Shown one piece after another: positions 1-64,000 of a stretch of 64,000 nt of DNA; positions within the stretch are counted from its first letter, which is position 1, and each line of letters starts with the position of its first letter. Under the pieces are notes generated by a model. The model worked only from the letters and a program-made list of their open reading frames with translations, made no database searches and had not been told where the DNA came from. The stretch is taken from assembly GCA_030141605.1 (NCBI GenBank), contig JAQGDQ010000145.1:310001-374000 (forward strand), in the 5' to 3' direction. The position numbers and the translations under genes were made by a program. This stretch comes from Tubiluchus corallicola (lineage: Eukaryota; Animalia; Priapulida).

Positions 1-324
1 AAATCAAATTCATCAGCAGGCGAAAATCGCGTCAAGTGCGTGTTTGCAGTTGTAATTTATCTACCGTTTCTTCGCCCCTTTTGCAACTTTTAAACAAAAG
101 AAATTGCAAAACTTGTAAAGACTTAGTATAGCTGACTAATATTGGCAGTAGATATACTGATGTCCATAACACACATATCACAATCTATATGATACATAGA
201 ATAGAATAAAATAAATTTATTATACAACAACAAATGCAACGATACGCTAATACAATAACAATATTAGGAAAGTTCTTGTAAGGAGGAAGAAGGAGCAAGT
301 GCTTTCTAGCCTTCCTCCTACAAG

Positions 325-934
325 TAGGGTTGCCACCACTCTTGATTTGACCCGGAGTCTTCTGAAATTCAGCCATAGATTCGTAGTTCGGTCGCATTTT
401 TGGAAAATTCCGAAATCTCCTGATTTCGACCATCACATTGAAATTTAAGTGGAAAAAAGCAGAAATACAACTTGCATGCTGTCGAAACTTGCAAAAGATT
501 AAGTCAAAAAACAGCTGAGTCTCTGTTAAGTACGGTAACAGTAAACCTAATAAATTAAGTTTAATCGGTTGCATGTGTACCTCTTCATCATTTTACCTCT
601 TCTGCATTTTTCGCCGAATTTTGTTGCAGCGGCAAATGCTACAAGTGGAGTATTCCACCGCTTTAGTTTTAATTCACATAACAAAGGTGCATAATAATTT
701 GATTGCTAAACCAATCCCAGAAACCTCATAAAACGTGAGAAATGTGCCTGTGATTGTGACTGTGACCGTGAGTTTAAATTTGTTGATTTTAGTTTTAAAA
801 CATCTAAAATGCTGGAAATGCTTGGTTTCCTTGGCTCTATTCCCGGGCCCCTTTGGGGGAGCGTACAGGCCTCTTTACTTAACTTTTTAGCTCTTAACTC
901 CTGACGTCGGTTCATGACAGGGTGGCAAGCGCTA
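325..934. mobile_element. Non-autonomous hAT DNA transposon
   Basis: TIRs TAGGGTTGCCACC / GGTGGCAAGCGCTA flanked by a near-perfect 8-bp TSD CCTACAAG (317-324) / CCTACAGG (935-942). Confidence 0.8.
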
Positions 935-1110
935 CCTACAGGAGTATACCATAACTGATAACATCATTCTATAACTACATAAATTCATCTGAAAAACAAG
1001 ATTGCAAATGTCGGGAAAATTTAGGGAACAACTACCGGTACTACATCACTATGGCTTAACAATAGGTTAACACTTGAACAATTGAAAAGCTCTTAACACA
1101 GCTCTATGGT

Positions 1111-1330
1111 TCAAACTACGATACTGAGAACAGAAACAGCTAGAAAACATTTACTTGGCGAATTATGAATAATGATCAAACAGAATTTGTTTAATTGACT
1201 TTTAAACTTCTTTTTAAACTTACTTAAATTAAACATTTTACATTCTTCGGGAATGTTCAACCAAAGTTTTATAGCACTATATTTAGTATTTTGCTGAAAA
1301 ATATTAGTCGAGTGGTGTGGCATAAAATAA
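1111..1330 (-). mobile_element. LINE (CR1/L2-clade) ORF2 C-terminal remnant
   Basis: Translation AIKLWLNIPEECKMFNLSKFKKKFKSQL fits the LWNxLP...FKxxLK terminal motif of CR1/L2-type ORF2. Confidence 0.6.
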
Positions 1331-1374
1331 CTAGTAGATGTAAGAAATTAGAACTTGTAATCATTAGCTAGTGG

Positions 1375-2165
1375 ACAATTATAACGACAATTTAGTTCTA
1401 CCACACTTCTTATATGGATGTACGCTACTTCAAAAAACCAAAAGAGAAAATTACTTAAAATTAAATCTCCTTCAGAACTATGCGTTGAGATTGATAGCTG
1501 GATACTCACACAAACGTAAGGCAGGTAGACAAAAATTCAAAGCTTCAACAACTAACCCGAGAAAAACTTTAAAATTCCCGATCATTGAAGCACACGAAGA
1601 ATATTTTACTCTGCTTTTTATATTTAAATAAATTAACAACATCAGCAAACCATTCCAGAATAACAGATTTAGCTTTTTTCCAAATCCTATCGTTAATTCC
1701 AGAACAAGCAATCTAAAACAAATTAGGACAAACACCCACTACGGAACGAACTCCATAATCAAACAAGCAATTCTACTTTGGAATTCTCTACCATTACAGG
1801 TTAAACAAATCAAGTCCCTATCAGCATTTAAAACAAAATTAAAATCACTAATATTAACCAGATATGAAATACCATCACACCAGTACGGCAACATACACAC
1901 TAATTCAGAATTCATATATCCACGGCCATATTAATTAAATCGTAGTTTTTTTCATTTTTAGTGCATAGTTGTAAATATGTTTGATTTTATTCGTCGTTAC
2001 TTTCCATTACTGCACAGTAGTTTAGATTGCACTGACTCATTTGCCTTTAGCAGTGTAAGTTTTTATTAACTAACACTGATTGATCATCTCTGTAAAGTTT
2101 TTATCAGTGATTATCAATGTATTTTAATGGCAAATAAAGATTATATATATATATATATATATATA
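1375..2165 (+). mobile_element. 5'-truncated LINE (CR1/L2-clade): decayed ORF2 end plus 3'UTR
   Basis: LVLPHFLYGC...LQNYALRLIAG, then after frame disruption RTNTHYGTNSIIKQAILLWNSLPLQVKQIKSLSAFKTKLKSLIL. It ends in AATAAA (about 2133) followed by a (TA)n tail. Confidence 0.75.
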
Positions 2166-2453
2166 CACAACAAAAGTGCCTCAGTCAATTCTTAAGCAGA
2201 AAGACGCGATGCTGAATAATGTACAATTTTACTCGTATGTGCTAAAGTATTAGTCTCAAAGACTTACTGTGAGTTTCCAAAAAAAGTTAAGGAAGACCTT
2301 CTGTGTGCAAATTATTATTTATTCGCTCATTTAGCCTACCTTAGCTGGTACTTATTTAACCCAGTTGAGTCAGATTATAGGTGTTATTGAGCCACTAGGC
2401 GTTGTTGATAGATACACTCTATATCAGTGACAAAACAATAATTATTATTGTAG

Positions 2454-5107
2454 GTTGTATGGTTTACAGCCATTTTTCCTTATGTTGTACTGACATGTTT
2501 ATTGATTCGTGGATTGACGTTAGAAGGTTCTGGAGACGGGATTAAATACTATCTCACTCCAAACTTTACCAAGCTAGCTGAGCCAGAGGTACGAAATATT
2601 GTTAGTGGCAACAGTTTCATACGTAATATGAGCACCTTTATCATTAGTGGTGAGCTTAGAAAAGTTTTTCAACGCTTGTTTATTCATTTTTTCCAGTTTT
2701 GCTTTTATCTGTTCTTATTAAAGTATTTTCTATTCTGTCTGCAGCTTTGCTAGATTTTTTTCATTTTCGAATATTTGATGTTTGGATTAATTAGTTTATC
2801 CAGGAATTGAAAGTAGATCGGTGGTTAATGAGTCATAGATCACCGTTTTCCGTGAGCGGGGTCTAATCCTAGACACTCATAATCCCACTTTTTAAAGGGA
2901 ATTTTAGCAATTTAAACTGACTAAACGTTGAGATTATCAAGTTTGATAGTTTAAAAGCAGCCGGAACAGGAGTCCTAGCCAGAGTTCCTTCAAATGAGTC
3001 TGCTTGTGTTTTTGCTATGTGCGGTGTGCAGTGTAAATAATGTGTGTTGTCTTAACAAATCGTAGTTCTTTTGATTCTTAAAAGTCAGTACGATAACTCA
3101 CCTGTTAATGTGATATGTATGTGAGGTAAACTATATAGACTCTGACATTAAATAAAAATTTATCGCTTTTCAACTTATGCAAATTTTGTGAATAGCTCGC
3201 TGCATAGTGAAGGTCAAAAAAAGTTAGCACTCACTGGACAGTGATAGGTGTGATTAGGAAGTATTGGTGTCGTGGAGTTTCCGGGTCATACATAGGTTCC
3301 GGTCCTGTATTAAATCTTCTAATCGAATTATTTCCGTTGATTACTTCACTTGTTCGTCTGTTCATTTATTTATCTGTTCGTTCGTTTACATTTTCGCTTT
3401 CTCTTTTCATCGTTTTATTTGATTTTATGCTATGTTATTTTTTACTTGTTGTCTTTTTGCATGTATTAACTTTTTGAATTTATTATAGTGGCTACGTCTG
3501 TCATTTTTGACAAGAAATTTTTCTCACTATCCTTTACGGTTTCAAGTTATAAAGTAAGAAACTTATGAAATAGTTCTCCCTATTTTTAGGTATGGGTGGA
3601 TGCCGCTACACAGGTGTTTTTCTCACTCGGACCGGGTTTCGGTGTACTTATGGCATACGCCAGTTATAACAACTTTCACAATGATATTTATCAGTAGGTT
3701 TTTATTTTTCTTCTTTTAAATTTAAAACCACCAACGTCCTTGTTGTAAACAAGCAATGCTCAATCAAATTATCCTGAATAAACAACTTTTCTTAATTGTA
3801 TTTTACTATCAAATTTACTTGCAGGTACTTAAGCAACTGAAAACACTCTTCATAAATAAAGCTTAAAAATTTTGTCTTGAAATTTTTTTATATCACTTAC
3901 ATGCTGCCTTATTGTGAGCTTATGAGCAGTAGCACGGTATAATACTTGTAAATTTAAACTCCCGCGATGTCCGTTAGGCGCAGCCATTTTGAAAGTAAGC
4001 TATCTGAAACAAGTTTAGATGACACTGCGTAAAGTTTGAAAAAATAATCAGAGCATTCGTAGTATGCATTTCACTAAGTACCCAAAATATAAATTACTTT
4101 ATCTTGTCAATAAGATCAAATGTTTTTTTTTTTGGTGACTGAGTGGTGCACACTGGGATGGCGATGCAGCGTCGTTTTACCAGGTGGCGCGAATTTTCTT
4201 TTCTAGTTAAATAAGTCTTTCAAACACGTAAGCGTAACACTAAGTAATGGGAACTTTGTGTGGGAAGTTTTGTGTGCGGCATTAAAATAGCCCTTTCTTC
4301 CCCTTAAACGTTGCGTCAAAAACGCATCGTACGCTGCATTCAATTTGTTAAGCGCGGTTTGAAAATTAAATTAATTTCTCTGATTGTCCCGATTTGACAT
4401 TCTCAAGAAACGTTACTGGGTGTCCATTACAATTTAAGACAGAACGGTTTAACCTTTTTGTCCAAAAGAGCACGCTATGCTTACAAATTGTTTTTTTTTT
4501 TTTGTAATAATTTTTCGCTCAATTTCTCATTTATGAAATCATTGAACCACAGTCATAATCATGGCTTAGTTGTGCTTTTGTCCTTAGTGGCTTTTCTGAT
4601 TGACAAACATTCGTAGTGGTTGTTTAGTGACTTTAGTCAATCTTGTGCTAACAACTGCTCTGCCACTATTTTGGAAATTCTAGTTGGAAATTATTTTATT
4701 TTCCTAGATAGCAAACTTACGTGTACGAACTTATTCATATTTATATAGTTATTTAAAGCAAGTATTGAACATTCTGATAAGTTTTTGCTTATTTAGCCCA
4801 TTAATGAAATTTTCCTATTATTTCTAACGAAATACTCATGTCTGTTGTCATTAAATTTGCAACCTGTTAAGACGAACATTTTATTCTGCTATAACAGGCA
4901 TCAATAGTAATTTCATTAACTTTAACGGTAATGAAAAGCTAAAATTCGCCAAGAGGTAGCGACTGCGATATAACCAAAATAGTCGTCCATTACATTTTTG
5001 AATCTTTTAAAAAAGGAATAAATAAATAACACTAACACGTAAATATTGATTTTATTATTTTTTATTTTTCATGACACGCTAATTGTATCTACACTAAAAT
5101 TATATAT

Positions 5108-5175
<68 letters not shown>

Positions 5176-5599
5176 TATATTTGTTATGTGTTTTTTGGCT
5201 ACTATAGCTATAACGCATTAGCTTTGTTTTGCACTTTTGTACTTTGGTGTTGTTTTGCTGTATGTATTGTTATTGTAAATGTACATGTAATCTTGTTGGT
5301 CGTAATGACAATAAAAATACTACTATTATTACTATGTTATTGTAGTATATATGCCAATAATAGTCTAATTTTTAAATTTAAGCAACGTTTGACACCGTCT
5401 ATAGCCCTTGTGCACACCACACCATTACAGTTTGTATCCATTACAACTAGTACATTTACAAAAAAACTTTACTACAATTCTCTGCAGATTTGAGCTACTT
5501 GAGAGATTTTCTGCACGTGACATGACGTTTGCATCATTTAATTTTTGACACACGTTCAAATTTTTGGCAATTGAAGCATTTTGTCGGAGTAAGTGTATG

Positions 5600-5630
<31 letters not shown>

Positions 5631-8600
5631 GTATATATAGTATCATGATCAGCTGCTACTAACCCTAACCCAACTCTAACCCTAACCCAACCCTAACCTA
5701 ACCCCCAACTAATTTCTTGTGTGTGGGGAATTGTAACTTTAGCCAATAAAATTTATTTTTAGCGATGCTCTTCTTACAAGTACAATAAATTGCTGTACAA
5801 GCTTTTTGGCTGGATTTGTTATCTTCGCCGTGCTGGGCTACATGTCACATATTACCAACGTTGATATTAAAAAGGTGGCCACTGAAGGTAAATCTTTTAT
5901 CACAACTTGCAAATTAATAATTATGAAAGCACGTAACTTTTCTAAGGCGTTACAAAAATAGAATTATCCACATTTAGCAAATAAATGTAACTTCATCAAA
6001 TGTAACTATGATAAATAGTGTTAAATAGTTCCATACCAGTCAAGATATGCAGTCTGTAAGGTAAATTGTTAAATTATCAAATGATCTGTATAATATCGTA
6101 TCATATATCTTTTTGCTATTAATTATTGAATTATATTTCGATGTTGTTTCTAAATTCTGGTAAATTTGTTTGTTTTAGATGCCTTAATAATGAATAGTTT
6201 TGTTCGAAACCGGTCGGCAATAAATTTCATTTTGATGACGTTGCAAAAATAATCGTGAACAGTAGCACAAAACAATTTGTTACATTAACGTATTACTGAA
6301 GCAGCACTGAATCTATTATACCTTCGATATTCAGTGTAGAAAACTCGTGCGGCTCGCCCATTTGTAATCTTGAGAGGCATGATCTTATTAGATCATCTGA
6401 ATGGCCTACAAATAGTAGCGAATCCTGAAACCCCTCTGAATTCATTGGAATTATCCCAAAAAAACCGAACGGAGGCTAAAATGATCCAAGAACACACCAT
6501 TGATCAGTATTCAAAACAAAGCTTATGAGGTACCTGCAAAATGTGTTGTAGGATCTTGAGTTCGATCCTGATCTCTTCAAGTCTCAGATCATACCTGGCA
6601 GTTGCGCGAGACCCACAAAACTTCCACGCTGAATATTGAGTGATAGATTAAGAATTGAAAAGAAATCAATAATTAAGAATTGAAAAATTGAAAAAAATGA
6701 ATAATTAATTCAGCAATACGTTTTGGTGCAATAAATTGTTGTGCACTCTTACTCGTAGATTTTGGGCTCCCTGGCAAAAAGTATTGTTACGGGGGCAAAA
6801 TGCCACTTATCTTCGACCCCCTCTACATTGTGATGGTTCGATCCATTACGAAGCCATTGCATATCAGCACTGCATAGCAAGCATAAGTAGCTGGTTTAGA
6901 ATGGCTTCGTCGGTTCAGTCGGCAGTGCGTTTACTACCTGAGCACCTGTTCCATAGTCATGATCAACATGAGGAACGCAGGAAAAGATTCTTGCTAGCTT
7001 TCATCTTAATTTTCTGTTTACATTTTTATATTTCTTCTCTATTTTCACATCTACAACATTTGCCTGCAAAGTGGTTTAGCTGATCCAGATTTGAACCCTG
7101 GACCTCTTAACCGCTTCCGCAACAATATTGTAACCTGTACGTAAAAGTGGTAAATATTATAGTTTGCTATTTTTATATAGGACCCGGATTAGTGTTTATT
7201 GTATACCCTGAAGCTATAGCCACAATGCCAGGAGCTACTATTTGGGCCGTCCTATTCTTTCTTATGTTGCTAACACTTGGCTTAGACAGTTCGGTAAATT
7301 ATTCAGTTATATGTTAATTCTTAACAAACCTTAATGTTAGGCATACTTTGTTTTCCCTGGCCATTCAAGCACAATGATAGTTTTTTGACTGTTCAGTATA
7401 CACTTCCTGTGTGCTGGGTATAATGGACAGTCAAGAATTGCCATTGTGCAAGACTGGTAAACTAACATATTCTTGTAACATTGTTGCCAATTATTTGTAA
7501 ACTGGAATCAGGTTGTACATTATCTACTTTTCCATTTTTTTAATCACTTTGGTTTACCTGTGTTTCGGTGAGGATAGATTGTTTATGATGTTTACGCTTA
7601 TCTAGTTTATGATGGATGTAAATATTTACACCACAGTTCGGTGTGTGTCACAAGAGAACTCGTCACTCATGTTATTCGTAAATGATAGATACTATTTTTT
7701 ATATATTTTGGTACACAGGATGTTAGGATCGAGCACTCTAGCAGTTGTGGCTGGAGCCTGGTTTATTATCAAGGATATCCTATTAGGATGAGCTACTGAA
7801 TTTGGAGAGGTGCTCGCACACCCAGAAGTAGTACTGATCCCTAGACGGGCCACAAAACATATTGGCCACAAAACTTGGCCAAAAGTCCAATCCGCTCTGC
7901 ACTTTTTTTCTAGTTCTCGTTCTCATATCATCACTAGTCTTAATTCTTCGTTACAGTTTGGAGGATCAGAAGCAATTATTACAGCACTGAGTGACGAATT
8001 TAAGTGGGTGAAAAGTCATAGAGAAATATTCATCGCCTGCCTATTCAGCCTGTATTTTTGTGTTGGACTCACAGCGTGTGCGCAGGTACTCGGTTCCTAA
8101 AATTTCATTTGTTTCAGTTGTACATTGAATTGGATTTGTTTGTATTAATTTTAGTTTACTTGACACATTTTTTAAATAGCTCTATTAGTATATGCGCATT
8201 CTGAAATTTCTTCACTAAAACACTGCAAGGGAATAGCTAGTAGCAGCAGCGACGGTGGCGTTCAGAAACACGATCGCGATGGAGTGTCGCTATACAATAC
8301 AATAAATGCAGAACAACACATTACAGTACAATACCGTACAACACAGTATAATACAGTACAACGCAATACAACACGACACGACACCATACAATGCAATGCA
8401 AGGCATCACTACACAATGCAATGTAATGCAATATAATATAATACAATTAAAATCACGTGTGTCATCTTCTACGCAAGCTCTTCTTCACACCCAATAATGT
8501 AACTTTCCGCTGAATCTCGTACGTAGGTTTCCCGGTTTAAGACTGAATGTCTGATAAAACAAGGTTACATATAGTGGGCTGCAAAAAGTGTTTTTCGTAT

Positions 8601-11600
8601 TTTAGGGTGGTAACTATTTTGTAACGTTACTGGACCGATACGCTGCGGGCTATTCAATTCTCATGGCCGTCTTTTTTGAAGCTCTAGTCATCTCATGGAT
8701 CTATGGTGAGTTCAAGGAAATGTTGCACGATTAAAACAAAAACTTTTTGGCTTCATATGTCGAAAGCGTCTATGTCTCAGAATGTTTTTATTAATGACAC
8801 TTTCTTAAGATTTGCAAGTAGTGTAAAATAAATTTTTGCAGTACTGGGACACGAAACTAGCTTGCGAATTTTTCTAAGATAATTTAACTAAGTCACCATT
8901 CAATCAGTTTAAGTTTGGCAGACCCGAAATACACAATCTGTCGGCTTTGCCTCCCACGTTCAAGTTTCCGACGCGAGTTTTTCAGTTCTGAGTTTGATGC
9001 AAATCCAGTTATGTTTATGACATAGTTGATTCCTAAATGCATATTTATAACATTTTCGTTCTTGAAATTTCAAGTTGAAATTCGCAAGTTGACCACATTT
9101 ATAATCGTGATGATTTCCTTATTTCAGGCGTTAATAGACTTAGCGATGATATCTATGAGATGTTGGGACGCAGAGTTTCTGTTTACTGGCGTTGGTGTTG
9201 GAAGTTTATTGCACCACCTTTTTTATTGGTAAGCATTTATATAGTTAAATACATGAAGGTACGTCACCTTTAAATTTGCTCGTTGTACAAGAACAACGAA
9301 TAATACTATGTATTACATTTAAGTTACTGTGGTGATGAATATACCATGCCTTAGTATTTCGCACAGGTTGACAGACTTCAGGGGTATGATCGGAGTAGCA
9401 CCTCGAAGATTTCAAGATCCACCAATACATCTTCCTCATGCCTCACAAGTCACAAGCTTGTCTGTTGAATACCGACCAGTGGCAAGGTCTTGGATCATCT
9501 TAGCATTCGCCTGTCTTTTATGACAACTCCAGTGTGTTTGGTGGGCTGATATCAATAAATTTCCAGGATATTCTATTCGATCGAAAAAGAATAATCCCAG
9601 TACTTAGATCACACACACCTCAGGAGGATTGTAAGCTGAGCGAAAAGCGCAAGGATTTCTCACCAAATATTGAATATTGAGAGCATGACAAATTCTTTAT
9701 TGCTTCAGCAATACTTTCATATAATATGGAACTTTGAAAAAGGAATAAATTTTGTAATATAACATAATATAATATAACTGTAATATTTACCTATTGTAAA
9801 GACCGTTTACTAATATAATTATTATTATTGTTGTATTGTGCGACGATTATACGCCTTGTGCGCGGTTTAGTCTGTGTAGTTTTTTGTATTGTAATGTATT
9901 GCATTGTATTTGTAATGTATTTTAATGAATTGTAAAACTGTACTGCTCAATGCCGTTACTTGTTGTTTTGTTGTTCTTGTTCCTCCATTTTGTAAAAAGT
10001 TATGTCATATCCTGTATTTTTATGTCAGTGTGCATCCGATAATTAATACTTTTATGTCCTATAACAATAATACGTACGTAGTGAAATAACCTTTGATTGG
10101 TCAGCTGATAAAGCTAGAAGCTTTATGAGAGTAAATAATGAGGGATAGAACTAACTGCGATTGACTATTCTTCGCTTGTAAAAGGTGTCAAAATCGTCTT
10201 ATTTCTAATCGCTGTTTTTCAGTTTATTGTCACATTTGGACTGATTTTCTACGCTCCACTGGAACACGACGATTACAAGTATCCTCACTGGGCAAATGTG
10301 ATTGGTTGGTTGATAGCAATGTCTTCTGTGGCCTTCATTCCCGGGTGTGCAATTTACACACTTGCTACCATTCCTGGCGATTCTTGGAGCGAGGTAATGA
10401 AAACCTAATCCTATTCATGCACCGTCTGCAATAAACTGTGTAGCACAAACCGCATTTGCGCGTACGCGGCAACAATATGTTGATCTAGTTTGATCTGATC
10501 ATGTCTGAATCAAATTTATCTGGTCTTGTCGTACATATTTTTATACCGTGCCCGCACACGAGAGCAGGATAAGTTTGTTTAAAGGGGAAGAAAAGGGAAT
10601 TTTAAAGTATATCCCAAAATATTTTCCACACAAAGTTATCTTAGTTAACATTTCGCTTACCTGTTTGAAGGACTTATGTAATTGAAAAAGAAAAGTTTTA
10701 GTAATTTAAAATTTTCGCGTTGCCTGGTAAAACAGCGCAACATTGCCATTCCAGTGTGCACCGCTGATCTACCTAAGAAGCACATTTTTTGATGTTATTG
10801 ACAACGTAAAGTAATTTAAACTTTTGGGTAGCTAAAGAAATTACTTGCTGTCAAAATGGCTGCCCGTAACTGCTGGTCATTGCTGGCATTTAAATTTACA
10901 AGTTTTACATTTCGTTACTGCTAACGCAAGCCCTGTATGCAATAAGACAGCATGTAAGTGGTATAAAATTTCAGGACGAATTTTTAAGCTCTGTTTATCA
11001 AGAGTACTTTCTTGCTATGTAAAATTAGAAAATTAGAAAGCATCTTTATGTTACAGTTGATAAAACAGCATTTATTGAGCCCGCGCAGGAGTAACAGTAC
11101 GTGTCAAACAAGTTGTTGCAGCTAGATTTTGTATCCTGTGTGCAGGACTGGATAATGACCGTTCGGGACCCTGGGCTAATGAAATTATGCCCCCCTCTTG
11201 GAGCCACCCTCCAACTTGTCCGCATCCGTTTTGAATATTTTTTCTCGGGATATATATATTTTCGCGACATTTACATAACTTGAAGTAAACTTATTGAAAA
11301 TTCGTTAAAGAACAGTCATCTTTTGTTTATCTATTAAAACATTCTTTAAGAAAAACCACTATTTAATGCGAAACAAATTAGAAAATATTTCAACGCATTC
11401 ATAGTGAGAAAAAGATTTTTTACTAAATGTTACCAAAGATCTAGGGTCCCCCGAGTTTGAGGTTGCCTAGGCTGCAGCTTATACTAGCCTATAAGACAAT
11501 TCAGCCCTGCCTGTGCGCGAAGTTTTAATAATCAGCTTCAGAAACCACTGCAATGCTTTACATTGTAAAAAATCATCTAGTAATGCAGTTACTCTGAAAA

Positions 11601-12088
11601 AAACGGTATGCTTTGCAACCGCGACTCTATTTTTCTCCTTGAATATTGATTTTCTGTTTCCTTTTTTGACAGATCGTAAATTGTAATAAATAATAATAAA
11701 AGCAGGTCTATCTTGAATTTTACTTCACGTATCTTAGCAACATACAACAATGGGTACATTAAAGACAAAGATTCAACTAACTTCGTTTAATTCATTAGAC
11801 AGTTTAGCAGAGGACACCTATATGTTGTGTATATTACTAGGATAGAAAAATCCCAGAAAATAAATAATGCGCCATCTATTGGGAAGCTAGACATTGCATT
11901 TGAGCTGCTTTTTAATTAAACTTCATCCATAACTGTACATATGTAATAAATAACAATACATGCGATGTCTTTTGTAGAAATTGAAAGCGTCGATAACACC
12001 TTGGAGGGACGTGGTTGCAGGCGATGATGTAAAAACAGAACAAAATGCTATACGACTGAGCGGAGGGGCGATGGGAGCGGCTGTATAG
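2454..12088 (+). CDS. DAT: Sodium/chloride-dependent dopamine transporter (SLC6, invertebrate DAT-like); 3' nine coding exons, 5' exons lie upstream of the window
   Basis: GT-AG exons joined in phase: 2454-2588, 3590-3693, 5763-5887, 7181-7293, 7957-8085, 8606-8705, 9128-9228, 10223-10393, 11978-12088 (TAG). Translation gives SLC6 motifs [98 protein letters not shown] and TPWRD. These closely match my recollection of Drosophila DAT. Confidence 0.93.
5100..5180. repeat. (TA)n microsatellite
   Basis: Direct reading of the sequence. Confidence 0.95.
5658..5745. repeat. Partial copy of the small TIR element with internal telomere-like (CCCTAA)n
   Basis: Degenerate CCCTAA array followed by AATTTCTTGTGTGTGGGGAATTGTAACTTTAGCCA, whose reverse complement matches the left end of the element at 30974. 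Confidence 0.65.
8292..8447. repeat. Degenerate pentanucleotide (ATACA/ATGCA)n simple repeat
   Basis: Period-5 pattern tacaa/cacaa/tgcaa visible in a DAT intron. Confidence 0.75.
11143..11509 (+). mobile_element. hAT-type MITE, copy 1
   Basis: Imperfect TIRs CAGGACTGGAT / AATTCAGCCCTG with 8-bp TSD CCTGTGTG / CCTGTGCG. Alignable along its length to 50750-51109. Confidence 0.85.
11869..11882 (-). promoter_or_regulatory. CTCF-like motif
   Basis: Minus strand CCAATAGATGGCGC, a close match to the CTCF core CCASYAGRKGGCRS. Motif match only. Confidence 0.45.
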
Positions 12089-15000
12089 AAAAGCCGGAGT
12101 ACCAAGTGTGAAATAACTGGATGGACCACAGAAGCATTAATAATAAGCTTTTTCACAGTTCCAGCGATTGATAATAATCGTGAAACGGTCAAGGTCAAAG
12201 GTTAAGTGTACCAGACAACGCATTTGTGTACACTTGATGCGGCCCATGCTATTGTAATAGTAACAGTTTTAAAAAAAAAACGGATGAATGTGTAAACACG
12301 AGTTCAGAATAAAGAATGCTCTAAAATATTGAAAACTACAATAGCTTATTTTAAATCAAACCTTAGACTAAATAATAATTACCTCGGATACTCAAATTTC
12401 GTTAAACTTTCAAAGCTACTCGCGGCTCAGTGAATCGGCCGACAAATAGAAGGCGGTATCGTGATAACCACAATCATGAACTGCTGTGTTAGTTTCATGA
12501 CGTCATATAATGTAAAGCCCATTTTTCGTGACATGCATTTAAACAGTACTGTAACACCTATGCAAATGTACTTGACGCGCAAGGAAAACGCCTGCCATTG
12601 CACAACTATGATTAGTTTCTGACGTAAGCAATAGCTGTGTTCGGTTGCCGTTAATTAACTTTCTCAGCTAATTATTCAAATATAAGGAACAATAGTTAAC
12701 ATTTACAGACAAGAAAATGTATATTTTGGACAGTAAATTCAAATGAGATTGAGTCTAAACAATCGACCGGTCTTTCTTTAAACAGCTAGTTAGAAGAACC
12801 TTACCTGGCTCATTTTTTCTTGTTCCCAAGAAAGAACCTGGTAGTAAATCACTCTACGCACAGACTAATGTGTAACTAAGTAAATTCTACACAAACAACT
12901 GAAGTTATTGAACTGATGCGGCAGACGGCTTTGCTTTACACACATGTCACGTGACGGTTGTAGTTAAGACACGTTCCTGTGGTACACTTAACAATTTACC
13001 TACAGCAACTGCGCGTTATTAAGCAGATCTCTAACTGATATTAAACTAAGTCGCAGAGCTTACATGGGTTTTGCTGTAATACAAAATTGGTAAGCCTCAT
13101 TTAAAAAGTAAATGTTTTGTGTGCTCAATGCAACTTTAATATTTTGCTGAATCCTACTGACTACATCATGATCATTCTGTTTGCTACTGATTGAGTTTTG
13201 TAGAAGTGATAACACAATGTATAACAATGTTATTGTCGTATATTAGGAAGCTCTGTTAAAATAGACGCTTAATTAAACGAACGTTTTTAAGACAGCTATC
13301 AACTTCTGATAGTGAAAAAAGTTGCAGACGTTATAAATATAAATGTTATTTATATGAGTTACTGTTACGACACTTATTTATACAAATTATAAAGTCACAT
13401 ACCATCTTTATTTTGTGGCTTGACTTACGTTTGCGCGATAGAGGGCATTGTTTTCCCTGTTGTATTGCAGTGGTGCAATTTGATTTTTTATTTATAGATT
13501 GAACTATGATAAACATTTAATGTAAAACATACCTGATGTAATACCTCATTATTTATCTCTTAGAATATTGAGCGCATGTTATAAATGTCGGTAGACGTGT
13601 TACCATAATTATGTAAAAGCACTTAGATAATACGGCAATTAGTAATTTAGTTTCACGTAATAGTTATACTTATGCACTCTCATAGATATTATTGCATTAT
13701 AAGCATTGTTGAGAGCTTCGGAACTGTGTAACATTATGTAGTTGAGAATTTAAATTTTCGTTGGGACTATAGACCTCGGGCAATAGGCCTGATACATGAA
13801 GTCAATCTTGTTAAAAAAAGCACTATTACTATGGACTTTACGTGTTTTGTATGAATTAAGATGTATTTTAATTCATATTATGCGAGTATTAGAGTCAACG
13901 AATATTTACGATGTCAATAGTGTGTCCCATATATACTGTATTCTACACCAAGCCGAGACTTGTTTAAACTTCGCCCTGTTGGGCCTTATAGATTTAACTT
14001 CCAATATCTCCATTAACTGCAGATGTTAAAAACTACGGAATTGGACATTTCATCTAAATGTTACATTTTTATTTTCATCTTATTTCTTCTAAAACTGCAT
14101 GTTGACTATTTTAGCCGAAATCAACAGAGGACAAGCACTTGTTTAAAACACTCCTCGTTAAGCTTTAAATTTGAAACAACTACGTCAGATTTATTTACCG
14201 AAACAATCGAAAACTGCATGGTGCATTTTGTTCAGCTGTCTAATCACAAAATCCATTCTGATACGTAGACATAGGTTTTTCATTTTTTATATTTCAATGA
14301 AAAATTGCATCGAAACAAGTGTAAAGAAGCAATAAAATCAGAATAGCAGTAGTTTTTGTAGCTATAAATAAAAAAATGTATCATAGCGCACTTTTGCTAG
14401 TATCTGTATAGATGTAACTTATGTAAACAAGACGATATATGAAAATAAACAAGAAAAATGATCGAAACTCTTTAAATAATAATTCCTTGAATATAAACGT
14501 AGCCAAATGCAGCCTAAAAGGTATAGACATTTTGTATATTTTGGGACTTAAAGTGGTTTATTGTTACGAGCATAACGAATAGACCATAGTAACTTGAAAG
14601 CGTCTCGTCAACATAACCTACTCTAAGCTACTAAATGACTTGCATAGTCAGTTTACATATTTGAAAATGTTTGGTAAAAAATGCTACTGCATTGAGTACT
14701 AGTTTAATGACGTTGAAGTTACTGATTGCAGTTATGCTCAGTAAAGTTAAATAATTATTGTGAAGTCTAACCTGATCCACGAATAAAGTGTTTTTCTGTA
14801 CTTACTTAGTGGCCCTGGTGTAAATAGACTCCACAAGTATACTACACTTATATGTATAATGTATAGTAAAAGGGTCGTACTATAGATCGTAATTATTGTA
14901 CTAATCTCATACTTAATTTGTAATATGTTGTACTACAATTAACGTGCATAGTGTACCAGTGTTGTTTTGTGCATGCGCGTAACAGTAGTAACAGGTGCTA

Positions 15001-16654
15001 AGTTTAACTTGTTTGTGTTAATGAAGCGAGTAGTCGTGTTATTATTGTTACGTTGTTACACAGTTAAATTGCCGTTTGTATTTTACGTTAAATGCGTCGT
15101 TGTTTACTGTTAAGTTATTGAATAGTTGATAAATAAATTAGAGATAATGTATACAATTTTTCCACATTTTTTATTAATTTTGTTCAGTGCTTCAGCTAAC
15201 AATTAAATACTACTAGCAAACTATTAAGTACTGCGTTGCCAGTGCGCCAAAACTGAAACAACATAGATTGATTATTATACTTACGCCAAAAGCAAACAGA
15301 TTTTCCTTTTCTTTCTTTGTGATTGCTCGGAGTGTTAGGGAGCATTTGGTAAGAGCGAATTGGGTGATGACATATGCACCAAATGACAGCAAACAGATTC
15401 ACCTCTCTGTTTAGCTGCAACATACTCATTTATCGTGATGTGTTTCCATGTACATGTATTTCAATAAGTCTAAGAAGTTGGGGGACCCATTCTAACTATT
15501 ACTTGTCGGCTTGGAAACCATTTTTGCTGAGTGTGAACAACCTATATGCCTAAGTGTTTTTTTTTTTGCTTCGTTAGTGCAAAATATTACAACTCACTCT
15601 CTTCACTTCAACTATTTAAAGAATACAGGCATATAGAGGAAACATACTGAACTCTGTAAAAACAGAAAAAACCAAAATCTCTTGATTATGGGTTTTTGCC
15701 TACACGATCAGCTTTTAAAATTGACATATCGCTTTTTTTTAAATCTTCGTACCGAACTAAAATCAATTTTTAAAAAATGACATCTAAGCTTGATAATTTT
15801 GTTTGATTTACTGCATTTTTATTAATTTTAAATAACATTATATACGCAATAGTAAAGTATTAAGGTAACAGTCAAGGTGCCAGATGATATTTACAAACGA
15901 TTGATAACTGATAAAGCATAATAAATTTGTCACAACTTAACAGTCCACAGTTATAGGCTCTTTCTTAATTCCACATCATTGTCTAAAACATAGGCCTATA
16001 GTTGCTGTTTTGCATTTCTTGAATACTTAGGTTATTGTAGAAGTGCAAATGTACAAAAATATAAGCATTTCAATGATAGTGAAAATGATAACAATGTCGA
16101 TGAAGTTAATCACTACATTGCTGACAATGATTATGGCGTCAGCGACGTTGTTGACGGTGGTAATAGCGATGACCGTGATGATAAATAATTATTATAAGCT
16201 CGTACAATTAATAACATTAATGCCCTGCCGCACCATCATGTCTTTCTCATGGTGCCCTTATTCTACATATCGTTAAGATAACCACTGATTCAATAAGGAT
16301 GGCAAAATATTGTGGGCGACATTTAATACTAGTAATAGATATAAATTACTGACTGATATACATATATACATACAACGCTCATCATAGGCCTTATTCTTGA
16401 AGTACATTGTAAAGTGTCTTTACCTCTACTGCGTTGCACAAGTCGTTTCCTGATCCACTGTATATTTTTACCTCTTTTATCCTTTATTCTTATCATATAC
16501 AGTATTGTGTGCTGTCGGTTTTTATGTGTGCGCTATGAATGCAATCAATAATTTGTTGATTTTTTTGTTCGAAATATTTTTCCGTTTATATACTTCATTC
16601 GTTCCTGCATTATTCGCCTACTTGGTTGCATGCATGGAGTGATTACTTATTTAC

Positions 16655-16656
16655 TA

Positions 16657-16729
<73 letters not shown>

Positions 16730-16730
16730 G

Positions 16731-16790
<60 letters not shown>

Positions 16791-17012
16791 CACTAACTTG
16801 CTTGCTTGCTTACTTGTTTAGATACATTCTTACTTAACTCACTCACTCACTCACTCACTCACTCACTCACTCACTCACTCACTCACTCACTCACTCACTC
16901 ACTCACTCACTCACTCACTCACTCACTCACTCACTCACTCACTCACTCACTCACTCACTCACTCACTCAGTCAGTCAGTCAATCAATCATTCATTCACTC
17001 GCTTGCTTACTT
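16655..17012. repeat. Compound tetranucleotide microsatellite (GCTT)n-(ACTT)n-(ACTC)n-(AGTC)n
   Basis: Direct reading. It explains the spurious LLTY and LTHS ORFs. Confidence 0.95.
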
Positions 17013-17049
17013 ATGACGCTTGTGGCTTTGGCAACGCCATTGACGCAAA

Positions 17050-20000
17050 TTATTCAGCTCTCTTGTTGTCGTAAAAACGAGACACCATTTGTGGCATTGG
17101 CATCATCGGGGCTGCTTCTTCGATTACCCCTACTTCTTCTAACCTTTCAGGTGAAGCTTCTTCACTTCTTTTCTTGCTTATTAATTCAAACCAGGCATTT
17201 TGAATGTCACTACCAATTAAAGGAAAACGTACCCCTGTTGCCGGGTTTGCATCTGTCAAAGGCTGAGAGTCTATCACGTCTTCCTCGTCACTACCGTCAC
17301 TAACAGCTTTCGTTTGTTTTACATCTTCAGCCATACCAAATGAAAGTTCAGCACTGTCTCTTAATGTTTTTATATTGTCACCTTCTTTTTGCAGTGCTGC
17401 ATCTGTTGGCCTTCTATTGGTTGGTTGCCTGAAGAAGCGTGACACCATTGCTGGCATCATCAGTTGTGTGCCTTCATCAGTATCACCACCAGTTTCAACC
17501 TTGTCATCTTCTTGAACATGCAGAATTGCTTTTTGTCCATCTATGAGTTGTTCGCCTGTTCCAGATTTTTCTAATCCAATAGTTTGGTCAGTGTGGGGCT
17601 GCTGACTAAAAAATCGCGACACCATCACTGGCATCAACATTGATGCATCTTGTACTGACGTGTCAATAATTTTGACGTTGTCATCCATTTGGGTTTCTAA
17701 ATTTAATTTTGATCTAGACATGCCATCTACTTGGGTGTTTAAATTGGATTTTGATCCAGACATGGTTCTTTGGTCTGCTTCAGTTTTTTCTTCTACTGCA
17801 GTTGATTGATCAATTAGAGATCGCTTGTCGAAAAATTGGAAAACCATTGGTGGCATAATCATTTGTGTATCTTGCCGTTTTTGGTCAACTGATAATTCAA
17901 GGCTTGCATCTAGTTGAGCAGTAGCATCAGTTGTTGATGTGGTTTTTGTTGGTGTTATAGCAGCAGTAGTACTAGGCTGTCCAAGTTCTATTGATGTTGC
18001 AGTGATCTCGTCATTTTTGTTATCTATTTCAATCTTATCATCTATTTGGTTATTTAACCTGGACTTTGGCTCAGATACAAACCGTTGACCCACTTCAGGT
18101 TGCTCTTCTGCTGGTTGATCAACCTCAGTTCGCCTTTCGAAGAATTGGAAAATCATTGGTGGCATAATCATTTCTGTTTCTTGCTGTTCTTGGTCAATTC
18201 GTTCTTGGTCAACTGCTAACCCAAGACTGGCACTAGGCTGATCAGTAGCATCGCTTGTAATTGTAGTTTTCATTGGTGTTATAGCAGCAGTGGTTTCTGG
18301 CGTAGTAGTGGATAGTTCAGGTGGTTTTGTTGTTGCTGAAGATGCAGCGATCTTGTCTGCTTTGTCAACAAATTCTGTAACAAAGGACTGTGGAACCCTT
18401 GTGGATTGTTCCTCGGTTGCAATAATTTGCCTGGATGCATCAGATCCAAAAAATCTGAATGTCATTGGTGGCATCACCATTGGTGGATTTCGTTGCATTG
18501 GATCAACTTCTATTATATGTTGTCCAACGGTTTCAGTGTCATCACTTACTTCTTGCCTTGTTGTGAGAACTGACCTACCTGCCAAATTTTCAGACTCTCC
18601 CGATTTTGGATCTGTTTTTACTTGGGAAGTATCCTTAATAGATGTTTTGGGTTTCATTTCCTCTTCTTGGATGTCTTCAATCTTCAGTAATATGTCAACT
18701 CCTGTTCTCCCATTTTCTTCCACAATCTCTTCTTCAGATTGCATGAATGTTTCAACTTTTTCACTAGTTCTTGTTTGCTGAACTGGCACTGTTACTTCTT
18801 TTTCCCCATCCACTTCTATTACTATTGTGTTAGAAGTCTTTTCAGTATTTGCTGTTATCTGTTCCCTTGTTGGTGCTTCTCTTTCTTTGTCTGAAGTCAA
18901 TGTGCCTCGTTCTGATGACTTCATGACTGCAGCAGTTAGTGAACTTGATAATGTGTTTGTAGATCCTACTTGATTAGTTGTTTGTAGTAGCTGGTCTGGT
19001 TCTGTTAATTCTTGTTCACTGCCAGTCTCTGTATCTGTTACTTCAGATGTCATTTTGGTTCCTATTGAGGTATCCGTGCCAATTTTTGATGTAACTGTAC
19101 CGCTTAATGGACTTGTCTCCCCTGATGTATCTGTCGATATTACTGCTGATTTGGTTTGATCAACTCCCATTGTGATTTTCTCTTTTGAAATTTTAACTTC
19201 AACACCTGACGTCAATTTAGTGTCATCTGAAGACAGCATTTCCCAATCGTGTGCAGCTGAAGACTGATCTGTTGACTCAGCTGATTCAATTGTATTCTGT
19301 TTTTGTTCTTCTTCTGACCAATTATGGCCTAAGGTTGTATCTGTAGTAGACGCATTTACTTGTTGTGTGGCATCTACTACTGCATTGGTTATCACTGTAT
19401 CATTAGTGCACACATGACCATATCCACGAATGTAGTAACAAGTTGGACTTGTAACCAATGCTGGTGTTGACGCTGCTGTTGGTGCTTCGGCTGCTAGTGT
19501 TGTAGCAATATTTTGGGTGTCACTATCTGAAGAAACATCAACAGACGCATTACATATGTAGCCATAGGGCTCTCTATAAGAACAGTTTGAAGGATCTTTT
19601 TGAACTGCCGTTGTAGTTGCAGGTGTAACTGTAGTACTTTCACTTGATTCTGGTGAACATATTGTACCATACCCTTCGATAAAGTAACATTTTTGTGTAA
19701 CTGTAGGAGCACCTGTTTGTGTATCAGGTTGATTATCTTCCTCTGGGATTGGTGTGACCGTTGCCTCTTTACTGCCTTCTTCTGAGTCTGGTGTAACAGA
19801 TTCATCTTGCGTGACAGGTTGGCTATCTTCTTCTAAGATTGGTGTAACTTTTGCCTCTTCACTGTCTTCTTCTGAGGCTGGTGTAATAGTTTCATCTTCA
19901 CTTGACACGGGTGAACATATTGTACCATATCCTTTGATAAAATAACATTTTTGTGCAACTGTAAGAGTACCTGTTTGTGTATCAGGTTGATTATCTTCCT

Positions 20001-22379
20001 CTGGGATTGGTGTAACCGTTGCCTCTTTACTGCCTTCTTCTGAGTCTGGTGTAACAGATTCATCTTCACTTGATGCTGGTGAACATATTGTGCCATATCC
20101 TTTGATAAAATAACATTTCTCTGCAACTTTAGGAGAACTTGTTTGCAGAACGGTTTGGTTGCCGTCTTCTGAAGCGATTTGTAGAGGAAGTGATGTTGCT
20201 GAAGTCGATGTTGTTGTAGATGGATCAGCAGCATCCATTATTTGTGCTTCAGATGACTCATAACAAACTCGTCCATAATCTCTGTGATAATAGCAAATAG
20301 TTTTTGCCCCACCATCTGTAGTAGATGGCGATGAGGTAGTTGATGAGACATTGTCATTGTCCATTTGCTCTTTTCTAGACTTACAAACGTACCCATATCT
20401 TCTGTCATAGGCACAATCTTGTTTAGAGTCATCTTCTTCATCAACATCTTCAACTTGTTCCACTTCTTCGTCATCTTCATCGACTCCTTCATCCGCTCTT
20501 CCAGACTCTTCTGTTGCTTTAGTAGTGATATCTCTACATCTCAATCTTCTTTGGCCATAGTAGTACACAAATACGCAGTCTTGTTCCACTGGTGCACTGG
20601 TACTTGTAGTTGTTGGTGTTGATAGTGCTGCTGGAGTTCTTGCTGTTGCTTCAATTTCTTCTGCTTGCTCTGTGCCTTCTGCAGGTTCTTCCGTTGTTGT
20701 TATCACGGGTATTATGTGTGGAATTGCTTCGTACCCATAATGCGTTCCAAATAGACGGATGGAGTTACCACCTATATTAACTTGCACACTAGTTGGTTCT
20801 AGTCCATAATGGAGTGGATTAAAGTATGCAAAATCATCGTGTCCATAACCATTGTATTGCTTTTGCCAGGTCATTTTGTTAACTTTGGGCAAGTCATATT
20901 GTTCTCTACCCTTCTCATGTGCGTTTTCTGGTCCACTGATTGACAGTCTACAATTAACAAAATAAAAAACGGTAAATCCAATTCTTAAAATACAAAGGCG
21001 CCCACAAAAGCAAAAAGTAGCAGTAAATACCGTTTATGACACAAATTGTTCTTTAATATTATTCATGCAAGTTCATACTCATGCAAATTAGGCCTGCCTA
21101 CTATGTCGGCTGAGTTTGTACAATGTCATTTCTACCGTTCGATTGATCAGAGATCCAACTTTAATAATCAATAGTTTTGCCAAAGCTTATATTCTGATAT
21201 ATTTAAAATCGCTGTATTGTATTATCGAAGCCGAATAATCAGATACAAATCTATTAAAATTTTGTAGTGAAGGATGGTAGATCGGCAGATCGACCATGGC
21301 ATCGATGAGAGTAAGAAATGGATGATATCTTCTTGACTATTTAGGCCATTTGCATATTATGCCAAAAATTGGAAAAACTAAAAGAAATTATTATTTCCAA
21401 AATGTTCTTTATAAGAACTTTCTAAGGAGCAAAACATATAAACGCTAAAGTAAAGCTATTCTCACCTCTCATTTGGCGGTCGAAGAGCATTGAAACTACC
21501 CGCCCTTCTTTGTGATCTTCCTGATGCAGATGGCGCGTATCCTGCATAACCACTGTTTTCACCTCCACTGAACCCTCTTAACTGTGAAGATCGCCCTGAG
21601 TATCCTCCATATCCTGCCGGAGGTCTCACCCTTCCCCTGCTGAAACCCCTTGATTGTTGCGATGCTCCTGGCAGGCCTAATTTATTCTGTAAATTCAACC
21701 GCTGCAATCCTGGATCCTCACGTCCCTTCCCAGCACCAGAACTTATGGCTTCCATTTGCTGGCTAAAGATGGAGGACAAATGGTCTGTTCTACCTGTGCG
21801 CACTCCTTCAAACAACTTCTTTCCATAATTCGAATCCGGCTGTTCAATTAAACCGTAGCCTTGTCTACTTCGATCACTGACCTGATTGGATCTGCCAGTC
21901 CTAGCATTTTCAAAGAGTTGCTTGCCATAGTTTAAGTTAGGTTGTTGTATTAATCCAAAACCCTCATGTTGCGGCAGGACCGGAACTCGCCCTCTGGACA
22001 GTGCGAAACTTCGGCCGGCATTTCTACCGACATGGCCATACTGAGCTAGACCACCTCTCAACGATTGCTCCCTACCAGCAGGTGGAATAGCTAGATCACC
22101 TCTCAACGATCGCCCTCTACCAGCTACTGGAAAAGCTATACCACCTTTAAATGATCGCCCCCTGCCAGTAGCCGGAAAACTTCTGCTGTTGCTCCTAGAA
22201 GTATCAAGATTCCGGACATTTCTGCTGTCTAATGAGATAGCAGGATTACCTCCATTGTTACTACCAGACAAGGTTTGAGTCCTTCCAAAAGGGTGTAAAA
22301 TTTGATTGTCAAAAGATCGATCTTGCTCGTTGTAAGAAGGCGCAGAAGAGTGTTGGTCAAACTGACAATCCACAACGCC
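17050..22379 (-). CDS. Uncharacterised large modular repeat protein (at least 1603 aa; possibly secreted/extracellular); 5' exon(s) unresolved
   Basis: Exon 22379-21466 (acceptor ttatag|GGC, donor AG|GTGAG) splices in phase (AG+A=Arg) to exon 20947-17050 (acceptor ttgtag|A, stop TAA). Together these give 4.8 kb of open frame in an AT-rich genome, with internal repeats conserved at the protein level. Confidence 0.88.
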
Positions 22380-25300
22380 CTATAAGAAAATTAAGCATTA
22401 GTTTAGCACTTTGTACGTGTGTGTTACTTTACTGAATTAGATTCTATTTTACTTGCTAAATAAAATTTAAATATTACACCTTATCAGTGTCCGTGACTTG
22501 CATGGCTGAAATGCATTGTAACGATATTATATTACTGGCACACTTTATGTTAGTTACCTTCATTTGTCTAAAATTGTAATTACGTTTAAATTATTATTTT
22601 TTATCATATTGGGTGTTTCAGAAGTCCCTCACTATTTTTAAACGTTAATAAAAGTTAATAGCAATTACAACAAAATGGCAATGACAACTCAGTTTACGAT
22701 TAACAGTAAGTTTAGTGGACTCAAACTAAGTCTCATAAGTCTATTGCGAGGACTTTAATTAATACTTGGGCACAACGCTCTTGTGTTAATATAGTCATGC
22801 AACGACGTCACGCCTCTGCACTAGAGTCAGCATGACAGCAAAAGAAAACGGCGTAAAACGTAGACTAAAAAATCCCAATTACTGAAAAAGAGTTTGTCAC
22901 AAGATGAATGTGATCTGTCTATTAGCTGGAAAGGAAATTGGAAAACAAACTGATGAATAACTTGCCAAACATAATTTATTACTACATTTTCAATGTCATA
23001 GCAAGTTATATTTGTCTAGATTTTGAAATTTAAGTAAATTATTTAACTTCTGATTAGGAAACGTAGACGTACAAGGCGCAAATGAATTTTACATTTTCAG
23101 GACAAGAGCAATTTATTTTCCAGGCATATAATTGTATAGTAAAATTTCCAAATTTAATATTCAATTTAAAAATGCTTAAAATGCACAGGAATGAAATTTG
23201 TAAGCTCATGGGCTGTAAAGTATGCAAAAGTGAACTTATAATTTCAATTTTCTAAATATATCTGCTTGAAAAATGAAAATATTCGTAAAGTTCAGTTTTG
23301 CAAAAAAAGCTTTTCACAGTCTTTATTTTAACATTAAATTTACACATGTTGAACAATGCTGTTGTATCATTTGAAATAGGAATTCCGATTAGTAAGAATT
23401 GTAAATCGAATTACTTTATTAAACACCGGTCATTACCCTCGGCTTATTTAAAAACACTTCCATCTTTCTCTTGTCTTGAGAGTCGGGGTTAGGCGATACA
23501 CGTCGAGGGTTGCGAATGGGCCTCACAGTCACAAGTTGAGTGCCTCTCTTCATCTAAATCTGGCCCTGAGTAGGCCTATAAATGTTTTGTTTTTGGATCC
23601 TTTTGTCAGTCTATAATTTATATCCTATATAAGTATGTAACCCGCTGTATAGCACTTATTTGGAAATTATGTACGTTAGGGCAAGTTACAAAATTTTCAG
23701 GGGAAATTCTTTCTCCCCCCCCCCTCTTTGTGAAACTTCCTCCCGTATGCCTATGTACGGAAATGCTTTTACAATACTAAATTTTACAATACTCCATTTA
23801 TACCACACTCATTGTTCATTAGTTTATTCACTCAAAATGCTGTTTCTCAACGACAAACAAACAAAAAAATATACGTACCCAAGCAATGGCAAGCCACACA
23901 ATGTTAATAAACTCTGAAAGAATAAACAAATGAAAATGAATTGCGAACTATGTCCGATAAAAGCCTGTCAAAATGATCTCCCCACGAGAAGCAGTATCGT
24001 ATTTGGAAATCTATGGTATATATTGGTACATACATACCAATATATATATATATAATTTTTCAAGTTTTCTGGGACCAGCTAATGTAATGTTAAAAAAAGA
24101 GGGCCTCGGGGCGGTTAGGGCTTCACCGAGTCTAAATCCGACACTGACGAGAAACGTAACTTTAAACGCGTAAAATGAGACAAAGAAATGTTAAATAGGT
24201 CCATAAGTAGGCCTTTTGAATGTTAAATGAATTTAATAAATGTATGTTACTATAATAAACGGGGACCTATGATCGTGCAATTTGATTGTAACTTTTTTCT
24301 TTTGGGAAAGCTAAATTCGCAGATCTCAAAAACGCTGCAAGAAACAGCGGTTAATGTATAATTAGAAATCCTTGTGGAATTTCTTCAGATTAGAACACGT
24401 TATGATAAAATGAAAAATAAAAAGTAAAAAGAAATAGCAAGAACAAACAAACAAAAAGAGGCAAAAACAAAAACTGACGTGTATAATTAACACTATAAAT
24501 AGATAGAAAGGTTTATCTGCATACAAAAATTGTAATGGAAAAACTAAAAAATTGCATTTACAATTAAGAAGACAAATAAAAGACATTAACTTCATACGAC
24601 AATAAAATGATAAAAATATATTAAGATCATACAAAGTGCAATACTGGTAGTACAACCTATTGACAAAAAATGCGCAATAACACGATAAACTTTCGTTAAA
24701 AAATCAAATAAAAACTAAAAGATTGCACTTCTTCGTCAAGATCGTATTACTACCACTTTAGGTTAAAACTCACGATTTGTTTTACGTGTTCTAGCAAGTG
24801 GCTATAACTATAATGACCCCGTAGTAATTAATTGCACTTCATTGTCACGATTATTCAACAATCCTAATAAAAAATATATATCAATATATATCTACATTAA
24901 AATTATAAACAACTTATGCTCATTTACCGTGCATAATGTTTAACAAACGAGCAGGCGTGGTTCGCAGCACGACCACGTTCACACAGAAAATCCGCAGTTC
25001 CTAAATGAGTTCACTTTTCAAGTGACATTTGCTTAAATATAGGAGGCCACAGTGTCACTAGATCAATGTTAAAAAAACTGTAACTTTAAAACTATGATTC
25101 ACTGCCATTATCGAGAGTGTTTAGTCTAGGGTTTGGTCGTTAACTTCGCACGTATACATTAAACAAGCCAATTGTTGCATTGCTTGTTTTATATATGTTG
25201 TCCTTATTAAAACAAACTAATTTTAACATCTGACTTGTTCAAAATTTATTATCTGCATATAGTGGTAGGCTATATATATTTTTATTTATTCTTTTACTTC

Positions 25301-25689
25301 AGCTCATAAACACTATAGTGGCACACATAGTCTCAAGGCATAAAATACATACAGATAAATTTAAAGCCATAAGGTACATACAGATACAAATAAAATTAGT
25401 TACATAGGTAAAAACCCAATTTACAAGTTAAAAAGATTAAAGAGAAGGTTAAAGAAAGAGAAGAATAAAAAACTATTTACAGAAATGCTACATATAATGA
25501 AAGTAAATTAAAATTTAATTCCAATGTGCAAAGATGTCTGAGCATATAAAAACATAGAGTGGAGCACAACACGGCATAAAATATTACCGACAGAATTTAA
25601 AATATTCTATACATTTTTATACTAATATTAGTATAGCACGATTTATACAAATATCTGACTAATATTTTATACATATAGTCAATATGAAT

Positions 25690-26460
25690 GAATTTAGTTA
25701 ATCTTGCACAGTACGAGACTTGATCCACAATTTATAGGTCGTTTTTTGTTTAATTGTCTATACAGGAAGTATCACGTAGTTTTTCCACTTTTTGATATCA
25801 ATTATGGACAAAAAATGAATTTGTTGGAACTTTTTTGCAGAACAGTGTATTAAACTGCTCAATTATTCTCCAATATTTTAATCCAATTTTTTTAAATTGA
25901 TGGTTTTCCTAAATTCCACTTCTCATCATAATAGAGGTAATAGGCCATAATAGGTACTTGTTGAGATGCAAAGCTATTTGAACCTGACTAGCGCAGTTGT
26001 TTGTAACTTTGTATTTGTATGGAATTAGAACATTGACAAGCTGGAACACTGTATCGTTCAGATGAAAGTTAGTACAACCTTGAGTTGCCACGTTGTCACA
26101 GTATTAATCATCTGAACGTCATACTTTGAACCTTAAAATCAAACAGCCGTGCAGACTGTATTCAGCTGGTGCTCAATTTATCCACTACTGTGCATCATTA
26201 ATATGGTACCTATTGTGTATGGAACTTTTGCTACACTTTTATTTTGATCGTTCAACATCTCACTAACTTTTTGTGATCTCATCCAATTAACAAAAAAGTC
26301 AAAGAAAGAAATCCACGAACGCAAGGAATTGCAAATCATAAATGGAACATTTTTATAAAAGTGTGTTCTTTTAATTCTTGAGCAGATATGTTTCCATTGA
26401 CAGAATGAATCCACATTTATTGATTTTTTGCACCAAGCTGGACGGAATTTCACGGAAAAG
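25690..26460 (-). mobile_element. Decayed Penelope-like element (RT thumb to GIY-YIG region)
   Basis: Ordered fragments across frames: HICS, KSVAKVPY, IPYKYKV..NC and terminal TIKQKRPINCGSSLVLCKIN. These resemble the Penelope RAxxICS, LPY, VYKxxC and IxxxKPxLN motifs; many stops and frameshifts. Confidence 0.45.
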
Positions 26461-26930
26461 AAATGCGATCATGTGATTTTTTGTATTAACGTGATCTTTC
26501 TAGTAGTCACTTTTACTAGTGTGTCAAACGTTATGCACGTTAAATGAGTTGTTTATTTTTGAATCTGCATTTGAACTAGGAAACTTTTTATTACAAGTTT
26601 AGCTCTATAACCATTAGCCCATACAAATCTTGTGCTCACGCCAAGTGTTAGTCTCCTATAGTCTTCAACTTGTACTCAGTCTTACTTTCAATGGGCTATG
26701 TGGTCTAGTCTTGGCATTGAATTTTGGTGTTGGTAGAAAGGAATTTGCTTAAAATCTAAGCTCACTTTCAATTTTTTTCAGTTTACCTGTCTGTCAGGCA
26801 AGTTTGGTTTTCAAGGTTCAATTATTGTTAGTGTGTTCCATCATCAACCAATGGTTTCAAAATTAAAATGGCAAACAACGTATAAGTCAATTTATACATA
26901 GTGAATTTCTGTATTACTACAAATTTATGA

Positions 26931-28271
26931 ATGGAGGTGACTAATATTATACTCCAGCTGGTGAGCTGTGGTTCAGCACTTCTTCTTCTGTGTATTTTGT
27001 TCCTAGCTTTGACTGGCACCACAATTGGTGTTCGCAGACGCTACATCAAGGTCCTACTGTGGATATTTGACTATGGCAGATATCGGATACAGACAGCAGA
27101 ACGTCATCGCCTTGAGAAAGAATGTGACACACATGATCTTTCTGAACAAAATGACGGAGTGCGTGTCATCGAAAGAGCAGAAAAGTTGTCCATGGAAAAA
27201 GACGACGTTTTCAGGAGTCGGACCGCTTCTGCGTTGAAGAGAGAATTTTCTCTTGCTGATTCAATGCGATTCTGCAAGGTTGGCATTGAGTCAATAATAG
27301 AAGATGAAGTGACTCAAAGGTTTGCAGCTGAAGAATTGTACTCGTGGAACCTGCTAACCAGAACTAATGCAAACTATCAGTATATCAGTTTTCGTCTTAC
27401 AGTTGTCTGGGTCCTTGGATTCTTTTTTCGTTATTTCATCTTGCTACCATTCAGAATTTGCATTATTTTGCTTGGAACTGTTTGGCTAGTAGCTGCTACA
27501 GCTTTGGTAGGATATCTACCAGACGGAGACTTGAAACGCAGGGCTAATGACATTGCTACTAAAAGTGGTTTCAGGATACTAGCGCGGTCTGTTTCTGCTA
27601 TTATTACTTACAATGACGCATACAATGCTGCTAAAAATGGAGGTATCTGTGTAGCCAATCACACGTCGCCAATAGATGTCGTTCTTTTATCTTGCAGTCA
27701 TTCTTACGCTCTGATTGGTCAAAGTCAGGGTGGTTTCCTTGGTGTGCTGCAACGTGCAATGTATCGGGCATCAAATTCTCACATCTGGTTTGAAAGATCT
27801 GAAGTGAATGACAGACACGCTGTTGCTCAGAGATTAAAACGCAATGTAGGAGATACTACAAAACTTCCAATTCTGATCTTTCCCGAAGGCACATGTGTTA
27901 ATAATACTTCAGTGATGATGTTCAAAAAAGGCAGTTTCGAAACTGGTGCAACAATATTTCCCGTAGCAATTAAGTATGACCCTAGATTTGGCGATCCCTT
28001 CTGGAATAGTTCTAAGATGGGATTTATACCTTACATGATTATGATGATGACAAGCTGGGCCATTGTGTGTGATGTTTGGTTTCTGCCTCCAATGTCACAG
28101 CGACCTGGTGAGACCTCCGTGGACTTTGCAAGTCGAGTGAAGGGTGCCATTGCACGAAAAGGAGGCCTAGTTGACTTAGAGTGGGATGGCCAACTGAAAA
28201 GGATGAAAGTGAAAGAGACCTGGAAGGCAGAGCAGCAGCACAGATACAGCAGGATATTGAAAGTCGAATAA
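26931..28271 (+). CDS. GPAT3: Glycerol-3-phosphate acyltransferase 3/4 (microsomal GPAT, AGPAT9/AGPAT6 family), single coding exon
   Basis: 446-aa ORF with an N-terminal hydrophobic segment, WNLLTRTN, acyltransferase blocks NHTSPID (HxxxxD), WFERSE, LIFPEGTC and FPVAIKYDPRFGD, and C-terminal GGLVDLEWDGQLKR. Probable 5'UTR acceptor ttttttcag ending at 26781. GPAT3 versus GPAT4 cannot be resolved; likely a co-ortholog. Confidence 0.95.
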   Translation: MEVTNIILQLVSCGSALLLLCILFLALTGTTIGVRRRYIKVLLWIFDYGRYRIQTAERHRLEKECDTHDLSEQNDGVRVIERAEKLSMEKDDVFRSRTASALKREFSLADSMRFCKVGIESIIEDEVTQRFAAEELYSWNLLTRTNANYQYISFRLTVVWVLGFFFRYFILLPFRICIILLGTVWLVAATALVGYLPDGDLKRRANDIATKSGFRILARSVSAIITYNDAYNAAKNGGICVANHTSPIDVVLLSCSHSYALIGQSQGGFLGVLQRAMYRASNSHIWFERSEVNDRHAVAQRLKRNVGDTTKLPILIFPEGTCVNNTSVMMFKKGSFETGATIFPVAIKYDPRFGDPFWNSSKMGFIPYMIMMMTSWAIVCDVWFLPPMSQRPGETSVDFASRVKGAIARKGGLVDLEWDGQLKRMKVKETWKAEQQHRYSRILKVE

Positions 28272-29149
28272 AATCAAAAGAGAGACCATTAGTGATCTCT
28301 GTAAAAAGGCTTCACCAGCATTAGTTTTTACGTGCCGATTATTTACCTAAAAACTTTTTTCTATGACAGTAACATGGAAGTTCATCAATACATAACTTTA
28401 GTTAGTTTAAACACCCATAGTATTTGCCGTTATCGTATTGTAAGTTTCCTGCACAATTTCAAAAAATTCTGTACAATTGTTTTTTATGTGGACTATTGAC
28501 TATTTCGGATTATACAAAAGCTGAAATATTTATCGACAAAGCGAAAAGCCCTTATCTGTGTATCGTCTTGGTAGTTAAACAATTATTTTAGTCGTTTAGA
28601 TACCAATACAGATGGGATATATATATATATATAAGCATAGATAGGTATAATCATTCTACACCACAGAATTATTTATTTATTCATAAGCTAGACATAGGTG
28701 AATTAAAAAAAATAGAATCTTATTTCATGACGGCAATCTGTATTTAATTGTTTGCAGTTTTGCAGCTATTTCTTGTTCGTATCGTGCAAATTTAATTATA
28801 AACAGTATACACAGAATTATTTGAAAGTTTCATTGTGTTAAGTGTTAAACGTCTTTTTTATATTAAAAGAGACGGTTTTTGTTACATTAAGCAAAAACAT
28901 ACGACATTTTTATTGTCTACACGCAGGCTAAGCTCGTATAAATTGTTTTTTAGACGATTAGGTTGTGCGTATGCAAATTTTTGATACACAACTAATATTA
29001 CTAAAATGCATAATTTTATTACATTGCTTGTATTTATGTGGCAATAGTTTTCGAACAGAGCAGCTAAATGAAATACTAGTCTTCAACTGTAGTAACTATT
29101 ATGATTCATGCAGATAAAGGCTTATAAAGGCGTGGTACGTGTAGGTATT

Positions 29150-29450
29150 TAAGAAACAAAGAAAGAATAAAGGTAGAAACCAAGAAAGAAAGAAAAAAGA
29201 GAAAAGAAATAAAGGTAGAAACCAAGAAAGAAAGAAAAAAGAAAAAAGAAAGAAAGAAGAAAGGAAAGAAGGAAGAACAAAAAGAGACACAGAGAAAGAA
29301 AAAAAATGAAGAGAAAGAACGAGAGAGAGTGCAAGTAGGAAAAAAGAGACAGAAAGAAAGAAAAGAAGAAAGATAGAAGAAGAAGAGAAAAAGACAGAGA
29401 GAGAGAAGAAAGAAAAAAGAAAGTAACAAAAAAGAAGAAAACAAAAATTT
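29150..29450. repeat. A/G-rich low-complexity (AAAG)n-like polypurine tract
   Basis: About 300 bp almost entirely A/G on the + strand, including a duplicated AATAAAGGTAGAAACCAAGAAAGAAAGAAAAAAGA segment. Confidence 0.9.
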
Positions 29451-29467
29451 GCAAATAAGAATTAATT

Positions 29468-29786
29468 GCAAATAAGAAACGAATTGTTGACCACAGAGTA
29501 ACAATTTTGCAAATAAGAAGCGAATTGTTGACCACAGAGTAACAATTTTGCAATTAAGAAACGAATTGTTGACCACAGAGTAATAATTTGCAAATAAGAA
29601 ACGAATTGTTGACCACAGAGTAACAATTTTGCAAATAAGAAACGAATTGTTGACCACAGAGTAACAGTTTTGCAAATAAGAAACGAATTGTTGACCACAG
29701 AGTAACAATTTTGCAAATAAGAAACGAATTGTTGACCACAGAGTAACAATTTTGCAAATAAGAAACGAATTGTTGATGACAGAGTT
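29468..29786. repeat. 41-bp minisatellite, about 8 copies
   Basis: Unit GCAAATAAGAAACGAATTGTTGACCACAGAGTAACAATTTT starting at 29468, 29509, 29550, 29590, 29631, 29672, 29713 and 29754; no spacers. Confidence 0.95.
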
Positions 29787-30973
29787 GCCTAATTACAAAG
29801 CAAAGAAAAAACGTTACCGCTAAGGCATTTGCATATTTTCTCTACTAACCTAGTAAACCTGCATAAAAACTTCCGCATAGGCGTAAAGTTTTTAAAATAT
29901 CTCAAAGTAAGTGCGACTATTAAAGTCGGTTGTTTGACACCTTAATGATTCATCACTAGTGCCTCATCAATTTACCTCAAACTTCAACTAGCGAGTGTTT
30001 TGTGTCTTTGTCACAAAGTTTCAAGTTCACAACATAATGGCAAACCATCTACAGGTAGTAATGGTTGAAAATGCACATTAAACATCACCGCCTCGAGCAA
30101 AAGAGAATTAAGATCGACTACAAAATCTATTAAGACATTTTCTTTCAAGGTAAAAAATATTGTTTTAGGAATCGTATGCGATATCAAACGCTGTGTTTGT
30201 TCACATTAGGAGCGCTTACAATTACACTTACAATCATACCTAATTAAGAACTTCTTTAGTAGTGCTACGCTGGTTGAAATGCCAATTTAGTGGTTTATCT
30301 TGTGCTACAGCCTCATGTAAGGATATCAAAACTGCGAACAAATGAATTGCGAATAAATACAATGCCGCTTTTTTTGTTAGCAGGTCTAATGTTAAAAATT
30401 TTAAAATAAACATTACAGAAAACGAAATTCTCAAAGAAAATATTTGAAGTAAATACGAGGGGAAGCTTCCGCCTTACGCCAGGCGTAAATCTATTTTAAA
30501 TGACACTTTTGAAGGTAAAATGCGAATTTTGAGTTTTTTAAGTGCACACAGGGACTCAGAGCCTTTCGATTCTGTTAGAAAAGGTCTGCTCAGGTGGTGT
30601 TGTGAACGACCGAAAATCATGAATAATACATTTAATTTGTAATTAGATTAATAACCTGTGAAATCACTATTACTGCAGTAGCTATGGCTTCTATCTATCT
30701 GTTACCTATTCTATAAATGTGCTTAGCCCAATAGTGAACGGTTTGCTCTAGTTCTGCTACATTTTCTGTTCTAGTAGTTGACTGGTTATAAGACGTTATT
30801 TGCAGACATTTTTTCGCTTATTTTTGTGATCTTCTATATCAGTAAAAGTAAAAAGTGTATTGTACTGTTACACATTTTGTCACTACGACATGTGGCTGAA
30901 TCGCATACCTAGTAGTAAAATAGTATGCAAAATATAGTAAGTTATTTTGCATAATATATACTAGAATCTATAA

Positions 30974-31124
30974 TGACTAAAGTGTATAATTCCCCATACA
31001 CAAGAAATTTGTTCGTGAAGCGCATTAGGATTATAGTTAGGGTTAGGGTAGGGTACGTTAGGGTTAATGTTAGGGCTAGGATTAGGGTTAGGGTATTTAA
31101 ATTGTGTGGGGAATTGTAAAGTCA
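30974..31124. mobile_element. Small (~150 bp) TIR element with internal degenerate (TTAGGG)n
   Basis: Left end TGACTAAAGTGTATAATTCCCCATACACAA and right end TTGTGTGGGGAATTGTAAAGTCA are imperfect inverted repeats enclosing TTAGGG variants. A second partial copy lies at 5658-5745. Confidence 0.65.
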
Positions 31125-33698
31125 TTCTTCTGTAATTATTTGACATTAAATTTTATAACAACAAGATGAGTCCGTAGAAAGTATATTTTTCGTAGAACTT
31201 TATGCAGAAAACTAGCCCGATATGTGAAGCACATTGGGTTATTCGCTTGCCGCATATGGGAACTTTTGTGACTATTTAGAAATCATATTGTTTTTCTCAC
31301 AACGAAAGAATGGCACAGTTTTGTATTACATGATTAAGAACGAGAACGAACGCAAGACCGGCATCACGGCCATAACTTCGCTAGCGATTAACCCAAAAAT
31401 GATAACTCGTTAATTACGGCTAGCTAATGTTATAAAGCAGATAATATTTCAATGATAAACTCAGTGAAAGCCTGCACGGGACGATATTTTAAAAACAAAC
31501 TTTGCTTTTCAGTTATAGCAGGCGAAAACCGAGCAACAAATTTTCAATCAACGCTTTTCTGAAAGCTTTGCAAAGATGAGGCTGTTTGGTAAATGGAATG
31601 GTGATCCGGTGACCGCAGGGAATTTCGTTTGACGGGGACAGTATGGGAGATGAAGCTGTCAAAAGCAGTCATGTATATATCTGGACGTGGCTGCACCGTC
31701 TCTGCTGGTTCAGTGTCTCATTAAAGATAATCATAGATTATTAGTTACATTTGGGCCCTGCCACAAAAACACCTATACAATTCTGTCAAGCAACATTATA
31801 AATAACAGCCGTGTTGCCTCAGTCTCAGCCATGATTTGCCCTAGTTCATGGAGTCGTCCTAGCAATCTTTGTCAAAAGAACACAAGTATCCAACACGAGC
31901 TACCTGAGTTTGAAAGCACAAAACCGCGAAATGTCTCGTACCCAGCAACGCGGATTTTTATTTTACCTAAATGAAATTCTGGTTACTTCTTCATGATGGC
32001 AAACTTAGGATTATTAATGCGGATTTCTGTTTTTCTGTTCTGCAGAAATTTTACTTAGCAGTATTAGTATCAGCCTGTGAGGGTTTGCTGCACATTTGGA
32101 TGCTAGTGCTAGAATCCTCTGCTCAATGATTCCCCACCTTTTTCGTAGAAGGTAGAGGAACGTTGTCTTTGGGGTGACTGTATTTTACCGCCATCGTGTG
32201 GTAACACTAACAACCAATTTTATGATCTCATAGTCTTACATTTTCGGTTATTAATGTTTCGTATATATACTTTTAGGTTTTGAACTAAGATTATTAAAGC
32301 TTCGTCAGTAATTACAAAAATGAAATCACGAATCAAACAAAACGAACTAATCCGTGCCGAACGCTAATGTTTTATTACTGCTTTATTACTGAATTGAAGC
32401 AAAGTGAACTACTCAAATTAAAAATGGTTAAGTGTTTCATATTAATTTTAATTTTAGCAACTCTTTTTCGCTAAGACCGAGCTGATTCTCTTTATTAAAA
32501 ACGTCGTTTTTTGCAGAAACTTTCGTAGGCCTGTCTGTCTGTGGCCAGATGTTTTGTCAGATGAAAAATAATGTTCTCAGCTATTTTACGATTAATACAC
32601 ATTACATATAAATGCATCAGTGAAGTAAACATAATTAAAACAGAGTTTAAAATAATTATGAAAATGAACATGTGTCGAAGTTTTAAAGCTTTTGGTTGTC
32701 TTGTTTAAAATTGCTGTTTCATTTGCTGAAATGTAAAAATTTGTTTACAGGCAATTCTGGACGAAACAGCTAGATAAGTAAAACACATTTGTTAGAAGCG
32801 CAATTTAAAATCACTAGAAATTAAAATTCGTACTAAAACTTATTGAAAACTTCACACTGATTATTAAATAACTGACTATTTGACTAACCGACCGACCTAC
32901 TATTTGTGTGTCTGATTGACTAATAAACTGATTTATTGAAACTGATAACAATAAGAAACAGCAGTGAACGAGTTACATGATTACATGGAGCATTACATGA
33001 TTACGCAGGATGATGGAAACGGCACCTAAACTTAGTTCACAATAATCATCGTGGTTCATTGATGATTCGATTGCAAGACCTACAGACGCCATTGGTCTCT
33101 CCTGTACCTTTCCCCAAAAAACAACAAAAATAGATTACAAAGATGTTAACTTTAAATTAAAGATTGTTCATTTACCCAATTTATTCATCGAAATTATTCA
33201 TACATCGATAAAAATTGTCTAAATTTAAATTTGCTAACTTAGCGTTATGACATGCAGAATAATCTGAACCGAGGCTTAGGCTTGGTCGGAGACTGTATAT
33301 AGTGAAACTATAAACTCGTTTGTGACATCGCCATTCCGTTTTGGATCATAAGTTTTGACTTTGCGCACGCAAGTGGTGCGCGGCGAAGGAATAACTTGGT
33401 TATCTAGGCCTAGCAGTAAGGCTCTGTCAAAATTCACAGGCGCGAGAATTTATACGTGTTCTTAAGTAATTTAAGTTTAGTGTAAGGCTAGTTATGTTTT
33501 GCTGTATGGATATGTCGACTTAAACGTTTAGTTACAGTTAGTAATTAGAATTTATAGGACATTTAATCTATCGTGTAAACGTGGGGAGATTTTGGCCTAC
33601 GGGATATTGTTACACGGCTCTTGACGAGGCTTACGTTGTCTTTTAAATATTAAGCGTTGTTGCTACTAGGTGGCAGGCCGCCGACTCATTGAACGAAA

Positions 33699-36600
33699 AT
33701 GGCGGAAGCGAAGCAGAAATCGGGAGGATTCTTCACAAGATCTGTATCAAAAAAGGCTAGCAGAACAAAAGAAAAGGTAAGTGAAGGTTTATAAGCTGTA
33801 TAAATTCATTTTGTGAATGCTTTGAAATTTAATTTTTCATTTGCCCGAATTTAGGGGTAGCAATTATTGAGAACGCGCAATGACATTTTTTACCTGGCCA
33901 CTCCCACTACCTGCACTGGCTGCAGTTGTACAAGTCGTGAACTTGTGTTACAGTAGCTGTAACGTGTAGGATGAAAAGTTGGAGAATAGACTGCTATACT
34001 GTTATCAGCTTTAGTAGTTAGCGCTGTAATTACTGCAGAGTAGTTGCAGTCGGCTTACAACCCTATGACTATGAGAAAATTCAGAATAATTCTTAACCTT
34101 GCCTTGCTCCATTAATAATTTTTATAATTATTAACTTTGTTTTACTCCGGTTCGTGTTTTGGCTGTATCAAACTTCGTACAGAGATTCTTAAGTGTGTTG
34201 TAAACTTTGCACATTTTTATTTTCGTTTTGCTAAAATTTTTTGGCAAAATTTAATGAAAATTTTGCTGTTTAGTTGGCAGTGCTGTTAACTCAGAAACGT
34301 GATTTGTCTGTCTTTTGGGTATCTTATGCTCAAATATCCCAAGTACCTTGCCATTAAATTTTACTAAGTAATTATAATTATAAAATATTATTAAGATTCT
34401 AAATAGGTCTTATTTTATAAAAATACAAGCTACCAGTCTGCAATGTATCATTTTGTAATTGTGAGGTAAAGAACTACATGCTAGCTGTAAGTTTCACAGT
34501 TTTTTGGTGTCTAAGGGGAGTACAAGAAAAGATGCGCACAGTAATATAGCAATCACTTGTATAGTTTTAAGATGCCCATTTTTTATTATCACACATGTAA
34601 GATGTTGACTCACTTAACTACATCTAGAATGTGTAGACAAAATATTTTGCAAGCAATATTACATAATTTTTCCATTGCAATGATAAAGCCTGAGTTAATA
34701 GGTTCTGTGCACTTAATGCCTGCTGTAATACATGGAAGTCAAATGTCAGTGAGTAAGTTCTCAAGCCTTTCGCTAAAATGCACTATTTGTTTTCCATTAG
34801 GCAGAGTGAGATACTTGAACTTAAAGAACAAACTTAACTTGAATTAATGAATGACTGCTTGTGATTTTTTTTCGAAGTTTTACTATAAATTGTGACAGTA
34901 CTTGAACATACTTGAACAATATTCAAGTTGAATTTGAATAAAGTTAAAAAAATACAAAGTTCATGTTAATGGTTAAAAAGGGTACAGTATCAAGAATCAA
35001 AAATAGGTTGATGACTTGAATTCAGCTTTTCATAACATTCTGGCCTCTACATAGGCAAAACAAAACAAATTATTGAAATTACAGGAGAAACATTATAAAT
35101 TGTTTCAGATTATTGTTTTAGTATCATAGACTTCTAATTTGGGCAGTTAATCAGTAGAGCGTAATCACGTAAATCAGTCTCTTTTTGAATTGATCTCCAT
35201 CTTAAATAAGCATTTTTTACTTGTAGCATGTGCATTGTGCATATAGTATATAAAAATGCAGTATTATAAATAAACAGCATCGAAACTCGTTATTCAGATT
35301 TGTGTTTTTAAATATTGCTGTAACATATAAATGCTTTATTGTTGTACTCATTTGAACTACAAGTGCTACTAGGCGAAGCAACTATGTGCAAAATGCAGTA
35401 GGGCTGCATTTAATTTAATAAAGTTCTGTATACTCCACCATTGTAAATTGCAAATTCTGCTCTGGTGATTTATACCTTAGAGAGTCAGAATTATCAGCAA
35501 TTTCAGCTTTTTTTGGTTTTTGTAATCCCGGTCTCTTATTAGGATTCATGGCTCATGTAATGAGTATTTCTTGGGCTTGGAATACCATTTAAGAGGGGAT
35601 TACTGTTTGCTAGACATGCTACGAAGTTTTCCTGTTCCCTTTGCCTGCTTATCAAAGTAGAACTGGAGCAAAATATTGTGAGATCTTGAACTTGAAAAAA
35701 CATTTTATGAAGCTCTCCCGTATTAATTTTAACTGTCTTGCTTATTGTTGTGTATCTTTTATTGTTTTGTGTAATTAATTTTATTGTACACATATGGACA
35801 TAGGATAAATAAGTAAATAAATAAGCTTTAGTAAGGATTTTATACTAGATCACTAAGTGCAGTGAGAGCATAATATTTTTATTTTTTATTTTTGCCCACC
35901 AAACTATTTTTATGTTACTGAAATATCTATTCGTATGAATTCATTTTTTATTTAAACTGTAGTTCACTAATAAATGTCTGTTCAAGTAATTACTAATAAA
36001 CTAATTTTTTGTTTAATTTTTTTCCAAAAAGATGCAGTTTAACTGCTTTTGAGACGATTTGTTTCATGAATTCTCACTAACGGTTTAAGACATAACTTCC
36101 AGTCCTATTTCCCCATGCTGAGGTCAAGCTAGAGATTATGAATGGTATTTTTTCACTTGGCCAAGAGCTGTCGATACTACTAAGATAGCATTCTTCTTGT
36201 CAAAAACGTTGCCCCACATGCTCAGCCAAGAGAACAAAGTTAATTTGAGGCTGATCCATGGGGTGACTGCTTCAATAACACTTTTTTTAAAAATTGAAAA
36301 ACTAGAACTACATTGAGCTAAGATATTTCCTTTTGAAACATTCAGGCATGTACGTTTATTATCAGCCAATATCAAAAACTATAATTATAAATAATTCCTA
36401 GTACAAAAATTACCTCTGTAGTTTTTAACCAGAGATTGTTGTTTATTTTATTTTTTGTGACTGGTCAAGCCTTTGAGCTGCATTGTAACTGTTTAAACAA
36501 GACCAATAAACTTTGTTGGTTCCCTTGTTTGGTTAACAAAGATAATTTTTTTTGTTTTTATAAGACCTGTTCGTTTGACCTCAAAGAGGTAGTAAGCTGG

Positions 36601-39600
36601 ATTAAGGATTTGTTTTTAAAAGCGTCTTGAGTTATATCAGGTTTTCTGGTTCTGTTTCATCTAGAACTCGTGTTAATAACCTTCTGTAACACAGAAAAAT
36701 GAATTATCAGAATTTTATAGCCTCATCTATTGTATTTAATAACATTTATAATTTATTCTTCAATCATAAAAAATGTGTAGTTCAATAATAAGAGATACAA
36801 GGACTTAGGCTTCGGATCAAATATAAATTGTGTTTTGAACAAGGTTCTTTTACAGTTATTCCTTTCCCAAGAATGTGATAAATCCTTTGCACATAAGGAT
36901 CGTGCCTAGCCTTTAGCAGTTACTAGGCAGTATCGATTTTGACTTTGTGGAAATTATTGATATCATTATTAGTTTGCTGATATGGATATGCTGTAATTGT
37001 AACATATAGGTGTCATATTTGGAGAGCTTAGATGAAAAGCTAATTTTCTAACTTGTGTTTTTGTCTGACTTATAGTTTCTACTTTTTTGTTTAGCGTTTT
37101 TTTGGATGTTGAAAATTCTCATTATCAAAATTTTCTAAAAGAAAGTTAGATCAGCGATTGGACCACTACAATTAATTTAGCTGACCAAGGGGTTTTTGTG
37201 TTATGATAAAGATCAAGTGGGGTAACAAATTATCCCCATGAAAGTTTAGCTTAATATGTATTACCAACTGGATAGAATGACCAACTGGCAAGCGACATGT
37301 TCCTGGTAGTACAAAGCCAAGTTCTGGGGCAAATTGGCATTGATGTGCCAGGGCACAAAAAATAAAAGTTTGCGATCCACCATTGCACTATATCGTTTAT
37401 GCGTGGTTTATCAAGTATTGTGACAATTTTTCTACTAGGTTAATGATGTTCACTGTTTAATTCTGAGTTATCCACTTCGTTTTCACTTTGTTGGATGTTC
37501 TAAAATTTCATCTTCATTAGCTTCAAGCTTAGCCACCCGTAACAAAAGTTCTGTGCCAGTTCAATTGTTACTAAATGAAGAATGCCCACAAAATATGAAA
37601 TTTCCCTAGAGATTGTGAGAAAATCAGTTTGCAGGCCTGCAGTTGGAGGTTTTCAACAATTCTCTGTTGTCTGAGTAGACGTATCATGCTGCCAGAAACA
37701 AAAGCAGTTTAAGCTCCAAAATCTTGCCTTCATAAAAGATCAAGAGGGGTAATAAGTTACCCCATACCAAGTAGTATCTGGCACTCGTGCTTTGTAAAAA
37801 AGCATGAATGATAGTTTTCAATAAAACCGAGCCGTGGAAGCATAGCAAATTGAAAAACATTTAACCACTACCAGTTTGAGAATTTTTCGTTGTATACATC
37901 AATAAAAAATGTCACTGGGATAATTTTTTACCCCACCCTGGTGTGCTAAGGGTTAATAAAGTGATATAGTCCTGATATGTTGTTTTATTAAAATGCTATG
38001 ATGAATATCTATTAGTGATATTTTTAATTTTGTAATGATGTATAAGTGAGCTATGTACGGTAATCTATACTTTATTCTAGTATCTTTATTTTCTAAATAG
38101 CCCTTACTTTTGAGATCTGTCAAAATTTACAGCTCTGTATTTTTCGTACCTTGGCATAAAAAGTTTGTACAGGTTATAGCCATTCTTTGCTTGAACAAAT
38201 TTGCTTTTTTGGGACAGAATTTAGAAAACTCTTCCTGTAAAGCTTACTGTGTTAGTATTTAGTGAAAAATCCAGTCGAAATTTTCAAATTTTTTAATATT
38301 TATTATTTTATTATTTCACGTTTATTTCTATACATAAAAAGTACCATATATAAATTTTATTGTTTTGTGACGCCTGTAATTCTTTTTGTACTCTCAGTTA
38401 GGCTCAGGTTTTATGATTTGTGACCTACATTGTGGAATTCCAGAAATCTTTCCTTTGTATTTGATTTAGCCACTAATCAACTCCGGTAAAATTCAAAACT
38501 AATTTGCCCTATCGACTGTGCGTATTTTCAATTAAGTTACCCTTACATCAGCCTTACTGAAGTCGCTGACCGAAACTTGACAAATTGATTCTATGTGAAT
38601 TCATAATTTTTACCAATGTTTCTGTAAACATTTTTATTTATACAGTGAGCATGGTCCAGTGAAACTATTCAATTTACTTCACGTTTAGTGCCAAACCTTT
38701 ACTTGTTTTTGTGCAGGTTACATAATGATTTAAATTGCAACTGGAAAATCGTGGTTCTCGTAAAATTTTATGTTGAATGGCCCTAGATTCTTATGTTGAA
38801 TGTCTTCAGATCTTGATTATAGTTGTACTTGGTGATGTAACTGAGTGCTTGTCAGCAATAATTATTTACTATTCTTATTATGTTTATTATAAACTGCATC
38901 CAAACATGGAACTAATCTAATGACTGTGCTGAATTTTTTCGTCTAGTTTGCAATTTTTTTATGGATTTTAGTGTTTGGGAGCTACGAGCTACGATGCACA
39001 TAAAAATATTTGTCGAAACACAAGTTTCGATTCTCAGATGTAGAGTTTGCTGATTACTGTTTGTATTAAAACATGTAACAGTACACCAAAGTGCAATATT
39101 TACTTTATTTGCTCTTCCATAAAACACAAATTCAGACTCTATAGATCTTTCTCCTGATGCTGCTCAGAAAAATCCTTCAAAAGAGTGTTAAAGACAGAAC
39201 AATGCTTTTTTAGCATCTTACATAGTCAGATTGCACCATTTTTCATGATAAACAAATTCTTCAAAGGTGGGCAAACTGAATTCAACAGTTCTTTATGAAG
39301 AAAGCAGGTGACTGCATTAGACAAAAATAATCAACAGTATCGTTTGGTTTAATCTGGAAACCACAAAAAGCAAAAAAATAAAAAATAATAATTTTGCTAT
39401 TTCTGTACAGTGAGTTTGATAACTTCATGCAATAATGAGTAATTGTGTAATAAAAGATTACTTAATAAACACTGATTGCTTTTGCTTTCCTGTTAAATAT
39501 GACCTACTTCCTGTTGTCATAAAAACTGACTTTCGCCAGAGTTATTGTAAATGACAAACCTGTTAGGAGCAGTTAGGCACAATTAGAGAACTTGTTGATT

Positions 39601-40402
39601 CAACAATGGTAGTAAATTAATGTGTAAATAATAATCGTTTTAAAACAAATTGCAGAATAAGTGTTCGAAGTTAAAATTAAATGAAAGTGCTTTAGAAATA
39701 ATAATAGTTGTTAATAACCCGTTGTTCTTTTGCAAAGCGACTGTGATAGAAAAATAATACAAAGTTTGTATTTTTTGTTATGAATGTATGATTTTACACA
39801 CCTGTAAGATAAAATTTTGTGAAAATATTTGTAGAATGGTATTTTATTCATTAATGTAATTCATATTTAGTCTCAAGTTTCATCTAATGGGTTTCGTCAC
39901 ACTTTGGAATAGGCATAGAGGTTGCTTACCAACCGAAATTGAGCAAAGCTCGGCCTAGTCAAAAAACAGATGAGTGACAATGATTTTTTATGATACACTT
40001 TCTATTTACTAGGGGTGAGCAATTCTTTATCAGAAAGCGAGTTTGAATCGAATTTTTGAGTTTCGAAGTCAAATGAAACCAAATTTCAAGATTCTGAATT
40101 CATTTTTAAAGGTTTTCGAATCACAAAGAAAAAGCAGTCTTGCAAAGATCATGCGCATTTTGTGCTGCGGTAAAAACATTAAACAATTGTGCACAGAAAT
40201 TGAGGTAAATTGTGCTGATTGCATTCTGTTTCAAATATTTTAATGACAAAGAACATGATGTTGTTGACGGTACGTAGTTGAGGTAGTGAATTATTCGAAT
40301 TAATAATTTTAGCTTCGAACTTTATTCGAATTAAAAAACTCATTCAGATCGAATTTAATTGTTCAAACTCGAACATTTGATGCTATCGACCTTGGTGGAG
40401 GA

Positions 40403-40437
<35 letters not shown>

Positions 40438-42718
40438 CAGAATGCAATTAAGTGCTAAGACACCTTTGTTGGTTGAATATCTCACCATAGAGGTTTATCC
40501 TTGATATTGAGTTAAATTTTGATGAGGCTACAATCATATTAAATAGGTTTGGAATGTTGAATCCTACATTGCAAAGTGCAAAACTATATGTAAATAGGGT
40601 CAAGAGTTAAAATATTTTAAGGGGCTTAACCAGAAATAGAAAAAGTAGCTCCCAGCTCCAATCATGTTTCTCCTGTGGAATGGAGTCACCCTCAGGCATC
40701 TGAGGGGATTATCCTAGACTCTAACAATCTCTGCAGTACCATAGTGATACCAATACCAATGTTAAGTTTTATATCGGACATCGTGGTCACATTGTTTATG
40801 TTGTTTACCTTAGTTTGATTCCATTCAGTAATATTTTGCTTTTTCTATGAAATTGATTGCCCCTTTAAAATTTTCCACCTTGGTAAAATTCATTTGAAGT
40901 ACATTTACGTAAATTTATAATTATTTCGTAGCAATCATTTGATGTTATTATCAAGAAATCCGTTAAGGTGAGCCACGGGTATCATGTTATATTCAGGTTT
41001 AGAATGTTTCACTGGGTAAATAGCAGTGGGTAGCATGAAGATGAGTGTCCAATCACCAGTTCATTTACTGACTAAGTCTCATACACTGCAAAGTGTGCAC
41101 CATGACTAATCGGCAAAAGATAGAAAAAGTGGAATAGGAACCTGGATTTCAGCCGTAGATTTTTGGAGTATACTCCATTATCTTAGTGTATCCATTTTTG
41201 GGGTCGACACAGTTATTAATTCTATTGCAATAGATTCTACTAAAGCCTGTATTTTTTCCATTTCTAATTTAGGGAAAACTGTTCTGGAATACAGAAGAAT
41301 AAACGAGTGTAACGGGTGACAGGAGGCTACATTTAAGTCTCATTCTGTTACAGTTTCCTGCCGATCTCACTACCAATCTTCTGTGTTGTTGATGTGTTAC
41401 TGAAAGACATAATCCTCCTTTTAAGATAATACAGGATGTACATTTGTGACTAAAGTGAGGGGTGGATTCATCTCCAGATTTGCAGGGAAAATATTATAAT
41501 AAGTTATTGTTTTCTCTTCCAAGAGAGGTGACTGTAGCTGGAGATGGTGCAATTCCTGTTTGGACTTGGAATGTCACACATGTAAAAAAGAACTTATCTT
41601 TTTTGTTTTAGACTTCAGTGTTCTGCCCCCGCTTGCCCATCAGGGCATTGACCAGACACTCAGTAATCCTGCCTGACCAGTTCTGTTAACACAAATACCT
41701 GTAGAAGCGGCTGATCTATTATTGAGTCGTTGTCTCCTATTCAGTTTAAGTTGAGTTTGATAACCCCCGAGTATTGCAGCTACCCTCTGATAACCTCGAG
41801 ACTTGTACTTTCTAAACAGATAAATTCTTAAATCTGTCCAGGTATGTCTACAGCTTGTAAATTATGTTACTGCCACTGTTGTGTTAATTAAATTAATTGT
41901 ATTGCTGTACATTTAGCTGTTGTTGTAGTTTGTGGGATATACTTTCTTGTTTATTGTTTATTAACATACCGACAGTTACTTGGGTTTTTTGACTGGGCTG
42001 GTTGCCTCTCTGCCTAGTAACGTTAGAATTTTTAGTGAATTGGACTCGGTTGATGCTCTTTGCATGTTTAGTTGACTACTTTTTATCATGGTAGTGCTAT
42101 AGCTAATATCATCTAAACATTAAATGATGTTACTTTTAAGGTGCATAACGTTTCAAGCCATTTCACGCAGATTTCAGGTAATAAGTCACAGGCAAAAGAG
42201 TCACACAAAAAGGCATAGGAAAAAAGAAATAATCTTAACCCTAGCCAAAATTAATTGTGACTTTTTTCCTGAGACTTTATTACCGGTCACCTTCACGATA
42301 TTTGTTTAATATGCCCCAGAATTTCAACAGATATTTTCTGCAGTGTGGAATTTCGTCGGTTATCTGTCATGCTGTCTGCTTAATGCTGTTTAAAAACATT
42401 GAAAATTGATGATATAACCTTGACTGTCCCTCTTTCAGCTGCATGGCAAACTACCGGGCGACTCATTGCAGTTAATATAATATAATTAATAAGAAAACAT
42501 TTAAACAAATAGAATCGCAACCGGTTATGTCAGTGAATAAGTCGTCATCTTATAGTTGTGTCTTTCAGTCATTGCCTTGTTGTTCTTGACTACTTGAACT
42601 TGATTCAATTGAACTGATAATCTTTATTTTGTACGTGCTTCTTAGCTTGTTGTATCGTCGTCACAACTGTCGTTGCCATTGCCGTTGTTGTTGTTGTTGT
42701 TGTTGCTGCTGTTGCTGT

Positions 42719-42762
<44 letters not shown>

Positions 42763-45564
42763 TGTTAATTCAATTTAAAAGAAATTTGACATGTCAGGCA
42801 CTTGTGATAGCCGCGGCCGGGTATCAAGCCATGGTCATTTTTAAGTGCTTGGAATTTGGCGAGGACTAAGTTTAAATAATTTTTTTGAACCTGTGGTGTT
42901 GGCCAGCTTTTTATGTAATGTGGTATTTGGGTTTGCGTGTTAATCTGCTGAAAATTTTTTGACCTTGGTGAAAGTCACCCACATAAATTTGCAAGAACAA
43001 GACTACTGTGAGAGAGATAACTAAGTACTTCAGAAATCAGCAGGCAACCGTGATAATCTTAGGTGATGATGCAGGTTAAAGGTCATCAAATATTTTAACT
43101 ATAATATGCTTAAATGGCCCACTGTAATTGTGAATATTATTCTGTCGTATCGTGTTGTCTAATGGCATCATAAGAAAGATATTTAGAACCTTAGAGGTCA
43201 CGTGCCATAGGTGTCTGCGTCAAGGTCATTGACTTCAAAATGTAACATTTTTCATTCATGTGGCTGTAGTCATAAAGGAGAAGGGAATTATAGCCTAGTG
43301 GTCATGGTGTATGCAAAATTAAGCAATGTCGAGGGGAGTTTGTGAATCAGTGAGTGACCATGCACCGAGTTCATTACTCACTCTAGGCAGTTTTGTTCAC
43401 TGTACTTTATTTTTTTTTGCCTACTTCATTGAAGGTGGATGTATTAATATTCGAGCGTGGTCAGACACCACTGCTAGTCCAGTGTCTCACCTTCAGGTTA
43501 GTCTTAATAATCAGCTAGATTCCGGTCCTGACAAAATCAACATTGTGATCGAGCGTAGAAGCGGAAAAAAGTCATGACGTAATGCACGCAGGGGCAGGGA
43601 GGATAAAAAGCGTGTGACATGAGTTCCCAGACTTCTCTTATTTCAATAATTGTCTGGTAGGAAAACATGGTTGTGAAATGTCACAAATTATTAAGAGAGC
43701 TTCAAGAGAGTTTATTCATTTCCACCCTGCATTATCTGCAAGGCGTGTAAAGCCTAAACTCCCTGCCAGCCTGCATCACGTTATATATAAGGTAATGTTA
43801 ATGATTGAAATGGATTAGAAATGGATTTAATGTTCGGATTACAAACTTCGTCCAAGACTTCAATATGCTGTGTAAGAAAATTTTCCAGAGAAAAACTTCA
43901 AACCTGCAATAGGAATTTTTGTTTTACACTAAGAGAATGGTTTGGCATCATATTTTGACGTATACATATACATACAGGAAAAATACTGAATGTTTCTACG
44001 AGGGCACCCAACCAAGTGCTATCAACACTAATGATAATTATCAATGATGCGCTTACTTTCCATGTAGTGTTTTCTTGTTTCACTAATTGGTTATTAGTGG
44101 TACTTGTTGAGTGTTATTCTTAACAACTAATCGCTTCATACCCATTGCTGTGGCGTTGCCCTACATTGCATTTTAATCTGTTATGCTGATTGTTGCCAAG
44201 AATGTCCGATCGAACAAGCTGTACTTTGTAAGAAGATGTAGTACTACATACTTAGTGATATTTTGAAAGGATTGTATTCTAGAGAATTTGTTTTTTTTTC
44301 GGAATAGGTCTTGATCCCAATTCGAATTTCTGTATTAGTCGACTTAAAAAAATTAAATACAGTTTAATCACGTAATTCGGTTTTAGGTAGAGATAACCTG
44401 TTTTAAAAGATGTTTTCGTAAATCTGTTTGAACGTACTTGGAGTCTGGTCAGTGTATGGTCAGTGGTCACTGTCTATTTTAACAATGCTAACGCACCCTT
44501 GATGCCAGCCGGGACAATGTCACTTTGAAATAAAAAATATCCTTGATAATGAGATCGATTCTGGTCCTGTCTCAACTGTTTATAACATTATTAGCAGACT
44601 ATGCTGTTGAGTGCTGGGGTCCTCGACCGAATTGTATAAAATTAAAAAAGAAACAGTGGTAAAAAAACTGTGGTCTCAGTTACAGAGATGAGTGAACATC
44701 CTTTGAACATTTGAGAGCTATGATACACATGCAGTAAATTAGAGTACAATAGTCATATTTACATTACAGAAAAGATAGGAGACGTGTTGTAGATCTTCTT
44801 AATTTAATTACTGACATTGTCTGCTTACGCCCCCTGTTTATGCTACGTGTACGTGCTCTTTCCTTTTCTCTGTGCCATTAAGAACACACTGTCAGGACCT
44901 CCGAGTGCAATAAAAAGTTCTTGGTCAAAGTTGGGCTGAACTAATTACTATACCATGGCGTAGGGACGAGATCCAGGTATTCTGTTTACATTAGAAGATT
45001 AATCTGGATCTTTTGAGATTCCATACGTGAGGCAGCCACGGTCTTTCTGGCTATGTGACTGTCTACATTAGCATAAAAAGTAAGCACATTAAAGCAAATT
45101 ACGTGACAAAAATCGCAGTTATCTCACAGTTCTTTATTATTGTCTCTGTTCCTGTCATTAAGAATTAAAATAGCGTTACTTTTACTCGCCTTCTGTATGT
45201 CTACTAGTACAACATCAGTCACCAATATTTTAAAATGAACCAAGACCTGGTTTCATCGTTGGTTCTTGAACTTCTTCGAAGATACGAATTTTCTTTTAAT
45301 TAGTTTTCTAGTGATTCTCACTTGAACTAAAATAAACAGAGATAATGACAATAATGTTTTATGTATATTTACTAAGTAAACTAAACTAAATTTAATTCAT
45401 CCATTTTATTACTATGCTTTGTTTGAGTTAATCTGCTGTGAGCTAGCACCACTTTACCTTAGTCTATAGTTTGTGGGTATAGGGGCTATTACATTTTTCC
45501 GATATACAGAAAATAAGCTAGCGATGTTAATAAGTGTACGCGCACTTTCTAATCTTTTAAAGCC

Positions 45565-45625
<61 letters not shown>

Positions 45626-48600
45626 GAAGAGGAGGAGGGATGCCAGCAAAGCGAGCAGTGATGCAGAAGTCAAGCCGTCGCATTTTATTAATGTTATACA
45701 CGTTTTATTAGTACATAATGTATATTTATGTATAAACATGTAATTCCGGAACAGGTTTTGTGTGTATAAACGCTAGTGCAATGAATAATAAGCATTAAAT
45801 ATTTATTATTTTTATGATACTTATATTTTAATATTAATTTATTTTGTGAACTTTCAAAGTACGAACGAAATTAACTCTCTTTATTTTGTCTTGCATAGTC
45901 TTGACTCAGGAAGTAGCTAATATGATTTGACAAATGCACACTGTACAACCATAAGCCTTGCATTAAATGGCAATATTTTTCGGATACGTGTATTTTAAAA
46001 ATAAGTGTTAGTTTTTAATTCATGTATACTGTTAGAAAAACGTACTGTTTCTGCTGCTGGCTTAATAATTTTTGCAAGGTCGAGTTTCTCTCTATGGATA
46101 AGTGATTTCTGCTAGCACAGTGTATTGTTGTGCTCGATTAGACGCTTGACTGTATGATGTTACTGGATTATCCTTGACTGAGTGTAATATTATGATACAT
46201 AGAATTCCTGTTTATGTACATGGTTGCTCAAGCGTAGGCTGCTGTTGCATGGAATAATAATATCCTCCTGATTTGATTTGGTCACGTGACGCACAGGGAG
46301 ACTACTGCACTAAACGTACATGTTTTTATATATTATGATTGATTATGATTATTATTATGATTATGCACGTATTATGATGGACTATTAGCCACTGTTTACT
46401 GTAATATATTGCAACCATTACGTGCATTTGTAAATTTGACAAAAACAGTTTTTACTTAAACGTGTTCATTCACTTTTTGATGTTTTTTTATATTTGGTTT
46501 GCCTTAAACCTGGGAAAGCAATATTTTAGAAGCTACGGTTATGAACGGTTCTATACCTGAATTTACGGTTATACACCTGAAAAAATGGGGTATCTGGTCG
46601 TGCTAAAAGATATCTAGTTTCCGTTGCTGTACTTTTGCAAATCGACCATTTGACCTTGCATGGAACTGGTGCCTGAGCTTATTACGCTAAACCAGTTGAC
46701 AAATTGCAAAATCGTACTGCCAATTTGGTTGGGCCTGATTTGTGATTTTTGAAGGTTTGTATCTGTGTAATATTCAACCTTCTTTTGGAAGATGTTCTCA
46801 TGATCTTTCTTCGTTGTTTCCAAAATATCGACATTTTGTTTTGGAATACTTGTTTTACACCTGCTTCTCATATTTTCTCTTAACCTTACAGTTTTTTCAA
46901 CCTTAGTTTCTTCGAGTTTCCTCAAGTCATGACTGTTTCCTTTTCTAGAAAAAATCGCTCTTTGTGCTACTGCAATCTTTGCTTATTTTCACTCTGAATG
47001 TAACGAAATTTTTACTTTTTAGCTCCTGCAAAATTTCGGAAAGGCTGACGCAACGCGAGACGAAGCGTACGAGTCGTACGTCGTCCAGTTTTCCAAGCAG
47101 CAACTCGGAGCCAAGAAATTATACCATGAAGTCAAGAAGTACCTTATGGCTCTCAAAGGTTTGTATAAAGCAACTCTGATCTAATGTAAAAAAAGTCAAA
47201 AGCGGTCTGTGGCGCTCAAAGGTAGTGTACAAAAGCGTGTTAAAGGTGTGATGGCCGCTGGCTGCTTAGGAATTTTTGAGAGAGTTTATATCAGGGTCGT
47301 TACGGATCCACGAAGGGGTGCTCCGAGGAAAAAGTTTAGGTTGATCGTTCTGTTTCAAATGTTCTACTGGCGTAAACTACAAAGGAGAAGTTAAAAGACA
47401 GGCTTGACCCAGCTTCCTCGTGACTCATTAGAGTTTTACGTTGTTGCGTTTAATAATAATGTTACAGTGTTTGGTACCCGTGGAAATAGATCTGGTATGT
47501 TCACATTCCTACACTGACAGGCCCTACTGCTCTTCAGCGTTGGTTTAGATGTTCTCAGCGCTCCCCAACTCCATTGTCCTGCTGTAGTGCAGTTTTTCTA
47601 CGCTTGTAAAGTTACAAGCGTGGAAAAAATTCAAGTTTTAGTAAAAAGTGTACGTCCTCTCCTATTAATTCTATTAATACTAATTACACAGCTCGCGCCA
47701 TTTCATTTTAAAATATTTACTAACGTTGTTTACGATCAAGAAAATTTGCGGATATTAACACACGGAAATTGCTAGATAATGTCACTATGAGTTAATTCTT
47801 GGGAAATGTTGCAGCCATCTAAACGGTTTGCCCTTGCATTCCTTTCATACCAAGCGACTCATCAGCGTTCTTCAGTGATTTATTTGTGAGTTTAGCCGCC
47901 GCAGATATGATGTTACTCAAGTTCTAGGAGGATTGACGCAGCCCTACTTAACATCCAAACAACTTTTTTTCCAAGGTCATTTCGATGTTTGTTTTCCAGC
48001 TGTAGGCTCACTTGGTTCAGAGAAGCATCAGGTTTAGCGCCAATGCTCTTGAAATGTATCATTTAGACAGCTTTATTGATTAACATCTGAGTAAATTGAA
48101 ATTATTTTATTGATCAAGTATCGCAGTAAATGGGCAATTTGTTGGAAATAACATCACATACATGTGTGGTTTCAGGTAGCATTAATTTCACTTTTTAATT
48201 ATTGTTCAATTTTTTTAGTTGAAAAAGTGAACTTGCTAGCTGAAAGTTCTTAATTTAATTAGCAATATTTGATTTTCTATTTTTTTAAATTAACATTTCT
48301 ACTTTGAAAATATTTTAGTTTACTTTTTGATGACGTCAGCACATTAATAAAACTAAAATTACAATTGTCACGATACGAGATTCATTCTTAAATATAAACG
48401 AGTCTTTTAAGTTATTTTCGCACCTTGAACGCACTCTGATTCACTGGACGCCTATATCAGTAGAAAACTGGAAATTGGTACAGTAGCTTCGACAGATATT
48501 TTGTACAAATGAGTTGGAGTTTTGGTAAATTGCTAGTTAAAGTTGCCGTTTCCGGTTTCCATTGTCACGTCAGTCCAACTGTGTTATAAATAACTTATAT

Positions 48601-51600
48601 AATTTGTCCACTTTTTACTGTATCACTTTATAGTGTTCATATGAACGATTTTGACAAATATCAAGGTAAATTGTGATTTTGTGAATCTCTGAAGACTCTC
48701 TCAGCTCTCATCTAAACCCCAACGCCTCTTGGAGTGTACATATTTTTGTTCAGAGTAATAAGAATGCTACTTATGTCCCCAGATGCATTTTTTACAATTC
48801 AGACAAACAATCTTTTCTCTGTTCCTAAGATGCGCGATGCGGAAACTAGTTTAAGCGAATTATATTACAACACCCGTTAAGGATTATTATTATGATGATG
48901 ATCTACGCGTCGCTTGGGCTTTGCAAATAGTTTTTCGGGTTGTTAGTGAAGCGTTTTTTCTCCGTTTTGTTATACACTTGCACTGAGCGATGATTCTGAA
49001 ACAAAAACATTGATTGATTGTTTCGTTTATTTTACTCAAAAAACACAGTCACTTGTAGTTGTTTTATTGCTAAAACAACTAAACATTTGTAGAACAAGTG
49101 CACACATCAGCAATCCAGTAAAATTAAAACAACGTACTACTTGCTACTCTAAAAACACGAACACATATCCCAAATTTCTAACAAACACAAGCATTCAGCT
49201 AAAATCAAGCTTTGAGCAGAATCAGAAAGATTTAAGTCCTGTGGGCTGCACTGGTTATATACCGAATGTTTTGAGATCAATCATGTGAATTGCCATTTCT
49301 TTCTTTTCTATCATTTTAAGTCATTTTCTTACAAAAAACGCCCTCTAAGAACATACCATTCTGGAGCTGCATGATAAACGGCTCGGCAGTACAGTGATGA
49401 TAATAATAATAATACAGTTGATGATAACAATAAAAAACTTCAATGATAGTTAGCCAAATAAGCTTTTAAGCTTCTGTCATTATAATTTGTCTATTGATTA
49501 TTGAGATTTTTTTTAATCAACAACAAAATTTTTAGTTTAATTCATAAAACATTGTATTAGTAAACTACGTTGGGCAGAAAAAGCGAAATTGTGTGTCGCA
49601 GGTTTGTGCCACTTGTTTTCTAGATATGTCAGCATGTATTGGCATTTACTTTGGATTTATAAGAAGTAACCTCTATCACATAATTTTTATGCTTTTAATA
49701 TTGTTCAATTCAGTTCAAAATATTTATTTGTCTCTGTAAGGTTGCAAAAATATGTAATTATAAGCATCACTAATCCTTTCCGTTGTTTGAGGTTGGATTT
49801 TCAAATGGTACATGTGGTATGCTCCTTCCAACCAGAAAAAAACTCCAAAACAAGTGTTATATTAAAGCACGTCTTTATTAAGGCTTTTATTGTCAGTGTT
49901 TCGACTTGCTGTCAAGTCATGACATGACGATCTGAAGAATTTATAAAATTGCCATTGTTATATGAAAACTAACGACAAAATTTAATAAATATATAAAATT
50001 GTTTTGTAGTGCCCTATAATTTTTAAAAATGTTCACAAGCTAAATTTCTGTACAATGTGAAATAAAGGTTACACACCTGTTTTTGCTGCTTTATTTGATT
50101 GGAAAGAGCATGCTATTTTAGCATTAATAATATTAATAAATGGAGACAAATTTTATGTTTAATGTTTGCCTGATGTTTTTGATGTTTACCTGAAATTTAA
50201 AGTGTAGAAGTTACTATAATAAATATTTTTGAATTTCATAACCATACTTTCTCGGTCTGACGTGGATCTGACCACAAGGTTTTATAAATTCGTCCCAGTG
50301 AAACAGTTTTGACGGCATGTTTGGTGGGCAATCATCTGCGAACTCCAGATTGTTGTTTTTGTCAACAAACTCGATATTGCTCTGCAAACATTGCCGATTT
50401 GTGTTTTTCTAATTTCACCGCCACCTACATTTTAATTGGCATTTCACGTATTGACTTCAGCGTTCAGCCCGCCACAAACGAGAATTGCTGGGGTTTTAGT
50501 TTGTTTGATTATTTATATAATGAATAATTTGACGAATACGTGTAATAACTCTGGTGTGTAGAGGCAATAGCATTACCGGAGTAATGTTCAACTGCAGGCA
50601 TATAGGAACCACTAGAAGGGATCTCCTGTAGTTATATTTCATCCACATATCACTAGGACTGTTTTGTAAAGGCAGCAGTTCTAGTGTTCACCACCACACA
50701 CTATTAGGAGAGCTTCATTTGTACTTACATCACTGTGAAAATTGAATGACAGAGACGGATTATGAGCTTTTGGGGCTCCTAGGCTAATGAAATTAAGGGC
50801 CCCTCTTGGACGGAGCCCCCTCTAACTCGCACACGTCTTGATTTTTTTTTACCCGTGACATATTTTAGCGACATTTACATAGCTTGCAGTAAACGTATTG
50901 GAATTTTTTAAATAAACAAGCTATCTTTTGTTTGTCGATAAAAATATCCTTTAAGTTATTTTACTATTTATTGCAAACCAAATGAGCACATATTCCAACA
51001 CAACTGTAGTGAAAAAGATTTTTGACCAAATGTTCCAAAGCTTAAGAGCCCCAAGCTTGAGGGGCCTCAGATTGCCGCCTATAATAGCCTATAGGATAGT
51101 CCGGTCCTGCTATATAAATGGTGTTGCTGTCCCAGCTGTGTTGTGGAAACGTGAATTAAGCTCTGTTTATGAAATCATTAGCGTGTCAAATACTTGATAC
51201 ACATTCAAAATGTTTGAGAATAAAAACAATAGCAAACGAATCTTATTATAAAATTGAAAAGCTCTGTGTTTGACTTATGCACTTGTAGAAAAGGAAACAA
51301 ACGAAAAAATAACGCTGATTTTTTTAGCTTTTTGTCTTTAATACAGTGGCATTGTGCAAACTGGTGTTCTGCACTCAATTACAGGACCTACTACTAATAT
51401 TGATTGCTTGTAACAGGACCAGAATCTAACTCATCATCATCAACGATAATGCTGAAGAATGTGGCTTTGAACCTGCAGAGGTGTCTTGGGCATTTCCTGA
51501 ATAGAGATTCTTTTTCAGCAAGAGAAAAAACACGAAGAAATGCTGTAGTTGTCCTGGCAATCACCCTTCTACTTCCTAATCAAATTTAATGTTATTTAAC

Positions 51601-54600
51601 TTTCATAGCCAAGTTCATATCAATACCATTGACACAGCACAATGTAAAGTGTAATCTGACACATAAAATGCTTCATTAAAGTGCTAAATGCAACAATGTA
51701 AATCACAAAACTCCCAAAATTCACTTTTTACTGTAAAACTGTAAGAAATTATAGTAAATTTTCACACTGTAATATAGGAATGATTCACTTGAGCATTCTC
51801 TGATAACCTATTTTACCTTTTTTGTTCACCGATTCCCCCAAACAAGGCTTGTGGCCTTAGAGAACAAAATGGAAGGTTACATTGATATACATGTAGTTGA
51901 AAGGTGGAATTATGAGTAACAGGTCAAGAAAATAGAATACCTAAAGGGATCATCAAATGATCTAAGTTTGCATGTTCTCAAGTACATGATAAAAAATACC
52001 GGTCATTCACTCAGTATCTGCAACATCTGCATTTAGACTTAAGTGCGAAGGGTTGTCCGATTCCAACATCTAGTGAATCTATTGAATTGAAAACGTGACC
52101 TTTGCCAAAAGTGTTATTTTGGCAGATTGCTAATGACGAGCTGCTTCTTTTTTAGGGTGTCTCTTAATTGAACAGTGTCGCATTTGGATTTTGTACAAGG
52201 AAAAGCAAGTGCCTAAAATGCAATGCACTTGTCTCTTCAAAGAAGAAAATCTGTTAAAAAGCACGGAGTAAAGAGTCCCTGTTGAGATTAGACGTTTTGA
52301 GAATTTTTTTATATTCTTTACCAGTAATATGAATGATAATAGCAGTGCTTCAGATTTGTAATTTATCAAGTTGTCTTTTAGGTAATTCGTTAATTATTAA
52401 AGCAGTAAAGCCTGCGGAATGGTCAGTTAATACACAGCATTAGAACAGAACTCTCTTCTAGAACGGAAAATTTTTGGTGGTGTCCATTAGTTAGGATATT
52501 TAGTGCTGTTACAATGCAAGTCAGTATAATTACATAGAATTTTAATTACGTTCATGTTAATTGTGGTCTAATTAGTACTGCCATTGTTGGCAGCGAGTTA
52601 CTGCAGTAGTATAAGAATGGCTTTGAAATAATTAATCTAAATTATAATCCACGCTTGTTGGAGCTACCAGTGTGTGTCCTCTTTGTCGAACAGCAAAATC
52701 ATATCATAATTAAGTCATTTTACAATTTTTGTCTTCTAATAATATTCTCTGTACATTTTCTTGCAAATTTGTTACGAATCTAACAATACAACAACAGTTC
52801 AATAGCTGTTAGTCCATCTAATTATCTAATTATTGTTTCAGCTCACCGTACTTATATATATTACTTATATGCTTTGACAAAATCTCTGATGCAGAGGATT
52901 CAGTCGAATCTTTTTATTTCATTTTAGGAATGGAAGCGGCTAGCAAATCGCTACATGAGGCCCTAGCAGAGTCACACGAACCTGAATGGGTGGGACATGA
53001 TACTGTCACACAGTCTGTAGCACGAACTTCCGAACTGTGGGAGAGCTTTCTCACGAAACTGACAGAAGATGCAGTGGATCCGCTCAGCAAATACCAGACA
53101 AATTTCGTTGATGTTCGGGTAAAGTATATTTGCAACCTTATTTGACAATTATTAAAACAAAATTTGGTTCTTGTTCTTTTATTTCTAAAATAACACATAT
53201 AATTCTGATTTTTATGTAGCATTAGTACTTTTAAATCTTAAATGTTTGATTTTCAGCAAAAAGTGGAGAAACGTGAAAGGAAAAGGTTAGACTATGACAA
53301 TGCTCGACACACATACAATGCTCTCGTTAGCGCAAAGAAGAAAGATGATGCGAAAATACAGAAGGTGGGTTCCATTTGCTAATCTCAAAACTTTGAGGTA
53401 ACTGTGAACTGGTACTAACTAAATTTGTTGTGTCCAGTCACTTTGAGACATCTTTTTAGCAGCACTTGAATAGGTGTTTTAAATATCTCTAGGGCTTTTT
53501 TTAAGTACAGTGCTCAGTAAAAAATTTTCAACTTGTGTACAGTGTAGTTCACTTACCTGAGGCGGCAGCTCATGTTTGTCTGTTTTTGACCTCTTCTCAG
53601 TTCTCATGATTACTGGCATACCTGCATGAATAAGGCACAGCAAGTAGGTTGCATGATCTGCTTTTAGAACGCATCGTTTACAGCCATTGACAGCTAATCT
53701 ATAATGGGGTAAACATTGTATATCAGATGTGTATCAATTTGAATACCTAAGTTATGTATAAACCACGGTTATGCCACAAAGTATAACTCTGTTCTGGCTT
53801 TACCACCATGCTTTTATGTAATATTAATTAGAACATTTCTTTATTTTTTTGTATTGATTATTTTATATTTTTTACTTCCATATGCTATTGTAAACTGTGC
53901 AAAGAAAAACCTAATTTATGGGGACTGCAAATGTGTAATGCAAAAATAAAAAAATCAAATAAGTATGGTAAACTGTTCCACAATATAAAAATAAATAGAA
54001 AATTAATTCAAATGGCATTTGTTTTCTAAGTTAGAACTACCAGTTCTAAAAGCAAAAACAAAGTTGAGCATTATTTTGTAAAATGAGTTTAGCTGCAATA
54101 TAGTGAAGTTTAGAAATTTAATGCTAATCAAGCTAGCAACTCCTTGTTGCTGAATCAATTTAAAGGGTTAATGCTCAACTGTGTTTTCATCATCAGCATG
54201 AAAAGATGTATTACATTTTAATTAATCACTGTAGTACATATTTTTCCTCTTAGAATTATGTATTGTTTACAACCTGTCTGACAATATTTCTTATGAAATG
54301 TCTGGACTACAAAAATCTCTTAGCTCTTTCTTCTAAACTTTATTCTTAACTGTGAACACTGCTTATTTCTATTGTAACTTATTATATAGTGTGTCTACTT
54401 TCTCTAAGAAAGTGTGTACATTGTACAAACTGTTAATAGGAAATGGGTTTTCTATTTCTTCTGGTTTGAAATATTTCAGTATGTGTGTCAGGGTATTCTC
54501 CAAATAGGTTTAGCAGATAAGCTGTTTATTTCTGCCTGTCATTTGGAATTAGGCACCTTAGAATATAGGTTTTGTGAAAGGTACTCTACTAATAGTTAAT

Positions 54601-57600
54601 TTCCTTGCCTGCAGGGGTGGGAAGATAAGACGTTATTAGAGCATTTAGTTTTAATCCACAGCTTGAAATTTGCATTCCTTGCACTGTTTTAATTGCAAAC
54701 CAAAAGTTCCAAGTTTTTTCAAGCAAATTTGTCCCAACATTAATTTTATATTTCTCGTTTTGATTTACGTGACTTTTATTATTGCAGCAAAGCAAAATAA
54801 AATAGATCTTGAGTGTTTTTCTAAGTTCATAAAGCCAAAGACATTGACTCTTGAATATATTGATTTCTAAGTTACATTGTTTTACTGGTGATTGTAGGAT
54901 AAATTTATTTTACATTAAACAGTCAATAGTAGTAAGCCACAAGACTAACAGTGTCAGCCATGTTGCCTTGATTTGATGGAAGTGGTTTGCAACTTTGTAA
55001 AATGGCTTTGTTTAAAGGCTCGCTTACAAGATTTAAGTTGAATTTTTGTCAGCATGTGTTAATTCCTTGGCTTTTTCCATACTGTGAATAGGATATTCTT
55101 ATATTTACAGGCTGAAGCACATCTGACAGAGGCTAAGGGAATGTTTGATGAGTTGAACAACGAACTGCACGAAGAAATACCTAATTTGTACGATGGGTAA
55201 GCACTTGAATTTGCTTATCTCTATAAACTTGGCTACCGTGGATTGATTAACAAGTTCGTATTGAACAGTCATTTAATGTTCTATTGATTTGTTTGCCCTG
55301 GTAAGGTGTGTTGGTGTTAACAAATATGCAGGATTGTCATTGATACAAACTCGCAATCTCATGCTACATTAAGCATGCTCATGTACATTTGGTATGTCAC
55401 TGAATCGGGGTCACGTGCACTTACTGTAATTTAGCAGTGGCACGTTGCTTGACCCTAAATGTTTGAAATAAATGACTTGCTATTGTGTACTTGTCCCAGT
55501 TTGCATCTTAATGCTAAATTAACTAGTGGAAGATTTTGGGTAAAGTACTTTTATTGCTGATAACCATTGTATTGGCTGGCCTTATTGAATTTTTGCTTTG
55601 AAAGTATTACTAACGAATTGGCACCTAATCAAAGTTTTCTGATATTTTTGTAGCCTGGAAGTATTCAGTCAATCTTAATCATTATTAAGAAAAAAATCAC
55701 AATAAAGGAAAAAAGAAGAAATTTCTTGCCATTAAGAATTATCTACTTGTTATTTCATATCATATACTTACGAATCGTAAAGAAAAATATTCATTCCATT
55801 TCGCGATATGATTATTTCATTTGTCTTAAGTTGACTGTGCCACTTCACAACTTTGGTGATTAAAAGCTGAAAATACTTGGAGAGGCAAATGATTGAATCT
55901 AGTATGCTGAATTTTAAAATGTGGGTGGGCAGCTGTATTTTCAACATCTACTGTATTGATTTTATGAATTAATTTTTATCTTTCAGCCGAGTTAGATCAT
56001 GCGTGACTTTCTACCAAGCAATTTACAGAACAGAAAGTGAATTCTTCACCAAATTTTCCGAGGTTTGGTTGATTATTTTATTATAGCTAAGTGAAAGCTG
56101 GTGACCAGCTAGTTGTTATGGCTAAGTAACAAAGGTGGCAGCACACTGCACAAGTCTTTGAGGTGTTACACTATGCCACCTCATCGTCATTAAAGTTGTT
56201 TTGTGTAAAGAGCAGCTAATGTTGAGTTGTTTGACTGCGCATTACCCTCAGTGCATTATCATACTGTAAAATATGGTTCTTTGTACTTCAAGGGTTAGCA
56301 GGCAACAAGATGCAAACACAGTCTAGTTCCTTCGTTATTAGAATGCACTTATATTTGGCCATTTATCTCATATTTCAATTGAAATTTAGCAAATAACATG
56401 TAGCAAGTCACGTAACACAGTCCTGATCTCTGGATTTCAAACCTGCTTCCTGGTTTGGTGCCCCCCCCCCCCCCGATGACTATGAACGTGCGGGTGCCAT
56501 ACGTTTGGTGTGTGTTGAGTTGGCAAGTTTGTAGTTCTTTAGATCACAACTTTTACGAAGAAAAATAAGAAATGAAAGAAAAACATCTCAAAACGGTAGT
56601 TTTTCAGGCAATTTCAATCAGAAAATAAACTTTTAATAAACTAATGAGACAAAGATGGATTCCTGATACATTGTACAACTCATTTTGTGTTATAATTGAT
56701 TAAAAAAGTATAAAAATCAGTAGTCACAGAGTATTGATTTTTTTATAGAGAAAAGTGTAAAAATTCAGCTATATATAAGTTTGCGATCATAGAGTAATAA
56801 TTTTTATAGAGGTTTAATATTTTACAGTTGAATAACACCTTATCCAGTGAGATGGAAAAGCTTGCGGCAGCTGACGCTCAAGGGTTGTATCGAGTAAAAC
56901 GAGTTCCACCACGATACATAAACACACCTACACCACCCACGTAAGGCATAGAACACTTTATACTTTTTTTTTACAGAGTTTCACATACTTGTCTGCCATA
57001 CACTCACTGGCTTGACTTACTACTATTGCTACTGAATTGTTATAATCCTAGCCCTGGCCACTTTTGGATGTCGACACATCGTTACGTAATAACAGTTTGT
57101 AGCCATGAACACACGTGAGCACTCAGCCTTGTGTGAGTACTTAAAAAGTAATTTTGTCACAAAAATAGCTAAGGCGACAACACTTTGTTCATCTTTTCAC
57201 TATGTTTAATTTACAAATTTAAGATTAAGCTTATATAAATGCCTTTTTCAGCACTCCGTCCAAGGCTGATAATAACATTCAGGACATGACACCGAAAATT
57301 CCTAAAGGTAAATTTAATTACTTTCTCTTAAGTTGCAATGTAGAGCACTATCGGAGAGCTCTATTTATCTACTGAGAGTTCTGTTAATAAGTCAGTATGC
57401 ATTTATAATGAACTTTTGCACTGTAATTTCTCATGCAGTAAAGTATCAATAGTATTGGATAATTTCATTGTTGTGAACTTCATATAGCCAAGTGTATTCT
57501 TCACTTTATTTTTCTATGACTTTATGTTTTTAGATGCACATAATGGTGACACTAATGTGAAAGTAAACAGTTTGGAAGAACACTCATTTGAGCAAGAACA

Positions 57601-60600
57601 GGTAAGTTTAGTTAATTTTCTGTTTCATAGTTTCTTGTGTTTTGTATTTTTGGTGGTGTATGCTTTGTATTTTTTGACAGTTAGGCACCCATAAAGTCAA
57701 TTTTATAAAAACATGTACCTGTTTTGTTTTCAGACTAAATTTTGTTGTAGGAATTTACCGACATTTATAGTAATATTTAACGTGGCTGCAACTTGGCTAC
57801 TTTTAGATACTAACGCGCAACTCTGTACTTTTTTATTTGTTTAATTTGGCTTTTGAATTTAACCGGGATCAGTGCACCATAGTTTAGCTTCCGTTTATTA
57901 CTGATGACAGCAAATTTTGCCTCAATTTTGCTAATTAAGTTACTCAGTTTATTAATGACAAATCAAAGTTCGAATTGTCACAGCAGACAAATTTCATTAG
58001 GTAAGGTTATATCAGAATTGAGGCAGCACTGTTTAATGCAGACTAAAAGATAGATGCTGGTAGTGTGTGAGTAGTGAAGATACTAATATGTGTGTGTATA
58101 CACCGACCTTCGTCATTTTTTTTAATAAGTGTAAGCATGCCCAGATGATGAGCAGACTGATGCATTATGAAAGCTGGCAACCTAGTTTTGAATACATTTG
58201 ACAACATGGAAATGCTATTACCTGCAAGCTTAAATTTGAACAGAGTTATTCCCAATTTTTTGTAACATTCTTGCATATAAAACCTTATGAGCTCAGATGT
58301 AATTTAAAATAAATAATACCACTTTTTTCCCAATGTTCTTACGCGTGAAGAAAATGTGAGGGGTGTCAGGATAGGAATGCCTCCCCCAAGAGTATAGGTA
58401 GAAATTGACAAAACTATGAGAAAGGACTATTAATTTTAAGTAAAGAATACTTGTAATCGAGTACTGCTGTTATTCGCAGCGCTAAGAGACTGAAATGGAT
58501 TGGGGTGAAATTCGTGTTTGTTTCTCACTGGAAATTGTGTCATTAAGACTTATTTCGTTAAGTCATTCGTTAAATATTCCGTTAAGATTTATTTTGTCAC
58601 TTTTTCATTTTTGACAATAAAAGGTGGAAAGCATTTAAAAAAAACATTTAAATAAGAAATATTACATTGATTAGACAACTAAAAATTTGTTTACATCTAC
58701 TTACGATAAGTATAAGGAGCTAGCATTTCCTGATATCCTGTAGATACCTTTGTGATTTTGCACTATCTGTTAATTGTTGAAATTGTTTGCATGGACGTTG
58801 TTGTGTTGCGTAAAAGTGCATGTTTGCATGACTTGTTGACTTAGGTTCCTGACGTGACGAATAAAGGCGAGTCTTTGGCCGACTCCATTACTGCGACTCT
58901 GGCTGCCACCAATGTAAGTGATAGACACTTGTTAGTTTCTCTGTTTTTATGACTAACTTGTGTTTTACTAACAATGATAACACTTTATTTACTAACCAAT
59001 TTTTGTTAACCAGACTGAGCATGGTGTACTCGATTTTTGTAGCTTCTCTTTTTTAATGTAGTTTTCAACAACTGTTTTTTAAAATGATGGAGATCATTTT
59101 TTTCCAAAACCACTGCCGCATTGCATGACCTCATGGTCTTTAAAAAATTAATTCGGTGTTTTTGTCATTGTCAGGGAACACTCTTACACTTAATTAATGA
59201 GTGCAATTTGGCCTTTGTCCAGTTACTTTCCTTACAGTTGTTCAGTCCAAAGATGCCATCTACTATTTCTGGGCAACTACTCATAGCTTGTTTGAAGAAC
59301 TGGTTTTGAAAACATTACTCTCTGATGAGTCGATTACGTTGTCATAAAAAATTATATTAGCCATGCTTAATAATCTTGTGCAGGTACAGTGCTGCTACAA
59401 GTCTAATTTCCAATCATATTTACCTGGCCAAATATGGGATTCCATGTGCGCATAATCCATGTTGCGTGATCGATGCATGGTATTTCCATGTGTCCATGAA
59501 CACTACATGTATTAATAAACATCTCCTTGCTCTTTCTGCCATTTTGGTTGCTGTTTATGAAAATTGGAAGTAATAATTTTTGGAAGCCAATTTTGGCGCA
59601 ACAGTGTCAAGAAATAATCACAGCAGTGGCACTAGCTTATCACTGTCCTATTAGACAGAAAAAGTTAAAAGAAAGTACAGGTTTTGCATATATAACGTTA
59701 TGCGGGGGAGCGGGCAATATGGCACGTATAACTATTTAGTAAAGGAACTGCAACTTGATACAGAACAATATAATTATACGCTTTTTCCACCACACAGAAA
59801 CCTGAATGGGAAAATTATTACTGTGTATAAGCTCTGATGTGACCAAAACTCGCTTGAGCAAGAAACCAGTCAGTGAAAACAGTCATAGGGTCTTGAAAAC
59901 TTGCTGAACCACATAGGCACCGATGGTTTCCTATCTACGTATTGCTGTGTGATGTGTATTAGGACGAATAGTGAGTGATACGGCTCGCGCATCGTGTATT
60001 ATAGATTGAGCATGACATACGTATGGAAACATTTCCACCTATTAATTAGGAACTATTGCATATGCATCACGGATCACGCATTAAGCGTATATCGAGTCCT
60101 ACCTGAGCATTCTTATTTTGCACAACTAATTTCACCACAAATCTTTTAACTTTTTTCCAGTCATGACTGCTGGCCAGAAATGTCTGTTGACTTATATTCT
60201 GTTTTGCCTTGTGTTGTAATTTAGTTAGCCTGCAAGTAATTTGTTAGAATTTTTGTGAATGCTTTTTGTTTGTTTTTTGCGACATTTTGTTGTGAACGAT
60301 ATTTATTAAATTTTGTTGCTGCATGTCATTATGAAATTATCTGAATCATTTGGCAAAGGAGCATATTTACAAAGCTACAGTACTAGCATACTCTGAAATC
60401 TTTCACTAGCCCATTCTTTCTTTAGCTAACCAACAGTTTTTCAATAGAGGAAAGTGTGTGCTTGTGTTTAATGTAAAATATGGTGACAAAAACTAGATAT
60501 TGCACAAAGAAATTAATTTCTGTTATTCTTGTTCTTCAGCTACTTGCGAATTGCTGTTTAAACCGTGATGGTTGCTTGATAACCGAATTTTTGTTTTTGT

Positions 60601-62045
60601 TACATTTAGGGCGGTGCCATTGACGTGTCAGTTGAATCAGATAAACACAATGATATCATCGTTCAGTCCAAGGAAGTAGATATGCCCCAAGAAGTTGTGC
60701 TTGATCACAACAAAGAACCAGCAGCTATTGAAGTTTCGTTGAGCAATGGTCCTGCACAGGAGGAGTCAGCTATCGTGCAGCCCCGCACCTCCGTGAAAGT
60801 ACAGGAGAAAGATTCCGAGGAAGGTGGATTAATTGCCGAAGTAGCAGAAGAGATCAAGGAGAAGGTGGAGGACGTTGTCAAGCCTGCAGTGACTGATTTT
60901 GTGCAAGAGTTGCAGTCTCCTACTGACAAAATTGATGATGATGCACCTCCTGGAACATTGCACCAAGTCAGTAGTCTTAACCATTTGATTTGACTTGATT
61001 TGGTTACAATATATAAAATCAGTGAAATTGAAATTGCCTTAACTAAAATCTAATTGCTAAAAATCAAGATTAAATAAATTGCACACAAATACATATATAC
61101 AAGCACACGATTCTGCACACCATTGCTGCTCACATTGCTTGCTTGATAAACAGTTTCAGAACATGGGCATTTTGCTGCCATACAGCAAGTCTGTTTATCA
61201 GAAAAGAGAAGAAACAAATATTTGTGTAACAAACAAATGTGAAACTTATACTATGAAACCAAAAAACTGTGACACTCTTATCAATTTTCTGTTTCGAACA
61301 TCTGAGATAGTCAAACTCGCTGAGCGGAGAGGTGCTGCCTTTGTTAGATGATGTTTACATTGTAATCATGTAACAATATACAGTGTAAAATGGCTGACCA
61401 GTGAGCTAAGTTTTATGTGCAGTGCGACTAATAATTGGTCCGAGTTTATGCATTAGTCGTAACAGCAGTTGTAGTTTTTATGCAATACCAAAAGAGTGGG
61501 ATCAATTACACGAAACACTGTAGTATGCGATATTCGTTTATACTGTGATCATTATGCATTACTGATGATTCTGGTTACTTACTTACCTGCAATAAAGCTG
61601 TTCTACATATGATTACATAGTATCGTCTAGTTTATGTGCAGATCTCTAATGTTTTTTTCAATGAAATATGCTTGTCTTGTTAATAGGTTGCGACTACTCA
61701 TCCTTACAGTGGAGAGGATGACGATGAACTAACATTTGAGGCTGGAGATACAATTTATGTCGTACCTTATGACGATGAAGATGAGCAGGTAGGACTGTCT
61801 AAACAAGACTTCCTTTATAATAATGAATATTAGGAATTGTAATTCAATTTAACTTATTATCTTTTTGGTTTTTTTATTGTTTTAAATTGGCTGGTTGTGT
61901 TAGATTATCTTGTAAAAAGCTGTTTTTTAATTTTTAATTTTCTTTGTTTAACATTTGTTTCTAGGACGAAGGGTGGCTAATGGGTATCTTAAAGAGTAAC
62001 AGGAAGAAGGGTGTGTTCCCGCAAAATTTTACAAAACCCCTGTAA
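33699..62045 (+). CDS. Amph: Amphiphysin / BIN1 (N-BAR + SH3), 13 coding exons, about 506 aa
   Basis: In-phase GT-AG exons: 33699-33776, 47023-47158, 52928-53118, 53257-53364, 55111-55196, 55987-56062, 56828-56940, 57252-57307, 57534-57601, 58845-58913, 60610-60966, 61687-61788, 61965-62045 (TAA). N-BAR motifs [43 protein letters not shown] and [16 protein letters not shown]; SH3 motifs [24 protein letters not shown] and [10 protein letters not shown]. Linker exons 8-10 rest on splice signals and phase only. Confidence 0.93.
35430..35790 (-). mobile_element. Decayed hAT (ZMYM1/Tip100-like) transposase fragment in Amph intron 1
   Basis: [27 protein letters not shown] followed by EIADNSDS...EQ resembles the GNF...PRNAxYxS...IADExxD..EQ blocks of ZMYM1-like hAT transposases; interrupted by stops. 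Confidence 0.45.
37172..37956. mobile_element. Possible non-autonomous piggyBac-like element
   Basis: Right end ...GTGTGCTAAGGG|TTAA; degenerate left end TTAA-TTTAGCTGACC. Internal repeated AAAGATCAAG(T/A)GGGGTAA...CCCCAT near 37208 and 37735. Confidence 0.35.
42684..42762. repeat. (GTT)n-(GCT)n trinucleotide microsatellite
   Basis: Direct reading; intronic. Confidence 0.9.
45568..45639. repeat. (GA)n microsatellite plus (GAG)n
   Basis: Direct reading. Confidence 0.95.
50750..51109 (+). mobile_element. hAT-type MITE, copy 2 (same family as 11143-11509)
   Basis: CAGAGACGGATT...AGTCCGGTCCTG. Shares collinear internal blocks (GGCTAATGAAATT, CCCCTCTTGGA, GCGACATTTACATA, ATCTTTTGTTT, AAAAAGATTTTT, TAGCCTATA). 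TSD not recognisable. Confidence 0.8.
58788..58996 (+). promoter_or_regulatory. Splicing-regulatory cluster around Amph exon 10 (3x UGCAUG upstream, 3x ACUAAC downstream)
   Basis: TGCATG at 58788, 58817 and 58825; ACTAAC at 58952, 58967 and 58991; these flank a 69-nt phase 0-0 exon. Confidence 0.65.
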
Positions 62046-62120
62046 ACTCCGTACTATGTAGCAGTATTTAGAAATGCACATTAACCAAGCAAAAGTGTAA
62101 ATTGCTGAAAACACTCTACT

Positions 62121-62126
62121 AATAAA
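62121..62126 (+). terminator. Candidate proximal polyadenylation signal of Amph
   Basis: AATAAA about 75 nt after the stop, followed by a GT/T-rich stretch; a second AATAAA is at 62179. Confidence 0.4.
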
Positions 62127-62211
62127 ATTGCCTCGTAGGTTTGTTCATAATGTTTTGTAAGAACTAAAGTTCAGGATGAATAAACTCTTCATTACAAAAA
62201 AAGTCTATGTA

Positions 62212-62685
62212 CAGTAAGTCCTCTCTTAACGATGTTAATGCATTTCAGCAAAACGCGTTTTTAAGTAAAACGTCGCTAAACGAAAATACGCTTCACACGA
62301 GAAATAATGTAAAAGCATTCAATTACGTTACAGGAGCAAAATTGAGTAGTGCTTGGCTATGTAAAACTCTTTGAGTTTTATCAAGAAGAATTTTATCTAA
62401 ATGTGAGAAAGCAATGAATCGTAGCCTGCCTAACTATATCTGACTACGTACTGTCAGCTTAGTTGGGCAAATTATTATCCAATATCCTACGGGTTAAGTA
62501 GGATTATGGGTGATTTGGCTTAAGTAGTGGGCTGATCTGTAGAGTACGAGCTCAGTAAATGAGATTTTTGGCAGAAAATCATAGTTAAAATGAAACATGC
62601 AATGTTAATTGGAAAAGGGTATCAAAAAGTTAATTTCGTTAAAATAAAACGAAAAGCTGTGGAGTCGTTAAGCGAGGACTTACTG
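62212..62685. mobile_element. Tc1/mariner (pogo/Tigger-like) MITE
   Basis: TIRs CAGTAAGTCCTCTCTTAACGA / TCGTTAAGCGAGGACTTACTG with TA on both sides. Confidence 0.88.
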
Positions 62686-63202
62686 TAAACAGAAATTTTA
62701 TATTGAAATTGTTTTTTTTTGTGGAAAATACGTGTGTACTCATCTTCCGGCATTGAAGGAAAAAGAAAATCCCCTTTGCATTCCCTGCCTGAAGGTGGTT
62801 GAATTCTAATATCTAGCTACCGCACTGCATTTTCGATAATAAAATTGTTCTGTGACTTTTGTGCAGCTGCGGTCTTTTGTTGTTCAGTTCTGACATATTC
62901 AAAAGTCACTTAACACCAACGTGTAAGCATTCATTCTTAAATCATCAGAACGTTTCTGTTTGTTGCATTTGTGTCTTGTTTTACAATTTTGGCAGTTCTG
63001 TAACAAATTAGGAAATGAGGTGAAATTTTGCATATGTATATGTACCACACCAGCATATGTATAATTAAAATCGTTTATATTTTCTTTTTAACTTGTTGAG
63101 ATATTCTAAACAGTTCTTATTAACTATGTTTGTACACTGCAGTCCTGTACTGCCAATTGTTATCAAGTTAATAACATTCTAATATTTACTGAAATGACTA
63201 CT

Positions 63203-63398
63203 AGATGTACGAAGTCATTTGTGTACTGGATTTTTTCAAGATAACAAGCAAAGAGATTCTTTTTGAAAGAATCTTTAATGTAAGAGGAAATATAATATAA
63301 AGATGTACGAATTCATTTGTGTATTGGCATTTTACAAGGTAACGAGCGAAAAGATTCTTTTTGAGCGAATCTTTTATGTAAGATGAAGTATAATATAA
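63203..63398. repeat. Diverged tandem duplication, 98-bp period, 2 copies
   Basis: AGATGTACGAA(G/T)TCATTTGTGTA...AGATTCTTTTTGA...AATCTTT..TGTAAGA..TATAATATAA at 63203 and 63301. Confidence 0.8.
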
Positions 63399-64000
63399 AA
63401 TTGTATGCAAATTACGAACATAATCATGAATCTCATTTATATTAGTGTATGAATCAAACTGTACGCGATTATTGTGAAGCAGTGTACAGTTTGTTCTACA
63501 TCTTGCCCTTTACGATCTTGCCTTTTCTGTTACATCCCAGAAATAACTATTTAACTGTTTGTAAATTTGTCGATCAGTGCTGTTGTCATACTTTGCCCAT
63601 TTTAGATTATTTACAAGTGTTAAATTTCCATTGTTTAATTGCCTTTGCTTTTAGCGTCAAGTTTATGAAGTTGATTTAAATTTGAATAACACTGACAGAA
63701 AATGAATTCTGATTATCCTGACATATCCAGATTGGCCAACATTATTGAAAGTTTTATTGTCACGTACTTGAATATCACAGAGGCCACAAAATTTTGTATT
63801 TCCTATATTATCATTAAGCAGTCTTACAACTTGTTTTGTTATATTTTTCTAGATTATATTAATAACTTATGGGATTGTTTGCCCATTTTTCTGCATTTTG
63901 TTATAAAGATGTCTGGATATAATTACTTTATATTAATGATGTTACTATAGTTGGCTAGTACGACAAACATCTCTGAAACAGTCATGTTAATATTTGTATT

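What the first reader, a model, noticed from the sequence alone, without database searches (positions are those of the whole stretch)
17050..22379. Orphan >1600-aa charge-segregated modular protein: candidate adhesive/matrix or secretory-granule system
Seen: two very large exons splice in phase. The first encodes a basic Arg/Gly/Ser-rich block. The second encodes a Tyr/His-rich segment, eight Cys-Tyr-Gly mini-loops, long Thr/Glu/Asp-rich spacers, then six Met/Phe motifs. I recognise no known domain. Inference: short conserved aromatic 'stickers' on disordered spacers, plus a basic block next to an acidic block, is the design logic of coacervating invertebrate glues, tube/cuticle cements and biomineral matrix proteins. 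The first identified exon begins GVVDC-QF, which could be the end of a signal peptide, but the upstream exon is unresolved, so secretion is unproven.
Basis: partly seen in the sequence, partly recalled or inferred. Interest (0 to 1): 0.85.

Follow-up and report, generated by a model that had tools for sequence, protein, structure and literature searches.

The report
Orphan secreted hairpin-and-spacer matrix protein
An invertebrate gene is predicted to splice four exons into a 1,617-residue, likely secreted, mostly floppy protein with no relative found, in which eight predicted disulfide-closed hairpins and six methionine/phenylalanine motifs likely act as sticky points along acidic spacers to cross-link an extracellular layer such as cuticle or a gland secretion.

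Summary
Exons 22379-21466 and 20947-17050 (minus strand) join in phase. I found two upstream micro-exons (24934-24928, 23913-23879), each top-ranked by splice score, giving 1,617 residues with a signal-peptide-like start. Splicing and expression are untested. All 16 mature cysteines lie in eight Tyr-Gly loops; the one loop modelled with an alignment is a confident beta-hairpin. Between internal repeats, motif cores show far fewer replacement than silent changes. No relative was found, but the basic block was not searched in the large protein sets. The self-coacervating glue reading is weak: charges are +21 against -124, Tyr is 2.4% and Ser 10%. New here: dibasic sites follow 4 of 6 Met/Phe motifs (2 of 20,000 shuffles), hinting at convertase cutting. 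Best reading: a lineage-restricted sticker-and-spacer matrix protein (0.5). The GPAT neighbour places the animal outside arthropods and molluscs; other scan notes suggest a priapulid. The scan had not noted this protein elsewhere. Real and uncharacterised, but of a common general kind.

The parts
25003..25041 (-). TATA-like box (25041) and initiator-like element (25008), predicted core promoter about 70-110 bases upstream of the start codon
   Evidence: Pattern match; the spacing (about 33-35 bases) is slightly longer than the recalled consensus; function untested
24928..24934 (-). Predicted exon 1 coding part: start codon plus 4 bases, phase-1 GT donor
   Evidence: Top of 54 ATG..GT phase-1 candidates upstream of exon 2 (2.5 against -1.0)
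23879..23913 (-). Predicted exon 2 (35 nt): hydrophobic core of the signal peptide
   Evidence: Top of 349 open phase-0 internal-exon candidates by splice score alone (8.4 against 4.3); the most hydrophobic 15-residue windows of the whole protein start at residues 3-5
21466..22379 (-). Exon 3 (914 nt): predicted signal-peptidase site after residue 19, then the basic Arg/Gly/Ser block (residues 20-306, net +21) with three 15-residue and two 34-residue repeats and an R-x-x-R-R site at 302-306 (21518-21504)
17050..20947 (-). Exon 4 (3,898 nt): residues 319-1617 and the stop codon
   Evidence: eight long contigs of run X1 lie on the gene with no gaps
20710..20871 (-). Tyr/His/Gly-rich segment (residues 345-398)
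   Evidence: low-confidence strands in the model
19408..20577 (-). Eight Cys loops (residues 443-456, 497-507, 537-547, 597-607, 653-663, 739-749, 774-784, 822-832) on acidic Thr/Glu/Ser spacers; predicted disulfide-closed beta-hairpins. Loops 4-6 are recent duplicates
18484..19407 (-). Motif-free Thr/Ser/Glu spacer (residues 833-1140)
   Evidence: Ser+Thr 29%, no Tyr or Cys
17071..18477 (-). Six Met-Pro-x-Met-x-x-[RQ]-Phe-[FY] motifs (residues 1143, 1246, 1349, 1423, 1482, 1602), 59-120 residues apart, four followed by KR or RR within 8 residues; plus an aromatic stretch ending in basic residues at 1558-1579
16483..17049 (-). Predicted 3' untranslated region with tetranucleotide microsatellites (16643-17000) and the first polyadenylation-type hexamer at 16488
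   Evidence: end of the transcript untested

Best explanation
The gene is predicted to encode a 1,617-residue, likely secreted, mostly disordered matrix protein whose eight predicted disulfide-closed aromatic hairpins and six Met/Phe motifs likely act as multivalent sticky points on long acidic spacers, cross-linking a hydrated extracellular layer such as cuticle or a gland secretion. Shown: the frames, the block layout, the motif counts, the charge split and the constraint on motif cores. Predicted: the four-exon splice, the signal peptide and the hairpin fold. Inferred: (1) each Cys pair closes in the ER; (2) the spacers are O-glycosylated and partly phosphorylated at S-x-E sites and stay extended; (3) the Tyr/Phe faces of the hairpins bind a polysaccharide such as chitin or each other, with Tyr open to oxidative cross-linking; (4) the Met/Phe motifs cluster hydrophobically; (5) the basic block binds polyanions or is cut off at 302-306; (6) the large excess of negative charge is bridged by divalent cations or another basic protein, not by the protein's own basic block.
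For: Exons 1 and 2 rank first of 54 and first of 349 by splice score, and give the only strongly hydrophobic stretch at the very start. All 16 mature Cys are in 8 local pairs. One loop folded with the 8-loop alignment is a hairpin, strands 9-14 and 18-23, pLDDT 91 over residues 11-20, with the two Cys opposite. All 8 loops appear as hairpins in an otherwise low-confidence model, mean pLDDT 40. Five of 6 segments tested (all but the Tyr/His segment) fall on the unfolded side of the charge-hydropathy boundary. 40 of 51 aromatics after residue 400 lie in motifs covering 13% of the chain. Between internal repeats, pN/pS is 0.03/0.32, 0.04/0.21 and 0.08/0.81 in motif cores, against 0.15/0.22 and 0.20/0.42 in spacers. 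S-x-E occurs 24 times against 12.9 expected, 4 of 2,000 shuffles. Precedent: 48% of proteins secreted during the C. elegans pharyngeal moult are predicted disordered, in lineage-restricted families (PMC9629831, abstract, passages, section 11); velvet-worm slime proteins are 188-231 kDa, disordered, with short beta elements (PMC9218773, passages).
Against: No relative or family was found, so function rests on anatomy alone. No chitin-binding or cuticle domain scores in Pfam. The C. elegans cuticle secretome is biased against charged residues (PMC9629831, section 11), while this protein is 25% charged. The S-x-E excess shrinks to 16 against 10.9 (118 of 2,000 shuffles) once duplicated units are dropped. 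The pN/pS counts are small (10-43 codons) and the cores were chosen for conservation. The 8 exonic differences in run X1 are 6 replacements and 2 silent, about what no selection would give. A two-codon first exon at 22563-22558 with a stronger donor (4.1 against 3.4) would give a start without signal peptide. AT-rich introns give other hydrophobic frames too, so hydrophobicity alone does not pick exon 2. The splice matrix was a rough one from recalled frequencies.
Confidence: 0.5

Rival explanations
1. A granin-like or prohormone-like precursor of the regulated secretory pathway: convertases would cut at KR/RR to release fragments ending in the Met/Phe motif, which act as signals, while the acidic chain packs the granule.
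For: Dibasic sites follow 4 of 6 motifs within 8 residues (2 of 20,000 shuffles); 3 of 5 without the recent duplicate (4 of 5,000), and the excess holds for windows of 4-15 residues (at most 65 of 5,000). Motif 3 has KR on both sides and would give a 16-residue peptide starting with Gln. The chain ends two residues after the last KR.
Against: Only 1 of 6 motifs has dibasic sites on both sides; only 1 is followed by Gly, with no basic pair after it. Dibasic sites are not enriched overall (10 against 8.5). Only 1 of 8 Cys loops has a dibasic pair within five residues outside it. One X1 contig changes the first Arg of the pair after motif 5. The 8-residue window was chosen after looking.
Confidence: 0.2
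2. A self-coacervating glue or cement: the basic block and the acidic blocks of one chain condense by charge pairing, and Tyr is turned into DOPA for adhesion.
For: Sharp charge segregation, pI 11.4 against 4.1-4.4. 16 Tyr-Gly pairs. S-x-E sites; FAM20C kinases are proposed for tubeworm cement (PMC12621633, passages).
Against: +21 against -124: the basic block could offset about a sixth of the acid excess, less after phosphorylation. Tyr 2.4%, Gly 7%, Ser 10%, Lys about 4%, against 72.9% Ser in Pc-3 and Gly-rich repeats in Pc-1/2; those proteins are 128-405 residues (PMC12621633, passages and Table 1).
Confidence: 0.12
3. A mucin-like surface or gut secretion whose glycosylated spacers carry small hairpins that bind or damage microbes.
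For: Pro+Ser+Thr is 31% in the acidic regions. Loop 2 shares six residues with the Cys-rich motif of Asian shrimp crustins (PMC10363340, passages). Disulfide hairpins are a known antimicrobial shape (own knowledge; alvinellacin appears at rank 30, E = 10, which is chance level).
Against: The loops carry net charge -1 to +1 (one +3) inside acidic flanks, unlike cationic hairpin peptides. No WAP, vWD, cystine-knot, SEA or chitin-binding domain. No structural match at E <= 0.001 among 31 rows.
Confidence: 0.12
4. The 5' model is wrong and the protein is intracellular, for example a scaffold with an RG-rich nucleic-acid-binding block.
For: The two-codon first exon at 22563-22558 has the second-best donor of 274 in the upstream region. 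The basic block has 15 Gly-Arg and 8 Arg-Gly pairs.
Against: Exon 2 has the best combined splice score by a wide margin, joins exon 1 and exon 3 in phase, and supplies a hydrophobic core just before a small-residue cleavage pattern. Strictly paired Cys fit an oxidising compartment.
Confidence: 0.06

Closest known systems
C. elegans pharyngeal-cuticle disordered families IDPA, IDPB, IDPC, APPG (PMC9629831; abstract, passages and section 11 read; consensus logos in Fig. 9 and supplements not seen)
   Same: Secreted, domain-free, low-complexity, lineage-restricted proteins with short conserved motifs; IDPB and APPG are Cys-rich; they come from a moulting animal
   Different: That secretome is biased against charged residues and its families are reported only from nematodes; this protein is 25% charged, has 1% Cys in strict local pairs and has three distinct blocks
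Velvet-worm slime proteins ES_P1 and ES_P2 (PMC9218773, passages read)
   Same: Similar size (177 kDa here; 188-231 kDa there), mostly disordered, Gly/Ser low-complexity start, short predicted beta elements as aggregation points, few Cys
   Different: Slime proteins are 16-17% Pro and 9-10% Lys with Cys near the ends forming inter-chain links; here Pro is about 6%, Lys about 4%, and the Cys are internal pairs. Not aligned directly
Sabellariid cement proteins Pc-1 to Pc-5 / Sa-1 to Sa-5 (PMC12621633, passages and Table 1 read)
   Same: Signal peptide, no conserved domain, basic and acidic components, Tyr-Gly and His-rich stretches, possible FAM20C sites
   Different: Cement uses separate 128-405-residue proteins with extreme Gly/Tyr or Ser bias; here one long chain with unmatched charge and modest Tyr and Ser
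Granins and repeat-type neuropeptide precursors (own knowledge; no paper on them read beyond the listing)
   Same: Signal peptide, acidic disordered chain, dibasic sites behind repeated hydrophobic motifs
   Different: Motifs are sparse, mostly not flanked on both sides, not amidated, and the Cys loops lack cleavage sites
Penaeid crustin Cys-rich region (PMC10363340, passages read)
   Same: A Gly-rich start followed by a short Cys-x-Tyr...Tyr-Gly-Tyr-Val-Cys stretch; six residues equal to loop 2
   Different: Crustins are small, have four Cys in that motif and need a WAP/four-disulfide core, absent here; likely coincidence or convergence

Membership tests
Sabellariid cement proteins | Gly/Tyr-rich repeats (Pc-1/2) or about 73% Ser (Pc-3), 128-405 residues | tested here: not met
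   Gly 7%, Tyr 2.4%, Ser 10%, 1,617 residues
Sabellariid cement proteins | Oppositely charged components able to form a complex coacervate | tested here: inconclusive
   Both signs present but +21 against -124; partners or cations unknown
Sabellariid cement proteins | DOPA and phosphoserine; expression in cement glands | not testable with these tools
   Needs proteomics and in situ hybridisation
C. elegans IDPA/IDPB/IDPC/APPG | Signal peptide, no known domain, predicted disorder | tested here: met
   (signal peptide judged by hydropathy and pattern; SignalP not available)
C. elegans IDPA/IDPB/IDPC/APPG | Bias against charged residues | tested here: not met
   9.4% basic plus 15.8% acidic against section 11 of PMC9629831
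C. elegans IDPA/IDPB/IDPC/APPG | Sequence match to the family consensus; moult-timed expression | not testable with these tools
   Logos are in a figure that is not held; no hit of any kind
Velvet-worm slime ES_P1/P2 | Pro 16-17%, Lys 9-10%, Cys near the termini | tested here: not met
   Pro about 6%, Lys 68 of 1,598, Cys at 443-832
Neuropeptide precursor / granin | Repeated motif flanked by basic cleavage sites | tested here: inconclusive
   4 of 6 downstream, 1 of 6 on both sides
Neuropeptide precursor / granin | Gly plus basic residues behind the motif (amidation signal; recalled rule) | tested here: not met
   0 of 6; one motif has Gly without a basic pair
Chitin-binding cuticle or peritrophic proteins | Rebers-Riddiford or peritrophin-A domain | tested here: not met
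   No Pfam family above noise
Gel-forming or membrane mucins | Pro/Thr/Ser-rich region plus vWD, cystine-knot, SEA or membrane anchor (recalled definition) | tested here: not met
   PST 31% at most; no such domain; no second hydrophobic stretch
Crustins | WAP / four-disulfide-core domain | tested here: not met

The most novel reading that the evidence does not exclude
One gene encodes a whole multi-component material: convertases cut the precursor into a polycation (20-306), an acidic chain with eight disulfide hairpins, and several acidic fragments each ending in a self-associating Met/Phe motif, which then assemble outside the cell. This would give two new sticker motif families and, if the animal is a priapulid, a cuticle or gland structural protein from a group for which my searches listed none.
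Probability: 0.15. Interest if true: 0.7.

Novelty: new variant of a known kind. Interest (0 to 1): 0.4.

Why it matters
Secreted disordered proteins with short motifs build cuticles, slimes and glues, and each lineage seems to invent its own. This one offers two short, synthesisable motifs, an 11-residue disulfide hairpin and a 10-residue Met/Phe motif, which can be tested directly for binding and self-assembly. If the genome is a priapulid's, it is an entry point to the cuticle or secretion chemistry of an early-branching moulting animal. Against that, domain-free secreted orphans are common in invertebrate genomes (own knowledge), and without tissue data or relatives the finding does not yet answer an open question.

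Tried and rejected
No whole genome is held for this window, so paralogues could be sought only in the window: none. Sequencing runs: no RNA holder listed; the guessed-RNA run X2 laid 0 contigs; neither bears on expression. X1 is genomic in type (a contig runs through intron 3) and may be the window's own source, so it is not independent support; its uneven depth was not interpreted; two one-base gaps near 20456-20462 come from one low-depth contig in an acidic repeat where only partly fitting contigs pile up. Complex prediction for two copies of a Met/Phe motif peptide: no answer, score 0.02 against a mark of 0.32, alignment not used, controls not run. Homology searches without a hit: Pfam (two rows at E 6-10); word-indexed search with residues 320-844 among proteins of 713-2,272 aa and with 1119-1617 among proteins of 30-712 aa; phmmer of residues 320-840 over 1.84 billion representatives; ESM Atlas (one viral glycoprotein cluster at 0.75, below the usable level, none); PDB sequences (best E 0.045); PDB folds of the hairpin; metagenome contigs (64 and 148 pattern matches, none confirmed); exact look-up (0 of 3). 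Blastp of the protein against itself reported no internal repeats; pairwise local alignment did. Ser-Gly (proteoglycan-type), N-glycosylation and R-x-x-R sites are not enriched, so the site at 302-306 is not special statistically. Paper searches without a describing paper. Supplements were not opened; Fig. 9 and supplements of PMC9629831 could bear on the comparison with IDPA/B/C. Scan notes: nothing near, by sequence or by words. The GPAT tree (34 rows, 33 of 120 listed hits) could not name the phylum.
Full report
Observation. The two large minus-strand frames exist and are far beyond chance: about 1e-38 and 1e-9 at the window's stop frequency. The GT after 21466 and the AG before 20947 join them in phase. 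The eight Cys/Tyr/Gly loops and six Met/Phe motifs are there as counted. A six-frame scan of the window finds the strict loop pattern only in this frame.

The missing 5' end. Upstream lie a 35-base exon (23913-23879) and a 7-base coding exon (24934-24928). I scored all GT and AG sites between 22380 and 26930 with a rough matrix of recalled splice frequencies. The 35-base exon is first of 349 open, phase-compatible internal candidates (8.4 against 4.3). The 7-base exon is first of 54 start-codon candidates (2.5 against -1.0). A TATA-like box and an initiator-like element lie just upstream. The four exons give 4,854 bases and 1,617 residues with no internal stop. The first 19 residues hold the only strongly hydrophobic stretch of the protein, followed by a small-residue cleavage pattern before Gln20. 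SignalP was not available. Two cautions: AT-rich intron frames are often hydrophobic, so the ranking by splice score is the real argument; and a two-codon exon at 22563-22558 has a slightly stronger donor and would give no signal peptide. I put secretion at roughly 0.85-0.9. Splicing and expression are untested.

Anatomy. Residues 20-306 are basic (net +21; Gly, Ser, Arg) and hold three 15-residue and two 34-residue repeats. Residues 345-398 are Tyr/His/Gly-rich. Residues 401-835 carry the eight loops on acidic spacers; loops 4-6 are recent duplicates. Residues 833-1140 are a motif-free Thr/Ser/Glu spacer. Residues 1143-1611 carry the six Met/Phe motifs, 59-120 residues apart. Everything after 306 is net -124. 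All 16 mature Cys are in the loops. Of 51 aromatic residues after position 400, 40 lie in motifs that cover 163 of 1,217 residues. Five of six segments tested fall on the unfolded side of the charge-hydropathy line; the Tyr/His segment sits on it. AlphaFold2 on residues 320-840 without alignment has mean pLDDT 40 but draws all eight loops as hairpins. One loop folded with the eight-loop alignment gives a two-strand hairpin at pLDDT 91 with the Cys opposite each other; the disulfide distance itself was not measured, and the fold search found no match at E <= 0.001.

Constraint. Between internal repeats, motif cores show pN/pS of 0.03/0.32, 0.04/0.21 and 0.08/0.81; spacers 0.15/0.22 and 0.20/0.42; the 34-residue basic repeats 0.25/1.06. 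Counts are small and the cores were picked for conservation, but silent change with fixed residues argues for a protein-coding gene with selected motifs. Eight long contigs of run X1 lie on the gene without gaps. Their 8 exonic differences are 6 replacements and 2 silent; none is in a motif core or makes a stop, and one removes the basic pair after motif 5. That ratio gives no sign of selection on the spacers.

Processing signals. KR or RR follows 4 of 6 Met/Phe motifs within 8 residues; 2 of 20,000 shuffles reach that. Without the duplicate it is 3 of 5 (4 of 5,000), and other windows give at most 65 of 5,000. Only motif 3 is flanked on both sides, none has an amidation signal, and dibasic sites are not enriched overall. 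They may be convertase sites or simply a cationic edge of the aromatic motif. S-x-E, the FAM20C pattern (PMC12621633, passages), occurs 24 times against 12.9 expected (4 of 2,000), while E-x-S is at chance; after removing duplicates the excess is weak (16 against 10.9; 118 of 2,000 global and 52 of 2,000 local shuffles).

Relatives. None was found for residues 320-840 among 1.84 billion representatives, for 320-844 among near-length proteins, for 1119-1617 among shorter proteins, or in Pfam, PDB, the ESM Atlas and metagenome contigs. Gaps: the basic block and residues 845-1118 were not run against the two large protein sets, and the Met/Phe region was not run against full-length proteins. Six motif strings searched in about 8.4 million papers gave one paper, on crustins; the WAP domain that defines crustins is absent.

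Context. The gene lies between an SLC6 transporter gene (plus strand, exons from about 2.4 kb) and an intronless GPAT3/4 frame at 26931-28271, head to head, followed by a BAR plus SH3 gene. None suggests a shared function. The GPAT is 58-59% identical to its best full-length hits and falls outside the arthropod group (support 90/87) and the mollusc group in a 34-row tree. Several unreviewed scan notes on this genome call it priapulid-like. I could not confirm that: no priapulid was among the 120 listed GPAT hits.

Mechanism. The best fit is a secreted sticker-and-spacer matrix protein (0.5): hairpins and Met/Phe motifs as multivalent contact points, acidic modified spacers as a hydrated net, and a basic block that binds polyanions or is removed. 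The partner (chitin, itself, another protein) and the tissue are inferred. Rivals: a convertase-processed granin-like or peptide precursor (0.2); a self-coacervating glue (0.12), weakened by the six-fold charge mismatch and the low Tyr, Gly and Ser; a mucin-like defence protein (0.12); an intracellular protein (0.06).

Comparison. It works like the lineage-restricted disordered proteins of the C. elegans pharyngeal cuticle (PMC9629831; abstract, passages, section 11) and like velvet-worm slime proteins (PMC9218773; passages), but fails membership in both on composition, and fails for sabellariid cement proteins (PMC12621633; passages, Table 1), crustins, mucins and chitin-binding families. Searches for priapulid cuticle or gland proteins listed no describing paper (listings only).

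Verdict. A real, intact, probably secreted orphan with two new short motifs. It is a new variant of a known kind.

Noticed in passing
window 26931-28271 (+): Full-length GPAT3/4 acyltransferase in one unbroken frame (446 aa), head to head with this gene; no listed hit is above 59% over the full length and its branch is rather long (0.96), so it may be a retrocopy or a naturally intronless gene.
   Followed up: partly
window about 2450-12100 (+): Exons of an SLC6 neurotransmitter transporter (Pfam SNF on 3 frames); it looks like an invertebrate dopamine transporter (label recalled, not tested).
   Followed up: partly
window about 47000-61830 (+): Exons with BAR and SH3 matches and an acidic exon at 60610-60993; amphiphysin-like (label recalled).
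   Followed up: partly
window 22563-22558 (-): A start codon plus one codon before a strong phase-0 donor; if used as an alternative first exon it would give a form without signal peptide.
   Followed up: partly
window 23100-23700: Many divergent contigs of run X1 pile up in intron 2, indicating a dispersed repeat.
   Followed up: no
window 29466-29785: Tandem repeat of 41 bases, 7.8 copies, 95% alike, next to a purine-rich simple repeat at 29151-29447.
   Followed up: no
window 31025-31094 and 5659-5704: Decayed telomere-like hexamer arrays inside the chromosome arm.
   Followed up: no
window 16643-17000: Long tetranucleotide microsatellites start 50 bases behind the stop codon, within the predicted 3' untranslated region.
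   Followed up: no
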